From an uncultured Gammaproteobacteria bacterium (GTDB taxonomy: Bacteria; Patescibacteriota; Microgenomatia; UBA8517), in the NCBI GenBank assembly GCA_965231135.1, contig OZ246419.1, positions 81,028 to 145,027 of the forward strand: 64,000 nucleotides of DNA. Reading direction: 5' to 3'. Within the stretch, counting starts at the first letter, position 1. Each line of letters opens with the position of its first letter. The notes below the pieces were generated by a model. It saw nothing but the letters and a program-made list of their open reading frames with translations, was not told the DNA's origin and made no database searches. This document shows positions 1 through 64,000 of this stretch, in pieces. A program made the position numbers and the translations under genes.

Positions 1-216
1 AGCAACTAAAGGGTACATACAAATTCGCTGATACCAACATAAAATACAGGGAGGAAATTTTCTTATTTCACTAAAATATAAACTGCCAGCCATAGCAACG
101 ATTGCCTGAATCCAGGAGATATAAAATAAATATTTTTTATCAAATTTCTTAAGCATCTAACTTATTTTAGCAAACTGATAGTTTAAAAACACCTGAATCT
201 TAAAGCAAGTTTTCAG

Positions 217-945
217 TTGACTACCCTGTATAATGATAGGATGCAGAATAATTATCAAGTTTTTAATCCATTCAAACAGGAACAACAAGTACAATTTCAA
301 CCTCCGCAAAAAGAAAAGTTTATTAATAAACTTAAAAATAAGCTTAGTAATTCAAACAAAACAGTAATCGCATTTGGAATAGTAATTATTTTTTCAGGAG
401 TTATGGTTGGAATGGGGCTAAGAATTAGAGCAATGAACGCCAATTCGACAAACACGACAACCGGGCAAGTTGAAGGAGACCTGACCCAGGCAACACCTAT
501 AGATACTATATCTCCAACTGATACACCATACCCTACCGCCGATCCTAATCAAATTGCTGAAACTCCAGTTCCCGCAACCGATGAAACATCTGAAGGATAT
601 ATTCCAACCAATCCTCCTGTAGCAACTGTTTCACCAACAGACACTCCGTCTCCAACACCGACTCCAAGCCCAACTCCAGTTCCTGATAATTATAATGCAA
701 GCATAACTAATGTAACAATTGGAACCCCGGCAACGATAACAGTAAATGTTACAAAAAATAATAATAATGATTGCGGGGAAAGCGTTTCTTTGGTTTCGGA
801 TCCAACCGGCGTAAATTTTACATCAAATAACGATTGCTCTAACGGAAATACTACTTTTAGTGCAACTGCTGCAAGCGGAACATATCATGTTACACCTCAA
901 GTTTATGGAGCTCCCTACGGAAGCGGAACTGACATTACTTTTTAA
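217..945 (+). CDS. Pro/Thr-rich secreted or membrane-anchored hypothetical protein
   Basis: Single N-terminal hydrophobic segment followed by low-complexity P/T/S-rich repeats (PTPTPSPTP); no recognisable catalytic motif. Confidence 0.4.
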   Translation: MTTLYNDRMQNNYQVFNPFKQEQQVQFQPPQKEKFINKLKNKLSNSNKTVIAFGIVIIFSGVMVGMGLRIRAMNANSTNTTTGQVEGDLTQATPIDTISPTDTPYPTADPNQIAETPVPATDETSEGYIPTNPPVATVSPTDTPSPTPTPSPTPVPDNYNASITNVTIGTPATITVNVTKNNNNDCGESVSLVSDPTGVNFTSNNDCSNGNTTFSATAASGTYHVTPQVYGAPYGSGTDITF

Positions 946-1538
946 TGATCGATTTAAAAAAATTAAAGCAAGAACAATTAGGTTTACAAAAACAAATAAA
1001 ACTAAATAAACTGCCGAAAATAAATTTAATTGCAGGATGCGATAGTTCATTAATCGGAAGCTATAGAAATTATACTCAAATTTTTAGTGTGTTTGTTGTT
1101 TTTACATATCCAGAACTTCAGGAAATTGAAGTACAAACTAATATTTCGCCGCTTACTTTTCCTTATATTCCAGGATTTTTATCATTTCGAGAAATTCCAA
1201 ATTTATTAAAGGTTTATAAAAAAATTGAAAATAAGCCTGATTTAATAATGGTTGACGGATCAGGACTAATTCATCCAAGACACATGGGAATTGCTAAGAA
1301 AAAACTTTATGGAAATATTGTTAGTGACAAGATAATTGACCCTAAAACAAATGAACAATTGGGTTTTAGCGTAAAAACAAAAGCAAGAGCTAATCCAATT
1401 TTTGTTAGTCCTGGGACGTTTTGTGATTTGGAAAGCAGTTTATCAATAACTCTTTCTTGCCTTAAAGGTTATAAATTACCAGAACCAACGAGAATTGCTG
1501 ATTTGTATTCTAAAAAACTAAAGAATGTGCAAAAATAA
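945..1538 (+). CDS. nfi: Endonuclease V (deoxyinosine 3' endonuclease)
   Basis: Motifs LIAGCDSS and YIPGFLSFREIP and DGSGLIHPR align closely with E. coli Nfi (YIPGFLSFREYP, VDGHGISHPR); length 197 aa fits. Confidence 0.85.
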   Translation: MIDLKKLKQEQLGLQKQIKLNKLPKINLIAGCDSSLIGSYRNYTQIFSVFVVFTYPELQEIEVQTNISPLTFPYIPGFLSFREIPNLLKVYKKIENKPDLIMVDGSGLIHPRHMGIAKKKLYGNIVSDKIIDPKTNEQLGFSVKTKARANPIFVSPGTFCDLESSLSITLSCLKGYKLPEPTRIADLYSKKLKNVQK

Positions 1539-1541
1539 TGT

Positions 1542-2099
1542 ATGGATACATTATTTAATAATTTAAGCTGGATGGTTTGGAATGTGGTGTTAGCAGTTTT
1601 ACCAGTTGTTTTTATAATTTTATTTACAAAATCAAAAATAAATTTAGAAAAAATTATCTTTTTTGTCTTCTGGTTTTTATTTCTACCAAACAGTATTTAT
1701 TTAATAACAGATATTCAATATTTGCCAGGACAAATAAATGGAGAATTTTATCGTGATTTGCTGCTTATTTTTGAATATTTGATTTTAGTATCACTTGGAA
1801 TAGTCACCTATTTTTATGCATTGGATCCGTTTATTAAATTTTTAAAGAAAAGATATAAGAAACATAATTTAAATTATTTTATTTTTGTTTTTAATTTTTT
1901 AATTTCTTTTGGAGTGGTACTTGGAAAAATACAGCGAGCTGAAAGCTGGGATGTTTTTATTCATCCTTTACAAATTCTTAGCAACGTAAATGCATTAATT
2001 ATTAAACAAAATGAGTTAGTTTTTGTAATTTTTTTTGGAATAATTATAAATGTTATTTATTTTGTCAGGACGAGTATAATTGATCAGTTTGTCAGCTGA
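1542..2099 (+). CDS. Polytopic integral membrane protein, unknown function
   Basis: About five hydrophobic helices, aromatic-rich, no catalytic motif recognised. Confidence 0.4.
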   Translation: MDTLFNNLSWMVWNVVLAVLPVVFIILFTKSKINLEKIIFFVFWFLFLPNSIYLITDIQYLPGQINGEFYRDLLLIFEYLILVSLGIVTYFYALDPFIKFLKKRYKKHNLNYFIFVFNFLISFGVVLGKIQRAESWDVFIHPLQILSNVNALIIKQNELVFVIFFGIIINVIYFVRTSIIDQFVS

Positions 2100-3195
2100 A
2101 CAAAAAAATTCGGGAGTATCAAGAAGAGAGATTTTAAAAGCAGGAGGGTTGTTTTTGAGCGTGTTTACTCTTCAGAAAATTGCTGAAGTTGGTAGTGAAT
2201 TTTACAAACAAGCTGTTATCGAGAATAGATCTGCAAGATTGCCAACTACTTTTTATACACCTCAAGATGGTTCTATTGCACTAGGCTTTTCGCCACAAAC
2301 TAATTTTACAAGTGAAGGTTTGAGAGTTGCTACTGCTCTAAAAACCTCTCCTCAGTGTTTTAACTTTTTTATTGATGAGCGCTATATGCCTTTTATTTAC
2401 GATCAAATTAAATTAGCAACTGATCATGGGATAATTCCCGTTCTTGCTTTGGGATACCAATTTGGTTTAACAACTAATTTTGAGGAGTTTAGTAAATTTT
2501 TGGGAGGGATTACTAAAAAAATGGATAGTTTTGGTAAACCATATTTTTTGAGACCATTTTGGGAACCTTTTACTCCCTGGACGAAAGATGCTTTTGGAGA
2601 TATGAGTTATAGAGATTTTGATAGCGGTTGGAGAAAAATGTATAAACAGGTCGTAAATTCGAGTAATCTGGCGAAAGTGATTTATTGTGTAAATTCGAGT
2701 ATTTATACTGATCCTTTCAATAGTGAGCCATTTACTAAAGGCTTTCCTGGAGAAAATTTTATGCATGTCTTTGCTGTTGATACTTATAATAAATATTCTC
2801 CAAGCAGTATAGATTTGGAACATTATATCGATCCTGATTATTCTTACAAAATTTCTTTGGGCCCAGATATTCTACATATGCATAAATTAGCACCCAATAC
2901 TCCAATTGCTGTTACAGAATTTAATTCTTATAACAATGGCAATAAAGTTAATTTTTTATCTGGAGGAGCTAATTACCTAACTGAGCTTGATGTGCGATTA
3001 ATTTCAAGTTTTGATTGGGATAAAAATGGTTTTGGAGAAGCATTCTGGAATATATTGCATTATCCGCAATTAATTGCTGCATATATTCAAGAGTTTGAAA
3101 GAAGTTGTTATATTACTAATGATGTTGATTTACGGAGTAAGCCAGAATTGGTAATGGATAAAATCCTCTCTAAACCAACTCACTTTTTCCACTGA
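2080..3195 (+). CDS. Secreted glycoside hydrolase, clan GH-A (GH26/GH5-like), Tat-type signal
   Basis: N-terminal SRREILKAGGLFLSV twin-arginine-like signal; FWEPFTPW resembles the acid/base region; IAVTEFNS resembles the nucleophile TE motif of (beta/alpha)8 mannanase-like hydrolases. Confidence 0.45.
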   Translation: MISLSAEQKNSGVSRREILKAGGLFLSVFTLQKIAEVGSEFYKQAVIENRSARLPTTFYTPQDGSIALGFSPQTNFTSEGLRVATALKTSPQCFNFFIDERYMPFIYDQIKLATDHGIIPVLALGYQFGLTTNFEEFSKFLGGITKKMDSFGKPYFLRPFWEPFTPWTKDAFGDMSYRDFDSGWRKMYKQVVNSSNLAKVIYCVNSSIYTDPFNSEPFTKGFPGENFMHVFAVDTYNKYSPSSIDLEHYIDPDYSYKISLGPDILHMHKLAPNTPIAVTEFNSYNNGNKVNFLSGGANYLTELDVRLISSFDWDKNGFGEAFWNILHYPQLIAAYIQEFERSCYITNDVDLRSKPELVMDKILSKPTHFFH

Positions 3196-3488
3196 GATTC
3201 TTCAAGGTCGACTTTATTTCCTTTAAACTCTACGCCTTCTTTAATGAGCATTTTTCTTTTGCCTTCTACTCCACCGACACCTGAGTAACCCGTTAAACTT
3301 CCGTCTGCGGCGACAACTCTATGACAAGGAACAATCGGAGCATTGGGATTATTTTTCATTGCTAATCCAACAGCGCGAGAAGCGAGCGGACTTCCGGCAA
3401 GTTTTGCAACTTGACCATAAGTTGCCACTTTGCCTTTTGGAATTTTACTAACTATTTTGTAAACTTTATCAGTAAAGCCCATGCGCAA
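3180..3488 (-). CDS. MGMT-family protein (methylated-DNA-protein-cysteine methyltransferase DNA-binding domain)
   Basis: Conserved PCHRVV active-site motif and YGQVA helix-turn-helix region of the Ogt/Ada C-terminal domain; 102 aa short stand-alone form. Confidence 0.8.
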   Translation of the reverse strand: MRMGFTDKVYKIVSKIPKGKVATYGQVAKLAGSPLASRAVGLAMKNNPNAPIVPCHRVVAADGSLTGYSGVGGVEGKRKMLIKEGVEFKGNKVDLEESQWKK

Positions 3489-4464
3489 AAACTATGATAC
3501 CACAATTGATGTTTTGAGATTAATTTCAATTTTTGCAGTTGTCCTTATTCACACGACAACACGAGAACTGGAAGTAACTCATTATGATTTAATTAATAAT
3601 CAAATTAGTTTATTTTTAAATCAGGCTGCAAGATTTGCAGTACCTTTATTTTTTTTGATATCAGGATTTGTTTTGGAATTATCATATCGAGAAAATGAAA
3701 ATTATTTTAATTATTTAAAAAGAAGGTTATCGAAAATATTATTGCCATATCTGATTTGGAGTTTAATATATTATTTTTTTATCTACACAAATCATAGTGA
3801 AGATTTGATACATGCATTAATTGATGGGAGCTCTTCTTATCAACTTTATTTTATCCCTTCTTTATTTATTTTTTATTTAATTTTTCCAATATTGCATAAA
3901 ATTAAATTAAAAAAATATATCTTGATTGTTTTATTTGTAATACAAATTTTAATTTTAAATTATGTTTATAAATATTTTACTTTTCCTCTACCTTATCCAA
4001 TTGCTGTAGCAGTTTTTAATTTTTTTGTTTTTATACTGGGAATTTATTTAGTGAGAAATATTAATGATTTTAAAAAAATACTTAATAAAATATGGGTTTT
4101 ACTAATTCCTGTAACAATTTATTTAGCTTATTTTATTTTCAAAGAAGGATTTAACAGATATTATCAAACATGGAATGTTGCAGCATTTTACATACAATTT
4201 CGACCTTCTATTTTAATTTATACAATTTTTGTTTTTGGAATTTTGTATTTTATTTTTAGCAAAATTAAAATTAATTTTTTGTCAGAACTTTCTAGACTCT
4301 CTTTCTTTGTTTTCTTTATTCACGTAATTATTTTAGAAAATGTTTGGAAATATTTATCGCCGAAAAATGATTTGGTATTTTTTGGAATAGTTTCTATAAT
4401 TTCTTTTTCTGTTGCTTATTTAATCCATCGCTTTTTGCCAATCGCCAGCAAATGTCTGGGATAA
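3481..4464 (+). CDS. Acyltransferase family 3 (OafA-like) membrane protein
   Basis: N-terminal IDVLRLISIFAVVLIHT motif typical of acyltransferase_3, about ten hydrophobic helices, 327 aa. Confidence 0.55.
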   Translation: MRKNYDTTIDVLRLISIFAVVLIHTTTRELEVTHYDLINNQISLFLNQAARFAVPLFFLISGFVLELSYRENENYFNYLKRRLSKILLPYLIWSLIYYFFIYTNHSEDLIHALIDGSSSYQLYFIPSLFIFYLIFPILHKIKLKKYILIVLFVIQILILNYVYKYFTFPLPYPIAVAVFNFFVFILGIYLVRNINDFKKILNKIWVLLIPVTIYLAYFIFKEGFNRYYQTWNVAAFYIQFRPSILIYTIFVFGILYFIFSKIKINFLSELSRLSFFVFFIHVIILENVWKYLSPKNDLVFFGIVSIISFSVAYLIHRFLPIASKCLG

Positions 4465-5409
4465 AGTTTCTATAATATCGGACTGATTTAAAATAATTCC
4501 CAATTCTCTATTTTCATCAATGCTTTGAGTTGAAAAATTAATAGAGCCAACATAAGCTTTTTGATTATCTATTAAAATTAATTTGCCGTGAATATATGGC
4601 GAAGATAATGTTTTAATATTTACTTTAGAGTTTTTTAATTCATCAAAAGCTTTTTTATTTGAACTAACTTGTTTAAGAGTTGGTGTTAACAAATTAACTA
4701 TTTCGCCCTGAGATTTTTGCGATAATAAACTTAATATTGATGGATCATCAATGTCTTCTACTTCTATATCAATTTCTTTATTTGCACTTTCAATTAATGA
4801 AGTTAATAACGGACGAGACGTGTTTGGACTAATTACTAAATCAGTTTGAGATGGATTAAAAGTTGTTCTATTCCAATCGTTTGAAAAAATATTTTTAACT
4901 TCGTTTACATCATTTTGATTAGTATCCTCGATATCGTATTCTCTGTTTTTGGTAAAACTACTAGTTGTTAAATTTTGACTTAAAATAAATAATTCTTTGT
5001 CATCTATAATTAGAGACTTTTCGTGAGTTAATGCAAAACTAGAGCTTGTCCATTCAAATTTTATGTTATGAGATTCTAAATCAGTTTTGGTTTTAGGATT
5101 TAAACCGCTGCCGCCAAAAGGATGCTCTTCAAGCAAAACTTGCACATCAACACCGCGAGATTTGGCATTTTCAATAGATGTAATTGTGTCTTTGTCTGAT
5201 AACAAATAATCTTCTACTAGAATATCTTTTGAAGCACTATTGATTGCGTCAATTAAGAATTTATTTCCAGAATCCGGCTCGATAAAAAGCTGCAAATTAT
5301 TTTCGGCTGGACTAACTTTTACAGAAACTGGTTTTGATTTGGTGTAAAAAAGAAGATACCAGGCAGTTACAAAAAGGATTAAGATAATTATGGTTAGAAA
5401 CTTTTTCAT
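4420..5409 (-). CDS. Phospholipase D-family protein with two HKD motifs, N-terminal membrane anchor
   Basis: Two HxKxxxxD motifs seen directly: THEKSLIIDD and IHGKLILID; N-terminal TM helix. Confidence 0.8.
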   Translation of the reverse strand: MKKFLTIIILILFVTAWYLLFYTKSKPVSVKVSPAENNLQLFIEPDSGNKFLIDAINSASKDILVEDYLLSDKDTITSIENAKSRGVDVQVLLEEHPFGGSGLNPKTKTDLESHNIKFEWTSSSFALTHEKSLIIDDKELFILSQNLTTSSFTKNREYDIEDTNQNDVNEVKNIFSNDWNRTTFNPSQTDLVISPNTSRPLLTSLIESANKEIDIEVEDIDDPSILSLLSQKSQGEIVNLLTPTLKQVSSNKKAFDELKNSKVNIKTLSSPYIHGKLILIDNQKAYVGSINFSTQSIDENRELGIILNQSDIIETLSQTFAGDWQKAMD

Positions 5410-5418
5410 ATACAGATT

Positions 5419-5580
5419 ATGTCACAAAAAACACTGGTTTATATTGGAGCATTTATTGGAGGGACAATTGGAAGTTTGATTCCAAATCTTTGGGGTGCAG
5501 GATTTTTATCTTTTTCATCTGTGATACTTGGAGGGATTGGAGGGTTGATTGGAATTTTTATTGTTTTAAAATTTCTTTAA
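5419..5580 (+). CDS. Small glycine-zipper membrane peptide (53 aa)
   Basis: Unannotated short ORF MSQKTLVYIGAFIGGTIGSLIPNLWGAGF...GGIGGLIGIFIVLKFL in an otherwise empty 167-nt gap; GxxxG repeats; no homology anchor. Confidence 0.3.
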   Translation: MSQKTLVYIGAFIGGTIGSLIPNLWGAGFLSFSSVILGGIGGLIGIFIVLKFL

Positions 5581-6260
5581 AACTTTGGGTAATTTGGAAA
5601 CCAATCGCCTTTTATATTTTCTTCTTTTATTCCTATTTCTTTTAACATTTTTATTAAATCTTCAACCATTAGTTCAGGACCGGAAACATAGATTATTTTG
5701 TTTTGAAAGCTTACAATTTGTTTGATTTTATTTTCATCAATATGTTCTGGTGAAAATATGTAAGTAATTTTAAAATTGGGATTTCTCTTTGAGATTTCTT
5801 CTAATTCCTTTTTGAAAACAATATTTTGATCGTGATTTGCATAAAGCAAATCTACATTTATTGGTAATTTGTCGTGATCTAATTGTTTGATTATGCTTCT
5901 AAATGGAGTAATTCCAATCCCGCCTGCAAGAAAAATATATTTCTTATTTGGATCAGTAACAATAAAATCACCTTCGAGATAGGAATTTTCAATGCTCTTG
6001 CCGATTTCTAAACTGAATAATTTATTTTTAAAAGAACTTGATCTTTCTTTATTAAATCTGGTTGTAATATGGATTTCTTTTTCAAAAGGAGCGGACGAAA
6101 TCGTAAACCAACGGTCAGATCCCCTGTCGTCAGTTGGTTCATGGTGTAAAACCCAGTGGAGATATTGGCCTGCAATCCATTTTATTTTTTCTTGTGGCTC
6201 AAAAATAAAAGTGGTTACGTCTAGGATTTCTTGGCGTTTGGAAACTAATTTAAGCTTCAT
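5577..6260 (-). CDS. FAD/NAD(P)-binding oxidoreductase, ferredoxin-reductase type
   Basis: RWFTISSAP (RxYS-type FAD-binding motif) and LAGGIGITPF (NAD-binding GGxGxxP motif). Confidence 0.65.
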   Translation of the reverse strand: MKLKLVSKRQEILDVTTFIFEPQEKIKWIAGQYLHWVLHHEPTDDRGSDRWFTISSAPFEKEIHITTRFNKERSSSFKNKLFSLEIGKSIENSYLEGDFIVTDPNKKYIFLAGGIGITPFRSIIKQLDHDKLPINVDLLYANHDQNIVFKKELEEISKRNPNFKITYIFSPEHIDENKIKQIVSFQNKIIYVSGPELMVEDLIKMLKEIGIKEENIKGDWFPNYPKF

Positions 6261-6268
6261 AATTTATT

Positions 6269-8053
6269 TTATCGTAATTCGTATTCACTAAGAAGTTTTT
6301 TATTTCCTTCGATTTGATAATTGAGAAGTTCTGAATATAATCCTTTTTTCTTTGCTAATTCCTTCGGTTTACCTTCATCAACGATCGTTCCAGCATCAAG
6401 AACTACAATTCGATCAACATTTTGAATGGTTGAAAATCTGTGAGCAATAATAATTACTAATCTATTTTTAAATAATTTTTCTAATGCATCCTGGACTAAA
6501 CTTTCAGAGCGAGAATCAAGAGAAGAAGTTGCTTCATCTAAAATTAAAATTGGTTTATCATGAAGAATTGCCCGCGCTATTTGAATTCTTTGTTTTTGGC
6601 CGCCAGAGAGCTTTACTCCCCGCTCTCCAATTTTGGCATCAAGGCCGTCTTTAAATTTCATAACAAATTCATAAGCATTTGCGTCTTTTAGGGCTTTTAT
6701 AATTTCTTTATCAGTTGCATGTTCTGCGCCATATGCAACATTTTCTCTTATTGTTGATGAAAACAATTCATTATCTTGAAAAACTAAGGCCATGTGTTCG
6801 CGAACCCAAGCATGGCTAACTTCTTTGTAGTTTTTATTACCAATGGTTATTTCACCTGAAGTTGGATCATAAAGGTCTAATATTAGATTAACTAAAGTGG
6901 TTTTACCCGCACCGCTATGACCAACAAAAGCAACTTTTTCTGGATTATTTAAATGCAAATTAATATTATTTAAAACTTTCCCTCCTTCAGAATATGCAAA
7001 ATCAACATTTGATAAATTAATTTCAGGTTTACTTAAAAGTTTTGGTAATTTTTTATCCTGGAACTTTTCTGTACCCTCCAAATCTAAAACTGCGAAAAAT
7101 TCTTTAGAATCTGCCTCAGCTCTTTGTACTTGCTCTAAAATAAAACTCATTCCAAAAAGTGGCCATCTTAATTGATTTAAGATTTGAATAATTAAAACCA
7201 TTTCTCCGAGAGTTAAGCTGCGATTAAAAGTTTTAGTAAAAATAATATAAAGGATAAAAACAAAAGCGATTTCTAGGCCAAATTCACGGAAGAAATTTAA
7301 GACATGATATTGAGTAGACTGCTTGTCATATAAATCATTAAGGGTCTGATATTCATCCCTTACATAATCCCATTCTCTTTTTTGTGTGTTATATGTTTTT
7401 ACTAATTTAATATTTCCGATAACTTCACCAATGCGGCCGCGAGAAGCGTCTTCATGAATATTTTTCTTTGCTTGCATCTCTCCCCATTTTTTGGTTGAGT
7501 AACTGGAAATTAAAATATAAACTGGAAAAACAGCAATTGCTAAAAGAGCAATTAATTTGTCAAAATATGCAAGAACTATAATTCCAAAAATTGCCTGCAA
7601 AATTCCTGGCAAAATAAAATTGCTGGCATTTCCAATAAAATCACGGATAGAAATAATTCCTCTATTTAATTCGTTGACAATTTTTCCAGACAATTCACTA
7701 TCAAAATAAACTTGAGGAAGAGTAAAGATTTTTTTGTAGAAAACCTCTGTAAGATACTTTCCAAGACGACTTGCAATATGATCCCCCAATCTTTGATTGA
7801 CTACATTAATAATTACCAAGCCGACATTAACTGCAAAAATTAAGGCGAAAAGAAGAGTTAATTCCTGATAATTGCCTTTTCCAGTTGTTATTTGAGTAGT
7901 TAAATCGTTTACGACATACATCAAAATAATTGGAGTTGCCTGCTGCAAAACAGATTGAACAACAATTAATAGACAGTCAACAATAATCCATTTATGCTGA
8001 GGTTTACTTAATTTTATGATTTTTAAAATATTTTGCATTTGAATCAGCTTCAA
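6269..8053 (-). CDS. ABC transporter, fused permease/ATP-binding exporter (MsbA-like)
   Basis: Six N-terminal TM helices; Walker A GHSGAGKTT, signature LSGGQKQR, Walker B ILILDEATSSLD. Confidence 0.9.
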   Translation of the reverse strand: MKLIQMQNILKIIKLSKPQHKWIIVDCLLIVVQSVLQQATPIILMYVVNDLTTQITTGKGNYQELTLLFALIFAVNVGLVIINVVNQRLGDHIASRLGKYLTEVFYKKIFTLPQVYFDSELSGKIVNELNRGIISIRDFIGNASNFILPGILQAIFGIIVLAYFDKLIALLAIAVFPVYILISSYSTKKWGEMQAKKNIHEDASRGRIGEVIGNIKLVKTYNTQKREWDYVRDEYQTLNDLYDKQSTQYHVLNFFREFGLEIAFVFILYIIFTKTFNRSLTLGEMVLIIQILNQLRWPLFGMSFILEQVQRAEADSKEFFAVLDLEGTEKFQDKKLPKLLSKPEINLSNVDFAYSEGGKVLNNINLHLNNPEKVAFVGHSGAGKTTLVNLILDLYDPTSGEITIGNKNYKEVSHAWVREHMALVFQDNELFSSTIRENVAYGAEHATDKEIIKALKDANAYEFVMKFKDGLDAKIGERGVKLSGGQKQRIQIARAILHDKPILILDEATSSLDSRSESLVQDALEKLFKNRLVIIIAHRFSTIQNVDRIVVLDAGTIVDEGKPKELAKKKGLYSELLNYQIEGNKKLLSEYELR

Positions 8054-8096
8054 TTATATCAGTTGACAAGGACTTTTACTTGTTGGAATATGAACT

Positions 8097-8411
8097 ATGA
8101 CTACTGAGAGCCAAGAACAAACAAAAAGAAATCCATTAGATATCATGCTTGAGATACAAAGAGAGGTTTATCCTCTACCTCAACCACCTGAAAATGCCCC
8201 CTGGTTAAATAAATTAAGTGAAGAATTAACTGATACTGATAAAAAGGCCAGGTGGAATTTTGTAATGGAAGTTCAGACGGCAATTGCCAATACTCCAATG
8301 TGGATACCCAGTGATCATCCTAGATATTATGAATATGAATCTGCAAGAAGAGATTATGAAAGCTGGTTTAGATTATCTCCAAAAGATTTATTAATAGAAT
8401 TTAATATTTAA
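8097..8411 (+). CDS. Hypothetical protein
   Basis: Clean ORF with plausible spacing; no recognisable motif. Confidence 0.4.
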   Translation: MTTESQEQTKRNPLDIMLEIQREVYPLPQPPENAPWLNKLSEELTDTDKKARWNFVMEVQTAIANTPMWIPSDHPRYYEYESARRDYESWFRLSPKDLLIEFNI

Positions 8412-8540
8412 TTACATTCCTTTTGGTTGAAGCAAGCTCATTTTATTTAGATCTTCGACTGCAATTACAAAAGAAGTTATTGGATTTTTACTCATAAAGA
8501 GATTTTAACATATTATTTTTGAATCTGTTATAATAGCCTT

Positions 8541-8879
8541 ATGGCATTTGACGGAGACAGAAAAAGATCTTCATTTGGAGATCGTAATCGCGGGCGAGGA
8601 GGCTTCTCTAGAGGCAGATCTTTTGGCAATGATCGAGGACCTCGAGAGATGTTCAAAGCAACATGCGATAACTGTGGAAAAGAATGCGAAGTTCCATTTA
8701 AACCAACTGAAGGTAAACCAGTGTACTGCAGTGATTGTTTTGAAAAAATGGGAGGACGCAATTCAGACCGAGGAAATCGAAGAAATGACAGGCCAAGTTT
8801 TAGATCTGCTCCAACACAAGACTTTGGTGAATTAAATGCAAAATTAGATAAAATAATCTCGCTTCTTGAAACTAAATAA
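8541..8879 (+). CDS. RG-rich CxxC zinc-ribbon protein
   Basis: N-terminal DR/RG-rich low-complexity region then CDNCGKECEVPFKPTEGKPVYCSDCF (CxxC-x17-CxxC); preferred over the overlapping 8548..8835 frame. Confidence 0.55.
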   Translation: MAFDGDRKRSSFGDRNRGRGGFSRGRSFGNDRGPREMFKATCDNCGKECEVPFKPTEGKPVYCSDCFEKMGGRNSDRGNRRNDRPSFRSAPTQDFGELNAKLDKIISLLETK

Positions 8880-8885
8880 ATTTAT

Positions 8886-9254
8886 TTAACCTTCCCAAGG
8901 AGAAATTAGCTGAAAATAATTTCCATCTGGATCTGCAAGAGTTGCAATCCAATAATTATTATCTTCTCCCATTGAATATGGTTCTTTGATAATTTTTACG
9001 CCTTCAATTTCTTTTATTCTTTCAAATTCTTCCTTAACGTCTTTGCTTTCAAAATTAAATAAGATCCTGTCAGGATTGGTATTTTTACCGCGGATCTTGT
9101 CGTGCGCGCCAATGCTAAAGAAACAACTACCAACTAAAAAACCAGTATAACCTTTATCTTCCATCGTTGGTTTCATGTCAAAAACTTTGATATAAAATTC
9201 TGCAAGCTTTTTGTGATTTTCTGTTGAAAGAAGAATGGAATTAAAATTTAACAC
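8886..9254 (-). CDS. VOC/glyoxalase-family protein
   Basis: Size and beta-alpha-beta-beta-beta-like pattern (HKKLAEFY...GFLVG...DPDGNYFQL) typical of glyoxalase/bleomycin-resistance fold. Confidence 0.5.
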   Translation of the reverse strand: MLNFNSILLSTENHKKLAEFYIKVFDMKPTMEDKGYTGFLVGSCFFSIGAHDKIRGKNTNPDRILFNFESKDVKEEFERIKEIEGVKIIKEPYSMGEDNNYWIATLADPDGNYFQLISPWEG

Positions 9255-9271
9255 AGATTAATTATAACACT

Positions 9272-9574
9272 CTAAGCAATTTTACGTTTGCTAAGAACAT
9301 ACTTAACTGACTTACTAAGAGGTTTATCTTTTCTATGAATACAACCAAGCCAACAACACGGACGGCGCATACCATCTTTTAATTCACTCACTACTCTTCT
9401 GACGTGATCATTTCTTGTTTCCTGCTTTTTAACTAGAGTTGTCCAACAAATCCATTCATTTCTGGCAAGAGGAGTTAAAGTTTCCCAAATTAAAAGAGCT
9501 TTGGCGTCTTTTGATAAAGCATCATGCAAATCTTTTGGTAAGGTGTGGACTGTACCTCCTGAAATTTGAGTCAT
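9272..9574 (-). CDS. YdeI/OmpD-associated family protein
   Basis: LPKDLHDAL...ARNEWICWTTLVKKQETRNDHVRRVVSELKDG matches the conserved OmdA/YdeI motif pattern (KK.ETR..R). Confidence 0.55.
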   Translation of the reverse strand: MTQISGGTVHTLPKDLHDALSKDAKALLIWETLTPLARNEWICWTTLVKKQETRNDHVRRVVSELKDGMRRPCCWLGCIHRKDKPLSKSVKYVLSKRKIA

Positions 9575-9600
9575 AAATATATTTTATCAAAGATGACAAG

Positions 9601-9930
9601 TTATTTATTTGTTTGTTGGAGTTTAATAATTTCTCTACGATGCTCACCCTGCTGAGTTATATATGCTGCAATAATAGGAGCCAATTCATCAGAATAATTT
9701 AGTCTGAAAGTAAGTTTGTGAATTCCTAATGAGTATGCACTTGCTATTTTATTATGAACCTCTTCTGGTGTTCCTTGTGTTTGTGATCCTGCTGAAATTG
9801 CATTATTAACTAATCGAATAATTTCCACAGTTGAGCTGCCCAGTTTTTCATTTAATTCTTCTAATTCTTGCATAAATTTATTATAACTTTCTTCTGCAGA
9901 TAATTTTGGTTTGTTGTTTTGTTCTACCAT
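9601..9930 (-). CDS. Hypothetical protein
   Basis: ORF only. Confidence 0.4.
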   Translation of the reverse strand: MVEQNNKPKLSAEESYNKFMQELEELNEKLGSSTVEIIRLVNNAISAGSQTQGTPEEVHNKIASAYSLGIHKLTFRLNYSDELAPIIAAYITQQGEHRREIIKLQQTNK

Positions 9931-9953
9931 ATAGTATTAAGAATACTAGAAAA

Positions 9954-11222
9954 TTAATTAACAAAAGTCAAAGCTGTGCCTTTTTTGTCTGCGCGACCAG
10001 TTCTTCCAATTCTATGGATATAATCTTCATAACTTTCTGGTAATTCGTAATTTATGACGTGAGTGACATCTGGAATATCAAGACCACGAGAAGCAACATC
10101 TGTTGCAAGTAATATTTTTACATACCCATCTTTAAATTCGCTTAATGCTCTTTGCCTTTGATTTTGGCTTTTATTTCCATGAATGGAAGCAGCTTTAAAT
10201 CCTCTATCAATCAATTCTCTAGAGAGTTTCTCTACTCCAAACTTTGTGCGGCCAAAAATTAATACTTTTTCAAAACCAGGACTGATAAGTAATTCATGTA
10301 AAACTTCTATTTTTGATTTGCCGTTTGTTTTTACAATTTGCTGACTAACATTTGCTGTAGGGGCATTTGATTCAATTTTTATTGTCACCGGATTTTTAAG
10401 AAACTTTTTCATAACTCTCTCGACACCGTCCGTTATCGTTGCTGAGAAAAATAAAGACTGACGGGCGTATGGAAGTTTATTAATGATGTAATCTACATCC
10501 TGGATAAAGCCCATATCAAGCATGTGGTCGACTTCGTCAAGAACGATATTTCTATAATTATTAAAATTTATTTGGTGTTGATCTTCAAGATCTTTTAAGC
10601 GGCCAGGAGTACCAATAACAAATTGAGGATTTCTTCGTAAAATTTTAATCTGGCCGTGCATACTAACTCCTCCAATACAAAGAACACTTTGTAAATTTGT
10701 ATTGTAAGTAAATTCACGAAGTTCATCTCTGATTTGGACTGCAAGCTCACGAGTGGGAGCTAAAATTAAAACTTTTTGATCAGGATTTCTTAAAACTTTG
10801 TTAATTAAAGGAATAAGAAAAGCTGCAGTTTTACCTGAACCGGTTTTGGCAATACCGACTAAATCATGGCCTCTTAAAAGTTCTGGGATAGCAGCATCTT
10901 GAATAGGAGTTGGATTTATATAATTTTTATTAATAATATTTGTTTCCAGGCGCCTATCTAACTTAAAATCTGAAAATTTATTTTTGGCAATAAATTCTTT
11001 TACAACAACTTCTTCCTGGGGCATGCTATTAAGATTATTAATCATGTTTGTTGGGTCAAAATTTTTGGCACGAAAACGAGCGCGAGCGCCTCCGCGAGAC
11101 CTAAAATGATTATTATTCCTAAAGTTTCTATTTCCTCCACGGAAACTGTCTTTATGATTTCTGTTTTTGTTGTACATAATTTGCTGCCTAATATGAAAAT
11201 AAAATCTGAAGAAAAGATACAA
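9954..11222 (-). CDS. DEAD-box ATP-dependent RNA helicase (true start probably the internal Met near 11177)
   Basis: Q-motif region, Walker A AKTGSGKTAAF, PTRELA, DEVD (DEAD variant), SAT, HRIGRTGRA; RGG-rich N-terminal tail. Confidence 0.9.
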   Translation of the reverse strand: MYLFFRFYFHIRQQIMYNKNRNHKDSFRGGNRNFRNNNHFRSRGGARARFRAKNFDPTNMINNLNSMPQEEVVVKEFIAKNKFSDFKLDRRLETNIINKNYINPTPIQDAAIPELLRGHDLVGIAKTGSGKTAAFLIPLINKVLRNPDQKVLILAPTRELAVQIRDELREFTYNTNLQSVLCIGGVSMHGQIKILRRNPQFVIGTPGRLKDLEDQHQINFNNYRNIVLDEVDHMLDMGFIQDVDYIINKLPYARQSLFFSATITDGVERVMKKFLKNPVTIKIESNAPTANVSQQIVKTNGKSKIEVLHELLISPGFEKVLIFGRTKFGVEKLSRELIDRGFKAASIHGNKSQNQRQRALSEFKDGYVKILLATDVASRGLDIPDVTHVINYELPESYEDYIHRIGRTGRADKKGTALTFVN

Positions 11223-11357
11223 AAAATAAAAATTGGGGTACCTTATCTTACAAACTCAAATTAGCTTAATTATTAAGCAGTGAGAGTATTATAACAGAAA
11301 TTGGGAATATTTACAAACTATAGGAAGTTCCTTTCTTATTGGCATGGTTTTAAAATA

Positions 11358-12215
11358 TTACACAAACAACAGTCTTGATTCTTTTTTAGAATAAATTTTA
11401 TAACCGCACTCATTTCTAATATTTTGATCTTTATAACCTAATTTTTGAAGATTTTTCTTGCCAACAACAAACGCTTTATTAATTTCATCTTGAAGCAAGT
11501 TTCTTTCTGGAATATTTGTATGCATAGTATCGCTAGCGAACATTAAAATACCTCCTTCTTCCAAATTTTCTGCCAACGTAGGTAGGTCTGTATCCGGTAT
11601 ACTTCCGTGAGTTAAAGCCATTTTTTCGTGGATTAAAGCTAAATGATTATTCAAGGAAATTACGTTTCCATTTGGAAGCATAATTTTTATTCCTGATAAT
11701 TCATTTGCGTCACATTGTATAAAGTTAACTAAATGTCGATATTTATTAACGGCATCAATAGTTCCTTCATTAAATGATTCAGAATCAGGCAGACTTAATT
11801 TTGGGTTAAGTTGTATGTTACTTACCACAAAACAAACTTTTCCATCTTCGACTTCGTTTTTAAATTTATTAGCTAACCTCCCCCATGTTGTTCCCCACAT
11901 TCCTCCAAAATCTAAAAATATGGCAGGGTCGGCTACTTTATCATGAGTTCGTCTATCAATTATTTTTTTCATCGCTTCATATAATGTAATTTCTGTTCCT
12001 AATAATTCAGAAGTGTCTTTTCTCGGAGGAAAAACTAATTTTTGTTTATCTGAGAAAGGTGAAAAATAATCTCCAACACCAATAGACCAATCTTCAGGTC
12101 TTTCATCTTTTCTAATTTCAGCAATATGAATTCTATCTGCTTGCCGTCTTTCCAAAAATTTAGGAGCTGTTTCATATTTTTGTTGTAGAAATTCTCCTGA
12201 ATTGTTTGCAGTCAT
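11358..12215 (-). CDS. Hypothetical protein, possible Rossmann/SAM-methyltransferase-like fold
   Basis: FLDFGGMWG resembles methyltransferase motif I, but weak. Confidence 0.4.
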   Translation of the reverse strand: MTANNSGEFLQQKYETAPKFLERRQADRIHIAEIRKDERPEDWSIGVGDYFSPFSDKQKLVFPPRKDTSELLGTEITLYEAMKKIIDRRTHDKVADPAIFLDFGGMWGTTWGRLANKFKNEVEDGKVCFVVSNIQLNPKLSLPDSESFNEGTIDAVNKYRHLVNFIQCDANELSGIKIMLPNGNVISLNNHLALIHEKMALTHGSIPDTDLPTLAENLEEGGILMFASDTMHTNIPERNLLQDEINKAFVVGKKNLQKLGYKDQNIRNECGYKIYSKKESRLLFV

Positions 12216-12330
12216 TTGTAATTTGATTATATCAAAGGAGCTCTAAAATCGTACTATTTCTAGTGCTGTTAGGATGCTTGCTCGCTTACTGGGATGATTT
12301 TAGAAAAGTTACTGCATAATTTTGCAATAT

Positions 12331-12975
12331 TCATCTGCTTAAAAATTTTGAATTTTTATCAAAAAATCTCCAAAGCTGCTCTATAGCCGCTCTTCCTTCT
12401 TCTGGAGTTGCACCATGAATACCTAAATTAATTCGCTTGCCTGTTGCTACTTCAGCCGTGTAATTTTTGTCTTTATAAATTTTGACTTTAGAATCGTTAT
12501 TGTAAACAAGAAGACCGTTATCGTCTTTATTTAATCCAAGTGCAACAGATAGCATTCCTGGCCCTGATGCTAAACGTTTTATATCTTCTGAAATATATTT
12601 TCTTCTTTCTTTCATTTTTTCTACACCGGAAAGAGGCTCAATGGAACGAATAAATACAACATCGGCATTATTTTCTTCGCCAACAACTATGGATGTCATA
12701 AAGTGAAGACCCATGATTTGATACATGTACAACCGTCCTCCTTGTGCAAATTGTATTTCTGTTCTTGGGGTACGTTTTCCTTTGAACGCATGAGAAGCTG
12801 CATCGTGTGATGGATAAGCTTCTGTTTCTGTAATTTTACCAGAAGTTACCAGTCCATCTTTATTGGTTTCAATTACGCAGCCAATTAATGCAGGTGCGAC
12901 TGTAAGTGATTCTTTAATAAAAAAATCTTGAGACAACAATTGAAGATGCTCCGCCATAGGTTTTCTCTCTGACAT
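12331..12975 (-). CDS. DNA-3-methyladenine glycosylase (AAG/Mpg family)
   Basis: LIGCVIET...GKITETEAY...DAASHAFKGKRTPRTEIQF..GGRLYMYQIMGLHFM matches the conserved Mpg core. Confidence 0.85.
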   Translation of the reverse strand: MSERKPMAEHLQLLSQDFFIKESLTVAPALIGCVIETNKDGLVTSGKITETEAYPSHDAASHAFKGKRTPRTEIQFAQGGRLYMYQIMGLHFMTSIVVGEENNADVVFIRSIEPLSGVEKMKERRKYISEDIKRLASGPGMLSVALGLNKDDNGLLVYNNDSKVKIYKDKNYTAEVATGKRINLGIHGATPEEGRAAIEQLWRFFDKNSKFLSR

Positions 12976-12977
12976 TA

Positions 12978-14267
12978 TCAGAGATCAAACTCTGCTGGCA
13001 AGGTGTTAAGCATAAACTCTTCTGGTTTTTCTGCAAAAATTACTCTTTTACCTAATGATTGAGCGTATCCGATTTCTATTAAAGCTGATGCGCCGACATA
13101 ACCTTCTGGATCACAAATAATTAATGCATCACTTTTTTCAATAGAATCCAAATGATGTCTTTCCAATTCAAGAGGTGTCATCTTTTCTTCTCCTGAAAAT
13201 ACCACAAATTCTTCTCCAGGATTTTTGGGTTCTGTAAACCTCGGACTTAATACCTCTACATTATTTTCTACGAGTTCTTTCCTAATTTTTAGAATATAAT
13301 CTAAGTGTTTTCGAAAACTTCCACTTAAGGTAACATTTCTAAATTCTTGTCTTGCGGCACCGTTTATAAGATTTGAATTAGAAGGAATTATAGTTTCTAT
13401 TCCGTATTTTTCGCATATTGTTTGAGCTATTGCACTACAAGCTCTAGCTCCATGCATCCAGCTTGGATTGTCTGGCATAAGGTCTTCTAATTCTTTTAAT
13501 GTTATTTTTTCGAATACTTCTTCATTTTTTGAAGAGAAATCTTTAGTAGATATAAGAGACGGATGGTCTTCGTCGTTAAATAGATTATTTTTCTGCAAAT
13601 TATATTTTGCCAATTGCATGTAATTTAATTCTCCACCTGAATAGAGTCCAATTTTGACTTTATTGTTTAGTGTCGGTAATTTTTCAGAAACAAAAGCTTT
13701 TACTTTTTCAAGAGATGCAGCAGCTTTTTGTTCATTTATATTTTCAAATTCTGTTAATATTGTTCCTACTCCTAAGTCAACATTTTTAGTTTCTATTTCT
13801 TTATTATCTTTAATAACAACAAGTTCTGTTGAACCTCCACCGATATTTATAAGTAAAACTGGATCGTTGGTTTGATATTTACCAACTAATGCCACTTGGA
13901 GATAAAAACTTTCTAATTCTTGTGGAATTATATTGAAAAATAAACCAGTCGTGAGAAAGAACTCATCTACAAATTCCCTTTTTGTTTTTGGTTCAAGTTT
14001 TCTATATAAAGCAGTTGCAAATATTTTTATAGTAGTCTCTGGATATTTATTTTTTATCTCTTCGATAATTCCATATAATTCTTTTTTGTTATTATCAGAG
14101 ATACCCTTTATTGGATCGAAGTCCGTTTTAAATGGAATTGATTTTGTTAAAAATAAGTTAAGAGAGTCGCCTGCCTTTTCGTAAGCTTTAACTGTTGAAG
14201 AGCCTATATCAATGAATATGTATTTTTTCATTAAGTAGAATATAGTACTGCTTAAAACTATTGTCAA
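12978..14267 (-). CDS. Ppx/GppA-family phosphatase with extra C-terminal domain
   Basis: N-terminal IFIDIGSSTVKAYE actin-like ATPase motif of Ppx/GppA; C-terminal ~100 aa unassigned. Confidence 0.65.
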   Translation of the reverse strand: MTIVLSSTIFYLMKKYIFIDIGSSTVKAYEKAGDSLNLFLTKSIPFKTDFDPIKGISDNNKKELYGIIEEIKNKYPETTIKIFATALYRKLEPKTKREFVDEFFLTTGLFFNIIPQELESFYLQVALVGKYQTNDPVLLINIGGGSTELVVIKDNKEIETKNVDLGVGTILTEFENINEQKAAASLEKVKAFVSEKLPTLNNKVKIGLYSGGELNYMQLAKYNLQKNNLFNDEDHPSLISTKDFSSKNEEVFEKITLKELEDLMPDNPSWMHGARACSAIAQTICEKYGIETIIPSNSNLINGAARQEFRNVTLSGSFRKHLDYILKIRKELVENNVEVLSPRFTEPKNPGEEFVVFSGEEKMTPLELERHHLDSIEKSDALIICDPEGYVGASALIEIGYAQSLGKRVIFAEKPEEFMLNTLPAEFDL

Positions 14268-14314
14268 TAGGTAAATACTACTGTGAATAGATATTAGAAT
14301 GGTATAATATACAA

Positions 14315-14596
14315 ATGCACGGTAACTTATTGGGCAAGAAAATTAAGACAGCTAGAGTTTTGGTGGGATTATCGCAAAAAGAATTAGCAGAAAAACTTAA
14401 TTTATCTGAGAAGACAATTAGTGCATATGAGAAGGGCAGAGCAACGCCGCCTTCCCCTACTTTACAAAGAATCGCTAACGCGACTAATCAATACCTTCAA
14501 TTCTTTTCTGAAAATGAAGGAAAGGATAAGACTGATGAAATTTTAGAAAAACTTGATATCATCATTCAAGAACTTAAAAGGATTAACAATGGATGA
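14315..14596 (+). CDS. XRE-family helix-turn-helix transcriptional regulator
   Basis: LSQKELAEKLNLSEKTISAYEKGRATP canonical HTH_3. Confidence 0.8.
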   Translation: MHGNLLGKKIKTARVLVGLSQKELAEKLNLSEKTISAYEKGRATPPSPTLQRIANATNQYLQFFSENEGKDKTDEILEKLDIIIQELKRINNG

Positions 14597-15149
14597 AGAT
14601 TTAATAAAAACCATTCTTACAACAGGGATTTTAAAAAGAATTGACAGGACAGGTTGGGTAAAAAAGGGAGTTAAAAATCCAGAATCTGTTTCTGATCACT
14701 CTTACCGTGTCGCTGTTATTGCAATGCTTGTTGCACCACTACTCGATTTAGATCAGGCCAAGTTGATAAAAATGGCTTTACTACACGACTTAGGAGAAGC
14801 AGTTATTGGAGATGTTATTTGGGAAAAAGGTAAAAAGATAATTGGTTCTCAAAGCGAAAAACACAAAGACGAAGGCGAAGCTGTCAAACAAATTTTTGAT
14901 AAAACAAATAACAAAGAATATGTTGAACTTTGGGAAGAATTTGAATTGCAAACTTCTAAAGAGGCGCAGGTTCTAAAACAAATAGATAAATTAGAGATGG
15001 CAATTCAAGCTTATGAATATGAGAGAGAAGGAAATCCTTCTGAAAAATTAAATGAGTTTTGGGAGAATGCTGAGAAATATTTACAAGATAAAGAACTGGG
15101 GCCATTATTTAATTTATTGGTAAAAATGAGGTCTTCAAATGAAAGTTAA
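14590..15149 (+). CDS. HD-domain phosphohydrolase (YfbR/HDDC2-like 5'-deoxynucleotidase family)
   Basis: HSYRVAVIAM (H..R) and LLHDLGEAVIGD (HD) motifs; start ATG overlaps the XRE stop in ATGA (translational coupling), so the track start 14553 is likely too early. Confidence 0.75.
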
Positions 15150-15211
15150 TTTCTAAAATCGTCCTGTCTGGACTAGACTAAGCTCTCTCTGGTCGAAAAT
15201 GTAAGAACTTA

Positions 15212-16105
15212 TTACAAAGATATATCTTCAATCATTATTTCCACATCTTTGATCGCCTGATCATTTACAACCAACTTCCACTCATCTGTGTCAATAGAAG
15301 GACTTATTCCTATACAACCTCTGATTCTTTTTATAATATTGTTCACTTCTACACGTCTGGTAGTTGTGTTTTGCGGTAACTTAGATATTGCCCGATTTAA
15401 TCTTTGAGTTACTTGCCCTATCGTCGCTTGAGAGTCAGGTACAAGATCCTGTAAATTAGCGGCGCTTTTATCGCTCCATCTGTTTAAGTATCCACTAAGT
15501 TTTTCGGTAACATTTACGGGTTCGTTGTCTCTTTGTGGTTTAGTTTGAATATATTCTTCTACTTTTTGACCGGCTTTATGTAGAGACCCCAACAGAATGT
15601 CGTGAGATTTAATATCAGCTATTACATCTTCATGCTGTTGTTGCACAAAGTCATCTTCTTCGCCTGTTTTTGGCTCTTCTAGATAGAGAACAACTTCGGT
15701 AACTTGATAGACATCGTACAACAAACCTTCTAGTTGTTCATAATCAAATAGTTCGAGTTCTTCTTCGTCTGTCAATTTGTCTGTGAGCTTATCACCTAGT
15801 TCATAAGTCATCTTGTTAGATTGTATTGCGTCTGTAAGTTCTTGAGATAAGCTTTGGGGGGATGACACGTCAAGCGAGTTTAATCTATGATTGAGTGCCA
15901 TTGGAGAGCCTAATGCTTTCCCATCATGGATGCTAAATTCTATACCATACTCTTTTGACAATCTATCTAAGACATCTCTAATTACTTGTCGTTCATTTTT
16001 TGGCTCTTCAATCCCTTCCATATCTACATCATGTAACGCATCTTCAAAAGCTGACAGATTTGGTTCATTGTCTTGTGGAATTGGAAGGTTCTTATCTTCT
16101 GACAT
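15212..16105 (-). CDS. Acidic hypothetical protein
   Basis: Highly D/E-rich 297-aa ORF, no motif. Confidence 0.4.
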   Translation of the reverse strand: MSEDKNLPIPQDNEPNLSAFEDALHDVDMEGIEEPKNERQVIRDVLDRLSKEYGIEFSIHDGKALGSPMALNHRLNSLDVSSPQSLSQELTDAIQSNKMTYELGDKLTDKLTDEEELELFDYEQLEGLLYDVYQVTEVVLYLEEPKTGEEDDFVQQQHEDVIADIKSHDILLGSLHKAGQKVEEYIQTKPQRDNEPVNVTEKLSGYLNRWSDKSAANLQDLVPDSQATIGQVTQRLNRAISKLPQNTTTRRVEVNNIIKRIRGCIGISPSIDTDEWKLVVNDQAIKDVEIMIEDISL

Positions 16106-16166
16106 TACAATAATTATAGACTAAAAAAGATAAAAATGTTCAAGTCCTGTTGTAAGTTGATATATT

Positions 16167-16706
16167 TTAATTATTTTTAATTCGTTTGTTAATTAAGGGT
16201 GAAAAGTGATTTTTGTATTTTTCTTGAAGTTCTGATAATCGCCAGTCTTTGCCTGTAACTTTGTGTCTACAACTTTTTGAGCCACAATTACAATCCCATT
16301 TTGAGATATAATTTTCATCTGCTTCCCAAATTGCATAATCGGCAGTAAGTTCTTCATCTTTTGAAATATCACGCATAGCTACTAGGGCATAAGCACCTTG
16401 CATATATAAGTTAGGTTCACAAGAATGGTTTACGAAGTAGCCAGATCCTTCCCCTCTATCTTCAATACTAAAAAGATCATCGTCCCATTGCATAACCAAC
16501 TTACCACTCCTTTCGGCTTTATTAGCTTGTTTTGAGTTGACATATTCTCCACCCCAAACCACAACTAAATCTCCTTTTTTAATTGGTTTTACTGCATAAA
16601 GACCTTTCCCACCAATTTTAGATTGTCTTATTTCTGTGTCTGGGTTAATCCAATCTTCATCATTGAGGCTTTTTCTAATTTTCTTAATTATTTCTTCGGT
16701 ATTCAT
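16167..16706 (-). CDS. SET-domain protein methyltransferase with post-SET Cys cluster
   Basis: GKGLYA, NHSCEPN and ELTADY core SET motifs plus C-terminal CNCGSKSCRH post-SET zinc motif. Confidence 0.8.
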   Translation of the reverse strand: MNTEEIIKKIRKSLNDEDWINPDTEIRQSKIGGKGLYAVKPIKKGDLVVVWGGEYVNSKQANKAERSGKLVMQWDDDLFSIEDRGEGSGYFVNHSCEPNLYMQGAYALVAMRDISKDEELTADYAIWEADENYISKWDCNCGSKSCRHKVTGKDWRLSELQEKYKNHFSPLINKRIKNN

Positions 16707-16752
16707 ATCTGAAGTATACCAAAGTTCTAATTACTTGCCCCTTTTTTTGTAT

Positions 16753-17337
16753 TTAATATTTAAAAATTAGACCAATCTTGCCAAGAGATGTCTTTATTTT
16801 TAGATCCATTGGTTTAACAAATTTGTTAATTACAAAATATATCTCGATATTGAATGGATTCTTGTCAATTTTGCAGAATAGACATTTTTCTTTTGGATAC
16901 TTTTTTTCACTTTTCAAGTTTATTTTTCTGCCACCCAAATGGCGTTCTTCTGTATCTCCAAGAGGTAAGACATTATTCAAATAATACCTGGTGTGTTTAT
17001 CTGGGTCTAAATTAAGTTTTTCAGCGATTGTTTTTATCTCTTCATCCCATATGCTTGGAGATTTATCTAAGTCAAAACTCGTGAAGACTATCGGAGTTCT
17101 TCCAGTAAAAGTTTTTGGGTACTCTTCTTCTTCGTTGTGCATATTTAGCAAGAATTTTGTTTCTCTGTCTTCAATTATTTTTGCTTCATGGAAAGAATAG
17201 TGATGATGAGTACCGATGAACGATAGTCTTATATCTTTGCGTCCGTCAGTTAGGATTGATGTTTGTATTTTTATAAAAGGATATTCATGGTTTTGAAAAA
17301 TGGCTATTATGTATATCTCTGTTTGAAATTTGGACAT
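16753..17337 (-). CDS. Hypothetical protein (operon partner of OLD nuclease)
   Basis: 3-nt gap to upstream gene, 47-nt gap to SET gene; contains CLFC pair; no assignable domain. Confidence 0.45.
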   Translation of the reverse strand: MSKFQTEIYIIAIFQNHEYPFIKIQTSILTDGRKDIRLSFIGTHHHYSFHEAKIIEDRETKFLLNMHNEEEEYPKTFTGRTPIVFTSFDLDKSPSIWDEEIKTIAEKLNLDPDKHTRYYLNNVLPLGDTEERHLGGRKINLKSEKKYPKEKCLFCKIDKNPFNIEIYFVINKFVKPMDLKIKTSLGKIGLIFKY

Positions 17338-17339
17338 AT

Positions 17340-17918
17340 CTAAAAAGGTTTTCTTTTATGATAAAACCTGTGTTTTCCTTGTAATTGGTGTGTGTATTGT
17401 GTTGTGTAGTTATCTGTTAAGGAAACACCAGATATATTTTTAAGGGTACTTATTACTTGTGATATTAGGATTACTGATGCGGCGATAAGTATTATCCACC
17501 AAACAACAATCCATACTTTATATCTCAACCAAGTATTCTTCAGGAAATTTGTTTCTACTAGAATACGACCCGCCAAGACTCCGTTTCTATTTATTTTTAC
17601 CGACTGGTTAGAATTTGGGTCTTCATCACCAAAACCATACACTGGCAAGCTTTGCAGGATATGGGAACAACTATTTACTAACCGGTTCCTCTCGTCTTCG
17701 GAAATAAATTTTTCATCTCTACAATAATCCAAAGCAGATTTTACATGATTTGGACCTATATACGAGCCTAGATGTTGATGGTGTACACTAGCAGCCCAAA
17801 TTAGGACTGCTTTTACGCCATTCCACAAAGATTTCTCCTTTTTATGGCTTTCGTATTCCATCAACTGTTGTAGTATGTCCAACTTACGAAATGATGCAGG
17901 GGTAAAGGGAATATTCAT
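17340..17918 (-). CDS. Hypothetical protein with C-terminal transmembrane helix
   Basis: Soluble N-domain then WIVVWWIILIAASVILISQVI hydrophobic helix; 13 nt downstream of OLD gene. Confidence 0.45.
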   Translation of the reverse strand: MNIPFTPASFRKLDILQQLMEYESHKKEKSLWNGVKAVLIWAASVHHQHLGSYIGPNHVKSALDYCRDEKFISEDERNRLVNSCSHILQSLPVYGFGDEDPNSNQSVKINRNGVLAGRILVETNFLKNTWLRYKVWIVVWWIILIAASVILISQVISTLKNISGVSLTDNYTTQYTHQLQGKHRFYHKRKPF

Positions 17919-17930
17919 ACCTTATAAAAA

Positions 17931-19592
17931 TTATTCGTTAGCTATATCCACTGATTTGTTAATAATGTTTTTGATGGTAGTTGGAACTTCTTCTTTCGCG
18001 ATTGTTTCTGCTAAGTATTTAGCCGCAAAAGGCTTTGATTTTATTAAGAAATGCCTAACTTTTTCCTCCAAACTCTTATTTATAATTCTGGGGTGGTTTT
18101 TATAATTTGTGTAGCTGATGCCATAAGCTTGGTTCAGTAAAACATCTGTCTTTTGTAATCCAATGTCTTTTACAAGAACTGCTTCAAAATCTACATCCAT
18201 TGGAAACTTTGGCGCTTGTATCAAGTTTATTGTTTCATTTAACCCAGAACCGGGATCGTCGACGTCATAGACCACAACATGTGGAATTTTGAAACTTGTA
18301 AGATAGTCTGAATAGTTTTTTATATTTGGTTTACCGTTTACTTCAACCAAAACTACTCCCTTTTTAGATAAGTCTACGTTCAACTTATTAGCAAAGGTGG
18401 GAAGTGATAGATACTCTGTTGGTCCTTCCACTAAAATTACAGAGTTGGCAAAAAAAAGAAGGTTTCTTTGAGCATCAATATCGCGTTCAATTTTATTTTC
18501 CCCTGCGGGAGTTAACCAGTGAGATTCTTCGGGGAGCTGGACAACGTCGGTTTCGCCATTTTTTCTAAACACCCGTGCTATGTTTTTAGGTCTTGTTACG
18601 TTCACTAGAAATGGAGAATGAGAGGAAAAAACCACTTGGTTAGTTTTACTGCGATTTTGCATTGCTGTATTAAGTACGTATAATGCCAGCGGATGTAAAA
18701 ACAACTCTGGTTCTTCGAGACAAATTACTAGATTATTTTCCTGTTTAGCAACCAGTAATACCAGCGCTATTACTGCCAAACTTTTTATTCCGTCACCTTT
18801 TGTGTTTAGTTCACTTAAAAATCCATCATCGAGGTTTAGATGAACAGTTTTCATTATATCTCCTGGATTTACAGGCAATAATGATATATGAGTTGATGTG
18901 TAATCGTCTGTTAAAAATTCTAAGATTTGTTTTCTTATTTCTTCGTTAAGATTTACAAAGTCGCTACTTCCAGCAACTTTTATTGTTAGCTCTTCAAGGA
19001 TAGATTTTATATCTATATTCTTATTCGCATTTGATCTTAGTTTATTTAATAGTTTTCCCCAATCGTATTTTTGAGAATCAGAAAAGTATTTATCTGCATC
19101 TCTCTGTCCTGGTATAAGTATTAACTGCGGGAACAGTTCTCTTGCGTCGTTTTTAACAACTATCTCATTTCCGCCTACTGAATATCTTAATGGTTCAAGA
19201 TCGTCACCTAGATAATAAAATTTACCAGGTTCACCATAAGGCAACTCAAGGCAGACATTAAGCTTTGTTGAATAATTTCCTCTAACAGGCTCTGATCCCC
19301 TGACACGTAGATAGCCTCTTGCCTTTGATCTAAAAAATTTTAAGTCGTCTTCTGATAACTGATCGAGTGTTAATATAATCTTAACTGGTAATTTGGTATT
19401 GTTTCTGTGGTAATCGCCAATTTCTAGGTTTGTATAAGTAGGGTACGATTTGCCTAGTATTATAGATAAAGCTTTTATAATATTTGACTTACCAACGTTA
19501 TTGGGACCAACTAAGGCTAATAAATCACTGAAGCTGACTTCTGTTTTCTTTATACTTCTATAATTTTCTATAATTATTCTTTTAATCTTCAT
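17931..19592 (-). CDS. OLD-family ATP-dependent endonuclease (ABC ATPase + Toprim)
   Basis: N-terminal IKRIIIENYRSIK...LVGPNNVGKSNIIKAL (AAA_15/ABC Walker A), C-terminal Toprim ILVEGPTE ... VVYDVDD. Confidence 0.8.
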   Translation of the reverse strand: MKIKRIIIENYRSIKKTEVSFSDLLALVGPNNVGKSNIIKALSIILGKSYPTYTNLEIGDYHRNNTKLPVKIILTLDQLSEDDLKFFRSKARGYLRVRGSEPVRGNYSTKLNVCLELPYGEPGKFYYLGDDLEPLRYSVGGNEIVVKNDARELFPQLILIPGQRDADKYFSDSQKYDWGKLLNKLRSNANKNIDIKSILEELTIKVAGSSDFVNLNEEIRKQILEFLTDDYTSTHISLLPVNPGDIMKTVHLNLDDGFLSELNTKGDGIKSLAVIALVLLVAKQENNLVICLEEPELFLHPLALYVLNTAMQNRSKTNQVVFSSHSPFLVNVTRPKNIARVFRKNGETDVVQLPEESHWLTPAGENKIERDIDAQRNLLFFANSVILVEGPTEYLSLPTFANKLNVDLSKKGVVLVEVNGKPNIKNYSDYLTSFKIPHVVVYDVDDPGSGLNETINLIQAPKFPMDVDFEAVLVKDIGLQKTDVLLNQAYGISYTNYKNHPRIINKSLEEKVRHFLIKSKPFAAKYLAETIAKEEVPTTIKNIINKSVDIANE

Positions 19593-19701
19593 CTTAAAAC
19601 GAGCCTCGTCCTTATTAAAATTTTGTTATTAAAAAGACACACAGATTATACACCAGTAAAGAAAGACTTGTTCTTTTGTAACTCGCTTGGTCGATTTGAA
19701 G

Positions 19702-19911
19702 CTAAAATGGCATCAATTTTCCACCTGTAATTTTCAATGCTTTCGCTAGTTTATGTAAATTTATAAGTGATGGGTTTCTTATTCCCCGCTCGATTTGCCC
19801 TATATAGGTAAAATGTAAACCTGCTCGATCCCCCAACTCTTCTTGAGTTAAATCTCTTTCTTCTCGAAGTTTTCTTAAATGCTTTCCAAAAATTATCCTT
19901 ATGTCTGACAT
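19702..19911 (-). CDS. Cro/XRE-type HTH regulator
   Basis: LTQEELGDRAGLHFTYIGQIERGIRNPS HTH_3; immediately upstream of and co-oriented with the OLD operon. Confidence 0.75.
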   Translation of the reverse strand: MSDIRIIFGKHLRKLREERDLTQEELGDRAGLHFTYIGQIERGIRNPSLINLHKLAKALKITGGKLMPF

Positions 19912-19937
19912 AAAGTAAGCATGAAGAAAAGAAGACT

Positions 19938-20369
19938 ATGTATCCAGAGACGATAAGTCTTATTTATGCTATAATATATTTAATGAAAAACAGTGTTCCT
20001 ATTTACGAAAATAATTATATGGGTTTTTGGATAAAGGTTTATCCGACAAGAGTGGAATTTAAGAGTGGACCAGGCATGGAAACAGTCGCAATAAACCAAA
20101 TAGCAAGTGTGCAACTTGGAATGTTCATGTATATGCAGATAATTATTGAAACGACAGGTGGGCGAAAATACAAAATTCCTTGTGGAGACAAAGAAGGAGT
20201 AAGAAATGCAATTTATGCGGCTCAAGACGCTTTCAACGATAAGAAGGATAATGGCGGAAATACTATGAGTGTTGCTGATGAAATAACTAAGTTAAACGAA
20301 TTAAAAGAAAAAGGCATTATTACTCAAAAAGAATTTGATACTAAAAAAAAGAAATTACTCGATTCATAA
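19938..20369 (+). CDS. SHOCT-domain protein
   Basis: C-terminal ITKLNELKEKGIITQKEFDTKKKKLL short C-terminal oligomerisation (SHOCT) motif; true start may be the internal Met near 19983. Confidence 0.5.
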   Translation: MYPETISLIYAIIYLMKNSVPIYENNYMGFWIKVYPTRVEFKSGPGMETVAINQIASVQLGMFMYMQIIIETTGGRKYKIPCGDKEGVRNAIYAAQDAFNDKKDNGGNTMSVADEITKLNELKEKGIITQKEFDTKKKKLLDS

Positions 20370-20399
20370 CTTCTATCCTAGCTGTATAATCTTATATAT

Positions 20400-20811
20400 G
20401 GATCCGACTACAAAACAAGACGGTAAGGCGGAAAAAGATTTCACCGCTGATGGCAGGTTTGCTTTCGGTAACAAGGCTAACAAAACTGGACGTGGTGGTT
20501 TTGCAGATCACCCAGAGAATAGAAATCCCGGTGGAAGACCAAAGAATCTTGAGTCTTTTAAATACTGGCTTGATTATTTCAAAAAAATGTCAGTAGATGA
20601 ATTTTTGTGTTGGCAGAAAGAAATCTCAAACAAAGACAGAACAGTAGCTGCCGAATTAGCTTTTCTGATGATTGTTTCAGCCAGAAATAATCTGAAAAGT
20701 TTCAAAGAAATTGCTGATATAACAGAAGGGAAACCGAGATTTGCAACTGAAAATGCTGAAAATAAAATATCAAAGGTTAGGGTTGAAATTATAGAAAACA
20801 GAAAACAATAA
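20400..20811 (+). CDS. Hypothetical protein (mobile-element cargo)
   Basis: Start moved to MDPTTKQ to avoid overlap; basic N-terminus with GGRPK motif; no firm assignment. Confidence 0.4.
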
Positions 20812-20848
20812 AAAAATAGGTCTGTCTTATAATATAATTGCCGAATAT

Positions 20849-21613
20849 ATGAATATGAAGATTGAACCAATCAAGGTTACTGTTAAAAATTCCCACCTGC
20901 TAAGTGTGCTTCTCTCCTTTGTTGACAGAGACGACTTCTTAAATGATATTAGCCATATTAGAGAAGAAAAACTAGGAATGTCTAAATTATATAAAAGGAA
21001 ATTGGTTGAAGAACTATATAAATATTATACTGGTTTCAAAATTGGAGCCATTCGCAAAGACGATTTCAAGGGCGTACTCGATAGATTGTCAAAACGATAC
21101 CATATTTTGGACAATTCAGTTCCCCTAGATGAAACAGTCAAAAAAGCGATCGAAGAATCAGTGCAACTGATGCGAAAATATAACAAGAGTGTTTGTTTTA
21201 TGAAAGCCATTATGGTTGCGATGCTTTGTGGTGAAATTGGTAGTAAGGATTACTCAAGCAACACTTACTCCCTTGCACTCAATCCTTATACCTTACGTAG
21301 TGAATTATTTGAGGGATCTTACGATTACACGGCTATAATCATCAGTAGAGAATCAACAATAGAAGAGGTGGAAAATGTGTTTAAACAAATTTATAAGGAG
21401 CATTTTAAGCGTAAGAGGCCAATTAAATTATCAAAGAGCGAGCGATTTAAACCCGTTGTTGATGTTTATAGCAACATAGTCGAATTTCGAAAATGGTACT
21501 GGATGCACAAAGATGTGGGTTATCGCAAAATAGCAAAGGCAACTGCAATACCACTTGAAACTATTATAAGTGGGATTAGGACATATTCTTCTCTAATTAA
21601 AGCCTCTAAATAG
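20849..21613 (+). CDS. Hypothetical protein
   Basis: ORF only. Confidence 0.45.
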   Translation: MNMKIEPIKVTVKNSHLLSVLLSFVDRDDFLNDISHIREEKLGMSKLYKRKLVEELYKYYTGFKIGAIRKDDFKGVLDRLSKRYHILDNSVPLDETVKKAIEESVQLMRKYNKSVCFMKAIMVAMLCGEIGSKDYSSNTYSLALNPYTLRSELFEGSYDYTAIIISRESTIEEVENVFKQIYKEHFKRKRPIKLSKSERFKPVVDVYSNIVEFRKWYWMHKDVGYRKIAKATAIPLETIISGIRTYSSLIKASK

Positions 21614-21844
21614 TGTGGTTTTGAAGATTCTTTAAATCAACAACTCATATTCAAAAGCGATTCTTTTTATCATTTCCTTATATGAAAATGAACAGTTGGC
21701 TTACAGAAGAATTGAAAAGTGAGATTAAAAAGGTTTTTGAGCCTCGTTATAACAGAAAACTATCTAAACAAGAAATTTTACAAATTGCATTTGGTTTGAC
21801 TTCATATATTGAGAATGCTTCAAAGTTTAGATGGAGAGTAGAAA

Positions 21845-22078
21845 ATGCAAACTGAATACAAAACAAAGGATTTAGCAGAAGCGGCGGCGTTAATTGTAGA
21901 AGGTCAATCGTTATTATTTCTTAAAAGAGAGGGTCGAACTTGTTGGTTTGTATTTTCCAACTTCTCATCTTCTAAACAAATTTCAGATAAATTTTTCTTT
22001 GGTGACCTTTTGGTTAACGCAAGAAAATACAAGGAAGCAATCGATTTACTAAAAAGTAGAATTTTTGCAAGAGAATAA
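21845..22078 (+). CDS. Hypothetical protein
   Basis: ORF only. Confidence 0.35.
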   Translation: MQTEYKTKDLAEAAALIVEGQSLLFLKREGRTCWFVFSNFSSSKQISDKFFFGDLLVNARKYKEAIDLLKSRIFARE

Positions 22079-22080
22079 AT

Positions 22081-22437
22081 ATGTCATACCAAGATGAAGA
22101 TGTAAAAATAACAATTTTGTGGAAAGATAAAGGAAATTTGATTGCGAATGCAAATATATCTATCGAGACAGTTTCCTTTGGTTTTATAACAATAAAGGGG
22201 TTTCAAATTTGGAAAAGTGAAGTCCAAAATTCAAGATTGCAAGAATCCATAAATATCACACCTCCATCTAAACCAATGTATGGACATTATTTCAAAATAG
22301 TTTTTTTAGAAAACGAGAAGAGTTGGTTTGAATTAGAGAGAAGACTTTACGGAAAATTTTTGGAAAAGCGTATTAAAATACAGGAAAACGAGAAGATTGA
22401 CTTAGATGAGGTTGACGCTGATTTTAATAACCAGTAA
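22081..22437 (+). CDS. Hypothetical protein
   Basis: ORF only, 2-nt gap to upstream gene. Confidence 0.35.
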   Translation: MSYQDEDVKITILWKDKGNLIANANISIETVSFGFITIKGFQIWKSEVQNSRLQESINITPPSKPMYGHYFKIVFLENEKSWFELERRLYGKFLEKRIKIQENEKIDLDEVDADFNNQ

Positions 22438-22504
22438 TTATATAGTTATAGTTAATATATAGTAACTATACGATTACTTATAAGTGTGAGGTTAATTTGT
22501 TAAT

Positions 22505-24004
22505 ATGAACATGAATAATAAGCTAAAATATATAAGATATTCGCGAAAATCATCTGAAGCGAAAGAAAAACAAGCTCTTTCGATTTCAGATCAGAACTTG
22601 GAATGCGAAAATTACGCGCTACGAGAGCATTTGAATGTTGTATTAAAGCTAGAAGAGAGTCATTCTGCTTATAAGCCAAGTAATCGACCAGAGTTCGATA
22701 AAATGGTTAAATTGATTGAAGCTGGTGAGATTGATGCAATTTTAACTTGGCATGCAAATAGATTGTGTCGTAACCCGAAAGAGGGTGGAATGTTACTTCA
22801 ACTGCTACAAGATGGGGTTTTGAAAGAGATAAGAACAACTGCTGGCGATATTTATACTTCTGAAAGCGATCAGCTTATATTGCAGATTCACTTTGGAATC
22901 GCTAATCAATATTCAAGGGATATAAGCAGAAATGTTAGAAGAAGTCTGTTGCACAAAAGTGAACGCGGTGAATTTCCGAGACAAGCAATTTTGGGTTATG
23001 AAGGAGAAGGTGTGCGTGGAAAAAGAAATATGGTTCCCCACTCTTTTGAAGCGCCTTTAATAAAAGAGGCTTATGAATTGGTTGCTTATAAAGCGTGTTC
23101 TCTTGGATATTTATCGGAATACTTTCATAAAAAAGGGCTTACCACTAAACGAGGGAAGAAAATCAGCAAAAGTCATTGGTATGCGATATTAACAAATCCT
23201 GCTTATTACGGTTATTTTTATTACAGGGAAGAGATTTACAAAGGTATTTATACCCCGATCGTATCTAAAACGCTTTATGACGCAGTACAAACAGCCTTGA
23301 GCGGTCGGTCGAGACCGAAGACTAAGATTTGGAATGCTACTTATAACGGAATTTTTAAGTGTAAAAATTGTGGTTGTTTTATTACTACGACTTTCAAGAC
23401 AAAAAATTACAAAAGGACTCAAAGAACAGTCGATTATGTTTATATGCACTGTACACACAGAAAAGGAAGTTGTACTCAAAAACCTATTACCCTCAAGAGC
23501 TTTGAAAAACAGCTTTTAGATCGAATCTCAAAAATATCCATAGACGAAGAGGTGTGGTCTCTTGGAATTAAATTACTCAAAGCCAAACATAGTCACGAAA
23601 TCGAACAAAATACCAGCCAAAGATTGCAATATCAAACAAAATATAATGCGTACCAGGACAGACTTAACCGGTTAATAAGCATGAGATCAGAAGAAGAAAT
23701 TACAAAACAAGAATTTATAACACAAAAAGAGCTTTTGTTAGGAGAACAAGCACGAGTCAAAAGCTTACTAAATGACACTGAAAGTTCAGAACATACTTGG
23801 TTAGAACTTGCTGAAGATTTCTTAAATACTGCTTTTTACGCACGAGACTTGATAACAAGTGGAAAACCAGACGAAAAACGGAATTTGATTATGACTGTGG
23901 GTGAGAACTTCTTTTTGGAAGATGAAAGGCTTGATTTTAGCTTCAAAAAACCTTATGACATACTACTCATCCCTGACTGCCGTACTAACATGCTCCCCCG
24001 GTAG
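22505..24004 (+). CDS. Large serine recombinase (site-specific integrase)
   Basis: N-terminal resolvase domain YIRYSRKSSE...LSISDQ (catalytic Ser in R.S context), ~500 aa with Cys-rich recombinase/zinc-ribbon region (CKNCGC...CTHRKGSC); 3' end overlaps tRNA-Asn. Confidence 0.85.
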   Translation: MNMNNKLKYIRYSRKSSEAKEKQALSISDQNLECENYALREHLNVVLKLEESHSAYKPSNRPEFDKMVKLIEAGEIDAILTWHANRLCRNPKEGGMLLQLLQDGVLKEIRTTAGDIYTSESDQLILQIHFGIANQYSRDISRNVRRSLLHKSERGEFPRQAILGYEGEGVRGKRNMVPHSFEAPLIKEAYELVAYKACSLGYLSEYFHKKGLTTKRGKKISKSHWYAILTNPAYYGYFYYREEIYKGIYTPIVSKTLYDAVQTALSGRSRPKTKIWNATYNGIFKCKNCGCFITTTFKTKNYKRTQRTVDYVYMHCTHRKGSCTQKPITLKSFEKQLLDRISKISIDEEVWSLGIKLLKAKHSHEIEQNTSQRLQYQTKYNAYQDRLNRLISMRSEEEITKQEFITQKELLLGEQARVKSLLNDTESSEHTWLELAEDFLNTAFYARDLITSGKPDEKRNLIMTVGENFFLEDERLDFSFKKPYDILLIPDCRTNMLPR

Positions 24005-24064
24005 GATTCGAACCTACGACCTTGTTCTTAACAGGAACCCGCTCTACCGCTGAGCTACAGGGGA
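23993..24064 (-). tRNA. tRNA-Asn (GUU)
   Basis: 72-nt cloverleaf folded by hand: acceptor TCCCCTG/CGGGGGA, D-arm GCTC AGCGGTA GAGC, anticodon loop CTGTTAA, T-loop TTCGAAT; no encoded CCA. Confidence 0.85.
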
Positions 24065-24093
24065 ATAATTCAAGAACATGGCTATTATATCAC

Positions 24094-25185
24094 CTAATTT
24101 AGATAATCTCTAAGGTTAATTCTCTTGCTTGGATGGCGGAGTTTTCTTAATGCTTTAGCTTCAATTTGCCTGATTCTTTCTCTTGTGACGCCGAAAATTT
24201 TACCAACTTCTTCAAGGGTTTTTGCTTCTCCCTCTTCGCCTTCACCGTCAAGATTAATTCCAAAACGAAGAGCCAAAACTTTGGCTTCTCGTTCTTGAAG
24301 ATTTCCCAAAACATTTCGCAAATGATCTTTTAACAATTCGCGGGAAGCTGCGTCAACTGGAGACATTTGAGATTCATCTTCAATAAAGTCGCCTAAGATT
24401 GATTCTTCATCTTCTCCGACAGGAGTCTGAAGAGATGTAGTTTCTTGGGATAATTTGAAAATTTCTCTAACTCTGTCGCCTGTTAAATCTAATTCTTCTC
24501 CAATTTCTTCAGGAGTTGGCTCTCTTCCTAATTGTTGCATTAATCGTTGAGAGGTTCGATAAATTTTATTTATCGTTTCGACCATGTGGACTGGAATACG
24601 AATAGTACGAGCTTGATCTGCAATTGCTCTGGTTATTGCCTGCCTGATCCACCAAGTTGCATAAGTACTAAACTTAAATCCTCTTCTCCAATCATATTTT
24701 TCAACCGCTCTGATTAAACCCTGATTACCTTCCTGAATTAAATCAAGCAAAGACAATCCGCGACCGATATATTTTTTTGCAATTGAGACAACCAAACGAA
24801 GATTGCTTTCTGTAAGCTTGTCTTTGGCTTTTTTATCAGCTTTTTCAAACCTTTTGGCGAGCTCTATTTCGTCTTCTGCTTCAAGCAAAGGATATTTACC
24901 AATTTCTCTTAAATATTGTCTTACTGGATCAGTTGATTCTGAACCGTCAATTTTTGAAAGTAACTGAATTTCTTTTTCTAGATCTAAACTTTCTTCTTCT
25001 TCGCCTTCTTCAGGAGCAACTGACTCAAAGACATCAATTCCTTCTTCAAGAAGTAAAGCATACAAATTATCTAATTCATCTAAATGTTTTTCTGCGTCTG
25101 GAAAGCTTTCCAAGATTTCATCCTGGGTAATAAAGCCCTGATCTTTGGCCTTTTTAATTAAATCAAGAGTGGTTTTTCTGAGCAT
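24094..25185 (-). CDS. rpoD: RNA polymerase sigma-70 factor
   Basis: Region 2 [36 protein letters not shown], region 4 HTH; downstream of dnaG as in the conserved dnaG-rpoD operon. Confidence 0.9.
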
Positions 25186-25197
25186 TGGAGAATATTC

Positions 25198-26898
25198 CTA
25201 ATGTATTATACGCTCAAAAGCTCCGGATTCAAAGTCTTTGTATTGTTTTTGATAAAGTAACGCTTTTTCTTTATCAGATTCTTCTTTGTATTTCTTTTTT
25301 AAGATATCCAGATTTAAAAGCTTATATAAATTATTTATTTCTTTTTTGATTGCAGAATCGCTGTCAGAACTCTCTTTTAAAGTTAGCTCTCCATATTTTT
25401 CAAATAATTCTTGTGGCAAATCTTTTGGATTGCCCGTAAACTCTCTAATTAATTTTTTTAAGACAGGAGTTTGAACAAGATCAAGAATCTCTTTATTTTT
25501 TAAAATTTCCGGGTTTACTTTTAAGATAAGACTGATTAAGTTTTCTTCTCTTAATTCTGTAAGAGATTTGGGGAGAATTTGATTTAATGATTCGGAAACT
25601 GGCGCAACACTCTCTGGAACAACTTTTTCCACTTCTTCTGTGACTGCTTCATCTGAAGAATCCAAGATGCGAGCTAATTTGTGGATATAATGTTCCTGGA
25701 CAATTTTATTTTTAATATTTGCCATTAACGGAGTTAGCTCTTTACTTATTTTTGCCTTGCCAGAAGCAGTATTTTTATCAAATTCATTAACAACTGAATC
25801 AATTATAAAATCCCAGACTGGAATTGCTTTATTTATTTTTTCTTTAAGAAATTCAGGGTTCGCTTTTGCTGCCTCATCTGGATCTTTATAAATTCCTAAT
25901 GTCACAACATTTACTTCAAAATCTTCATCTTCAAGAATTTTAATTCCTCGAATCGAAGCTTTAATTCCTGCAAAATCGCTATCAAGACATAAAACAATTT
26001 CTTTGGTGAATCTTCCTAAAAACTTGGCCTGGTCAATTGTAAAAGCAGAGCCTTTAATCGCAACAATATTTTTTATATCAATTTGAAAACTACTTATTAA
26101 ATCTATTTCCCCTTCAACAACGATAGCTTTATTTTCTTTTTTGATAAAATCTTTGGTGAGATTTAATCCATAGAGACTTGAACTCTTATTGTAAATTTCT
26201 GTTTGCGGTGAATTAATATATTTACCTGTATTTGGATCGGCTGGAGGGATTTGGCGGCCAGCTAACGCAATTACATTTCCGCGGTGATCACTAATTGGAA
26301 AGATTATTCGACCAGCAAAACGATCATAAATATTACCTCCCTTTGAAATGAAAACTACTCCTGCTTTTTGTAAATCTTCTTTTTTATAACCTTTCTTCTT
26401 AATTAGATAATCTGATAAATAATTTTTTTTGTGAGGAGCAAAACCAATATTAAAAGTTTTAATAGAATCTGAATTTATTTTTCGCTCTTCTTTAAGATAA
26501 TTTAAAGCAACTTTTCCTACAGGATGAGAAGTTAATAAAAAATTATAAAACTTAGCAGATAAATTATTTATTTCGTACAAGACATCTTTGTTTGATGAAA
26601 CAAAATTATTTTGATTAGTTAATTTAATACCAACCTTGTCGGCTAAATATTTGAGAGCTTCGGGAAATTCCATGCCTTCATATTTTTCAAGAAAAGTAAA
26701 AACATCTCCTCCTTCACCACAGCCGAAACATTTATAAATTTGTAAGTCTGACGAAACCATAAACGAAGGAGATTTTTCCTGATGAAAAGGACAAAGACCT
26801 TTGTAATTACTGCCTGATTTATTAAGCTTTACATGCTCACCAATAATATCAACAATATTAATTTTAGATTTAACTTCTTCTACCTGGGAGTCTGGCAT
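25198..26898 (-). CDS. dnaG: DNA primase
   Basis: CHC2 zinc finger CPFHQEKSPSFMVS...CFGCGEGGD; Toprim EGEIDLIS...DSD. Confidence 0.9.
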   Translation of the reverse strand: MPDSQVEEVKSKINIVDIIGEHVKLNKSGSNYKGLCPFHQEKSPSFMVSSDLQIYKCFGCGEGGDVFTFLEKYEGMEFPEALKYLADKVGIKLTNQNNFVSSNKDVLYEINNLSAKFYNFLLTSHPVGKVALNYLKEERKINSDSIKTFNIGFAPHKKNYLSDYLIKKKGYKKEDLQKAGVVFISKGGNIYDRFAGRIIFPISDHRGNVIALAGRQIPPADPNTGKYINSPQTEIYNKSSSLYGLNLTKDFIKKENKAIVVEGEIDLISSFQIDIKNIVAIKGSAFTIDQAKFLGRFTKEIVLCLDSDFAGIKASIRGIKILEDEDFEVNVVTLGIYKDPDEAAKANPEFLKEKINKAIPVWDFIIDSVVNEFDKNTASGKAKISKELTPLMANIKNKIVQEHYIHKLARILDSSDEAVTEEVEKVVPESVAPVSESLNQILPKSLTELREENLISLILKVNPEILKNKEILDLVQTPVLKKLIREFTGNPKDLPQELFEKYGELTLKESSDSDSAIKKEINNLYKLLNLDILKKKYKEESDKEKALLYQKQYKDFESGAFERIIH

Positions 26899-26921
26899 GA
26901 AGCCAGTTTAACACAAACTTA

Positions 26922-27188
26922 TTATTTATTTTTCTTTGGTCTACCCGCTTTTGCAACTTCTATGTTATTGCGGTGTAATACATCAAGAATTGTACTTGGA
27001 TGATGCCCTGTTTCTCTTCCAATTTCTTTTGAATGTTTTCCTGATGTATATTTTTCTATAATTATTTTTTCTTCATCTAAACTGACTTTTGGCCGAGGAA
27101 TTGGTAAATGATCTTGAAGGATTTCTGTAAAACGAATTGCTAAACCGAGTCCTCCGAATTTATTGCTATGGTTTTCGTTTTCTAGCAT
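26922..27188 (-). CDS. Small putative HTH DNA-binding protein
   Basis: SKEIGRETGHHPSTILDVL resembles a resolvase/sigma4-type HTH; basic C-terminus. Confidence 0.4.
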   Translation of the reverse strand: MLENENHSNKFGGLGLAIRFTEILQDHLPIPRPKVSLDEEKIIIEKYTSGKHSKEIGRETGHHPSTILDVLHRNNIEVAKAGRPKKNK

Positions 27189-27197
27189 TATTTTTTT

Positions 27198-27285
27198 TGG
27201 CGGAGGCGGTGAGATTCGAACTCACGAGACTCTTACGAGTCCAAGTTTTCCAAACTTGTGCCATAGGCCACTAGGCGACGCCTCC
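27198..27285 (-). tRNA. tRNA-Ser (GGA), class II with long variable arm, CCA encoded
   Basis: Reverse complement GGAGGCGTCGCCTAGTGG...anticodon loop TTGGAAA...long variable arm...GTGAGTTCGAATCTCACCGCCTCCGCCA. Confidence 0.85.
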
Positions 27286-27289
27286 AGAA

Positions 27290-27730
27290 TTATTTTTTCT
27301 TAGCCTTTTTCTTTTTGTCTAATTCTTTAAGGAGGTCGCGAGCCGACTTTAGCATTGCCAAATCTTTTTTATTTTTAATTTTTTTTGCAGCCTTTGTGTA
27401 GTCAAGCCATTCGAAATCTAAAAATGCCAAGACTTCTTTTGCTTCTTTGCAAATCATTAAATAGTAGAGAGTTCTTTGAGGAATAGTATTACCACCAACA
27501 AGAGCTGCTCCATTAACCCGGCCGACTTCTTCTTGGACTTTAACATTCATTGCGGCTTGCTCACCCATCATACGAATAACTGCACGAACTGAAGATTCAC
27601 CACGCCTGGCATTTGTTTTTGGAATTTCCCAATCTCCGTCTTCTTTTTGTTTCACTACAAACCAAACTGGCTTATCTTTAACTTTTTTGTAGACAACTGC
27701 ACCACCAACAAGAATTAATTTTTGTTTCAT
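27290..27730 (-). CDS. Hypothetical protein, weak Nudix-like features
   Basis: GESSVRAVIRMMGEQAA loosely resembles a Nudix box; lysine-rich C-terminal tail. Confidence 0.4.
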   Translation of the reverse strand: MKQKLILVGGAVVYKKVKDKPVWFVVKQKEDGDWEIPKTNARRGESSVRAVIRMMGEQAAMNVKVQEEVGRVNGAALVGGNTIPQRTLYYLMICKEAKEVLAFLDFEWLDYTKAAKKIKNKKDLAMLKSARDLLKELDKKKKAKKK

Positions 27731-27784
27731 TGTGCTTGAATTATATCACGAATTCACCCATTCGGCTTCGCTCAGGGCTGTAGG

Positions 27785-27869
27785 CGGCGGGTGCAGGATT
27801 TGAACCTGCGTAAGGATTGCTCCTTTCGGTTTTCGAAACCGATGCAATTGGCCGCTATGCGAACCCGCC
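27785..27869 (-). tRNA. tRNA-Ser (CGA), class II
   Basis: Acceptor GGCGGGT/ACCCGCC, anticodon stem TCGGT/ACCGA with loop TTCGAAA, long variable arm, T-loop TTCAAAT. Confidence 0.8.
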
Positions 27870-27882
27870 AATAAATAACTTG

Positions 27883-27954
27883 TGTACTCGCTGAGAATCG
27901 AACTCAGATCAAAGGATCCGCAATCCCTTATTCTGTCCATTGAACTACGAGTAC
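27883..27954 (-). tRNA. tRNA-Arg (GCG), isotype tentative
   Basis: 72-nt cloverleaf: acceptor GTACTCG/CGAGTAC, anticodon stem AGGGA/TCCTT, loop TTGCGGA (G37 consistent with a CGN reader), T-loop TTCGATT. Confidence 0.7.
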
Positions 27955-28034
27955 TCTTCGACTACGCTCAGAGCTATAGCTTACTCGAATTATATCAAAT
28001 TGAAGCTTTTTTATCGTGAAGCGACAAGCTTTGC

Positions 28035-28547
28035 TTATTTTAAACCGGGCATTTTATTACTAAACCAGTTGGTTGCACGATCTAAACCTGAAGCTGGGAC
28101 TTCTTCATGAACAAGATATTCGCTTAAAGCTTTTTGAATTTGATCTTTTAATTCCGGTTTTGTTACTAATTCCAAACGCCCTGGCAAAACTCTTGTTTCG
28201 ATTATTAATAGTTCGTTATCAAGACGCTTTGCAAACCAAAATCTATTCATAATATTCCAATCAGTTAGGCGCCCCGCAATTTTGATTCCTTTATTTGTAA
28301 TTTTATATTCAATATTTTCAGGCTCAATTGTTGACATAACATACACTAAAAAAACAATAGAAATAATTAAAATTACTGGAAGAAAACCGTCAATTAAAAA
28401 TGCGACTAAACCTGTAACTGCAGCGATTGCAATAATATTTATATAAAATTCACGATTTCGCCTTTTGAAGGGACGAGAAGGTGCAGACCATACAATTAAA
28501 TCTTTTTCCGGAACGTTTTGTTGTACTGTTGTTACTACTTCGGGCAT
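28035..28547 (-). CDS. Membrane protein, unknown function
   Basis: Two central TM helices; no motif. Confidence 0.45.
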   Translation of the reverse strand: MPEVVTTVQQNVPEKDLIVWSAPSRPFKRRNREFYINIIAIAAVTGLVAFLIDGFLPVILIISIVFLVYVMSTIEPENIEYKITNKGIKIAGRLTDWNIMNRFWFAKRLDNELLIIETRVLPGRLELVTKPELKDQIQKALSEYLVHEEVPASGLDRATNWFSNKMPGLK

Positions 28548-28592
28548 CAGGAATATTATACGTCAATTTGATATAATGCGGTAGGTTTGAAA

Positions 28593-28679
28593 GGAGGCGT
28601 CGCCTAGTGGCCTATGGCAGAAGTTTGCTAAACTTCGACCCCTAATCGGGTCTCGTGAGTTCGAATCTCACCGCCTCCG
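28593..28679 (+). tRNA. tRNA-Ser (GCU), class II
   Basis: GGAGGCGTCGCCTAGTGGCCTATGGCA...anticodon loop TTGCTAA...variable arm...GTGAGTTCGAATCTCACCGCCTCCG; acceptor, D- and T-arm near-identical to the inverted Ser(GGA) gene. Confidence 0.85.
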
Positions 28680-28733
28680 CCCAAGGTGTTCGGTCGCATA
28701 AGCGAAGCTTGTGGCGACCCACCTCGCAAGCTC

Positions 28734-28821
28734 GGTGAGGTCGCATAGTGGCCTAGTGCGTTGGTCTTGAAAACCAATATAGGGAATTTCCCTATCGAGA
28801 GTTCGAATCTCTCCCTCACCG
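28734..28821 (+). tRNA. tRNA-Ser (UGA), class II
   Basis: Acceptor GGTGAGG/CCTCACC, anticodon stem TTGGT/ACCAA with loop CTTGAAA, long variable arm TATAGGGAATTTCCCTATC, T-loop TTCGAAT. Confidence 0.8.
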
Positions 28822-28828
28822 CTTAGTT

Positions 28829-29407
28829 ATGGCAAAAACTGAAGAAGAAAGAATTCAAGAAGAGTTAGATAAATTACAAGTTACAAAGAAAGTGATTCGA
28901 GATAGTATTGGAGGTTTAAGTCCTTTTTTTATGGGTTTAGCGGCAGAAAGTCTAGGATTAGAAAAAACTTCCGAAGGAGATTGGACAGAAGAAGAATATT
29001 TTGAAGCTTTGGAGGATTTCGATACCGAGAAAGCCGGAGAAAGAGCGCAAAAAGTGGGAATGATGATTAATTCTCTTGGCGAAGAATTATCAGAGGAGGA
29101 TCAACAAATTCCTGAATGGCAATTATTATTTGCGGCTTTTAATGAAATCAATGATAAATTGGTGAAGTTTCCTCAAATTGTTGATGATTTATTTTCTGAA
29201 AGAATGCCGATATTCTTATCTGTAGATTTATGGAGAAAAGCGTCTTTTTTAAGTCATATGGCATGGAGATACCAAGAACAGCAGCAAGCTACTAAACAAC
29301 CGATTGAGTGGTTGAGAAGTAAAGATATCGAAATCGCGTGGAATGAAAATCATGATATTGGAATAAGCGAACTCTATCAAAAATTCATGGATGGATATTA
29401 TGATTAG
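28829..29407 (+). CDS. Acidic hypothetical protein
   Basis: ORF only. Confidence 0.45.
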   Translation: MAKTEEERIQEELDKLQVTKKVIRDSIGGLSPFFMGLAAESLGLEKTSEGDWTEEEYFEALEDFDTEKAGERAQKVGMMINSLGEELSEEDQQIPEWQLLFAAFNEINDKLVKFPQIVDDLFSERMPIFLSVDLWRKASFLSHMAWRYQEQQQATKQPIEWLRSKDIEIAWNENHDIGISELYQKFMDGYYD

Positions 29408-29408
29408 T

Positions 29409-30071
29409 TTATCTTGCAATAGTTAAGCCAAAGACTTTTTGAGCCCCACTTTTCTTTAAAATTCTTATTGCTTCCTGGATAGTTGAGCCGGTTGTTGCGA
29501 CGTCATCAAAAACTATGAAAGTTGGATCAGATCCTTCGACTGCGCTCAGGATGGCTCGCAGAGCCTCGTCATTTACCGCAAATTTTCCGCGAATATTCCG
29601 TACCCGTTCAATTGACTTTAAACCAACTTGGGTTTTGCCTTGTGAGGTTCTTGTTAAAATATTATTATCAAATCCCCAATTTAGCTTCTCTGATAACAAT
29701 TTTCCTACTATTTCTGATTGATTAAAGCCACGCCAATTCTCACGGGATTTGTGCAATGGAATTGGCAATAAAACACACTTTTGAGGAAAAGAATGTTTAA
29801 AATTTTCAACTGTCAAATCTGCTAACTCTTTTCCCAAATCAAAGGCGAATTTATATTTTAGTTTTATTATTCCCTTTTGAATTATTCCATCATAGGCAAA
29901 AACTGAAAAAGTTTTAGTTGCCGGATCAAATCTATTTAAAATATGGACTTTGGAAACGCAATCTTCACAGAAATATTTTCCAGATTTATTACAATTAAGA
30001 CAAGTTTTAGGGAAAACAAGATCTAAAAGATCCATCCTGATATATAATAAGGTCATGAAAGTTGAAAACAA
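29409..30071 (-). CDS. ComF-family phosphoribosyltransferase-domain protein
   Basis: N-terminal zinc-finger CLNCNKSGKYFCEDC; C-terminal PRTase motif FIVFDDVATTGST. Confidence 0.8.
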   Translation of the reverse strand: MFSTFMTLLYIRMDLLDLVFPKTCLNCNKSGKYFCEDCVSKVHILNRFDPATKTFSVFAYDGIIQKGIIKLKYKFAFDLGKELADLTVENFKHSFPQKCVLLPIPLHKSRENWRGFNQSEIVGKLLSEKLNWGFDNNILTRTSQGKTQVGLKSIERVRNIRGKFAVNDEALRAILSAVEGSDPTFIVFDDVATTGSTIQEAIRILKKSGAQKVFGLTIAR

Positions 30072-30480
30072 AAGAGCATTTTTTAATTATTTTATCGAAG
30101 AAAGAATCGAAGCCGGAGTTGTACTTACCGGAGGCGAAGCGCGTGCAATTCGCGAAGGACACATAAATTTGAGCAATGCTTATGCCAAAATACTTTCTAA
30201 TGAAGTTTATTTAGTGAATGCAGTTGTACCTATAACTGGCGCCAAAAATTATAACCAATCAAGAAGCCGTAAATTATTACTGAAGAGAAGCGAAATAATA
30301 GCTTTGGAAACAAAAATGAAGCAAAAAAAGCTAACTTTAGTGCCTACAAAAGTTTATACAAAACAAAGATTGGTGAAAGTTGAACTTGGGCTTGCTAAGG
30401 CAAAACATGAATATGAAAAGAAGGAAAGCTTGAAACAAAAAGATATTGAACGAGATATTGAAATGAACCTGAAAAATTGA
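30055..30480 (+). CDS. smpB: SsrA-binding protein
   Basis: NKRAFFNYFIEERIEAGVVLTGGE...KLTLVPTKVYTKQRLVKVELGLAKAKHEYEKKESLKQKD matches the SmpB core; start placed at the internal Met, not track start 29950. Confidence 0.85.
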   Translation: MKVENKRAFFNYFIEERIEAGVVLTGGEARAIREGHINLSNAYAKILSNEVYLVNAVVPITGAKNYNQSRSRKLLLKRSEIIALETKMKQKKLTLVPTKVYTKQRLVKVELGLAKAKHEYEKKESLKQKDIERDIEMNLKN

Positions 30481-30505
30481 CTTTTAGGTTCAAAAAACAT
30501 ATAAT
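30477..30505 (+). promoter_or_regulatory. Sigma-70-type promoter for ssrA
   Basis: TTGACT, 17-nt spacer, TATAAT, ending 9 nt before the tmRNA 5' GGGG. Confidence 0.6.
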
Positions 30506-30514
30506 ATTTGCATT

Positions 30515-30928
30515 GGGGACGATCGGTTTCGACGTTTTAAGTACTTTGAAAATTAGCAAGCAGACATTGAATCTAAGTCTTAACCTAGATTCAAAAAACA
30601 AAAGCTAAATCTAACGATCAAGCTTCTGAAGTAAATCCTTTAATGGCTTTACTTGGTGTTGGTTCTAACCAATCAGCACTTGCTTTTGCTTAATACTAAG
30701 CAAAGCGCGGCATTCTTTTAATTGATCTCGACCATTTAAAAAGAGTGTAAGAAAGAACGAGATAGATATTAATCTTCGATTTAGGATTAAATATCGAAAA
30801 ATTAAATCTTACTTTAAATTTATTTGGTTATTTTAATATTTAGAGGACATTTTTAAACAACATAAGCTTGTAGAACTAATTTCAAAAAACTTTTACGGAC
30901 GAGGGTTCAATTCCCTCCGTCTCCACCA
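30515..30928 (+). ncRNA. ssrA: Transfer-messenger RNA (tmRNA)
   Basis: 5' GGGGACGATCGGTTTCGACG and 3' GGACGAGGGTTCAATTCCCTCCGTCTCCACCA (tRNA-Ala-like T-arm and acceptor with encoded CCA); internal tag ORF ends ...SNQSALAFA-TAA at 30691-30693; adjacent to smpB. Confidence 0.85.
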
Positions 30929-30929
30929 A

Positions 30930-32774
30930 TTAGAGGTTTTTAACGTCTAGGGAATATAATTTGCTTCCTTCAAGAAGAATTATTTTTTTGTCGGTTTCTG
31001 AAACAACTAATTTTGTAGCGTTTTTGATATTGTCATTTAAATATTCACCTTTATAATTACCATCTTTATCTACGACCAATACCCTACTATTTCCAGGATC
31101 AAGAATATATAAATAGTTTGAGTCTTGGGTGGTAAAGATATCTGTAGCTTTAAGGGGTTCGTCAGGATTTTTAAGAGAAAAATCAATTGGGTTACCGCCT
31201 GAAAATCTTAAAATATTTCCATCGCTTGAAAGCAACCAAATATTTCCGTCTATCGTCCAAGCAATTACATTTGATAAATCGGGCTTCACGCCGTCTCCAA
31301 ACCAATTTGTTTTAGCATCGAAATTTCCACCATCACCTGCATAACGCCAGACTGCACTATTGTTTTTATCGAGTAAATATAAATTTCCTGTGTAGGCATA
31401 AATTAAATTATTATTTCCAACACTTGTGTCTGGAGGAATAATATTTGTTGCGCTTTCAACTTCTATATCCCAAATGCCGCCACTACTTGTGACAAAATTG
31501 CGGTCTGAATAAGCTGCAACCATATTTGCATCTGGCATAACATCAGGCCCTGCCACAGGAGTTGCCTGAGATGTTCCGATCACTATACTTTCAAGAATTT
31601 TCTTATTTTTATCCAGGACAACCATTCTGTCATCTGAAGCTGCAATATCATCACCATGAAAATTACTGCTTAACAATGTCAAATCCAGATACATATTTGG
31701 TGTATCTTCATAAATTCCTGCGATTTGGCCAAGGGCACTATTAATATTATTTGAAAGAGATGAAATTTCCGGATCTTTAATATTTTTTGCAATCAATCCA
31801 TCAACCTGGGTCTTTGCTTGCAGAATTAAATCACGAGCTTGACCATTATTTACACTTGCAATACTTTGAGCCTCATCAAGGTCGTGTTGAGCTGAACTTA
31901 AAATTGGCTGGTACTGTGCTTGAAGGCTTAATTTGCTTTGTTGTTTTTTGCCAAAAATAATACTTATAAATAAAAGTAAAAGAAGAATTGCTCCTGCTCC
32001 TGTTGCTATTTTTCTTTTTTTATAACTGACGGGATTGTTTAAATCGCTTTTAACATAAACTTCTTTATTTGGAAACGGAAGAATAGTTAAAATCCTGTCT
32101 ATAATTCCTGCCAAGGCAAGGCGGACTGGACTAATTGGCTTTTTAATATTCTCTTTTGGAATTGGTGCGATCTTGGGGACTGGAATATCAGGCAAATCTT
32201 CCTGAACAGGCGCTGTTGTTGATTCTTCTTTTATAGATTCAAATTTTAGAGAAATTAAACAATCAGAATTTTGCAAAGTTTTATCATTTAACTCGTAAGT
32301 GTTTTTGGTAAAGACGGAAGCGGTTCCAAGGAAAAATTCATCACCATTTAAAATATTTCCTGAAATTGCAGTAATTTCATTCGGATTATCAATAAGCTTT
32401 GAAACAGATTCTCCTCTTTTTACCCAGCCTTCAATATTACCAGCACCTGCAAGAATAATTTTTTCTCCAATAACTGCTGCAGATATGATTTGTAAAGAAT
32501 CTGAAGGAGTTGAAAATGTTTTTAAGATTTCTTCTACAGAATTTTTGAAGTGATTAAAAATATCTCCACTATTACTATTTATGTAAATTTCTTCCAAGCG
32601 AGTGGTAATTTCTTTCCCAAGCTCTGGATGAGAATTATTCATCGAGACAACTGTGAATATGCGGCCTTTAGTGTTAAATAATTCTTCGCTTATTGGCGTG
32701 AAGTCAGCAGAATATACCCAACCGGAAGGGTCAGGATTTCCAGCAAACTTACCGCGGATAATTTTAAAATTCAC
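30930..32774 (-). CDS. Large membrane-anchored hypothetical protein (614 aa)
   Basis: Central TM helix (AILLLLLFISIIF), predicted beta-rich extracytoplasmic C-terminal half; no catalytic motif. Confidence 0.5.
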   Translation of the reverse strand: MNFKIIRGKFAGNPDPSGWVYSADFTPISEELFNTKGRIFTVVSMNNSHPELGKEITTRLEEIYINSNSGDIFNHFKNSVEEILKTFSTPSDSLQIISAAVIGEKIILAGAGNIEGWVKRGESVSKLIDNPNEITAISGNILNGDEFFLGTASVFTKNTYELNDKTLQNSDCLISLKFESIKEESTTAPVQEDLPDIPVPKIAPIPKENIKKPISPVRLALAGIIDRILTILPFPNKEVYVKSDLNNPVSYKKRKIATGAGAILLLLLFISIIFGKKQQSKLSLQAQYQPILSSAQHDLDEAQSIASVNNGQARDLILQAKTQVDGLIAKNIKDPEISSLSNNINSALGQIAGIYEDTPNMYLDLTLLSSNFHGDDIAASDDRMVVLDKNKKILESIVIGTSQATPVAGPDVMPDANMVAAYSDRNFVTSSGGIWDIEVESATNIIPPDTSVGNNNLIYAYTGNLYLLDKNNSAVWRYAGDGGNFDAKTNWFGDGVKPDLSNVIAWTIDGNIWLLSSDGNILRFSGGNPIDFSLKNPDEPLKATDIFTTQDSNYLYILDPGNSRVLVVDKDGNYKGEYLNDNIKNATKLVVSETDKKIILLEGSKLYSLDVKNL

Positions 32775-33001
32775 AGAGTAAAGGCAAAAATGAGCAGTGA
32801 AACTGCAAAAATTAAATGAACAATTCCTAAGATTTTGATTGGTAATTCAAAAGTTAAATTTACTGTCTCACTCATGATTTCAATCTGACGAACAACAACT
32901 AGAGCAAAAACGGAATATACGGAAAGACCGATAATGAAAAATATTTTTAAAATACTATCAATATTTACTGCTGCTGGTATTGCTATGGTTGTTACTGGCA
33001 T
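32771..33001 (-). CDS. Small two-helix membrane protein
   Basis: 76-aa hydrophobic ORF, 4-nt overlap with downstream gene. Confidence 0.4.
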   Translation of the reverse strand: MPVTTIAIPAAVNIDSILKIFFIIGLSVYSVFALVVVRQIEIMSETVNLTFELPIKILGIVHLIFAVSLLIFAFTL

Positions 33002-33002
33002 T

Positions 33003-33659
33003 TTAAGGATGACTTTCTAATCTTAAGTCTGATAAAAGTTTATCAATTTTATCCGGGTGAGGAACAGCCCAAAATTCTACTTCCGGAACTTCAGCTGCTG
33101 TTTGAATAAGAACATCACCATAATCAAAAAGAGTTCTAATAACAGAGCCCATTTTTACAGTTGCATCTTCAATATGATCAAGCTTGGCATCGGTTACTTT
33201 TCTGTAGATTAAATTATCAAAATCGATATCAATTACACGAAGGTTTGTGACAATGTTAACTGTAAAAAACCAACTTAAAAAACCTTGAATTGCGATTGCA
33301 AGAGTTAAAAGATACCAGAAAAGAACTGCAAGGGTTTGAAATTTTAAAGGAAGAAATCCAAGTAAAGGGAAATAATTTAAGATAGCAGGAGCTACAAGCA
33401 TTATAATGACAAGCGTTATCCAGCCTAAATTAGTAATTACATGGCGCCTTACCAAGAGAATAATTTTTTCGTCTGGCTCTTTATTTATAAAGCCAACACC
33501 ATGGGGAAAGTAACAATAAGCACTTAGAGGATTATGGGTGTGATTTGGCAAGTCTTCGACATTACTAGGATTAATATTAAATTTTTGAGTTTCTCCTGAT
33601 GATGGGTTTACGACTGGATCTGTATCTGGCGCATTTACAAAGACATCTGGCATATTCAA
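33003..33659 (-). CDS. Polytopic membrane protein
   Basis: Four hydrophobic helices; no motif. Confidence 0.45.
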   Translation of the reverse strand: MNMPDVFVNAPDTDPVVNPSSGETQKFNINPSNVEDLPNHTHNPLSAYCYFPHGVGFINKEPDEKIILLVRRHVITNLGWITLVIIMLVAPAILNYFPLLGFLPLKFQTLAVLFWYLLTLAIAIQGFLSWFFTVNIVTNLRVIDIDFDNLIYRKVTDAKLDHIEDATVKMGSVIRTLFDYGDVLIQTAAEVPEVEFWAVPHPDKIDKLLSDLRLESHP

Positions 33660-33665
33660 AGTATA

Positions 33666-35450
33666 TCAGTCGTGCTCTATATTATAAAGAGGGCCAACAA
33701 TCTGGATATTTGCAGGGGCACGAAGATTAAAATAATTTTTGAAATCATCACCGTTTACAGTCTCATTTCCTGCATCACCTGATGCTGTAATGCTTGTTGT
33801 GCGGCCAGTTGAAAAATCTACATTTACAGAAATATTACTAATATTATTAAAAGGCGTTACTCCTCTACTTTGGAGCTGACTTCTAACCTGGTCAGGACTC
33901 CATGTGTCAGTTCCTTCAGGATTTGGTTTATCAATCTGGTAAAGATGAGACTCGGTGCTATTGTCCTTTTCAGCAAGAAGAGCAGAATTTACAATGTCTG
34001 CTAATTCTGATGGACGAAGCCAGGCTGTGTGGTTGTTTTCAGCGCGCGACCCCCAATCGCAATAAAAAACAGGAGAAGATTTGTCATATGCGTTGTTATT
34101 TAAATCTGAAAAACTATTTACACTTCCGCTTGCGTCAACAAGACGCTTTGTCCAGGGAGTTGACGACCAACCGATGTCACTTGATGTAAATTCAAAACCG
34201 CCATGAGTTGCAGAGAACCAAGCTTTAATAGGATTTCCTCCATTTGTCATAACAATCCCTTTGGTAGCGTCAACTGCTTGCTGCCAGGCATCGTTATTTA
34301 ATTCCTGTTTTACAACCTGACACGATTGTGACGGACAAATGCTTCCTGAACCATTATTGGTATAAGCTAACGCAAAACTTCTTGCCGCTATTGCTTGAGC
34401 TTTAAGAGCTTCAGCAGGCCAATTAGTCGGCATTTCATAAAGGTGTTTCAGATAATCATCAATATTCCAAGTGGTGTCAAAACTTTGGCCAAATTCATTG
34501 GTACCGACAACATGAATATTAATTCCATCATTATAATTTGTTGTGTAATCGGCATTATAGTAAGCTTGTAAAATAGTTTGAGCATTCTGGCCAGCATTTG
34601 CACGGCCTAAAGCTCCATATTGATTTAGGCCAACACGATTTGGAACTCCATAACTAAAAAATGCAAAAGCAGGACTAAAGCCTGGCGATTTAATTGTTGG
34701 AGAAATATCACTACTACATCCTCCATTCAAATCATATGCACTTCGAGAAATACCAAGACTTGCAAGTTTTGCTGCAATAAAAGCTTGTTGCCTTGCTGAG
34801 ATACTTGCAAGATATGCATTTGCTTTAGCAACTTCACCCGCTAAAAATGTTGCCTGACTTGTTACCTGTTTTTGAACTGTACTAAGAGCATCTTGGCTTT
34901 TTTTGAGAGTATCCTGCTCGTTTTTCAAATCATTAATTTGATTTGCGTAAGAAATAATACTATTAGTATCTGCGCTTTGAACCTTTTGTTCTAAAATTAA
35001 TTGCTGAAAAGCCTGATAGGCATTATTTGATAAAAGAATTAAAAAAAGCGGATCACTATTTGTCCTTAACCTTGTGTAATTATCAACAGTTTTTTGATTA
35101 AGAATTGTTTGAGTAAAACCCAAATCACTTTGTTTACTTGCAATAGTTTGAGAATAAATCTTCAATTGATCTGACATTGCAGAAAGACGAGAGTTTATAC
35201 TATTTAATTGGGATTGAAGAGAGCTTAGGTTTTTTTGATTAGTTTGATTTGCTGCAGAAATACTTGAGGCAATTCCACTTAAAATTTGAGTGCATTGATC
35301 AGTTTTTCCTTCAGCAACAATTTGGGCTGGATCTTCGTTTTGACAATCACTATTAATATCTGCCTTTACAACTCGTACTTTTTCTTCTAAAGAAAAAGTT
35401 ACGGCAAAGAAAAGAAAAACAACAAGAATAAATTTTAAAAATTTGGGCAT
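33666..35450 (-). CDS. Secreted coiled-coil protein with SpoIID/LytB-like domain
   Basis: Signal peptide, Q/S-rich coiled coil, then GVPNRVGLNQYGALGRANAGQNAQTILQAYY resembling the SpoIID/LytB conserved core. Confidence 0.5.
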   Translation of the reverse strand: MPKFLKFILVVFLFFAVTFSLEEKVRVVKADINSDCQNEDPAQIVAEGKTDQCTQILSGIASSISAANQTNQKNLSSLQSQLNSINSRLSAMSDQLKIYSQTIASKQSDLGFTQTILNQKTVDNYTRLRTNSDPLFLILLSNNAYQAFQQLILEQKVQSADTNSIISYANQINDLKNEQDTLKKSQDALSTVQKQVTSQATFLAGEVAKANAYLASISARQQAFIAAKLASLGISRSAYDLNGGCSSDISPTIKSPGFSPAFAFFSYGVPNRVGLNQYGALGRANAGQNAQTILQAYYNADYTTNYNDGINIHVVGTNEFGQSFDTTWNIDDYLKHLYEMPTNWPAEALKAQAIAARSFALAYTNNGSGSICPSQSCQVVKQELNNDAWQQAVDATKGIVMTNGGNPIKAWFSATHGGFEFTSSDIGWSSTPWTKRLVDASGSVNSFSDLNNNAYDKSSPVFYCDWGSRAENNHTAWLRPSELADIVNSALLAEKDNSTESHLYQIDKPNPEGTDTWSPDQVRSQLQSRGVTPFNNISNISVNVDFSTGRTTSITASGDAGNETVNGDDFKNYFNLRAPANIQIVGPLYNIEHD

Positions 35451-35515
35451 GATTTATGATAGCTTACCAAGCTATGCTTATTATACAGGACAGTTGTATG
35501 CTAAAATTGGGGTAA

Positions 35516-36283
35516 ATGTTGAAGAAAATAGTCGGCTTATTTATATTTTTGTTTTTAGGATTATTTTTAAAACCTGGGTTGGTTAATGCCGAAACAATGA
35601 CGTGTAGCGAGACCAGCTTTGATTCTTCTAGAAATTTGCAGATTTGTTTAGGAGGTTTCACGAATGCAAATGAAATAAATAAAGTTAGTTTCAGTGCTTC
35701 TTGTACAGGCTCTGGGGCTGGAATTGTTAACGGTACTACTGTTCAGTGTTCATTTTCCCAACAAGATGCTAATTTATCTGGTATTAGTGCCGTTCCAGAT
35801 AATTCAAATCCTGGAACTTATTATGGATGTTTTACATTACCAACCATAAATCCTGAAGTAAAATCGGCTCGTCTTACTTTTATTGATGGATCTTCTTCTT
35901 GTACTTTAAATGCAGACACATCCACAAATGCGAGCGGTGATGTTTTCCCCGGGCAGAATTCTGGTCCTGGAATTACCCCTACTTGTGTAGTAAATGGAGG
36001 TGGAACTGGTATAAATACAGCTGTTGGTTGTATTCCAATTGATAATCAAAGTGATTTGATTGGCTTTTTCTTACGCTGGGCAATTGGAATTGGCGGAGGA
36101 ATTGCGTTTTTGTTAATTCTTTTTGCAGGATTTCAGATTATGACTTCAAGAGGAGATCCAAACAGACTTAAAGCTGGGCAAGAGCTTATGACTTCTGCTA
36201 TTGCAGGACTTTTACTGTTAATTTTTTCAGTAATAATTCTTCGAATCATTGGAGTTGATATACTACAAATAAAAGGACTTTAA
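35516..36283 (+). CDS. Secreted Cys-rich protein fused to a C-terminal pilin-like two-helix module
   Basis: Sec signal (VNA-ET), ~180-aa Cys-rich domain, then LIGFFLRWAIGIGGGIAFLLILFAGFQIMTSRGDPNRLKAGQELMTSAIAGLLLLIF matching the consensus of the seven downstream paralogs. Confidence 0.55.
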   Translation: MLKKIVGLFIFLFLGLFLKPGLVNAETMTCSETSFDSSRNLQICLGGFTNANEINKVSFSASCTGSGAGIVNGTTVQCSFSQQDANLSGISAVPDNSNPGTYYGCFTLPTINPEVKSARLTFIDGSSSCTLNADTSTNASGDVFPGQNSGPGITPTCVVNGGGTGINTAVGCIPIDNQSDLIGFFLRWAIGIGGGIAFLLILFAGFQIMTSRGDPNRLKAGQELMTSAIAGLLLLIFSVIILRIIGVDILQIKGL

Positions 36284-36285
36284 AA

Positions 36286-36621
36286 ATGAATTTACTTGCA
36301 CAATCACCTATTGATTTTAATGGTATTCAAAGTAAAGGTGAGCCTGATGCAACTTTTTCTGCCAGTACCAAAATTGGAGATATATTAGCAGCTGCTATCC
36401 CCTGGATATTTACAATTGCCGGCATGGTTCTGCTTGTTTATTTAATTTTTGGAGGAATTCAATTAATGTTATCTCGCGGCGATCCGAAAGCTGCCGGAGC
36501 TGCTAAAGCACACATTACAAATGCGTTAGTTGGATTTATAATTATTTTTATTGCTTATTGGGTTGTACAACTTATTGGAATTGTGTTTTATTTACCGGGG
36601 ATAACAAATATATTTAAATAA
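36286..36621 (+). CDS. Pilin-like two-helix membrane protein, paralog 1
   Basis: N-terminal MNLLAQ motif; TM - GGIQLMLSRGDPKAAGAAKAHITNALVG - TM architecture shared across the array. Confidence 0.55.
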   Translation: MNLLAQSPIDFNGIQSKGEPDATFSASTKIGDILAAAIPWIFTIAGMVLLVYLIFGGIQLMLSRGDPKAAGAAKAHITNALVGFIIIFIAYWVVQLIGIVFYLPGITNIFK

Positions 36622-36623
36622 TT

Positions 36624-36938
36624 ATGAAATTAATAGCTCAAGGAGTTGATATTGGTTCACAGTTTAACTCTCCATATGGAGAGACAGCTACGCTTGGTAA
36701 TTTAGTATCTTTAATAGTAAAAATTGGATTTGTAGTTTCGGGAGTTTTAATTTTATTTTTTTTAGTATTTGCAGGATTTTCAATTATTCAAGGAGCTGGA
36801 AGCAATAATCCAGATGCCGCTAAGCGCGGGCAGCAGGCAGCAAGTGCCGCTGTAATTGGTTTCGTTGTTGTTTTTGCAGCCTACTGGATAGTTAGACTGA
36901 TTGAGGTTATAATTAAAGTACCTATTATTTCACAATAA
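36624..36938 (+). CDS. Pilin-like two-helix membrane protein, paralog 2
   Basis: MKLIAQ N-terminus; AGFSIIQGAGSNNPDAAKRGQQAASAAVIG loop between two TM helices. Confidence 0.55.
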   Translation: MKLIAQGVDIGSQFNSPYGETATLGNLVSLIVKIGFVVSGVLILFFLVFAGFSIIQGAGSNNPDAAKRGQQAASAAVIGFVVVFAAYWIVRLIEVIIKVPIISQ

Positions 36939-37298
36939 ATGAGAAACTTAATCGCTCAAGCAACAGCACCAGATATAGGACATGTTCCCCTTCCTACAGC
37001 ACTAAGCAATTTTGGTGATGTGAGCGGTGGCGGAATTGGGAAGTTTTTAAATTTAGTTCTTAAATTACTAATTGTTGGCGGCGGAATTTATGCTCTTTTT
37101 AATTTAGTTTTAGCTGGATATGCATTTTTGTCTGCAGGAGATGACCCGAAAAAAGTTGAGGGTGCGTGGGCAAGAATCTGGCAGACTGCAATAGGATTAC
37201 TGTTTATGGCAGGAGCTTTCGTACTTGCGGCGATATTTGGGAAACTTATATTTAACGACTGGACATTCATTCTTAATCCACAAATTCCAATTATATGA
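36939..37298 (+). CDS. Pilin-like two-helix membrane protein, paralog 3
   Basis: MRNLIAQ N-terminus; AGYAFLSAGDDPKKVEGAWARIWQTAIG loop. Confidence 0.55.
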   Translation: MRNLIAQATAPDIGHVPLPTALSNFGDVSGGGIGKFLNLVLKLLIVGGGIYALFNLVLAGYAFLSAGDDPKKVEGAWARIWQTAIGLLFMAGAFVLAAIFGKLIFNDWTFILNPQIPII

Positions 37299-37654
37299 AA
37301 AATTTAATTGCTGACATACCATTAGGACCAGGGTTTCAAGGAGTGGGACCTTTAGGGACAGGACAAGCATCAGATGCTGGAACAACCTTTAATAGCGCAC
37401 TTTCAAAAGTAATTGGAGTTATGACTGTGGTTGCCTTTATTTGGTTTACTTTTCAAATGGTAATTGGCGCTATTCGCATACTTGCATCTGGCGGAGATAA
37501 AGGGGCAGTTGAAGCAGCACGCAAACAAATTACAACTGGAATTATTGGAGTTGTGATTGTTGTTGCTGCAATCTTTATAGTGAGCTTACTTGGGACAATA
37601 CTTGGGTTGCATAATATTTTGAACCCCATTTGTATAATAAATAATAATTGTTAA
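37295..37654 (+). CDS. Pilin-like two-helix membrane protein, paralog 4
   Basis: MKNLIAD N-terminus; ILASGGDKGAVEAARKQITTGIIG loop; 4-nt overlap with previous gene. Confidence 0.55.
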   Translation: MKNLIADIPLGPGFQGVGPLGTGQASDAGTTFNSALSKVIGVMTVVAFIWFTFQMVIGAIRILASGGDKGAVEAARKQITTGIIGVVIVVAAIFIVSLLGTILGLHNILNPICIINNNC

Positions 37655-38037
37655 TTATGTATAAAAATTTAATAGCACAAGCACAAGGAGGTAGTGGAGG
37701 TTCTGGAGTTAGTAATGGCGGGATAACTAATCCTGCAATTGGGAGTTTAAATAACAATACTGGAGTAGGTTTTGTACAAGAGCTTATCCCCTCTTTGATT
37801 AGTCTTGCATTTCTTGCCGGTGCAATTTTATTTTTCTTTATGTTACTTATCGGAGGTATTCAGTGGGTGACAAGCGGCGGAGATAAAGGAGCAGTTGAGG
37901 CAGCACGGGGAAGAATTGCACAAGCTTTGGTAGGAATAGTTGTACTTTTTAGTGTTTTTGCTATAATAAAACTCATTGAAGGGTTTTTCGGAATTAATAT
38001 TTTAACTCTTGACATTAACCCTTTAATAATTAAATAA
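37648..38037 (+). CDS. Pilin-like two-helix membrane protein, paralog 5
   Basis: MYKNLIAQAQ N-terminus; GGIQWVTSGGDKGAVEAARGRIAQALVG loop. Confidence 0.55.
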   Translation: MLIMYKNLIAQAQGGSGGSGVSNGGITNPAIGSLNNNTGVGFVQELIPSLISLAFLAGAILFFFMLLIGGIQWVTSGGDKGAVEAARGRIAQALVGIVVLFSVFAIIKLIEGFFGINILTLDINPLIIK

Positions 38038-38047
38038 TAAAATACAA

Positions 38048-38425
38048 ATGATGAATTTACTCGCACAAGCACAAAGTGGAACAGGCGGAACAACAGGTGA
38101 ACAAACAATTAATTTACAGCCACAAGCTGGTTTAGTTCCCAGTGTTAGCGGTATAACAATAAGTAGTCTTCTGGGTGGTGCAATTAATTTAATTTTGGTA
38201 GCTGCTGCTTTGATCTTTTTTATAATGCTTGTGATTGGTGGAGTTCAGTGGATCCTTTCTGGAGGAGACAAAGGACAAACTGAAGCTGCAAGAGGAAGGA
38301 TTACAGCTGCTTTAATTGGTTTGGTAATAGTATTTGCCGCTTGGGCAATTGCAAGTTTGGTTGGAAGTTTGTTTGGAATTAATATATTTAGTTTGCAGAT
38401 AACTCCAATATCTAGTTTTAAGTAA
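38048..38425 (+). CDS. Pilin-like two-helix membrane protein, paralog 6
   Basis: MMNLLAQAQ N-terminus; GGVQWILSGGDKGQTEAARGRITAALIG loop. Confidence 0.55.
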   Translation: MMNLLAQAQSGTGGTTGEQTINLQPQAGLVPSVSGITISSLLGGAINLILVAAALIFFIMLVIGGVQWILSGGDKGQTEAARGRITAALIGLVIVFAAWAIASLVGSLFGINIFSLQITPISSFK

Positions 38426-38478
38426 TTTGATTTATTTCTTGCCTATTCCTTGTTTAATTCTTCTTTTTCATTTACAAT

Positions 38479-38772
38479 TTGATTATGAACCCACCAGAAC
38501 CTTTGACTGGACTACAAAATATCTTTAGCAATATTGTTTCAATTGCTATTGGGCTTGCTGGAATTGGTTTTTTTGTGATGTTTGTTGTAGGAGGATTTAA
38601 TTACTTAACAGCAGGCGGTGATGAGCGAAAAGTACAAGGAGCAAGACAAACGCTTACATATGCAATTGGTGGACTTGTTTTAATAGCACTTGCTTATTTA
38701 ATATTAAAACTTATTTCGGATTTCACTGGAATAACGGGAATATTAAATTTCCAAATCCAACAAAATCCATAA
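38479..38772 (+). CDS. Pilin-like two-helix membrane protein, paralog 7 (divergent, lacks NLIAQ)
   Basis: GGFNYLTAGGDERKVQGARQTLTYAIGG loop between two TM helices. Confidence 0.5.
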   Translation: MIMNPPEPLTGLQNIFSNIVSIAIGLAGIGFFVMFVVGGFNYLTAGGDERKVQGARQTLTYAIGGLVLIALAYLILKLISDFTGITGILNFQIQQNP

Positions 38773-38794
38773 GAGAGACTCTTTTACTTCCCTA

Positions 38795-41700
38795 TTGTAT
38801 AATTCAAGTATATTTATGAAATTGAAGTTAGTTGTTTTGTTGTCTTTAATTTTAGGAAGTTTGTCACTTCTTTTTATTAATAAAAATGTTTTTGCCAGAG
38901 ACGGCGGACCTGCTGCGAGCGACCCTGATATAAACATAACCTTAAGAAATTGGAAACCTGCTAATTTTCCGAACCAATTAATAGACCATCCGCAAAATAC
39001 AGATTTAACCGGGGCGCCACAGCTCTTGTATACTTTTGGGTCTCCAAACTTTACAAATTTTTATCAAATTAATGCCGTCGGGAGCAATAGCCCGGACTCT
39101 TCAAATGTTAATTCACCTGGAGCTGCAACGATTTCGTTTCAATCAGGAGATGACATAAAAGCACCAGTAGTGGGGAGAAGCATTGGGAGCGGATTTAATT
39201 ACACAATTTTATATGCCACTTCAACTGATATTGTGATTCATAACGGACTGGAAGATAGTGTTGCTAGCGGCTACACAATTCATTTTTTAAATATTAATGT
39301 TAACCCCACTCTACTTCAGATGTATAACGATAATGAAGCAAAAGGGCGAACACAACTTGTTGCCATTCCCTGTGGCTACGTGATAGGAACTGCAAGCGGA
39401 GATCCGTTTGTATCTATTCGAGATACGGGAAGCTTTATGGACCCCAGATTTAAAGACTGGTGGAGTTCTGATTCACCTGGGGTTTGTAATGATGTGCCGC
39501 CTGGATATGTAACTGCTGGAAGCAGTACTCAACCGGCGACAAACACCGAGCCTTACGACCTGTCCACAAATGTACCATGCAATGAAACCAATTATGATAT
39601 TTATAAAAGTACGGGAGGAACCGGAGCAGCTACCGAATTTCATTCTCTCAGGCCATATCCTGCAAGCCCATGTTACAAACAAACTCCTCCAAGTGAAATG
39701 GCAGCTCTTTGTTCAAATGATTTGGTTGTCATTAAACAAACTTCACCTAACTCTGCGTATCAGACAGGTTGCACTACTCCTGCTGCCGATGGGTCATATT
39801 CATGTAACTACGCAAATGTTCCAGAAAGCGCACAAGTTTCAATTGATTTAACTGGAGCACAATTGCCAATTCTCGGGAACACGCAAGATGTGCCGAATGG
39901 GACTTGGACAAGCCCAAACACGAGCGCTAATAATTTAGATGCTGCTCAGCGGGTAAATAATTATGTGAGCTGGTATTTAAACGGAGTTGTTGATAAAGCG
40001 GAAAACGATTTTTCAAGCAGCGATCCAAACTATTTAGTTAATTACTCTGGGCCACTTAATAAATTATTGCCTTTTGTCGGGCAAATACTTTCAAGAGAAA
40101 ATATTATAACTAGAGCAGCTAATTCTGTAGCTGGACCTGCAACTTCTACTGATGAACAGGGGCTTCACAATAAAATAGTTGAATGCGATTTCCCTGAGCA
40201 AGCTGGAAGCATGCCATGTTATTTATATACAATAACCAGATTTATAAGTTTTCTTCAGGCAGTAAGCCCTAACAATACAATGACTCAAGGGCAAGGGGAT
40301 GCTATTGCTAATTTGTCTACTATAAGAAGAATTACTGATTGGGTAGGCCACACCCCTCCACTTGAACAAGATTTTTCAACTGTAAGCGGATGGCTGCAAG
40401 CTTATTCACAATGGCTTGGGAATATTTGTATAACACCAATTTTTGGCTGCCCAACAACTCCCTCAACATGGTGGGCAAAGTTTTTTGCCTTTGTTCCTTT
40501 TTCTACAAACGAAGACAGAGTCGGTACTATTGGAACCAACCAAATAGCAAACACAACGCCAGCAAATAATTCTTGTAGAACGACAGGGGCTCCTTGTTCA
40601 ACTACTTGCGCTAACGGGAAAACTTTTAGCGACAGCTGCCCTGGGAACGGATCGTTTGATTCATGCAGCCAGTGGGCGCAACAAGCGTGCGGTACGGTAA
40701 ACAGCACTCCTCTATCAAATAACGGAGATACTACAAGCTTTGGGCAAACTAATCCTGGAGATGTGACTTTTACACCAAGTAATGGGACAAATAATATACA
40801 TAATTTATATTTTGCTCATGCACAAGAAGATACAGAGCTTGCAACACAATTGCAAAACACTTTTAAGTCAATTGATGCAACAAGCAGCCATGATACCAAT
40901 ACTGCGCCTCAAATCGGGCCTGGATGTACGATTTTAAACACTAGAACAAATCCTGGAGATAATTTATATGGAGATATCGATAGAACAAAAGCACAAGGAT
41001 ATGCGCAAGACGATCAAAAAATATCGGGAACAGTAAATTTTACCGGAAGCTATACTTGTACTTTTAAACCAATTGTTAGTGTCTCAGGCAGCACGTTTGA
41101 AAACGGAGGAGGAATTAGCGGAAACTTAACATATACATGTACATCAGCGACTGCAAATCTTTCAATTTATACGCAGAGCCCGGAAGTCGGAAACATCTGG
41201 GATCAGCTTGTCGGCGGATCACAATCAATTTTTAAAAGATTTTTCCCACAAACCGGAGCCAACTCTCCAGTTACTCAAATCACAGAAACACCAGCACAAA
41301 CGAATATTACTTATCAAGCTGGAGGAGATGATGAAGTAACTGCCGGAAATAGCGGCGGGGGCGGAGCGACAGCAACTGCAAATTTATATATTCCATATGT
41401 GGGCGGGATAAAAGATTATTTTTTAGATGCAATACAAACAGCTCTTAGGCCTCAGGGAATGGGAACATCCCCTGCATTAACAGCCTCCTCTAATTCGTCG
41501 AGTTCCAGTTCCGGGCCAATTTCCTGTACACCTGATGATTTTGCAGCAGCTTTTGGAGACCAAGCTAAAAATGCATCATGCATTGCCAATGCAGAAAGCA
41601 GATGTATACCTGATAACCATAATTTATCCTGTTTAAAAATTGGCGGTACACAGGATTATAGTTATGGACTTTTTGGAATAAATTTACTTGCTCATCCTGC

Positions 41701-41989
41701 TATTCAAGCTTTGACTCCTCCTGATCTTAAACAGCAATTTGATTCAATTGCACAGAGTGAAGGAAAACCTGCTGGATATTATTGGACCTGCAAACAAGGA
41801 TTTACAACAATTGGAATAGCTGATGCTAGCGGACACATGATTAGCCCTTGTGTTATTGGAGATCAGGCGATTGTTGATAAATGTGTGCAATATTATTCTA
41901 ATGCACAAAATAATATGAATTATGCAGCTGCGTTTGAACAAAGATTTGGTTGGAAATATTGGGGTACTGCTCCTCAATGTGGGCTTTAA
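38795..41989 (+). CDS. Giant Cys-rich surface protein (1064 aa) with C-terminal lysozyme-like/lytic-transglycosylase-like domain
   Basis: N-terminal signal anchor, many Cys, T/S/N-rich, C-terminal ...CIANAESRCIPDNHNLSC...DYSYGLFGINLLAHP resembling the catalytic Glu-Ser and GLMQI-type motifs of the SLT/GH23 fold. Confidence 0.5.
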   Translation: MYNSSIFMKLKLVVLLSLILGSLSLLFINKNVFARDGGPAASDPDINITLRNWKPANFPNQLIDHPQNTDLTGAPQLLYTFGSPNFTNFYQINAVGSNSPDSSNVNSPGAATISFQSGDDIKAPVVGRSIGSGFNYTILYATSTDIVIHNGLEDSVASGYTIHFLNINVNPTLLQMYNDNEAKGRTQLVAIPCGYVIGTASGDPFVSIRDTGSFMDPRFKDWWSSDSPGVCNDVPPGYVTAGSSTQPATNTEPYDLSTNVPCNETNYDIYKSTGGTGAATEFHSLRPYPASPCYKQTPPSEMAALCSNDLVVIKQTSPNSAYQTGCTTPAADGSYSCNYANVPESAQVSIDLTGAQLPILGNTQDVPNGTWTSPNTSANNLDAAQRVNNYVSWYLNGVVDKAENDFSSSDPNYLVNYSGPLNKLLPFVGQILSRENIITRAANSVAGPATSTDEQGLHNKIVECDFPEQAGSMPCYLYTITRFISFLQAVSPNNTMTQGQGDAIANLSTIRRITDWVGHTPPLEQDFSTVSGWLQAYSQWLGNICITPIFGCPTTPSTWWAKFFAFVPFSTNEDRVGTIGTNQIANTTPANNSCRTTGAPCSTTCANGKTFSDSCPGNGSFDSCSQWAQQACGTVNSTPLSNNGDTTSFGQTNPGDVTFTPSNGTNNIHNLYFAHAQEDTELATQLQNTFKSIDATSSHDTNTAPQIGPGCTILNTRTNPGDNLYGDIDRTKAQGYAQDDQKISGTVNFTGSYTCTFKPIVSVSGSTFENGGGISGNLTYTCTSATANLSIYTQSPEVGNIWDQLVGGSQSIFKRFFPQTGANSPVTQITETPAQTNITYQAGGDDEVTAGNSGGGGATATANLYIPYVGGIKDYFLDAIQTALRPQGMGTSPALTASSNSSSSSSGPISCTPDDFAAAFGDQAKNASCIANAESRCIPDNHNLSCLKIGGTQDYSYGLFGINLLAHPAIQALTPPDLKQQFDSIAQSEGKPAGYYWTCKQGFTTIGIADASGHMISPCVIGDQAIVDKCVQYYSNAQNNMNYAAAFEQRFGWKYWGTAPQCGL

Positions 41990-42003
41990 GATATAATTTA
42001 TTT

Positions 42004-42459
42004 ATGAAGGAATTTATATTTAAATATAGAAAAATTTTAATTTTAATATTGGGGATTTTTATTGTAATTATTTTTGTTTTTATTTATTTAAATTCACGAG
42101 GACAAAATGTTTCGACAGATCAAAATAATTTTAAAGCCCCAACAGGTGTAAAAGTTAATGTTAACAACCAGACAGTAAATAATTTTTACAAAAGCGATAC
42201 TTTTACCTATCCTACTGGAAATGCTGTGATTGACGAAAACCCTTATTACCAAATTGCATATACTTCAAATAATCAAGAATTTTTAATAACAATTTTATCT
42301 TCAGACCCTAATTCACAAAACCTGGCAGAGCAAGATTTTGTGAGTAAGCTTTCGATATCGCAAAGTACTGCATGTAAATTAAATGTGGAAGTAAGAAGTT
42401 ATTCAAATCTAAACATTACAAGCAGTCCAAATCTTTCTAAGCTTAGTTTCTGTAAGTAA
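42004..42459 (+). CDS. Small secreted/membrane-anchored hypothetical protein
   Basis: Start moved to MKEFIFKYRK to avoid overlap with upstream gene; single N-terminal TM helix. Confidence 0.4.
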   Translation: MKEFIFKYRKILILILGIFIVIIFVFIYLNSRGQNVSTDQNNFKAPTGVKVNVNNQTVNNFYKSDTFTYPTGNAVIDENPYYQIAYTSNNQEFLITILSSDPNSQNLAEQDFVSKLSISQSTACKLNVEVRSYSNLNITSSPNLSKLSFCK

Positions 42460-42494
42460 TTTTTTATTGTATAATTGTTGTGAACCTTTAATAA

Positions 42495-44156
42495 ATGACT
42501 AAATTAATTTCAAAATTTTTAATTTCTATAATTACAAGTTTGGTTTTGGTTTTCAGCATTGTTCCTGCTGCAATGGCACAAACACCAAATCCAGCACAGG
42601 TGGGAACACAAGGAGTAGGACAAGCACTGCAAGGAGCAGCACCAGAATCTTCTACCAATACTACGTCTGCAACTCCAGGGCCATGGTATAACCAGAACTT
42701 TGGACAGTGGTCTGCAAAAGTTTTTGACTCTTCTAACCCAAATGAGATATTTGGAGAAAGATACACATACGCACAGGTTAACTGGATTATTAATTCATTA
42801 ATTGCGGTGATTATTGGATCTGATATTAGTAGCTGCATTTCTTCTGGCTCAAACGGAAACGTCTCGTCGATAGGTACTTGTGCAGCAAAATTATTACCAA
42901 GCAACCAAACAAGTAATAATACTGGAATGAAAGGTGGAACTTTTACCGCTTTATCTTATTTAGGTGGAACATTAATGAATTTTAAACCTGCATCTGGAGT
43001 AAATTATACCAAGCAAATCGCTTCTAATTTACATGTAATATCTCCAGCTTATGCTCAAAGCACAAGCGCTGGTTTTGCAACGCTTTCTCCTGTTCAATCT
43101 TTGTGGCAAGTAGTGAGGGATATTTCTTATTCTTTAATGGTTGTAATAATAATTATTGCTGCCTTTGCAATAATGTTTAGATTAAAATTGTCTCCTCAGC
43201 TTACAGCTTCTATTCAATCAATATTACCACGTATTGCCGTTGCATTAATTTTAATCACTTTTTCTTATGCAATCGCTGGTTTTTTGATTGATTTAATGTA
43301 TGTAGTTATTGGAGCGTTTGCTGTTATGGTAAAAATAGGAGGTTCTACCTTAAGTACAGGTTCGGTTCTATATCTTTTTGGTCAGCTTAATTCTATTAAC
43401 GGACTAACAAGCCTTTTTATCGGGATGTTAATTTTTATCGTGCTATTAGTAGGCGGCGGAGCTTTATTAACGTTAGGAGCAATAAGTGCTGGTGTGATTT
43501 CTGGTGGTATAAGTGTATTAGGTATACCAGTTGGTATTATTATTGTATTGGTTGGAGTTATTTTTGTAGGGTGGATTATTTTGCGTTTAATTTGGCTTTT
43601 GGTTAAAACCTCTGTTATTACTGTTCTTTTAATTATTGCTTCTCCGTTTATGATTTTAGGTGACACTTTAGATATTGGTGGTGGATTTATAAGTTGGTTT
43701 AGAACACTTGCTGCTAATTTAGCCGTTTATCCAACTGTAACAATCATGATTTTTTTGGCTCACTATTTCTTTTGGGGATGGGCAGCTGGTGCACTTACAC
43801 AGATTTTTCCTACCAATAATCCTTTTAATACTTATGCCATTTCTGCTCTTAATATAAATGGGACGTCTGGTGTGATTAATTTACCTGGCATGCCTATTGG
43901 TACATCTATAATTGGTTTTTTTGCAGCTTTTATAATTGTATTTTTAATTCCAAAAGCTGCAGATGTAGTTGAAGGAATAATTAAAGGTAAAGGTGTGGAT
44001 GTTGGAGGTGCTGTTAAAGAATCTCACGGTCCAGTTCGAGCTCTACTCGCATCTCGTGCTGCAAGTTATGAAACTTATAAGAGATCGTTGCCAGGAGGCG
44101 ATCCAAAATATGTTGATCCAGTCGCACAATTCCTTCGATCAACTGGCATTATGTAA
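42495..44156 (+). CDS. VirB6/TrbL-like polytopic T4SS channel protein with N-terminal extracytoplasmic domain
   Basis: Signal peptide, ~190-aa exposed domain, then six or more long hydrophobic helices with Gly-rich segments; size and topology typical of VirB6/TcpH/ConG-like proteins; the call rests on architecture and locus context. Confidence 0.5.
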   Translation: MTKLISKFLISIITSLVLVFSIVPAAMAQTPNPAQVGTQGVGQALQGAAPESSTNTTSATPGPWYNQNFGQWSAKVFDSSNPNEIFGERYTYAQVNWIINSLIAVIIGSDISSCISSGSNGNVSSIGTCAAKLLPSNQTSNNTGMKGGTFTALSYLGGTLMNFKPASGVNYTKQIASNLHVISPAYAQSTSAGFATLSPVQSLWQVVRDISYSLMVVIIIIAAFAIMFRLKLSPQLTASIQSILPRIAVALILITFSYAIAGFLIDLMYVVIGAFAVMVKIGGSTLSTGSVLYLFGQLNSINGLTSLFIGMLIFIVLLVGGGALLTLGAISAGVISGGISVLGIPVGIIIVLVGVIFVGWIILRLIWLLVKTSVITVLLIIASPFMILGDTLDIGGGFISWFRTLAANLAVYPTVTIMIFLAHYFFWGWAAGALTQIFPTNNPFNTYAISALNINGTSGVINLPGMPIGTSIIGFFAAFIIVFLIPKAADVVEGIIKGKGVDVGGAVKESHGPVRALLASRAASYETYKRSLPGGDPKYVDPVAQFLRSTGIM

Positions 44157-44164
44157 AAGATTGA

Positions 44165-46171
44165 TTATTTAAAATAATCGCGGTGTTGAGATGTAAAGGC
44201 AGATTTAGCTTGCATCCAGTTAAGCCCAAATGCGTCGTTTTGAATGAAGTTAAAACCTTTTGATTTGTTTTTAATTCCAAACCACAGCTTAAGGATATTT
44301 TCTCTAATAGAGTTATCTAATTTTAGTTTTTTGACAACGTTGCTTAACTCTTGTCCGTTTATCCCTGATCCTTGTCCTTTCATAATAACGTCGTATAATT
44401 TTTTTGCGGAGCCAAGATCTTCTAAATAATATCCTGAAAACGGAGTATTCCCAACTTCTTTCCAAGGAATATTGTTTGCTGAGACCGAAGCTGAGCCATT
44501 ACTCCAAATTTCTCTTCCTACATGTTGTAGAACTTCAAACAGATTTACTTTTCCGTCTTTGTCTTTAGTTATTCCATATGCATCAATTTCAGAAGTTGGT
44601 TTGAATGTTATAGCTTTTAAAGCGTTTCCAATAGTTTTTCGAGGGAGAACTACAGGAAATTTATCGATATTTTTAACATTTTTATATTGTAATGACCATT
44701 CACCTGCTTGCCCCATAGCTTCAGGGGTACCACCAGTCGCTTTGGCAAAAAGCCTTTCTTGTGGATGCATAACCATCCACATTGCTGGACTTTTAAAATG
44801 ACTTGGTGCTGCATTTGGAATTGGTTTATTTCGATCATTTCTTTTTACAACGTGGCCTTCATTATCGTAGTTATATACACTATCATATTCTTCAAGAACA
44901 CTTGTAGCATATATAAGGTTCCAAGCGACAGCTTCTGCTTTTTTAGCATCTTCTTCGTTCACTCCTGTTTTATCCATTAGGAATTGCCACATACCCTTTC
45001 TAAAAGAGTCAAACTGTTCGTTTGTTTTAATATCAAAAACACTCCTTATTTCGCCAGGGTTATTCATGTCATTATTTGGAATATGTATAAATCTGATACT
45101 CTTATCATCTGAGATGACTGTGGAGTATAGTGCCGCTGCGTTAAATACTCCATTTATTTTCATTCCATTTTCTAATGTCGAATTCTCTAGCTGATATCCT
45201 AGTTGGTTGTCTGTTAGTTTATCGTATGAAACTGCTGCTCTTTTATAAGCTGCAAAAGACCATATAGAGGCACGAGCTTTCCATTCTTTAGTTATTATTT
45301 CTCTTTCTTTCGGATTATTATGTCCAATAAGTAAAAATGCTGGAACTTTTAATGTCATATCTACTGGGGCATATGCACCTCTTTCTACTGTTTCATATAT
45401 TTCAAGTTGTTGTTCCGGCGAACCTTCTCCAGAGGCCATGGCAAAGCCACGAGCAATATCTTCGGCTGTAAGCCCTGTCGCTCCACCTTGCTGCAACATT
45501 TGTATATAAGCAATCATTTGTTGCATTAATTGTTCTTGAGTATCTGGTTTCGGAGGTTGTTGTTTTTTAAGTTCTTCATTAAGATATGATTTTGCCTGAC
45601 TTTCTAATGCTTGTGGTGGCAAACCCCAACCTCTAACGCCGATTTCTCTTTTTAAAGGTGCTATTTTGGGGCTGTTTTCTGGTGCTCCTCCTGCTCTTCC
45701 AAGAGCTAATGCCATATTTAAAACAGCAACATCTCTATATTCACTTAGAATCCCATCATAAGCGTCATTCCAGCCTTCTACTCCTTTTTCAAAGTCTTCT
45801 AATTCTTCAACATTGAGTGCGTTTATTTTCCCGTATGCAGTTTTATAGTCATTATTCAGTTGGATATCTATTAATGCGTTTTTAAGTTGTTTAAAGACGC
45901 CTTGTTCTTGTGCAGAACGAATAATACGAGCTCTTTCTGTTTTTAATGTTTTTTCTTTTTGTGGATCAGGATTGTTAATTAAAGTTTTTAATTCATTTTG
46001 GACTTCGCTAAAAGGGCGAGGAAATTCTTGTTTAGATTCTGCTCCACTTCCGCCTCTTTCAAAAACATGATGACCACTGGGCCTTGGCATTTCAGGCCTT
46101 TTTCCAAAATCAGGATTGAAACCCATATTTTCTGGTGTCATGTTTGTATCTGGAGAAACTCCATCGGGCAT
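44165..46171 (-). CDS. Large hypothetical protein (668 aa) of unknown function
   Basis: Long clean ORF on opposite strand within the T4SS-like locus; no signal peptide, no nucleotide-binding motif found. Confidence 0.45.
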   Translation of the reverse strand: MPDGVSPDTNMTPENMGFNPDFGKRPEMPRPSGHHVFERGGSGAESKQEFPRPFSEVQNELKTLINNPDPQKEKTLKTERARIIRSAQEQGVFKQLKNALIDIQLNNDYKTAYGKINALNVEELEDFEKGVEGWNDAYDGILSEYRDVAVLNMALALGRAGGAPENSPKIAPLKREIGVRGWGLPPQALESQAKSYLNEELKKQQPPKPDTQEQLMQQMIAYIQMLQQGGATGLTAEDIARGFAMASGEGSPEQQLEIYETVERGAYAPVDMTLKVPAFLLIGHNNPKEREIITKEWKARASIWSFAAYKRAAVSYDKLTDNQLGYQLENSTLENGMKINGVFNAAALYSTVISDDKSIRFIHIPNNDMNNPGEIRSVFDIKTNEQFDSFRKGMWQFLMDKTGVNEEDAKKAEAVAWNLIYATSVLEEYDSVYNYDNEGHVVKRNDRNKPIPNAAPSHFKSPAMWMVMHPQERLFAKATGGTPEAMGQAGEWSLQYKNVKNIDKFPVVLPRKTIGNALKAITFKPTSEIDAYGITKDKDGKVNLFEVLQHVGREIWSNGSASVSANNIPWKEVGNTPFSGYYLEDLGSAKKLYDVIMKGQGSGINGQELSNVVKKLKLDNSIRENILKLWFGIKNKSKGFNFIQNDAFGLNWMQAKSAFTSQHRDYFK

Positions 46172-46235
46172 AAGTGTATTTTACCATTTTTGGCAAAAAT
46201 TGACTAGTTTTTATTATGGGATTATAATTCTGATC

Positions 46236-46889
46236 ATGAGATTTATAGAAAGACTTTTTGGAAAGAAACCAAAAGATAATATCAAACAAAAAAGTAATAT
46301 AGATACACCAGACTGGTTACAACAAGTTGCTGAACTAAAGACTTTAAACAAAACTTCTTCAGAAAATGCTAAATCGAAAGAAAAGGATATGTTTAGAGGA
46401 GAAATTGAAGCAAAATACTCTTTAACTAAAAGACTAAATATATTAAGAGAGCGATGCCAAATTCTTGGTGTAAATAATTTATTACACGAACTGAAAGATG
46501 TTTTTCCGGACGCTGACAGTGTTTCTGATGTTGAATTCGGGATTGCTTTTAATAGAGACTATATAATTACAAGCGCAGGGTATAAATTGTTTAGTCCACA
46601 CAGAGACTATATTAAAATTAAGGAGTTTTTGGAAAATTATACACTTGATTCGTTAAGAAAGACGACATATTTGGAAGTTTTTGCAATGCAAAAACTTACT
46701 AAGCGCATAACAACTACAACAGGAACAGGTATTAATGACAGTTGGGATGAAAATATAGATGTCGACGTGTTTAATCTAAGGTTGTTTGAAAACAAAATTG
46801 AATTTAACGGAACAACTGTAAGTTTTCCGGAGAGTGGTACAAAGCAGAATCTTCAGCAAAGTTTAGTTAATTTTCTATCTTACCGTTAA
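46236..46889 (+). CDS. Hypothetical protein
   Basis: Start placed at MRFIERLFGKK (track start 46116 would overlap the convergent gene). Confidence 0.4.
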   Translation: MRFIERLFGKKPKDNIKQKSNIDTPDWLQQVAELKTLNKTSSENAKSKEKDMFRGEIEAKYSLTKRLNILRERCQILGVNNLLHELKDVFPDADSVSDVEFGIAFNRDYIITSAGYKLFSPHRDYIKIKEFLENYTLDSLRKTTYLEVFAMQKLTKRITTTTGTGINDSWDENIDVDVFNLRLFENKIEFNGTTVSFPESGTKQNLQQSLVNFLSYR

Positions 46890-46892
46890 AAT

Positions 46893-47885
46893 TTAACATA
46901 CACCTTCAAAGACCTGGCCACAGGAACATTGATACCCTGGCTCAATCTTTTTTTCAATAACTTTGTGACAATATGGGCATTCTTTGACGTATTTGGCTTT
47001 TTTCTCGCCTAAATTTGCTTGTCTAAAATTGCCCATGCCGTCCATGACATAATTTCCAAAGCGAAACTCAAGCTCCTGATTTAGCGAACCTGGGCAAGCA
47101 TAAGTGTTTATTTTCCAGCCTTTTTCCTGCATTAACCTTTCTGCTGCCGCCCCGGAGCGGATATAATCTCTTTCGTGAACTGCAAATTCCAATTCAATAC
47201 TCATTTGCTTTGCAATTGGCAAGGCATCCCATACTGCCCTACTTTTAATTTTTCTTGGGGCGCCTTTTTTTATTTCTTCTAACGCTTTCGAATCAAGATC
47301 TAAAAAATCTAAATTGGAGGTTAAAAAGGCAGCTTGGCGCAAATCATCCGGATTAAAAATCAAATCTTTACCTTCTTTAATTAATAATTTATCAGCAAGT
47401 AATAATAAATCCTGGGGAGACAATTTCGAAGGGATTCCGTAACACTCCAGCACTTTCATACCCAAAAGATGTCTTACTTTAGCAATATTAATTCTTGATT
47501 CTTTATAGGGAGAATTACCTCCTGAAGGACTAAAAGAAATAATAAATTCATTTTCTTTTGCTTGCTTAGCTTTTTGATAATAAAAATCTATTGCGCCTGC
47601 AGTCTCGGCAGATGATAATTCATTGTTGTTACCAAAATTGACAGCTACTTCTTCGCGAGAGGTTAGATTAATAATTTTACCTTCTTGAGTGATAGCAATA
47701 TACCAAGGATTAATTCTTTCTTCTAAGTTTCTGTCTCCTGCTTCAATGACAAGGCCGGCAAGATCGTGGGCAATAACCCAGCTGCGTTTTTTTAAAGAAT
47801 ATTTTTTATAGATTGCAGTATCAAATACTTTTTTTGTTTCTGTGAAGTCAAATTGAGAATTTATTTTTTCTTGACGATCTACCAT
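46893..47885 (-). CDS. Hypothetical protein with C-terminal CxxC...CxC zinc ribbon
   Basis: C-terminal ECPYCHKVIEKKIEPGYQCSCGQVFEGVC. Confidence 0.45.
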   Translation of the reverse strand: MVDRQEKINSQFDFTETKKVFDTAIYKKYSLKKRSWVIAHDLAGLVIEAGDRNLEERINPWYIAITQEGKIINLTSREEVAVNFGNNNELSSAETAGAIDFYYQKAKQAKENEFIISFSPSGGNSPYKESRINIAKVRHLLGMKVLECYGIPSKLSPQDLLLLADKLLIKEGKDLIFNPDDLRQAAFLTSNLDFLDLDSKALEEIKKGAPRKIKSRAVWDALPIAKQMSIELEFAVHERDYIRSGAAAERLMQEKGWKINTYACPGSLNQELEFRFGNYVMDGMGNFRQANLGEKKAKYVKECPYCHKVIEKKIEPGYQCSCGQVFEGVC

Positions 47886-48095
47886 ATCTGCTCGGAATTA
47901 AACCCTTGTTAGTTTTCCGACTATACGGTAGCGGCACTGCGAGGGAATTACACCCTACTTCCTTAAACACAAAGATAATTTTCATATTAAACTTTCATTC
48001 TTTAAAAACAAGGAGTGTTTTGTGCGTGAAAATGCTATAATGGTTGCTTAAACTGCTTCACAGAGTAAAGTTAAAGTAAGGCATAGTTTTTTAAA

Positions 48096-49316
48096 ATGGA
48101 ACAGCATCCAGTACCACAAAATATTAGTAGCTATCAGTTTCACCTTGTGGGGGACATGACGCTGAAGCAGTTTTTGGAAATTGGAGGAGGAGTCTTGGTT
48201 GCAGTTTTATTTTATGCAACTGGGCTTCCAGGGATAATTAAACTTCCATTAATTTTAATATCTTGCGGACTTGGCGCCGCACTTGCTTTTGTACCACTTG
48301 AGGAACGTCCACTTGAACAATGGATATTTGCCTTTTTTAGATCTGTATACTCGCCTACTCAATTTCATTGGGATAAAAAACAGGACGTTAAATATTTTGC
48401 AGATGAGAGCGCGACTGAAAATACTGGAGCATCAACCCAAAATACAAAAACAAACCCTGTTTCAAATATTCCATTTTTGAATAAACTCGATTCATCTGAG
48501 AGCTCGTATCTATCTAAACTTGCGGGGGTTTTTAATCCAACTGTTTCACAAACCGCTACTCCAGCTATAGAAACAAAACAAGAAATACAAACACATAACG
48601 AAACAGTGATCAATCACCCAAGCTTTAATCCTAACCCTATTAATTCTGCTTCGCAGAGCGATTCAACACAAACACAAACTACAAACACGCAAACAATTCC
48701 ACAGATAAACGCAAACACTGACAATTCAAGAATAAATGTCACAGCAAGCTTTAACACAAATAGCTCAGGAGATATTTTGACAGAACACATTCAAGGCGGA
48801 GAAACTCCAATACAAGCTACGCCGTCCGTACAACAACCCAAGGAAGTTGTTGTTCCAACAAGCGGACCAATATCTGTTGAACCAACAATTGAAGAGAGAC
48901 CAAAAATTGTAGTACAAGAAATTAAAAGACCTGTTGAAAAGATTGATATCACTCAAACTGCTGTAAACCCAACACTTATTGGGGGTGCAGTTGGCGATGC
49001 ACAACAAGCTAGCTTTTCAGTGAACGCTGCACCACCTTCTTTGCCTACAATCCCTAATACAATTTCTGGTCAAGTGATGGATTCAACAAGTCATATAATT
49101 GAAGGGGCTATACTTGAAATAAAGGATGCTGAAGGACGAGCTGTACGAGCACTTCGCACAAATAAGGCAGGACACTTTTTGATTGTTACACCGCTAATTA
49201 ACGGAAAATATAATATCGTACTTGAAAAAGAAGGATATAATTTTGAACCGATTGAATTTGAAGTAAACGGAGGTATTATTCAGCCAATTGCTATTCGAGC
49301 AAAAGCAATAAATTAA
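48096..49316 (+). CDS. Membrane protein with N-terminal two-TM module, Thr/Gln-rich linker and C-terminal carboxypeptidase-regulatory-like beta domain
   Basis: Two TM helices in first 90 aa (possible VirB3/PrgI-like module); C-terminal ISGQVMDSTSHIIEGAILEIKDAEGRAV...TNKAGHFLI...GKYNIVLEKEGY matches the CarboxypepD_reg pattern. Confidence 0.5.
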   Translation: MEQHPVPQNISSYQFHLVGDMTLKQFLEIGGGVLVAVLFYATGLPGIIKLPLILISCGLGAALAFVPLEERPLEQWIFAFFRSVYSPTQFHWDKKQDVKYFADESATENTGASTQNTKTNPVSNIPFLNKLDSSESSYLSKLAGVFNPTVSQTATPAIETKQEIQTHNETVINHPSFNPNPINSASQSDSTQTQTTNTQTIPQINANTDNSRINVTASFNTNSSGDILTEHIQGGETPIQATPSVQQPKEVVVPTSGPISVEPTIEERPKIVVQEIKRPVEKIDITQTAVNPTLIGGAVGDAQQASFSVNAAPPSLPTIPNTISGQVMDSTSHIIEGAILEIKDAEGRAVRALRTNKAGHFLIVTPLINGKYNIVLEKEGYNFEPIEFEVNGGIIQPIAIRAKAIN

Positions 49317-49317
49317 A

Positions 49318-50058
49318 ATGCAAAACAACAATCAACAAAATCAGTCTCAACCAATACAAAAAACTCCCAACAAAACAGTTGATAATGCAAAAAACATGAT
49401 TGGAAAGATTCCTTTTTTGAATCTTCCTGATTTACCGCTTATTTCTACAACACAGGATGAACTTCCAATTGCTGATATAACTGACGATTTAGTTTTATTT
49501 AAAGATGGAGGAGCAGCTTTGGTCATGGAAACTACTTCACTTAACTTTGGATTGTTATCTGAAAAAGAACAACAAGCCGTAGTTTATTCATATGCTGCAC
49601 TTCTTAATTCACTTTCTTTTTCAATACAAATACTTGTTAGATCTCAGCGAAAAGATATAAGCAATTATTTAACTTATTTAGCTGAAGCTGCTAACAAGAT
49701 TTCCAATCCTAAACTACAGGTTGTTATGAACTCTTATAGGACTTTTATTGCTGAGATTGTTAAAAAGAAAAATGTTTTAGGAAAGCGATTTTTTATCGTT
49801 GTACCATTTTCTCCACTGGAACTTGGAGCTAAACAATCTTTTTCGACAGTCACAAAACGAGGGCCACTTCCCTTTCCTAAAAGTTATATTTTGAAAAAAG
49901 CACAAGTGGCGCTTTATCCAAAACGAGATCATTTAACAAGACAGGCTGGAAGACTTTCTATAAAATTAACACAATTAAATACAAACCAATTAATAGAATT
50001 ATTTTATGAATTTTATAATCCGACGCCGCCAGCAATTACTGATAAAGGAATCAAATGA
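49318..50058 (+). CDS. VirB4/TrbE N-terminal domain encoded as a separate ORF
   Basis: LPIADITDDLVLFKDGGAALVMETTSLNFGLLSEKEQQAVVYSYAALLNSLSFSIQILVRSQR matches the CagE_TrbE_VirB N-terminal signature; stop overlaps downstream start in ATGA. Confidence 0.55.
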   Translation: MQNNNQQNQSQPIQKTPNKTVDNAKNMIGKIPFLNLPDLPLISTTQDELPIADITDDLVLFKDGGAALVMETTSLNFGLLSEKEQQAVVYSYAALLNSLSFSIQILVRSQRKDISNYLTYLAEAANKISNPKLQVVMNSYRTFIAEIVKKKNVLGKRFFIVVPFSPLELGAKQSFSTVTKRGPLPFPKSYILKKAQVALYPKRDHLTRQAGRLSIKLTQLNTNQLIELFYEFYNPTPPAITDKGIK

Positions 50059-51809
50059 AAAACTCTAAACCACAGATTTCGAATCCATTAATTGAATATG
50101 CAAAAGGTGAAATGAGCGTTCAAGATATTATTGCTCCAAAAGAATTTGAGATTGATTTTGATTATGTAAAAATTGGAGACACTTATCTTCGAACTCTTTT
50201 TGTGGGAGGGTATCCGAGATTTGTAACTCCAGGATGGCTTGAACCTGTTATTAATTTTAATCATTCAATGGATATTTCTTTTTATATTTATCCAGTTGAA
50301 GGCAAAGATGTACTTGATGATTTGAAAAGAAAAATTACAGAAATGGAAGCTGAAATATCAACTGATATACAGCGCGGGAAAATAGTTAATCCATCAACTG
50401 AGGCAAAACTAGAAGATGCGCGAGCGCTTCAGGAGCAGCTTGTGAAAGGAGCTGAAAGATTTTTTGAGTTTTCATTTTATATAACTATTCCTGCTGCAAC
50501 CTTGGAAGAACTTAACCATGTAACAAAACAAGTAGAATCAACGCTTGGATCACTTTTGATTGTAGGCAAAAAAGCTTCTCTTGATATGGAGAGAGGGTTT
50601 TTGTCTACAGGACCGATTGGATTTGACAGACTTTCAATAACGAGAAACATGGATACAACTTCTCTTGCCACAACATTTCCTTTTACATCTGCAGAATTGT
50701 CTTCTGATACAGGAATTCTTTATGGAATAAATCCTCAAAATGAATCATTTATTATTTTTGATCGCTTTAGTTTGGAAAATTATAATATGACAATCTTTGC
50801 TACTTCTGGAGCTGGAAAATCTTTCTTTGTGAAACTTGAAAGTGTACGATCTTTAATGCTTGGAAGCGAAATAATCATTATTGACCCTGAGGCGGAATAT
50901 AAACCTTTAACTGATGCAGTGGGCGGAGAATATATTTCTTTTTCTTTTAATAGTCCTGCTAAAATTAATCCTTTTGATTTGTCGCAGATTTATGAAGAGG
51001 GAGAAAACCAACTTGGACTTAAAATACTTTCGCTGCATTCACTTTTCAGAGTTATTATGGGAGAACTAAATGCAACACAGGATGCCATGCTTGACCGCGC
51101 TCTTGTAATGACATACCGCTCTAAAGGGATTACACAAGACCCTGGGACACAAACTAAAGAGCCGCCGCTTATTGAGGATCTTTATAAAACATTGATTGGA
51201 ATGGAAGTACCTGAAGCACTTGACCTTGCTGCACGAATTGAAAAATATGTAAAAGGATCATTTGTTGGAATTTTTGATCAACAAACAAATATTGATATTA
51301 CAAACCCTTTTACTGTATTTTCTATTCAAGACCTTCAGGAAGTACTTCGACCGATTGCAATGTTTATAATATTAGACTTTATATGGACAAAAGTGAAAAA
51401 AGATAAAAAGAAACGCTTATTAATTGTTGATGAAGCCTGGATTATGATGAGATATCCAGATACGGCACAGTTTTTATGGAGCGTTGTGAAGCGGGCACGT
51501 AAATATTTTTTGGGGCTTACTACAATAACTCAAGATGTGGAAGATTTTTTGGGACAAGATATTGGAAAAGCTATTGTTACAAATTCATCGCTTCGTGTTT
51601 TATTGAAACAATCCCCTGCTGCAATTGATAAAGTTGGAGATTTGTTTTATCTTTCACAAGGAGAAAGGCAACTTCTCATGGCAGCAAACGTTGGCGAAGG
51701 AATATTTTTTGCAGGACCACACCATGCACCAATTCGCGTGGTTGCATCACCTGAAGAATATAAACTTATAACTACAAAGCCGAGCGAAGTAATAGACAAG
51801 AAGGTATAA
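50055..51809 (+). CDS. VirB4/TraC/TrbE-family T4SS ATPase (central and C-terminal domains)
   Basis: YLRTLFVGGYPRFVTPGWLEPVIN region, Walker A FATSGAGKSFFVK, Walker B LLIVDEAW, conserved GxTQ and R-finger regions. Confidence 0.85.
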   Translation: MKNSKPQISNPLIEYAKGEMSVQDIIAPKEFEIDFDYVKIGDTYLRTLFVGGYPRFVTPGWLEPVINFNHSMDISFYIYPVEGKDVLDDLKRKITEMEAEISTDIQRGKIVNPSTEAKLEDARALQEQLVKGAERFFEFSFYITIPAATLEELNHVTKQVESTLGSLLIVGKKASLDMERGFLSTGPIGFDRLSITRNMDTTSLATTFPFTSAELSSDTGILYGINPQNESFIIFDRFSLENYNMTIFATSGAGKSFFVKLESVRSLMLGSEIIIIDPEAEYKPLTDAVGGEYISFSFNSPAKINPFDLSQIYEEGENQLGLKILSLHSLFRVIMGELNATQDAMLDRALVMTYRSKGITQDPGTQTKEPPLIEDLYKTLIGMEVPEALDLAARIEKYVKGSFVGIFDQQTNIDITNPFTVFSIQDLQEVLRPIAMFIILDFIWTKVKKDKKKRLLIVDEAWIMMRYPDTAQFLWSVVKRARKYFLGLTTITQDVEDFLGQDIGKAIVTNSSLRVLLKQSPAAIDKVGDLFYLSQGERQLLMAANVGEGIFFAGPHHAPIRVVASPEEYKLITTKPSEVIDKKV

Positions 51810-51815
51810 TATGGT

Positions 51816-54800
51816 ATGGTTCCGCTTGAACTTATTAATTCAGAGAATTTAGGACTTGCTTTAGAATCTTTTTCATACTTTACACAACATCCTCAAGAAA
51901 TATCTTATGGGAAGATAAAAAAAGATGAACTTATTGATTTTATCTTAGATGTAACCAATCAAGAAGATATTAATAAAGCAATTTCTGTATTAAATAAGCT
52001 TTATAGAGAAAAACTTGCTGAAGAAAATAAACCTGTAGCTCCTCCCCCGCAACCAAGCGTAACAGTTCCACTTAATTCAAAAGATTTGGTTGCAGCTCTT
52101 GATAAATATATTGCTGACAAAAAAGAACAAGCGAGACTTTACGATGAGTTTGTTGGCAGCTTTGAAAGACAAGAGGAAGCAAAAGCTTACCAAATGAAGC
52201 TTGAAGATGAAGCACAAATCAGACAAATGATCCGTCAAGATGATCAAAGGTTTATTCAGGAAACTGTAAAGCGAACTGCAAAACAACAAAAAATAACTAA
52301 TGAACAAGCAAAAGAGTTAGTTCAACAAAGAATTAATAATTTAAATAAGACAACTCCTCAATTTAAAACAAGAGTTGCAGAAGAACTGCGAAAAAGTATT
52401 GCAGTAAAAAATGAAGTGCTTCCTGCAGAGACAGAAGAAAGAATCACACAAGCTGTAAATGATTACACTGATCGCGGAATTGTTCCTGATTTAAGAAAAA
52501 TAAAAGCTTTTGAAGATCAACCTAAATCAAAAGAAGAAGTAAGAGAGGAAATAATTCAGGCTGTTACTAGTTCTGCAAGCGAAAAATTAACAGCAGAAGC
52601 TCAAGAAAAAGTAGATAAATTAGTTGATGAAGTTATTAAGGAGGGAAGAAAAATTGATAACGATGAGGTAGTCGCAAGAGTAAGGCTTGCTGAGCCAATT
52701 ATTGTAGCGCCAGAACAAAAAACTGTGCCTGTTGTTTTAAATAAAGAAGAAGTAAGAATTTTAGATAACGATCTTCAAGAATTACAAACTAGCAGAGAAC
52801 AATTTATTGAAGATAAGGCAACTAAAATTGCGAGTAACTTAAGAAATTCAGGGCTGGTAAAAAATTTGACTCCCAAACAAGTTAATCAGATTTCAACAGA
52901 AATTTCTCGCGACAATGCAGAAAAATTAGAACCTTTAGCAAAGCAGGTTGAAGGAAAAACAATAGAAGACAGACAAGTATTGCTTTCACAAATACAAAAA
53001 CCAGCTAACCCAGTTGCCATATTAGGACCTGCAACCGACCCTAAATCGTCTATCTATCAAAATATTCCAGATGCACAAATTATAGCTGCGAAAATGGAGA
53101 AATTAAGAATAAGAGCTGCTACTGAAGAAGATTTTATTGAAAATGGATTGTCAGCAGAATATGACAAAAACATAATAACTGCTTTGAGAGGAGATCCTCT
53201 TGAAAAATTTCAAGAAGTTGAAGAAGAAGAAAATAAAAAAGGTTATGAGTTTGATTTTAATAAAGCATATGATTTATATCAAAAGTTTTTTAGGAACCAA
53301 GAAACTATTATTACTTCTGCTGAAACTGCAATACAACTAGCGCAGCCTGAAATTATTCCTTTTATTTTTGATGCAAGTATTGGATCTTATGCAGGATTTA
53401 CAATTGCATCGTCAATTGTAGCTGAAGCAAGTAGTAATGCAATAGCAACACAAGTTTTTAATCCCCGACTTCTGCAAATCTCAAACGCAATGCTTCCATC
53501 AACTAGTTTTGCATTACCTGGTGCAACAGGAGTAACGATAAGCGAAGGAGTTGTAGGACAACTTGCTGGGTACATATCACTTGGAGGGGCGCAAGGGGTA
53601 CCTGTTTTTATTATTACAGGAGGACAGGCTGGAGCAACACTTCTTGCTGAAGGAGCAACAACTTTTTATTTGGGAGCTCCTCAAGCAGTTGCAGCTCTCG
53701 CTGAAAGTGGTGTAGCAGAGCTTGGAACGGGAATTTTTGCTGAAGGATTAACAACTGCAGCAAGCCTTGGAGCAGAAGGTGGAGTAGTTGCTGCTACGGC
53801 AGTTGGCGGAACAGAACTAGCAGTTGCAGGAACTGGAGCTGCAGCCGCTACCGCAACCACTGCAGCTGGGGCTGCTACAGCTGCCACCGGAGCATTAGGC
53901 GCACTTGCCGGATTTATTGCAACACCTCTTGGAGCTTTAATTACAGGATTTTTGGTTAGTAAAATTCTACCTTTAATTAAGAAATATATTGTTCCTATTT
54001 TTGCCGGAATTGGTGCATTAGTTGGAGGAGTTGTTTTTGGAGGATTCGGAGTTTTGGGAGGGGCAGTAGTTGGGGCAGGACTTGCAGGAGGATTAACAGC
54101 TGGAACAATAGAAGGAGCTGTAGCGACAGTTACTGGAGGAATTGCAGCACTTGGAACAGCGTTTGCGACGGCAATTATTGGGCCATTTATTGCTGCTTTA
54201 ATTGGAATTCCAGTTATTGTTGCTTTAATTTTATTTATTATAAATAGCGGAGCCTATGTGGTACCTCAAGGGACTGGTTTTTCGCTAGGAACAGGCGGAG
54301 GAGTTAATATTAGTGAGCCATGCGATACTGCTTCTATTCCAGGAAATCCAGCTGCTGCTGCAGTTTGTATAGTTGATGCCCTGATTCAATCTAATTTAAA
54401 TCCTCTAAATTCGACTATGTTTACATCCACAAATTGGAGCGGTTTTGTAAGTTCATTACCAGCTCCTGTAGTAAAACCAATTCACGATGTTACTGCAAAT
54501 AATTTTAATCTTCAATGTACAGCTCTGGTTGCAGCAAGCGCCGCTTATGCTTATAGTCAAAACTTTTTACTTAATCACCCAAAAGCTTGCGGTTATCTTT
54601 ATACACCACCAAGCGGTTATACAGCAATACACGGAACCGCAGGAATTGCTGCAGGAGATTTTTTTATAATTGATGGAACTCCAAATTGCAGTTCTGGAAC
54701 AGCAGGGCATATTGGCGTGGTAGAATCAGTTGACGGAGCATTAATTAGCTGTGCTGATGCTAATTATATTGGACCTGGAGCGGTGAGAGTTGCTCATGGA

Positions 54801-54845
54801 TGTTTTGCGTTATCACAAATTACTGGATATTTAAGAAAACAATAG
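51816..54845 (+). CDS. Giant membrane protein (1009 aa) with coiled-coil N-terminus, Gly/Ala-rich multi-TM core and C-terminal CHAP-domain peptidoglycan hydrolase
   Basis: C-terminal ...LQCTALVAASAAYAYSQ...GDFFIIDG...GHIGVVESVDGALISCADANY matches CHAP catalytic Cys and His; central AAGAATAATGALGALAGF low-complexity hydrophobic region. Confidence 0.6.
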   Translation: MVPLELINSENLGLALESFSYFTQHPQEISYGKIKKDELIDFILDVTNQEDINKAISVLNKLYREKLAEENKPVAPPPQPSVTVPLNSKDLVAALDKYIADKKEQARLYDEFVGSFERQEEAKAYQMKLEDEAQIRQMIRQDDQRFIQETVKRTAKQQKITNEQAKELVQQRINNLNKTTPQFKTRVAEELRKSIAVKNEVLPAETEERITQAVNDYTDRGIVPDLRKIKAFEDQPKSKEEVREEIIQAVTSSASEKLTAEAQEKVDKLVDEVIKEGRKIDNDEVVARVRLAEPIIVAPEQKTVPVVLNKEEVRILDNDLQELQTSREQFIEDKATKIASNLRNSGLVKNLTPKQVNQISTEISRDNAEKLEPLAKQVEGKTIEDRQVLLSQIQKPANPVAILGPATDPKSSIYQNIPDAQIIAAKMEKLRIRAATEEDFIENGLSAEYDKNIITALRGDPLEKFQEVEEEENKKGYEFDFNKAYDLYQKFFRNQETIITSAETAIQLAQPEIIPFIFDASIGSYAGFTIASSIVAEASSNAIATQVFNPRLLQISNAMLPSTSFALPGATGVTISEGVVGQLAGYISLGGAQGVPVFIITGGQAGATLLAEGATTFYLGAPQAVAALAESGVAELGTGIFAEGLTTAASLGAEGGVVAATAVGGTELAVAGTGAAAATATTAAGAATAATGALGALAGFIATPLGALITGFLVSKILPLIKKYIVPIFAGIGALVGGVVFGGFGVLGGAVVGAGLAGGLTAGTIEGAVATVTGGIAALGTAFATAIIGPFIAALIGIPVIVALILFIINSGAYVVPQGTGFSLGTGGGVNISEPCDTASIPGNPAAAAVCIVDALIQSNLNPLNSTMFTSTNWSGFVSSLPAPVVKPIHDVTANNFNLQCTALVAASAAYAYSQNFLLNHPKACGYLYTPPSGYTAIHGTAGIAAGDFFIIDGTPNCSSGTAGHIGVVESVDGALISCADANYIGPGAVRVAHGCFALSQITGYLRKQ

Positions 54846-54848
54846 AAT

Positions 54849-55463
54849 ATGAGTAGAAAATGGAAAATAATAATTGCTGGAGTTGTAATTTTTATAGTTA
54901 TTATAATTATTTCTTTTCTGACTTCAACTCAAAAAAACCAAATTCAAGGACCGCTTACTATAACAAGCTCAGTACCTTCCAACCAAGCAAGTAATGTTAA
55001 TGTTTTTGATCCAATTACAATAACTTTTAATCAAAATATAAATCCTGCTTTGATTGGTGTTACATCAACTCCAAACGAAAACTGGAGTATTTCTCAAAAT
55101 TCACCAGCCACAATTACAATTAACCATACACTTTATCTTCAAGAAAACACATCATATCAACTCTCAATTAATCAAAGCGGAGTCTCTATTGGAATATTAA
55201 ATTTTAAAACAGCTCAAGACCAAAACGATCCGCGGCAATTACAACAATTACAGTCAGATCTTAATAAAGATTATCCCCTTGCATCACTTACACCTTACGA
55301 AACTGCTGATTTTAAAGTAGTTTACAGTGCACCACTTACACTGGAAATAGATCTTAAAAGTGCTATTAGTTCACAAGATGCAATTTCGCAAGTAAAAACA
55401 TGGGTAAGCACAAACGGAGTTGACCCTTCAACACATACTTACAGGGTAGTTCCTAGTAAATAA
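54849..55463 (+). CDS. Membrane-anchored hypothetical protein with Ig-like beta domain
   Basis: N-terminal TM helix; S/T/N-rich extracytoplasmic part. Confidence 0.4.
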   Translation: MSRKWKIIIAGVVIFIVIIIISFLTSTQKNQIQGPLTITSSVPSNQASNVNVFDPITITFNQNINPALIGVTSTPNENWSISQNSPATITINHTLYLQENTSYQLSINQSGVSIGILNFKTAQDQNDPRQLQQLQSDLNKDYPLASLTPYETADFKVVYSAPLTLEIDLKSAISSQDAISQVKTWVSTNGVDPSTHTYRVVPSK

Positions 55464-55467
55464 ATTA

Positions 55468-56598
55468 TTAGCTTTGGACTCTAACTGGCATAATTAAATG
55501 AAGAAAGTTTTCGTTTTTACTGTCTACAAAAATTACAGGAGAAACTGCATCTGTTAATTTCATTTCAACACTATCCCCTTCTGCATTATTCAGGAAATCT
55601 TCTACAAATTTATAATTAAACAAGACTTCAAGCGACGGGCCTTTTATCTCTGCTTCAATACTCCCTTTTTCATTGCCAGCCTTTCCTTCGCTTGTTACTG
55701 TGAGAGACCCTTCGACTCCATCAGAATTTCGCTCAGGATGACCTATGGTCATTTTGATTAAATTGCCAACGTCTTTAGCAAAAATACTTGCTAGCTTTAC
55801 ACTTTTAATAAGATCATTTTTATCAACACTTACAAGAGTAGTTGATGAAACGGGAATAATTTTTCCAAAATCAGGAAAGTTACCATCAATTAAACGGGTC
55901 GTAAAAAAGACATCGTTTATTTTTATAACAAGCTGATTTTCTGTTTCTTTAGATTCAATTAAAATCTCTTTGGCATTGTTTCCTATTTTTAAAAGCTCAA
56001 GAAGAGAGTTTTTGGGAATTATAACCGGCTTTAGGGATATTTCCTTGGATAAATTGACTGTGGTTTTTGATAAACGGAAGCCATCTGATGCTACTAGAGT
56101 TAATTTCGAACTTTCAAATATAAATAACACACCAGTTAGAACTGGGCGAGCAACATCCGCTCCAACTGCAAAAAGAATTTTAGTTAAGGCAGCTTTTAAT
56201 TCATCAAAAACTAAAGTAAAACTTTTTTTATCATCTATTTCATTTGGGATTTTAGGAAAATCGTTTGAAGGTGTTACTGGTAAATTAATTTCTGAATTTT
56301 GGGAAACTATTTCCATTTTTTCATTTTGTGCAATTAAATCTATTTGGCCTTTATTTAAATTAGAAATGATTTCCTCAAAATATTTTGCCGGAATTGTAAT
56401 ATTTCCTTCCTCTTCGACTTTAGCGCCAATCGAAGTTGAAATTGACATTTCAAGATTGGTTGCTGAGATTTTTAGTTTTGTTTTATCTGTTTCTAATAAG
56501 AAATTACTAAGAATTGGGAGAGTTGTACGTGACGCTATAAATCGTATTGCTGTTTGTAAGTTATTATTCAGATCTTCCTGAAGTACTTGGACTTTCAT
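55468..56598 (-). CDS. dnaN: DNA polymerase III beta sliding clamp
   Basis: N-terminal MKVQVLQEDLNNNLQTAIRFIASRTTLPILSNFLLETDKTKLKISATNLEMSI is the classic DnaN start; 376 aa; sits next to dnaA. Confidence 0.9.
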   Translation of the reverse strand: MKVQVLQEDLNNNLQTAIRFIASRTTLPILSNFLLETDKTKLKISATNLEMSISTSIGAKVEEEGNITIPAKYFEEIISNLNKGQIDLIAQNEKMEIVSQNSEINLPVTPSNDFPKIPNEIDDKKSFTLVFDELKAALTKILFAVGADVARPVLTGVLFIFESSKLTLVASDGFRLSKTTVNLSKEISLKPVIIPKNSLLELLKIGNNAKEILIESKETENQLVIKINDVFFTTRLIDGNFPDFGKIIPVSSTTLVSVDKNDLIKSVKLASIFAKDVGNLIKMTIGHPERNSDGVEGSLTVTSEGKAGNEKGSIEAEIKGPSLEVLFNYKFVEDFLNNAEGDSVEMKLTDAVSPVIFVDSKNENFLHLIMPVRVQS

Positions 56599-56802
56599 TT
56601 AATCCACATAATAGCAATTTATAAGTTTTAGTCAATAAAGTGTTAGTTTATATAATTAAATAGTAGAAGCAGTAGTAGTAATGTGGGTATGTGGATAATA
56701 GCTTTGAGGTGAATTTCGGGTGAGGTGTGGATAGTTTTGTGGATAACGCAGTTTTCATGGTGGATAAGTGGATAATTGTTGGCGTTTGTCCACAGGACAA
56801 CC
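56599..56802. promoter_or_regulatory. oriC-type DnaA-box cluster between dnaN and dnaA
   Basis: At least five TGTGGATAA/TGTGGATAG/TTGTCCACA boxes at about 56690, 56726, 56738, 56760-56777 and 56786. Confidence 0.7.
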
Positions 56803-58182
56803 TCAAAGGATCTGTTTTATCCCCATGATATCCTCACGAGTTTTGGCATCGCTTGAAGCTAGAGAAGTTACTTTTTCCACAGCGTGCATGACAGTGCTAT
56901 GATCGCGGCCGCCAATTGTTTGGCCGATTTCATCAAAAGGCAAACCTAATTCAATCCTGAGAAGATACATTAATATTTGCCTTGGACGCGCGACTGATTG
57001 AGAACGGACATGACTTAATAAAGCTTTCTTGCTTACAGAAAAATGAGTTGAGACTGCATCAAAAACTTTTTCTGGGCTTACTTTTTCTTTTGGAGTTAAA
57101 TTTTCTATACCATCCCCTCCTTTACTTAATAATGATTTTACGAGATTTTCGTCGATGGGAATATTTTTTATCTTACTTTCTGAAAAGAGGCGAGTCAGAA
57201 AACCTTGAATTTGTCTTGCCCCTTCGATATTGCCTGCAATAATACTTACAAGTTCTATTGGTAGTTCAATTCCCTTTTCTTTTCCTTTAATTTGAATGAT
57301 GGCACATTTTAATTCGAAGTCAGCTTTTCCTATATCAACAGTTAAGCCCGCTTCAAATCTGCTTTTTAATCTGTCTTCGAGATTTTTAATTTTTGAAGGT
57401 TCTGTATCTGAAGTTAATATAATTTGCCCACCAGAACCGACTACAGCATTAAAGGTGTGGAAGAACTCTTCCTGGACACCTTCTTTGCCGCTTATAAACT
57501 GAATATCGTCAACAAACAAGCCTTGAAGCTTTCTGTATTTATCTCTTACTGCTTGCGTTGTTTTATTTCTAATTCCCTGCACTACTTCATTTGTGAATTC
57601 TTCTGCAGAACACAATAATACTTTTGCATTTGGATTTGATTTAATCATTTTAAATCCAACTGCTTGCATTAAATGGGTTTTGCCTACTCCAACTCCTCCC
57701 CAAATAAAAAGCGGGTTGTATGCAATACCAGGAGTTGCTGCAATGCTTTGGGCTGCGGCGTAGGCCATTTGATTGCTTCCTGAGACAGCGAAGTTTTCGA
57801 AAGTGAAACCTAAACGAATATTACTTGAAACTAGTTTTTGAGTTAGATCTTCATCTTTGTCATCTTCGGCAAAAAGAGGCGCGATTGGAATTTCTTTTTT
57901 TGGAGCGACTGAGGCGACTGCTCCAACTGTGAATTCTAAATCGACTGGTGCATCAACTGCTTTCATTAGAGAGTCTTGAAGAAGGCCGAAATATCTTTCC
58001 TGAATTGTTTGCTTAACAAAATAAGAATTACAAACTATTGTTGCAAGATAACGAGTGTCATTTACTTTTTTTAAACTGCCTAATTCAGTTTGAGAGATCC
58101 AAGTTGAAAAGATTGCAGCGGAGACTGAAACTTTTACAGATTCTAAAACATCATGCCAGATTTGAACTTTATCCTGCTTCAT
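56803..58182 (-). CDS. dnaA: Chromosomal replication initiator protein
   Basis: AAA+ Walker A GGVGVGKTHLMQAVG; C-terminal DNA-binding domain ...IGGRDHSTVMHAVEKV; perfect TTATCCACA box upstream at 58207-58215. Confidence 0.9.
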   Translation of the reverse strand: MKQDKVQIWHDVLESVKVSVSAAIFSTWISQTELGSLKKVNDTRYLATIVCNSYFVKQTIQERYFGLLQDSLMKAVDAPVDLEFTVGAVASVAPKKEIPIAPLFAEDDKDEDLTQKLVSSNIRLGFTFENFAVSGSNQMAYAAAQSIAATPGIAYNPLFIWGGVGVGKTHLMQAVGFKMIKSNPNAKVLLCSAEEFTNEVVQGIRNKTTQAVRDKYRKLQGLFVDDIQFISGKEGVQEEFFHTFNAVVGSGGQIILTSDTEPSKIKNLEDRLKSRFEAGLTVDIGKADFELKCAIIQIKGKEKGIELPIELVSIIAGNIEGARQIQGFLTRLFSESKIKNIPIDENLVKSLLSKGGDGIENLTPKEKVSPEKVFDAVSTHFSVSKKALLSHVRSQSVARPRQILMYLLRIELGLPFDEIGQTIGGRDHSTVMHAVEKVTSLASSDAKTREDIMGIKQIL

Positions 58183-58272
58183 ACTTGTCCACTTCTTTTA
58201 ACGAGTTATCCACAAATGGTCAAGGGGGAAATTATATTAGCAAAAAGAGAAATATTTTGATATAATTTTCGT

Positions 58273-58413
58273 ATGGCAACGAAGAGAACATATCAACCAA
58301 GCAAAATTCACAGGAAACGCGTTCATGGATTTAGGGCTCGCAATAAAACTAAAAGCGGACGCCAAGTAATTAAGCGCAGAACTTCTATTGGGCGCAAAAG
58401 AATTACTATTTAA
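58273..58413 (+). CDS. rpmH: 50S ribosomal protein L34
   Basis: Translates to [46 protein letters not shown] (46 aa, absent from ORF track because under 60 aa); canonical position upstream of rnpA. Confidence 0.85.
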
Positions 58414-58416
58414 TTA

Positions 58417-58722
58417 ATGAACAAAAAGGACTTTGATGTTGTCCGATCGCAAGGAAATTTTCGTACATTCCCCTACTTTACAATTAATTTTTTGAATAGA
58501 CTCGACGAGGAAGAAGCAAGAATTGGAGTAATTGTTAGTAAAAAAATATCTACAAAAGCAGTAACCCGTAATAAAATAAGAAGACAGATAAAAGAAGCGG
58601 TTCGTATTAATAAACTGATGGAGAAATCGTATGACTATGTAATTATTGTCAAGCCCAGCATAACTAGACTTAATTATGGTAGAATAGAGGCTGAGTTGAA
58701 AAATGCTTTTAGATTTTTATAA
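58417..58722 (+). CDS. rnpA: Ribonuclease P protein component
   Basis: Basic RNR-type motif region [14 protein letters not shown]; conserved rpmH-rnpA synteny. Confidence 0.85.
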
Positions 58723-58906
58723 AAAATATATATCCCCTATTTTTGTGGTTTATTTTGGACATGCATGCCGATTTACACCAACTTGCAGCGAATATGCTGC
58801 ACAGGCAATACAGAAATATGGAATAGTTAAAGGAGGGTTTATGAGTGCTTGGAGAATTTTGAGGTGTAATCCCCTTTCTAAAGCTGGTTATGATCCGGTA
58901 ATTTAA
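58703..58906 (+). CDS. yidD: Membrane protein insertion efficiency factor
   Basis: [32 protein letters not shown] matches the conserved YidD core. Confidence 0.85.
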
Positions 58907-58911
58907 AATAT

Positions 58912-59760
58912 ATGAATATTTTTACTACATACTTAATACAACCTTTGGCAAACGGGCTTGTTATCTTCTATCGCTTACTTGGAAATAACATGGGACTTGC
59001 TATTATTGGCTTTTCTATTGCACTTGCACTTCTTATTAGACCCTTTACTAAAAAATCATTGGAGTCGATGAAAAAAATGCGCGAAATACAACCTCAACTG
59101 GATAAGTTAAAAAAGAAATATAAAAACGATAGAATGAAATTAACCCAAGCTCAAAGCGAGCTCTATAAACAATATGGAGTCAACCCTGGACTTGGAGGAT
59201 GTTTGCCTATTATTCTGCAGCTGGTTGTGTTTTATGGACTTGTTGAAGTTTTTATTCAATACCTTTCAAATGCAAGCGTTACAAAATTTAATACGATTCT
59301 CTACTCACCTCTTAAATTTGACGCACACGAAATGATTAATACAAAATTTTTATATTTAGATTTAACTAAGCCTGATACATTTAATATTCATGGAATTCCT
59401 TTTGCAATTCCGGGACTTTTTCTAATTCTTGCCGGCGTTTCACAGATGATATCTGCAAAAATTGCCAGCCCTTATATTGAAAAAGAAGAACAAATTGCAA
59501 AAAAGACTAAAGGCGAAATGGATGATGCTATGGTTGCTATGCAATCTTCAATGATTTATACCCTACCTCTTATGACACTTTTGGTTGGAGGACGTTTTCC
59601 TTCTGGCGTTGCCATTTATTGGGTAACATTTTCGATTTATCAGGCGTTTCAACAATACAGAACAACTGGGCTTGGAGGCCTAAAATCTTGGATTAAAGCG
59701 CTTCGTGTGATACAATCGGGGAATGGAAACGCAAAAGGAAATACAAAATCTTCTAAGTGA
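58912..59760 (+). CDS. yidC: Membrane protein insertase YidC/Oxa1 family (short form)
   Basis: Five TM helices, GGCLPIILQLVVFYGL conserved insertase motif; synteny. Confidence 0.8.
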   Translation: MNIFTTYLIQPLANGLVIFYRLLGNNMGLAIIGFSIALALLIRPFTKKSLESMKKMREIQPQLDKLKKKYKNDRMKLTQAQSELYKQYGVNPGLGGCLPIILQLVVFYGLVEVFIQYLSNASVTKFNTILYSPLKFDAHEMINTKFLYLDLTKPDTFNIHGIPFAIPGLFLILAGVSQMISAKIASPYIEKEEQIAKKTKGEMDDAMVAMQSSMIYTLPLMTLLVGGRFPSGVAIYWVTFSIYQAFQQYRTTGLGGLKSWIKALRVIQSGNGNAKGNTKSSK

Positions 59761-60196
59761 GTTATTTAAACTTATTGGTATTGAGGTAAAAGCTGAAATC
59801 ACAGAGGAAAAACAGGAAGAAGGAACTCTTTACAAAATAGAACTTGACCCAGGAGAGAGTACAGGACTTCTTATTGGTGCACACGGAATGACTTTGTCAT
59901 CTATTCAATCATTTTTGACTATAGCTATGAAACAAAAAACAGGGGATTGGGTAAAGATATCTTTAGATGTTGCTCACTGGAGCGAAAAACAAAATGAAAG
60001 ACTTGTTGAACTTGCAAAACAAACCGCAGAGCGCGCACGACAAACTGGAGAAGAAAAACTTTATAACTTGAATGCAAACAGTAGAAGAATTATTCATATG
60101 ACTTTAGCTGAAGAAAAAGATATTGAGACAGTTTCTGAGGGAGAAGGAATTGACCGCTACTTAGTTGTAAGGCATAACACGAAGTTAAAGAAATAA
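59723..60196 (+). CDS. jag: Jag/KhpB RNA-binding protein (KH + R3H)
   Basis: C-terminal R3H motif RRIIHMTLAEEKDIETVSEGEG; synteny after yidC. Confidence 0.75.
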   Translation: METQKEIQNLLSELFKLIGIEVKAEITEEKQEEGTLYKIELDPGESTGLLIGAHGMTLSSIQSFLTIAMKQKTGDWVKISLDVAHWSEKQNERLVELAKQTAERARQTGEEKLYNLNANSRRIIHMTLAEEKDIETVSEGEGIDRYLVVRHNTKLKK

Positions 60197-60197
60197 A

Positions 60198-60641
60198 GTG
60201 GAGAACTCTTCAAGAATAGTTATTTTTTCAGATGGAGGGAGCAGGGGAAACCCAGGACCTGCTGCATGTGCATATATAATTCATATTGGTCAGGAAATTG
60301 TAAAAAAAGATTCTGAATATCTTGGAATAACTACTAATAATGTTGCTGAGTATAATGGTGTAGTACTTGCACTTGAAGCATTGATTAAAATGCCCCTCGA
60401 CTTCGCTCGGGATTGCGAAATAGAATTTCGCTTAGATAGTGAACTAGTTGTCAAACAGCTAAAGGGGGAATACAAAATCAAGGATGTTAACATGATAACA
60501 CTAGCAATGGAAGTTAAAAAAATAATTGCTGATAATAAATTAAAAATAACTTTTCTTCATGTTCCACGAAAAGAGAATTCGATTGCGGATAAAATGGTAA
60601 ATGTGAAGTTGGACGAAATTTCACGTCGCGGAGCCAACTAG
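60198..60641 (+). CDS. rnhA: Ribonuclease H (type 1)
   Basis: DGGSRGNPGPAACAY, TNNVAEYNGVVLAL, LDSELVVKQLKGEYKIK, NSIADKM catalytic D-E-D-D context. Confidence 0.8.
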   Translation: MENSSRIVIFSDGGSRGNPGPAACAYIIHIGQEIVKKDSEYLGITTNNVAEYNGVVLALEALIKMPLDFARDCEIEFRLDSELVVKQLKGEYKIKDVNMITLAMEVKKIIADNKLKITFLHVPRKENSIADKMVNVKLDEISRRGAN

Positions 60642-60740
60642 AACGGGAAAACTTAGACAGACGCGCGTGTATAATATTTCAAAACCACAAGCTGCTTGCG
60701 GATATAATTTTCAGGCTCTAATATGATATAAGAGCCCACC

Positions 60741-62642
60741 ATGAAAGATGATTTACAACTCGCGTTAATTATTTCAGATTATAAAGATTTACAAGAAAAA
60801 CTTTCTGAAAATCTTTCCCGCAAACACTTACACACCTCTTATAAGCAGAGCTTGTCACTTCGTGATGAAAACTTAAATAATATTGTTTATCTTTTTTTAA
60901 TTGTTGGTTTTAGAGATGGTTCGACTTCGCTCACCATGACACGCTTACGTGCCATTTTTGAAGATGTCCAAAATTTGAAGCCAAAGTCGGTGCTTATTTT
61001 ACCGTATGGAATTGAAAATGAATTGATAAATTTTGCAAAAGAGAACGCAAGAAACTTAAAAATTAAAATAATTTATTTAGGAGAAGCAGAAATTAACGAT
61101 GCATTGATTGAAAAAATATTGCATAGTTTTTTTGGATATAACGGAGAAAACGAAACTGTAATTGGAGAAAATAGATTTAAATTAGTTGAGAAAATTGAGG
61201 AAATTAAAGAAAAATTAATTGAAGCACAACCCGATATCGTTATAAGAAAAATTTTGATTCCTGAGAATAAACCAATTAAAGTTCAAAGGAAAAGAAGAAA
61301 GCAAAATAAGATTAGATCTTTCGGAATATTAATAATAATTATTTTGTGGATTATAGCTACGCCATTTTTATCTTTGTTTATATCATCTTTCTTATTAAAG
61401 AACGGTGTTAATGAAATTAATAATAAGGACTTAAACGGAGCAAATATTTATTTTGAAACTTCGAAGGTGTTTGCAAATATTGCTGGTGTTGGTTTTACGT
61501 TTTCAAATAACGGAAAACAGATTGCTAGCGATATTTTGAAATATGACGAAATTGGAATACAAGCTTATAAAACAATTTTATTAGGACAGAGGATTTTTAA
61601 TGAAGTAAACGGAAATAACGATTATGATTTAAAGACACAAGCAAACCAGTTTTATTTAAATATTGATAGTCTTTATAGCGAAACTGCATTTTTATCTGCC
61701 TCCAGTAATTCTAAAGATTTTTTACCTGATACAAACCTTACGAATATTAGTTTTTATTTACAGAGTTTGCGTAAACTTGCAAAAGATTTACCAAACATAC
61801 TTGGTATAAACGGACAGAAAAATTATTTGGTTATTGTGCAAGATCCAAATAAATTGCGACCAACTGGAGGATATATAACTAATTTGATAGTTTATAGTTT
61901 TAATAATGGGAGACTAATAAACAAAAATGCAATTAATGTCGATGATGTTGATTCACAACTACGTGGATTTGTAACTCCACCTGATGCATTAAAAAATTAT
62001 GCAGGACTTGCTTCCTGGAACCTTGCAAATTCAAATTGGGATCCTGATTTTTCGCAAGCGTCCGCAAAAGCAGAATGGTTTTTTAATAAAGAAACAAATC
62101 AAAATATTGATGGAGTGATAGGAATAACAACGGATATTAATAATATTAATTTTGATAATATTATTTCTCTTTTAGATAGCAAAAATGTACAAGTATTTAT
62201 GAATAAAACGGACGATGAAACAACACTAGTAGAACTTAATTGGGACGGGGGAATTTTGGCAAATTCTTTTGGAATAATTGATGCTAATGTAGGAAACGCA
62301 GGAAATAACCAGATTAAAGAGAATGCGGTACTAAATATTAAAACAAATACTAATAGTAATAATTACAGTTTGGAGATTGATTATACAAACCTTTCAAAAG
62401 ATTTAGTTTATAAAGATGATGTCAGAATAATTGAAGGAAATAATATACAAGAGAAATATTTTCAATTAAATCCTGGAAAGAATACAAAATTGAGTTTCAG
62501 CTGGAGTTTGCCTAAAAATAATAATTTAAATTTGAGGAAACAGCCTGGAGTTGATAACTTTCCTATCCAGGTTGTAATTAATAATACTACAAGGTATAAT
62601 ATATTCTTACAACATGACAAAAATATCTCTTTCGGCAACTAA
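60741..62642 (+). CDS. Hypothetical membrane-anchored protein (633 aa)
   Basis: One TM helix near residue 190 (FGILIIIILWIIATPFLSLFISSFLL); Asn-rich C-terminal half. Confidence 0.45.
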   Translation: MKDDLQLALIISDYKDLQEKLSENLSRKHLHTSYKQSLSLRDENLNNIVYLFLIVGFRDGSTSLTMTRLRAIFEDVQNLKPKSVLILPYGIENELINFAKENARNLKIKIIYLGEAEINDALIEKILHSFFGYNGENETVIGENRFKLVEKIEEIKEKLIEAQPDIVIRKILIPENKPIKVQRKRRKQNKIRSFGILIIIILWIIATPFLSLFISSFLLKNGVNEINNKDLNGANIYFETSKVFANIAGVGFTFSNNGKQIASDILKYDEIGIQAYKTILLGQRIFNEVNGNNDYDLKTQANQFYLNIDSLYSETAFLSASSNSKDFLPDTNLTNISFYLQSLRKLAKDLPNILGINGQKNYLVIVQDPNKLRPTGGYITNLIVYSFNNGRLINKNAINVDDVDSQLRGFVTPPDALKNYAGLASWNLANSNWDPDFSQASAKAEWFFNKETNQNIDGVIGITTDINNINFDNIISLLDSKNVQVFMNKTDDETTLVELNWDGGILANSFGIIDANVGNAGNNQIKENAVLNIKTNTNSNNYSLEIDYTNLSKDLVYKDDVRIIEGNNIQEKYFQLNPGKNTKLSFSWSLPKNNNLNLRKQPGVDNFPIQVVINNTTRYNIFLQHDKNISFGN

Positions 62643-63288
62643 GCGAAAAGAACTTGGCCGAAAAGCCAGAAACCTTCGAAAGTCGGGAAAAGTTCCAGCA
62701 AACATCTACGGAAAGGACGTAAAAAGCGTTTCTATCACAGTTGATGAGAAGGAATTTAGAGAAACATTTAAAAAAGCAGGAGAAACTGCGATTGTTTATT
62801 TGATGGTCGAAAAGGATGAAAGACCAGTTTTGGTTTCAAATATTCAAACACATCCTGCAACCGGAGATATTCTTCATATCGATTTTAAGCAAGTTAATTT
62901 GAAAGAAAAAGTTACTGCACAAATTCCAGTTGAAGTTACTGGTGAATCCCCAGTTGAAAAGAGCGGAGAGGGAACAGTAGTTCTTCTTTTGCAGGAACTT
63001 GAAGTTGAAGCACTTCCAACTGACCTTCCAGAGAAATTTGAAATCAAAGCTGAAGAGTTGACTCAAGTTGACCAAGTTGTAAAAGTTTCAGGTCTTAAAA
63101 TTGATGGCACAAAAGTTGAAGTTAAAGAAGATCCTGAGGCAATGGTTGTTAAAGTAGAACCACCACAGAAAGAAGAGGTAATTGAAACACCAGTTGCAGA
63201 AACTCCAGCCGAAGGAGAAACTCCAGTAGCGGCCGAAGGTGAAGCGGCTCCTGCAGAGGAAACTAAACCAGAAGAATCAAAGGCTTAA
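62614..63288 (+). CDS. rplY: 50S ribosomal protein L25 / general stress protein Ctc
   Basis: N-terminal KRKELGRKARNLRKSGKVPANIYGK is the conserved L25 5S-binding motif; acidic/Pro-rich C-terminal tail. Confidence 0.85.
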   Translation: MTKISLSATKRKELGRKARNLRKSGKVPANIYGKDVKSVSITVDEKEFRETFKKAGETAIVYLMVEKDERPVLVSNIQTHPATGDILHIDFKQVNLKEKVTAQIPVEVTGESPVEKSGEGTVVLLLQELEVEALPTDLPEKFEIKAEELTQVDQVVKVSGLKIDGTKVEVKEDPEAMVVKVEPPQKEEVIETPVAETPAEGETPVAAEGEAAPAEETKPEESKA

Positions 63289-63651
63289 TGCTTTTATAAC
63301 CTCAGGAATTTTAGTGGAATTTGGATCTAATTCGAGAGCTTTTTGAATGTAAAGATAGGCTTCTTTTTTGTTTGACATTTCAACATCAACTTTGGCAATT
63401 TGCAAATAACCATCAACATATGAAGGATTTTGGTGAATTAAATTTTCCCAATAGTTTTTTTCGTTTTGAAGTGGTGTAACATCAACTGATGCTCCAAGAA
63501 CTTTTTGATCATTTAAAAAATTATTAATATTAAATCCTGCTACTAAAAGTAAAACAATAATTATTAGACAATAGCTATAGTGAATAAAATAGATTTTGTA
63601 ATTTACTTTTTTGCTTTTTTTACTTTTAACTTTAGTTTTTTTGGCGGGCAT
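63277..63651 (-). CDS. Membrane-anchored TPR-like protein
   Basis: Basic N-terminus, TM helix, YLYIQKALELDPNS TPR-like repeat. Confidence 0.45.
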   Translation of the reverse strand: MPAKKTKVKSKKSKKVNYKIYFIHYSYCLIIIVLLLVAGFNINNFLNDQKVLGASVDVTPLQNEKNYWENLIHQNPSYVDGYLQIAKVDVEMSNKKEAYLYIQKALELDPNSTKIPEVIKALSL

Positions 63652-63702
63652 TTGTATTTACCAATTTAGCGGGCATGAAAAATAAATGCAAGAGGGGATT
63701 AG

Positions 63703-63936
63703 TTGTATAATACGAAAATGGTTGAAAGAATTATCTCAGATAACAAATATTTACCAATTCAAGGAACTACTGAAAAATTGTGTAAAGGTTGGTATTTTGA
63801 TGAGTTTAATGGTGTTAAAGTTTGGGGGACATACAATAGAAATTCTTCGGGACAAAATTTATTTGTACCGGATGGAATAGAGAAGAATCTAAATAGATTA
63901 GATCTTGTTTATTTAAAATTATTTAGGCCAATTTGA
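63703..63936 (+). CDS. Hypothetical protein
   Basis: ORF only. Confidence 0.3.
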   Translation: MYNTKMVERIISDNKYLPIQGTTEKLCKGWYFDEFNGVKVWGTYNRNSSGQNLFVPDGIEKNLNRLDLVYLKLFRPI

Positions 63937-64000
63937 GGTTATAAGTAAATCTTTCTTGCCTTTTGAAAAAAGCTCCTGATAAATACTTTCTGTAACAAAT

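Follow-up and report, generated by a model that had tools for sequence, protein, structure and literature searches.

Wall hydrolases of type IV secretion

CwlT of ICEBs1 brings a glycosidase and a Cys-peptidase (NlpC/P60) to the service of one Gram-positive-type T4SS, and the default role of such enzymes is the opening of the producer's own wall. In PrgK, an intracellular N-terminal domain and a TM helix are followed by a degenerate LytM, an SLT (muramidase) and a CHAP domain (PMC11323569). Of these, LytM and CHAP are inactive in vitro, and dimerisation is mediated through the CHAP Cys (PMC11323569). In Patescibacteria, T4SS loci lie near dnaA, contain pilin arrays and are devoid of a relaxase (PMC12102498), and the sole species of this group tested genetically requires its T4SS for epibiotic growth. 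In this species, S. epibionticum, hydrolase homologues adjoining virB4 are essential (PMC12102498); the single polypeptide SEML1_0006 carries two lysozyme-like regions and a cysteine proteinase, and SEML1_0007 resembles M15 (PMC10633639 supplement). A survey of such loci found VirB1-type hydrolases rarely linked to virB4 and VirB6 scarce in Microgenomatia (PMC12102498).

A T4SS locus next to dnaA

The DNA analyzed here, a stretch of 64,000 nucleotides (the window), is oriC-proximal chromosome of a Microgenomatia-type Patescibacteria (CPR, ultrasmall) MAG, the proximity to oriC following from the adjoining dnaN and dnaA genes. It contains a complete Patescibacteria-type T4SS locus (Table 1), in which eight VirB2-like pilin genes are followed by the genes for a 1057-aa secreted protein, a polytopic membrane protein, PrgI/VirB3, a TrsD-like protein, VirB4, a 1009-aa protein and a Big_5 protein, and then by dnaN/dnaA. 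The features by which such loci are recognized (Quinonero-Coronel et al. 2025) are all found, namely VirB4 together with TrsD and PrgI/VirB3, an array of VirB2-like pilins, a position near dnaA and no relaxase nearby; the window ORFs scanned contained neither a relaxase nor a coupling-protein domain. Two very large proteins, which a sequence-only reading had assigned to the same locus, are indeed both encoded in this one T4SS locus with its eight T4SS_pilin genes, PrgI/VirB3, TrsD-like protein and VirB4. The rest of the region is of housekeeping character (dnaA, dnaN, rnpA, yidC), and a SpoIID-domain protein is encoded beside the pilin array.

Table 1 Features of the T4SS locus in window coordinates
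Feature	Position	Strand	Basis or remark
Pilin array, 8 tandem VirB2-like T4SS genes	35516-38772	+	Pfam T4SS_pilin PF18895
Individual pilin genes	35516-36283, 36286-36621, 36624-36938, 36939-37298, 37295-37654, 37648-38037, 38048-38425, 38479-38772	+	
Secreted 1057-aa protein	38816-41989	+	100% match to NCBI 1057-aa protein VG895_04585
Predicted Sec signal peptide of 1057-aa protein, aa 1-27	38816-38896	+	MKLKLVVLLSLILGSLSLLFINKNVFA, then RDGG
Variable N-terminal beta-rich domain of 1057-aa protein, aa 31-240	38906-39535	+	
Family-defining conserved core of 1057-aa protein, aa ~250-880	39563-41455	+	
C-terminal lysozyme-like domain of 1057-aa protein, aa 901-1057	41516-41986	+	Pfam SLT_3 type, 8 Cys
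Small bitopic membrane protein, 169-aa ORF	41950-42459	+	Probable start ATG 42004
553-aa polytopic membrane protein	42495-44156	+	Signal peptide, ~170-aa ectodomain, about 6-7 TM (hydropathy)
668-aa conserved protein between the two T4SS operons	44165-46171	-	
PrgI (VirB3-like) membrane protein, C-terminal CarboxypepD_reg domain	48096-49316	+	Pfam
TrsD-like protein, resembles N-terminal part of VirB4	49318-50058	+	NCBIfam TrsD/TraD E=4.5e-7
VirB4-family T4SS ATPase	50055-51809	+	Pfam P-loop_TraG E=4.5e-32, AAA_10, DUF87
1009-aa membrane-anchored predicted hydrolase, directly after virB4	51816-54845	+	Composition, hydropathy, homologues
CHAP domain of 1009-aa protein, aa 839-1009	54330-54842	+	Pfam, AF2, Foldseek
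204-aa Big_5 (Ig-like) protein, membrane-anchored or secreted	54849-55463	+	Pfam Big_5 E=1.3e-9
dnaN (55468-56598), dnaA (56803-58182)	55468-58182	-	Pfam

All eight pilin genes match T4SS_pilin, six of them at or above the 26.6-bit cutoff and the first (26.0 bits) and fourth (17.1 bits) below it. PrgI scores 29.1 bits against a Pfam cutoff of 27, with its CarboxypepD_reg domain at E=2e-7, and the orthologue of the TrsD-like protein in the related locus L001 gives a weak Pfam TraC-like match. The Big_5 protein has an N-terminal hydrophobic segment, is encoded by the final gene of the virB4 operon and is conserved in L003 and L004. The 169-aa ORF, with a single TM segment (aa 21-52, hydropathy), has a homologue fragment in L019 by sequence and a gene of like size at the same place in L034; it has no significant family match in Pfam or NCBIfam. 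The 553-aa family is kept downstream of the homologue of the secreted protein in 20 related loci, with a like-sized gene there in L034-L036, and has neither a Pfam match (no TrbL/VirB6) nor a PDB sequence match, even with a 16-sequence profile; judged by topology and position only, the 553-aa protein is a candidate VirB6 analogue. Homologues of the 668-aa protein, which has no family match in Pfam or NCBIfam, occur in L001, L005 and L023, and a large minus-strand gene (600-831 aa) takes its position in L034-L036.

This arrangement is widely shared. The order VirB4, 1009-aa family, dnaN/dnaA is found in 26 of 31 GTDB species representatives, and a 27th (L031) has the first two and ends before dnaN; dnaN/dnaA adjoin the locus in 30 of the 31, L031 ending before them. 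The 1009-aa gene starts 7 nt past the virB4 stop, and its homologue begins at most 40 nt from that stop in 27/31 loci. The longer order, from the pilin array through the families of the secreted and the 553-aa protein to PrgI, the TrsD-like protein, VirB4 and the 1009-aa family, is present in L001, L034, L035 and L036.

The secreted protein of the pilin operon

The 1064-aa ORF called earlier at 38795..41989 (plus strand) is present, but its TTG start at 38795 did not hold, as the deposited protein of 1057 aa begins at the ATG at 38816 (MKLKLVV...). This protein and the 1009-aa protein are exact matches to VG895_04585 and VG895_04540, respectively, of a 'Patescibacteria group bacterium' MAG (810,692-bp contig). 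The 1057-aa gene is the last of the pilin operon and closes that operon in five of five loci checked. The 168 homologues of the 1057-aa protein and the 251 cluster representatives of the 1009-aa protein (both at E<=1e-3) show that the ORFs are not due to chance, and every homologue of the former with a named source belongs to Patescibacteria (Woesebacteria, Microgenomates, Saccharimonadales).

Hydropathy gives a hydrophobic segment at aa 1-26 and no further TM segment, and the signal peptide cleavage site was read from the sequence by inspection. The AF2 model has a mean pLDDT of 81.5 and a pTM of 0.68. As had been noticed, the protein is Cys-rich, with 28 Cys (2.65%), of which at least 12 are nearly invariant in the family. 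The N-terminal domain (aa 31-240) differs across the family and is the probable site of a degenerate LytM-like fold that is devoid of the HxxxD and HxH zinc ligands. The core is kept in about 116/119 homologues, carries the conserved motifs EFHSLRPYPASPC, NNYVSWYLNG, YSGPLNKLLP, STNEDR and LYIPYVGGIKDYFLDAIQTALRPQG, and contains a disordered Cys-rich insert (aa 577-645). It matches no Pfam or NCBIfam family and has no significant Foldseek match in the PDB; with no recognized fold or function for aa 250-880, hydrolysis may be just a part of the work of this protein. The adhesin-like extra regions proposed earlier were not borne out: no adhesin fold was found, the recognizable extra domain being the LytM fold and the remaining core having no PDB match.

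The C-terminal domain contains the motifs on which a GH23/SLT-like ending had been proposed, i.e., NAESRC (aa 925-930) and TQDYSYGLFGIN (aa 945-956; ATG numbering). It scores 20.0 bits (E=1e-3) against SLT_3 (PF18896), under the gathering threshold of 27. The homologue P0025 reaches 31.6 bits, above the threshold, and the C-terminal domains of the two proteins match at E=4e-46, so that the window domain belongs to SLT_3 by transitivity via P0025 and not by its own score. A lysozyme fold is supported by the predicted structure of the C-terminus. In a PDB profile search, the candidate catalytic residues Glu927 (41594-41596) and Asp947 (41654-41656) align with their c-type lysozyme counterparts Glu35 and Asp52, and the catalytic Glu looked for in an SLT-like domain is therefore present. 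Glu, Ser and Asp are invariant in 20/20 lysozyme modules, and Glu927-Ser928 also in 11/11 sequences of alignment A8. A GH23 lytic transglycosylase uses a single catalytic Glu without a second acidic residue and yields a product with 1,6-anhydroMurNAc. Of the proposed GH23/SLT-like ending, the lysozyme fold thus stands, while the Glu and Asp pair resembles c-type lysozymes (GH22-like) more than canonical GH23. To judge from residue conservation, the invariant Asp947 aligned with Asp52 would favor a hydrolytic muramidase over a GH23 lytic transglycosylase.

The membrane protein after virB4

The 1009-aa ORF is present as described earlier, and its proposed layout was confirmed. The charged N-terminal half (aa 1-500; 35% K/R/D/E in aa 86-500) is followed by a Gly/Ala-rich part (aa 501-700; 37-39% Gly+Ala over aa 501-830), by clearly hydrophobic TM helices at aa ~691-819 that form the multi-TM core, and by the CHAP domain. 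The TM region ends in the invariant LFIINSGAYVVP, and the motif LFIINSGAY is invariant in the membrane core of the family. The protein has no signal peptide, and the CHAP domain follows the last helix after a linker of about 20 residues; the N-terminal half is predicted to be cytoplasmic and the CHAP domain external.

Against PF05257 the CHAP domain scores 23.7 bits (E=6.7e-5), under the gathering threshold of 26, which two homologues exceed, P0123 with 27.9 bits and P0144 with 29.3 bits. The domain HMM searches suggested by the sequence-only reading hence matched both expected families, but left both window proteins under the Pfam gathering thresholds. Structure prediction, suggested likewise, confirmed the lysozyme and CHAP folds of the two C-termini. 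The CHAP domain is modelled at an AF2 pLDDT mostly >90, and its best Foldseek matches in the PDB (5d76, E=1.6e-4, then 6ist, 4olk, 4csh, 8xyf and 3a30, all at probability 1.00) are all CHAP enzymes, such as Ly7917 (E=1.6e-4), LysGH15, CHAPK and Gsp amidase. The anticipated Cys/His pair is found in NLQC(901)...GH(965)IGVV...CAD(981)AN(983) at the C-terminus, where Gln900-Cys901 (Cys 54516-54518), His965 (54708-54710), Asp981 (54756-54758) and Asn983 (54762-54764) are invariant in 49 aligned sequences. The invariance of the CHAP and lysozyme centers would argue for selection on catalysis.

Exchange of hydrolase modules

Whenever recognizable, the C-terminus of 1009-aa homologues always carries some wall-hydrolase module. 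Among 53 sequences (the window protein and 52 library homologues) these are CHAP in 30 (matches at E<=0.01), M23 in 6, Amidase_5 in 3 and NAGPA in 1, and among 29 sequences (the window protein and 28 GTDB homologues) M23 in 12, CHAP in 3 (window included), Amidase_2 in 2 and M15_4 in 1. The M23 replacement module has an HLHYE motif. The 1064-aa family varies in its C-terminal module as well, which is of the SLT_3 type in only 20/119 members and NAGPA in one. In contrast to the published survey, the Microgenomatia gene after virB4 in this locus and about 30 relatives thus regularly encodes a hydrolase module on a conserved membrane core, and the gene at the end of the pilin operon encodes a lysozyme-like and probably also a LytM-like module. 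With modules at both sites, the predicted hydrolase function is not absent but concealed within fusion proteins that are large and divergent.

Role of the two proteins

Both proteins are best explained, with a probability of roughly 0.7, as predicted peptidoglycan-hydrolase (VirB1-equivalent) components of the chromosomal, oriC-proximal T4SS of a Microgenomatia-type member of Patescibacteria. The 1009-aa protein would be anchored at the secretion channel, its N-terminal half close to VirB4 on the cytoplasmic side, and would cleave stem peptides or cross-links by means of its external CHAP domain. The 1057-aa protein would be exported by Sec and then cleave glycan strands as a muramidase, with its degenerate LytM-like domain binding or regulating, and the two hydrolases together may breach the wall locally to make room for assembly of the channel and the VirB2-like pilus. 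The LytM-like, lysozyme and CHAP domains found here mean that the three extracellular domains of PrgK are present, spread over two polypeptides.

Since neither LytM nor CHAP of PrgK is active in vitro, an intact center is no proof of activity, and one or both domains might be catalytically silent wall-binding or regulatory modules that position or dimerize the machine. The CHAP Cys of PrgK as a dimerisation residue and the missing metal ligands of the LytM-like fold agree with such a role, but the invariant CHAP and lysozyme residues, together with replacement by other intact hydrolase families (M23 with HLHYE), point to catalysis and make it improbable. Somewhat less improbable, though still doubtful, is that the 1009-aa protein chiefly serves as the VirB6-like translocon subunit otherwise missing from the Microgenomatia T4SS (an 'extended VirB6'), with an accessory hydrolase domain. 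Its position right after virB4 in 27/31 loci, the conserved membrane core with LFIINSGAY and the extreme divergence that the survey proposed for VirB6 in Microgenomatia would fit. Against this, no TrbL/VirB6 Pfam match was found in the 53 and 29 family members and no PDB sequence match either, only about 3-4 TM helices are clear, pLDDT stays <50 in the Gly/Ala-rich part of the model, the 553-aa protein is the better VirB6 candidate in topology, and the succession of an intracellular domain, a TM segment and a hydrolase outside the cell is that of PrgK. That both are ordinary housekeeping autolysins of growth or division merely adjoining T4SS genes is disfavored as very unlikely: the SpoIID-domain neighbor and the housekeeping surroundings would suit this, but the operon-like linkage to pilins and virB4 is tight (gene spacing 6-45 nt) and widely conserved, in every locus examined.

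A different target is conceivable for the same enzymes, which may, with the T4SS pilus or channel, breach a host bacterium's wall so that the epibiont can attach, deliver effectors or take up nutrients. This is a serious but minority possibility, and the corollary that C-terminal modules are exchanged to fit the wall chemistry of different hosts, which is compatible with the preferred explanation, is held equally tentatively. Modules are swapped among relatives on the conserved membrane core, both terminal domains vary in the 1064-aa family, and the T4SS is essential for epibiotic growth of S. epibionticum. The swapping resembles that of phage lysins, whose module pattern tracks host walls. 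On the other hand, any wall hydrolase might do for local self-lysis, so that module exchange could be neutral, and a tether of ~20 residues to the producer's membrane leaves the CHAP domain poorly placed to reach another cell. A rather unlikely elaboration has the Sec-exported lysozyme protein travel with or cap the VirB2-like pilus while the channel-anchored peptidase co-breaches the host wall, the swaps recording host adaptation.

As predicted T4SS hydrolases, the two proteins provide well-defined candidate enzymes with named catalytic residues for Patescibacteria, and module swapping offers a possible handle on host specificity. If the enzymes are host-directed, the swaps (the membrane protein ends in M23, CHAP, Amidase_2, M15 or NAGPA, the secreted protein in one of several lysozyme-like tails) would make module type a genomic predictor of host range in uncultivated Patescibacteria, and the conserved core of 600 aa would be a new pilus-associated delivery scaffold.

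Comparison with known systems

What the two proteins represent is no new system but a T4SS wall-cutting enzyme of an already known kind in a layout particular to this lineage. The earlier likening to PrgK, TraG and CwlT is upheld for T4SS location, hydrolase folds and catalytic residues but not for sequence homology: a tblastn search against plasmid-encoded proteins (E<=0.01) gave no similarity to either window protein. Of the traits of the class, encoding in a T4SS cluster beside virB4 and, for the 1009-aa protein in its predicted orientation, a membrane anchor with an outside hydrolase are found here; a glycosidase and a peptidase in one polypeptide are not, the lysozyme-like domain being encoded in 38816-41989 and CHAP in 51816-54845.

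Compared to PrgK (pCF10, Enterococcus faecalis), a DELTA-class Gram-positive T4SS hydrolase, the domains are thus split over two proteins and two operons, the glycosidase protein is Sec-secreted, of about 1057 aa and endowed with a large core of unrecognized fold, and the anchor of the 1009-aa protein is multi-helix and Gly/Ala-rich instead of a single helix. Pilin genes are a further difference from the PrgK system, as is the absence of a relaxase from the window. In TraG (pIP501), as here, a glycosidase and a CHAP Cys-peptidase serve one Gram-positive-type T4SS. In TraG and CwlT both domains reside in one small protein with a canonical SLT glycosidase, whereas here they are separate, fused to much larger proteins, and the glycosidase is SLT_3/c-type-lysozyme-like.

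Among specialized lytic transglycosylases of the VirB1 (Agrobacterium) and EtgA type, VirB1 is a small GH23 enzyme with a single catalytic Glu, whereas the tail domain of the 1057-aa protein has a Glu and Asp pair and eight Cys, as c-type lysozymes do. The animal c-type lysozymes (GH22) are its closest fold match among the lysozyme-fold matches and share with it, as does SLT_3 (PF18896), the layout Glu-Ser...Asp-Tyr-x-x-Gly-x-Phe-Gln-Ile-Asn and eight Cys; the sequence likeness of GH22 to this domain is only marginal (best E=0.034), compatible with common ancestry or with convergence within the lysozyme superfamily. The 365-aa phage tail protein phi29 gp13 has an active M23 domain and differs in domain order and in the remainder. 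Southlakia epibionticum ML1 likewise has a Patescibacteria T4SS locus with a pilin array, VirB4 and adjoining wall-hydrolase homologues, which are essential in ML1; in the Microgenomatia layout described here, by comparison, the peptidase module forms part of the membrane protein encoded behind virB4, and the lysozyme module part of the product of the last pilin-operon gene.

Genomic setting of the two large proteins

The two ORFs called in the sequence-only reading are both present, and their products are identical to the NCBI MAG proteins VG895_04585 and VG895_04540 ('Patescibacteria group bacterium', contig of 810,692 bp). The deposited first protein starts at ATG 38816 and comprises 1057 residues, which is the numbering used here (1064 residues if counted from TTG 38795). 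Its N-terminus, MKLKLVVLLSLILGSLSLLFINKNVFA/RDGG, looks like a Sec signal peptide by sequence. The window (G+C ~34%) contains dnaN, dnaA, rnpA, yidC and jag a short way 3' of the two ORFs, and tRNAs and a tmRNA on their 5' side; it is chromosome adjoining the replication origin, neither plasmid nor phage. The tmRNA has a long predicted tag peptide (AKSNDQASEVNPLMALLGVGSNQSALAFA). An OLD-family nuclease (AAA_15 plus OLD-like TOPRIM), which looks like a defence gene, and a large serine recombinase adjoining tRNA-Asn hint together at a small integrated element, or a defence islet, 5' of rpoD/dnaG.

Both ORFs lie in a T4SS locus with a pilin array and PrgI/VirB3-like, TrsD-like and VirB4 genes. 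The first protein is immediately preceded by a tandem run of eight small genes that each match Pfam T4SS_pilin (a VirB2-like family), and is followed by a small bitopic protein, a 553-aa polytopic membrane protein and two conserved unknown genes on the opposite strand, one of them preceded by an AdoCbl riboswitch. The second plus-strand operon encodes, in order, the PrgI/VirB3-like protein, the TrsD-like protein, the VirB4 ATPase (P-loop_TraG, E=4.5e-32), the 1009-aa protein and a Big_5 protein. A promoter and terminator scan gave signal no better than in shuffled sequence. The locus fits the account of the Patescibacteria T4SS given by Quinonero-Coronel et al. 2025 (PMC12102498), in which the VirB4 is akin to that of monoderm MPF-FATA systems, TrsD and PrgI accompany it, the pilin genes form arrays of 2-11 (above all in Microgenomatia and Saccharimonadia), dnaA is close by and a relaxase is absent. 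Southlakia epibionticum requires its T4SS for growth as an epibiont (PMC10633639).

Four related loci that encode a homologue of this protein (L001, L034, L035 and L036) share one gene order, where the homologue is the large protein: opposite-strand SpoIID gene, pilin array, large protein, polytopic membrane protein, PrgI, TrsD-like protein and VirB4. When GTDB species representatives were scanned for the motifs FIINSGAY and LQCVGF, 31 loci came up, mostly from Woesebacteria and Microgenomates MAGs. The homologue of the 1009-aa protein starts at most 40 nt from the virB4 stop in 27 of the 31, and dnaN and dnaA come next in 26 of those 27, locus L031 stopping short of both genes. VirB4 itself varies in length (see table); that of locus L026 may be a TrsD-VirB4 fusion, since a separate TrsD gene is lacking there.

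Several further features accompany the locus. The SpoIID-domain protein, a member of another wall-lytic family, is encoded divergently and adjoins the pilin array; its gene keeps an equivalent position in L001, L035 and L036, along with a DUF5657 protein. Between the two T4SS operons lies a gene for a 668-aa soluble protein without family match, with homologues in L001, L005 and L023 and a large minus-strand gene at its position in L034-L036; possibly the T4SS has here a component that has escaped recognition. The AdoCbl-II (B12) riboswitch, divergent from prgI, precedes the gene of a 330-aa protein with a Cys-rich, zinc-ribbon-like C-terminus and no family match, and three of the seven related loci tested keep the riboswitch at an equivalent position. 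This would put a B12-sensing gene inside a secretion locus, in an organism with minimal metabolism.

Coordinates of features in the window and in related loci
Feature	Locus	Position	Strand	Size
OLD-family nuclease	window	17931-19592	-	
Large serine recombinase	window	22505-24004	+	
tRNA-Asn	window	23992-24064		
tmRNA	window	30515-30928	+	
SpoIID-domain protein	window	33666-35450	-	594 aa
First protein, ORF from TTG	window	38795-41989	+	1064 aa
Core of first protein	window	39563-41455	+	~600 aa
Soluble protein	window	44165-46171	-	668 aa
ORF behind riboswitch	window	46893-47885	-	330 aa
AdoCbl-II riboswitch	window	47903-47975	-	
Second protein	window	51816-54845	+	1009 aa
AdoCbl-II riboswitch	L001	19073-19145		
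AdoCbl-II riboswitch	L033	4559-4630		
AdoCbl-II riboswitch	L036	16925-16996		
VirB4	L026	2628-5210		860 aa
VirB4	L028	5148-8723		~1190 aa
VirB4	L031	1730-5326		~1190 aa
1009-aa protein homologue	L009	4892-10930		2012 aa

The 1009-aa protein and its CHAP domain

The 1009-aa protein lacks a signal peptide. Charged residues make up 35% of aa 86-500 and Gly+Ala 37-39% of aa 501-830, and clear hydrophobic helices occur only at aa ~691-819, ending in LFIINSGAYVVP. Homologue searches with the full protein and with aa 689-1009 returned just one and four matches, because Gly/Ala-rich words swamped the search, and an exhaustive HMMER search was therefore used. At E<=1e-3 it retrieved 251 cluster representatives, the majority 700-980 aa long and aligned through the membrane core to the final residue.

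The CHAP fold with its Cys/His pair, as claimed from the sequence, is confirmed, and so is its catalytic centre. Gln900-Cys901, His965, Asp981 and Asn983 show no variation across 49 aligned sequences; the last 170 residues have mostly pLDDT >90 in the AF2 model; the top Foldseek matches in the PDB are solely CHAP enzymes (Ly7917, LysIME-EF1, LysGH15 CHAP, CHAPK, PlyGRCS and Gsp amidase; all probability 1.0, best E=1.6e-4); and homologues exceed the Pfam CHAP threshold of 26 bits, the window protein scoring slightly below it at 23.7. A single-sequence PDB search with the CHAP region matched only a metalloendopeptidase (E=0.0085), which was judged spurious, and the family profile found nothing in the PDB but low-complexity or coiled-coil noise.

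The membrane core of this family is joined to differing wall-hydrolase modules between genomes. Among 53 sequences (the window protein and 52 library homologues), Pfam assigns CHAP to 30, Peptidase_M23 to six, Amidase_5 to three and NAGPA to one. Among 29 sequences (the window protein again, with 28 virB4-adjacent GTDB homologues), M23 is found in 12, CHAP in three including the window protein, Amidase_2 in two and M15_4 in one. When the GTDB tails are clustered, 20 fall in an M23 group bearing an HLHYE motif.

The 1057-aa protein and its lysozyme-like tail

For the 1057-aa protein, 168 homologues were found, and all those named by a source are Patescibacteria. Strong conservation of motifs and Cys residues marks the family core (aa ~270-575 and ~650-890), only ~15 homologues have the N-terminal domain (aa 31-240) in common, and the C-terminal tail is variable. 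AF2 models the protein well (mean pLDDT 81.5, pTM 0.68), disorder being confined to stretches at 577-645 and 880-900. The ~600-residue core is confidently modelled, with the motifs EFHSLRPYPASPC and NNYVSWYLNG and many invariant Cys, and has no fold or family match in Pfam, NCBIfam or the PDB; it may represent a fold absent from the PDB and so far found only in Patescibacteria T4SS loci. An 'adhesin-like' character of the extra regions was discarded, neither protein having an adhesin fold or family match.

The tail (aa 901-1057) is of the SLT_3 type, the window protein reaching 20 bits where 27 is the threshold, while the tail of the homologue P0025 scores 31.6 bits and aligns to it at E=4e-46. 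This module occurs in 20 of 119 family members, and Glu927, Ser928 and Asp947 are conserved in all 20. A single-sequence PDB search with the tail gave nothing useful; a profile of 11 such tails retrieved only c-type lysozymes, weakly (best E=0.034), aligning Glu927 with Glu35 and Asp947 with Asp52 inside DY..G.FQIN. Of the GH23/SLT-like end proposed earlier, an SLT_3-type module and the conserved Glu are present; the weak PDB profile matches are c-type lysozymes, and the Glu+Asp pair suggests muramidase chemistry. A Pfam scan of nine other tail types gave only a weak SLT_2 match, which leaves it unproven that all tails of the family are lysozyme-like.

A LytM-like fold may sit in the N-terminal beta domain, at aa ~95-210, where it was placed solely because the secondary-structure content fits and a motif is loosely similar. 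With no HxxxD/HxH motifs, and with a negative hhalign comparison of five family segments against 20 genuine M23 domains, the domain would be a degenerate version of LytM. Searching this domain as a profile against the PDB, and against Pfam, gave no match either.

Proposed function and alternative explanations

With the folds, catalytic residues, predicted topology and conserved T4SS linkage of the pair established, the two proteins would provide the VirB1-equivalent wall-opening function of the T4SS, divided over two polypeptides, because the 1009-aa protein combines a PrgK topology with CHAP and the 1057-aa protein a lysozyme domain with a LytM-like fold. The former would be anchored at the channel beside VirB4, and the latter exported by Sec and co-expressed with the pilins. 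Both are presumably active enzymes in physical association with the secretion machine. Catalytic silence, as in the PrgK LytM and CHAP domains, is possible by analogy, but the complete and invariant active sites argue against it. A purely housekeeping role is unlikely, as the synteny with T4SS genes speaks against it.

As to which wall the pair would cut, a less likely reading is action against a host: the module swapping in the 1009-aa family looks like phage lysin evolution and would suit an enzyme obliged to match variable host walls. It could equally be neutral exchange between enzymes that all make a hole, and in the presumed membrane orientation the CHAP domain, joined to the membrane of the producer by a tether of ~20 residues, is ill placed for reaching another cell. 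The 1009-aa protein could possibly be a divergent VirB6, but Pfam scans of the 53 and 29 sequences gave no TrbL/VirB6 match and the topology of the 553-aa protein suits a VirB6 better, although VirB6 homology went undetected there too in Pfam scans of family members and PDB profile searches.

Comparison with known systems

Hydrolases associated with T4SS have long been known. The Patescibacteria T4SS has likewise been described, in a survey that found VirB1 homologues mostly unlinked to virB4 except in Paceibacteria, and VirB6 scarce in Microgenomatia (PMC12102498). A literature search found no published description of the architecture seen in this pair. The S. epibionticum T4SS locus encodes one protein with two lysozyme-like domains and a cysteine proteinase domain, and also an M15-like protein. 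PrgK of pCF10 consists of an intracellular N-domain, a TM helix, a degenerate LytM, an 'SLT' that is really a muramidase, and CHAP (PMC11323569). The 1009-aa protein shares its topology and CHAP, whereas the lysozyme domain and putative LytM-like fold are supplied by the 1057-aa protein on a separate polypeptide. The sequence-only reading likened the pair to Gram-positive T4SS cell-wall-piercing factors; the same kind of function is probable, but PrgK/TraG-type proteins carry both domains in one polypeptide, and tblastn with both hydrolase domains against a plasmid collection revealed no sequence homology to them. For these two reasons the pair, as far as can be shown, would work like the PrgK/TraG class rather than belong to it by descent.

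Follow-up and report, generated by a model that had tools for sequence, protein, structure and literature searches.

The window, the whole 64,000-nt stretch of DNA that was analysed, carries a chromosomal type IV secretion system (T4SS) locus beside dnaN and dnaA, in which two forward-strand genes, hereafter ORF1 and ORF2, lie between a gene for a PrgI/VirB3-like membrane protein and one for a candidate cell-wall hydrolase. In the ORF listing of the window, both genes have an ATG start. The features considered here are as follows:

35516–36283, + strand: T4SS pilin-like (VirB2-like) protein, 255 aa (PF18895 T4SS_pilin, E 9.8e-6, 26.0 bits, just below the cutoff of 26.6)
37648–38037, + strand: T4SS pilin (VirB2-like), 129 aa (Pfam PF18895, 29.3 bits, above the cutoff)
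38048–38425, + strand: T4SS pilin (VirB2-like), 125 aa (Pfam PF18895, 39.9 bits)
48096–49316, + strand: PrgI/VirB3-like membrane protein with a C-terminal CarboxypepD_reg-like domain, 406 aa (PF12666 PrgI, residues 5–87, 29.1 bits against a cutoff of 27)
49318–50058, + strand: ORF1, 246 aa, stand-alone TrsD/TraD-like protein ("TraC-like", PF26593), putative counterpart of the VirB4 N-proximal module
50045–50049, + strand: Shine-Dalgarno-like AAGGA within the 3' end of ORF1, 5 nt upstream of the ORF2 ATG (read directly)
50055–50058, + strand: ATGA start/stop overlap of ORF1 and ORF2 (read from the sequence)
50055–51809, + strand: ORF2, 584 aa, VirB4-type ATPase without the N-proximal module (NCBIfam conju_CD1110, Pfam, PDB 4ag5)
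50805–50822, + strand: Walker A motif SGAGKS, ORF2 residues 251–256 (G-GKS invariant in alignment A4)
51417–51440, + strand: Walker B motif LLIVDEAW, ORF2 residues 455–462 (DEAW invariant in alignment A4)
51816–54845, + strand: 1009-aa protein with a C-terminal CHAP-like domain, candidate VirB1/PrgK-like cell-wall hydrolase (Pfam CHAP, E 6.7e-5, 23.7 bits, below the cutoff of 26)
54849–55463, + strand: Big_5 Ig-like domain protein, conserved as the final gene of the block ahead of dnaN (Pfam Big_5, 39.2 bits; same position in loci L004–L007)
55468–56598: dnaN
56803–58182: dnaA

The PrgI/VirB3-like gene ends 1 nt before ORF1 and is also found upstream in homologous loci. The position downstream of virB4 is occupied by a hydrolase (CHAP or M23) in relatives, and a hydrolase is found there in Bacillota plasmids too. 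With a PrgI/VirB3-like gene beside virB4 and VirB2-like pilins in the cluster, the locus has the composition of a monoderm (MPF-FATA-like) T4SS; no relaxase or coupling-protein domain was seen among the scanned window ORFs, which were part of the total. The junction between the two genes reads ...GGA ATC AAA TGA, and the overlap that had been noticed in the sequence-only reading is present: the ATG of ORF2 (50055–50057) runs into the stop codon of ORF1 (50056–50058), which places ORF2 in the −1 frame with respect to ORF1.

ORF1 begins with a Q/N-rich stretch predicted to be disordered (residues 1–42), followed by a folded core (residues ~43–235); 71 alignment columns of this strongly conserved core are invariant across 26 sequences. 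For this protein, hhalign against single sequences was less sensitive than the NCBIfam models. ORF1 matched the TrsD/TraD model NF041427 with an E value of 4.5e-7, but with 29.9 bits against a cutoff of 200. Of 44 diverse ORF1 homologues, 43 matched this model (best E 3.3e-10), all 44 matched VirB4_plasma (best E 3.5e-13), in which ORF1 maps to positions 108–232, and 26 matched the N-terminal part of the CD1110 model. With E values of about 1e-5 to 1e-13 in these models, ORF1 bears a distant likeness to VirB4 N-termini. The local Pfam scan of ORF1 returned no family, although precomputed tables list PF26593, a match marked as "weak" for the exact ORF1 protein and left unmarked for its relatives. 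The peptide LVLFKDGG...LLNSL, found at ORF1 residues 58–99 (49489–49614), had been presented as a diagnostic VirB4/TrbE signature; this was overstated, given the remote homology and the lack of a match between ORF1 and Pfam CagE_TrbE_VirB. Sequence searches of the PDB with ORF1 alone or with a 44-sequence profile found nothing, so the link to TrwK comes from fold comparison only. The best structural matches of the ORF1 model were to TrwK/VirB4, with TrwK at the top; the AF2 models were mediocre (pLDDT 66.5 and 63.4) and were used for fold-level matches only. ORF1 also has the layout of TrsD/TraD, as a stand-alone protein of ~200–250 aa encoded directly upstream of an N-terminally short VirB4. 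Judging from these comparisons, ORF1 is homologous to the N-terminal portion of single-chain VirB4.

In ORF2, residues ~26–235 correspond to the second part of the VirB4 N-terminal region and residues ~240–575 to the RecA-like ATPase domain. The protein scored 399.1 bits with NCBIfam NF045971 conju_CD1110 (cutoff 325), aligning to model positions 180–752 (of 752); it entered TIGR00929 at position 240 of 792 and VirB4_plasma at position 289 of 894, extending to position 875 of the latter. It is without about the first 180–200 residues of single-chain VirB4s: the complete N-terminal region of ~400 aa is not found on its own chain, and ORF1 supplies the missing part. Pfam returned P-loop_TraG (111.6 bits), AAA_10 and DUF87, and the VirB4 C-terminal domain of PDB 4ag5 matched residues 240–573 with an E value of 2e-48. 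The Walker A/B ATPase domain that had been assigned to ORF2 was located, as was the quoted peptide YLRTLFVGGYPRFVTPGWL, at residues 44–62 (50184–50240). By its sequence, ORF2 is a VirB4-family T4SS ATPase.

Both proteins tile onto P0147, a natural single-chain Patescibacterial VirB4, with ORF1 residues 43–234 matching P0147 residues 8–199 (51% identity) and ORF2 residues 26–583 matching residues 213–771. The proposal that ORF1 aligns to the VirB4 N-domain, and that the combined 830 aa amount to one full-length VirB4, is borne out by these matches and by those to VirB4_plasma. The two ORFs had also been expected to tile without a gap; they do tile, but 13 residues of the fused protein are left between them, and the break falls in a poorly conserved linker. 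Fused homologues of the ORF1-ORF2 type occur in some Patescibacteria, in the same synteny, and among close relatives they are interspersed with split ones. The NJ/parsimony count of fusions and fissions was biased by the use of a fused query, as the distant sequences in the top 120 were all fused, and it was therefore used only for the interleaving among close relatives.

An internal duplication of the VirB4 N-terminal region, in which the ORF1 module would be a paralogue of the first ~210 residues of ORF2, was also considered. The two halves have the same order of secondary structure in the AF2 model of P0147, the fused protein, and local matches were obtained by BLASTP (E 0.002) and, at equivalent positions, by hhalign (E 0.05), but reciprocal HMMER comparisons were no better than shuffled controls and left the duplication unsupported. 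The idea of an ancient tandem duplication, with the break between the repeats, is speculation.

The N-termini of ORF2 and TrsE align, so the break point is the same as in the TrsD and TrsE pair of pGO1/pSK41, and it is also that of the TraD and TraE pair of pIP501/pAMbeta1. In the pGO1/pSK41-type plasmids of S. aureus, as here, a gene of ~200–230 aa lies directly upstream of a short VirB4 of ~650–670 aa (in CP051966, traD of 227 aa and a DUF87/TrsE protein of 670 aa), and a CHAP hydrolase is encoded downstream of TrsE, its candidate counterpart at this locus being CHAP-like. However, the homology between TrsD and ORF1 is remote (the sub-cutoff score given above; hhalign against S. aureus TraD, E 1.4e-4), the plasmid genes are 20 nt apart rather than overlapping, and they belong to a conjugative system that includes a relaxase and a coupling protein, whereas the locus described here is chromosomal. 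In pAMbeta1 (Inc18; pIP501 TraD and TraE type), a 209-aa hypothetical protein is encoded upstream of a 653-aa TrsE, and the order VirB2-like, VirB3-like, TraD, TrsE and lysozyme-family hydrolase corresponds to that of the pilins, PrgI-like protein, ORF1, ORF2 and candidate hydrolase of the window; this system belongs to a conjugative plasmid, and its TraD gave no significant match to the ORF1 profile (E 0.22). The hhalign comparisons of this profile were made against single sequences (template Neff 1), so this result and that for PrgJ (also E 0.22) are uninformative. Plasmids of the pCF10 type share the PrgI-PrgJ-PrgK synteny with this locus, and ORF2 lies above the cutoff of the CD1110 family of PrgJ-type single-chain VirB4s. 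PrgJ is a single chain of 796 aa, and ORF2 residue 37 aligns to about its residue 241, so PrgJ holds the ORF1-equivalent module covalently. In the R388 structure papers, the N-terminal domain of TrwK/VirB4 reportedly binds the VirB3 and VirB8 tails. The R388 protein (PDB 7o42, 7o41, 8rtb, 8rtd) is a single-chain VirB4 from a diderm MPF-T system, with only 10–17% identity.

The Patescibacterial T4SS described by Quinonero-Coronel et al. 2025 (PMC12102498) is the same system, with a TrsD homologue by virB4, PrgI/VirB3, VirB2-like pilins, a location near dnaA and, here among the scanned ORFs, no relaxase. According to that survey, no T4SS component is more abundant in Patescibacteria than TrsD beside virB4; in the passages searched, TrsD is treated as a separate component with no function assigned, neither a complementary truncation of VirB4 nor TrsD-VirB4 fusions are described, and "fusion" or "fused" is applied only to VirB3-VirB4. 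The two-gene VirB4 arrangement is already known and is no new kind of system, and its N-terminal piece appears to be the protein called TrsD/TraD in the pGO1/pSK41 and pIP501/pAMbeta1 plasmids. The tiling onto natural fusions, the interleaving of fused and split forms and the match of the ORF1 model to TrwK/VirB4 go beyond the published work.

We consider it about 85% probable that the two genes encode a two-piece VirB4 motor of the chromosomal Patescibacteria (CPR) T4SS locus by dnaN/dnaA, in which TrsD/TraD-like ORF1 and ORF2, as the remainder, are coupled and assemble as two chains. Homology, tiling, conservation of the split and natural fusions are matters of observation; translational coupling, 1:1 assembly and a docking role for ORF1 are inferred. 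The two genes would share a transcript, and their translation is probably coupled by way of the ATGA overlap of 4 nt and the Shine-Dalgarno-like AAGGA in the last codons of ORF1; this coupling would yield roughly equimolar amounts of the two products. These products may assemble non-covalently into a VirB4-equivalent ATPase. With the PrgI/VirB3-like membrane protein encoded upstream as its docking site, this ATPase would drive a pilin-containing T4SS.

Though descended from a VirB4 N-terminal module, ORF1 might instead now be an independent accessory factor (an adaptor, regulator or scaffold, possibly sub-stoichiometric or interacting with other partners) and not a subunit that is always needed to complete the ATPase. 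Many ORF1 homologues carry disordered tails of 100–500 aa, which are absent from fused VirB4s, and some TrsD-like genes lie apart from virB4, as at locus L003 and in PMC12102498. However, the two parts have re-fused repeatedly in nature within the same synteny, which points to 1:1 action in one complex, and the conserved tight spacing of the genes, usually overlapping or adjacent, together with the strong conservation of the ORF1 core, also makes a purely accessory role unlikely. The split may also be functionally exploited rather than neutral, the detachable TrsD-like module serving the essential T4SS as a subunit for docking or regulation that can be tuned on its own. Many lineages would then have extended it with the disordered, Q/N/P-rich tails, and repeated fission and re-fusion would mark lineages that changed between regulated and constitutive assembly of the VirB4 motor; this reading is doubtful.

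Programmed −1 frameshifting at the A-rich junction could give rise to a fused VirB4 besides or instead of the two proteins, in keeping with the −1 frame of ORF2 and with the natural fusions, which show that a single chain is functional. However, the canonical X XXY YYZ slippery heptamer is absent from ATC AAA TGA, and ORF2 has its own ATG and Shine-Dalgarno-like motif. Junctions were compared in a metagenome scan with an alignment query (a contig scan with ORF1 alone yielded only three distant loci). A stop codon separates the two genes in 71/71 distinct junctions, with ORF2 in any of the three relative frames and gaps of −23 to +32 nt, the −4 overlap being the commonest type (15/71); Shine-Dalgarno-like 4-mers precede the ORF2 start in 39 of the 71, compared with 15% of 15-mers drawn at random from these loci. 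Since the relative frame varies (+2, +1, 0) and junction sequences are unrelated among homologues, there is no conserved recoding signal, and frameshifting is very improbable.

A homopolymer error (AAA for AAAA at 50053–50055) that broke a single 830-aa virB4, the other option raised, fairly in principle, in the sequence-only reading, would be undone by a single added A, which brings the ORF2 ATG into the frame of ORF1 and joins the two genes, and fused homologues do exist in some Patescibacteria. However, the 2,492-nt two-gene region shows 0 mismatches in the Logan assemblies of two runs (SRR12170510 and SRR12170514) and the same break is conserved in thousands of homologues, so that an error is excluded for practical purposes. 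The best 120 of 4,523 ORF1 homologues are all stand-alone proteins of 188–287 aa; the nearest relatives (76–88% identity; L008–L012) are split too, with differing junctions (gaps of −4, −1, +2, +4 and +21 nt); and 17 of 82 loci have both genes in one frame with stop codons between them, which an indel error does not explain. The inspection of related loci for fused or split states, as had been proposed, showed relatives to be mostly split, with a stand-alone ORF1, and some to be natural fusions. A genuine split gene was therefore the correct option, but not an unusual one, as virB4 is split by default in Patescibacteria and Gram-positive conjugation systems of the pGO1/pIP501 type. The split is genuine and old, an ordinary feature that has already been described.

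A recently disrupted, decaying virB4 pseudogene, for which the internal stop relative to single-chain VirB4s speaks and nothing more, is hardly credible, as both ORFs are intact and highly conserved (ORF2 homologues at 61–94% identity), both Walker motifs are preserved, the break point is common to the whole phylum and to Bacillota plasmids, and a cultivated relative cannot do without its T4SS genes, the TrsD homologue among them (PMC12102498, PMC10633639).

For annotation, the two-piece motor reading implies that the "hypothetical protein" of ~220–250 aa upstream of virB4 in Patescibacterial T4SS loci should be recorded as the VirB4 N-terminal module (TrsD-like), and that no truncation or frameshift should be assigned to a "VirB4" of 580–620 aa. 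The T4SS is essential for the epibiotic lifestyle of the one genetically tractable Patescibacterium, having been reported as essential in Ca. Southlakia epibionticum ML1 (Wang et al. 2023, PMC10633639), and a two-chain VirB4 with natural single-chain controls would provide a simple handle for structural and genetic work.

The sequence-only reading had proposed a VirB4 encoded by two translationally coupled ORFs, resulting either from a genuine, and unusual, split or from a frameshift or sequencing error. The ORF pair and its ATGA overlap were correct in the ORF listing and junction sequence of the window, and the peptides cited were found at residues 58–99 of ORF1 and 44–62 of ORF2.

49318–50058, + strand, ORF1, 246 aa, stand-alone TrsD/TraD-like protein gene
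50055–51809, + strand, ORF2, 584 aa, N-terminally short VirB4 ATPase gene
ORF2 residues 251–256, Walker A (SGAGKS)
ORF2 residues 455–462, Walker B (LLIVDEAW)

The window sequence shows that the ATGA at 50055–50058 is common to both ORFs, with AAGGA 5 nt before the ORF2 ATG. Relative to ORF1, ORF2 is read in the −1 frame, such that a single A added to the AAA preceding the ATG would join the two ORFs, and the concern about a sequencing error was therefore reasonable. However, the pair (246 aa + 584 aa) was recovered without a mismatch across its 2,492 nt in Logan assemblies from two different runs. The search with ORF1 yielded 4,523 homologues (E ≤ 1e-3), the best 120 of which were all stand-alone proteins of 188–287 aa from Patescibacteria; the C-termini of the homologues varied in length and sequence, all ending soon after a conserved ...ELFY..YNP. 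The metagenome scan yielded 80 loci, and in the 82 fetched loci from all sources with both genes, the relative frame of ORF2 was +2 in 39, +1 in 26 and 0 in 17. An indel artefact is excluded for the same-frame pairs, which have stop codons between the two genes. The gap from the ORF1 stop to the ORF2 start ranged from −23 to +32 nt at 71 distinct junctions, the commonest values being −4 (ATGA, 15), −1 (9) and +1 (6), and a Shine-Dalgarno (SD)-like tetramer preceded the ORF2 start at 39 of these junctions, versus 15% of random 15-mers. The synteny order (PrgI-like, TraC-like, VirB4, hydrolase and Big_5, followed by dnaN and dnaA in reverse orientation) was also kept. The break between the halves is ancient, conserved and tightly spaced. 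The identical assemblies, the conservation of the break and the same-frame pairs show that the split is genuine rather than a frameshift or sequencing error, but it is not unusual, as TrsD with VirB4 is an already known architecture, found in Bacillota plasmids and in a 2025 survey.

ORF2 belongs to the VirB4-type ATPases. It matched NCBIfam conju_CD1110 with 399 bits (cutoff 325), restricted to model positions 180–752, with similarly late starts on other full-length VirB4 models (289/894 in VirB4_plasma and 240/792 in TIGR00929), and its residues 240–573 matched the crystal structure of a VirB4 C-terminal domain (4ag5, E 2e-48). ORF1 had no match in the local Pfam copy, the precomputed Pfam tables assign proteins of its type to PF26593 (TraC-like), and its match to NCBIfam TrsD/TraD (E 4.5e-7) fell far under the curated cutoff. 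ORF1 also matched positions 108–232 of VirB4_plasma, the model that ORF2 continues from 289. Among 44 diverse stand-alone homologues (27–56% identity to ORF1), 44 matched VirB4_plasma (best E 3.5e-13), 43 TrsD, 26 CD1110 and nine TIGR00929. The 14 best Foldseek matches of the predicted ORF1 module were all chains of TrwK, the VirB4 of plasmid R388, such that the structure prediction agrees with VirB4 homology; EccE, from type VII secretion, was also among the structural matches. Residues 1–42 of ORF1 form a short Q/N-rich stretch with pLDDT <50.

A natural fusion of both halves, the cluster representative P0147 (787 aa), has the same synteny and is present in independent assemblies. ORF1 (residues 43–234) and then ORF2 (residues 26–583) tiled along its residues 8–199 (51% identity) and 213–771 (67% identity), with only 13 residues between the matches; a second fusion (L077, 880 aa) has a different linker. 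Each ORF is homologous to one of two successive stretches of a single VirB4, and one-chain forms of the protein occur in this gene context too. The best 120 matches to P0147 included 43 fused clusters (738–897 aa), 67 split-type VirB4s (570–667 aa) and nine bearing inteins. Both fused and split forms are present in Candidatus Amesbacteria, and fusions are rare where sampling ignored fusion (one in about 76 metagenome loci and one in the 150 best cluster representatives). In a neighbor-joining tree of the ATPase part, from a sample skewed to fused sequences at large distances, fused and split forms were interleaved, with a parsimony minimum of eight changes. How such a change happens is visible in two closely related loci, split L095 (198-aa and 584-aa ORFs with an ATGA overlap) and fused L096 (797 aa), where small indels in an unconserved linker make the difference. 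In one lineage with fused VirB4 (L096/L097), a bAvd/23S_rRNA_IVP-family gene (1228–1599) directly precedes the PrgI-like gene; the Pfam families of its product are those of a diversity-generating retroelement accessory protein.

Some patescibacterial VirB4 genes contain an intein that includes a homing endonuclease of the LAGLIDADG type (PF14890 Intein_splicing and PF14528), giving proteins of 1158–1257 aa (P0308, P0309, P0312, P0318, P0319, P0360, P0362, P0371 and P0387; loci L002, with the ORF at 4603–8376 encoding 1257 aa, L026, L037, L047, L061 and L079). At these loci, the ORF2 match restarts around residues 238–256, in the Walker A region, 1.8–2.5 kb downstream. The ORF2 of the window contains no intein.

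Outside the phylum, comparable pairs are found in the pSK41-like Staphylococcus aureus plasmid CP051966 (traD, 227 aa, then a DUF87/TrsE protein, 670 aa), pAMbeta1 (209 aa, then TrsE, 653 aa) and a Bacillus thuringiensis plasmid (237 aa + 645 aa). Among plasmids, ORF2 was best matched (38.5% identity) by one of Pontibacillus, with genes of 274 aa and 621 aa overlapping by 11 nt, the upstream one 28% identical to ORF1 (tblastn). PrgJ of the pCF10 type forms one chain of 796 aa. By match coordinates, the ORF2 N-terminus coincides with the extreme N-terminus of TrsE-type proteins but with about residue 241 of PrgJ, and the break point is therefore common with TrsE-type systems.

The searched text of the 2025 survey (Quinonero-Coronel et al., PMC12102498) reports 2,272 TrsD homologues, 1,664 of them adjoining virB4, and lists that of Ca. 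Southlakia epibionticum ML1 as essential. The same text contains no mention of TrsD-VirB4 fusions or of a complementary VirB4 truncation, "fusion" and "fused" being used for VirB3-VirB4 only. Our additions are modest: the explicit tiling of both ORFs on naturally fused VirB4s, evidence that fission and fusion recurred within a variable linker, and the structural match of the predicted TrsD-like module to TrwK.

ORF1 and ORF2 would be co-transcribed and are probably translationally coupled, given the ATGA overlap and the SD sequence inside ORF1, and their products may assemble 1:1 into a VirB4-equivalent ATPase. ORF1 would supply the surface docking the ATPase on the VirB3-like membrane protein (PrgI) encoded upstream, a role presumably similar to that in the R388 structures. 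A partly independent adaptor, rather than purely half of a split enzyme, is an improbable alternative that nevertheless keeps a small share of our credence, because many TrsD-like proteins carry long disordered tails and some of their genes do not adjoin virB4. In many of these proteins, the conserved domain occupies the first ~205 residues and is followed by 100–500 aa of Q/N/P/S/T-rich low complexity (P0189, 705 aa; P0211, 715; P0159, 597; P0136, 488; P0125, 369), with no Pfam domain in the tails. A distant TrsD-like gene (L003, 3941–4717, 258 aa, 30% identity to ORF1) has no VirB4 gene in the 3.9 kb fetched downstream, the ORF that follows it being oppositely oriented, and genes away from virB4 are reported in Gracilibacteria in the searched survey text (PMC12102498).

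In the AF2 model of P0147, the VirB4 N-terminal region has two halves, residues 16–198 and 218–371 (equivalent to the ORF1 core and ORF2 residues ~30–185), with an identical order of predicted secondary-structure elements (βββαβααβαβα). Weak local similarity was found at equivalent positions (BLASTP E 0.002; hhalign E 0.05), but reciprocal HMMER comparisons of the N-terminal halves were no better than shuffled controls, and an ancient internal duplication is therefore only speculation.

The pilin-like and SLT_3-like genes upstream indicate that the T4SS cluster probably extends over ~35.5–55.5 kb, and dnaN, dnaA, yidC and the KH/R3H gene follow directly, such that the secretion locus abuts a likely replication origin region.

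35516–36283, 37648–38037 and 38048–38425, three T4SS pilin-like genes (PF18895)
38795–41989, 1064-aa protein, weak SLT_3 lysozyme-like match
55468–56598, − strand, dnaN
56803–58182, − strand, dnaA
58912–59760, + strand, yidC
59723–60196, + strand, KH/R3H (Jag-like) gene

The locus fits the literature in its pilin genes and dnaN/dnaA/yidC neighbors: the T4SS of ML1 is essential and has pilins (Wang et al. 2023, PMC10633639), and the searched survey text places the cluster often near dnaA, and beside the origin region in many Patescibacteria (PMC12102498). The large ORFs at 42495–44156, 44165–46171 (−) and 46893–47885 (−) had no Pfam match; the protein encoded by the last has paired Cys motifs (CPYC...CSCG) at its C-terminus that suggest a zinc ribbon. 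Elsewhere in the window (27198–28822 and 30515–30928) are six clustered tRNA genes, for Ser (four), Arg (one) and Asn (at 23992–24064), together with a tmRNA gene encoding the tag peptide AKSNDQASEVNPLMALLGVGSNQSALAFA.
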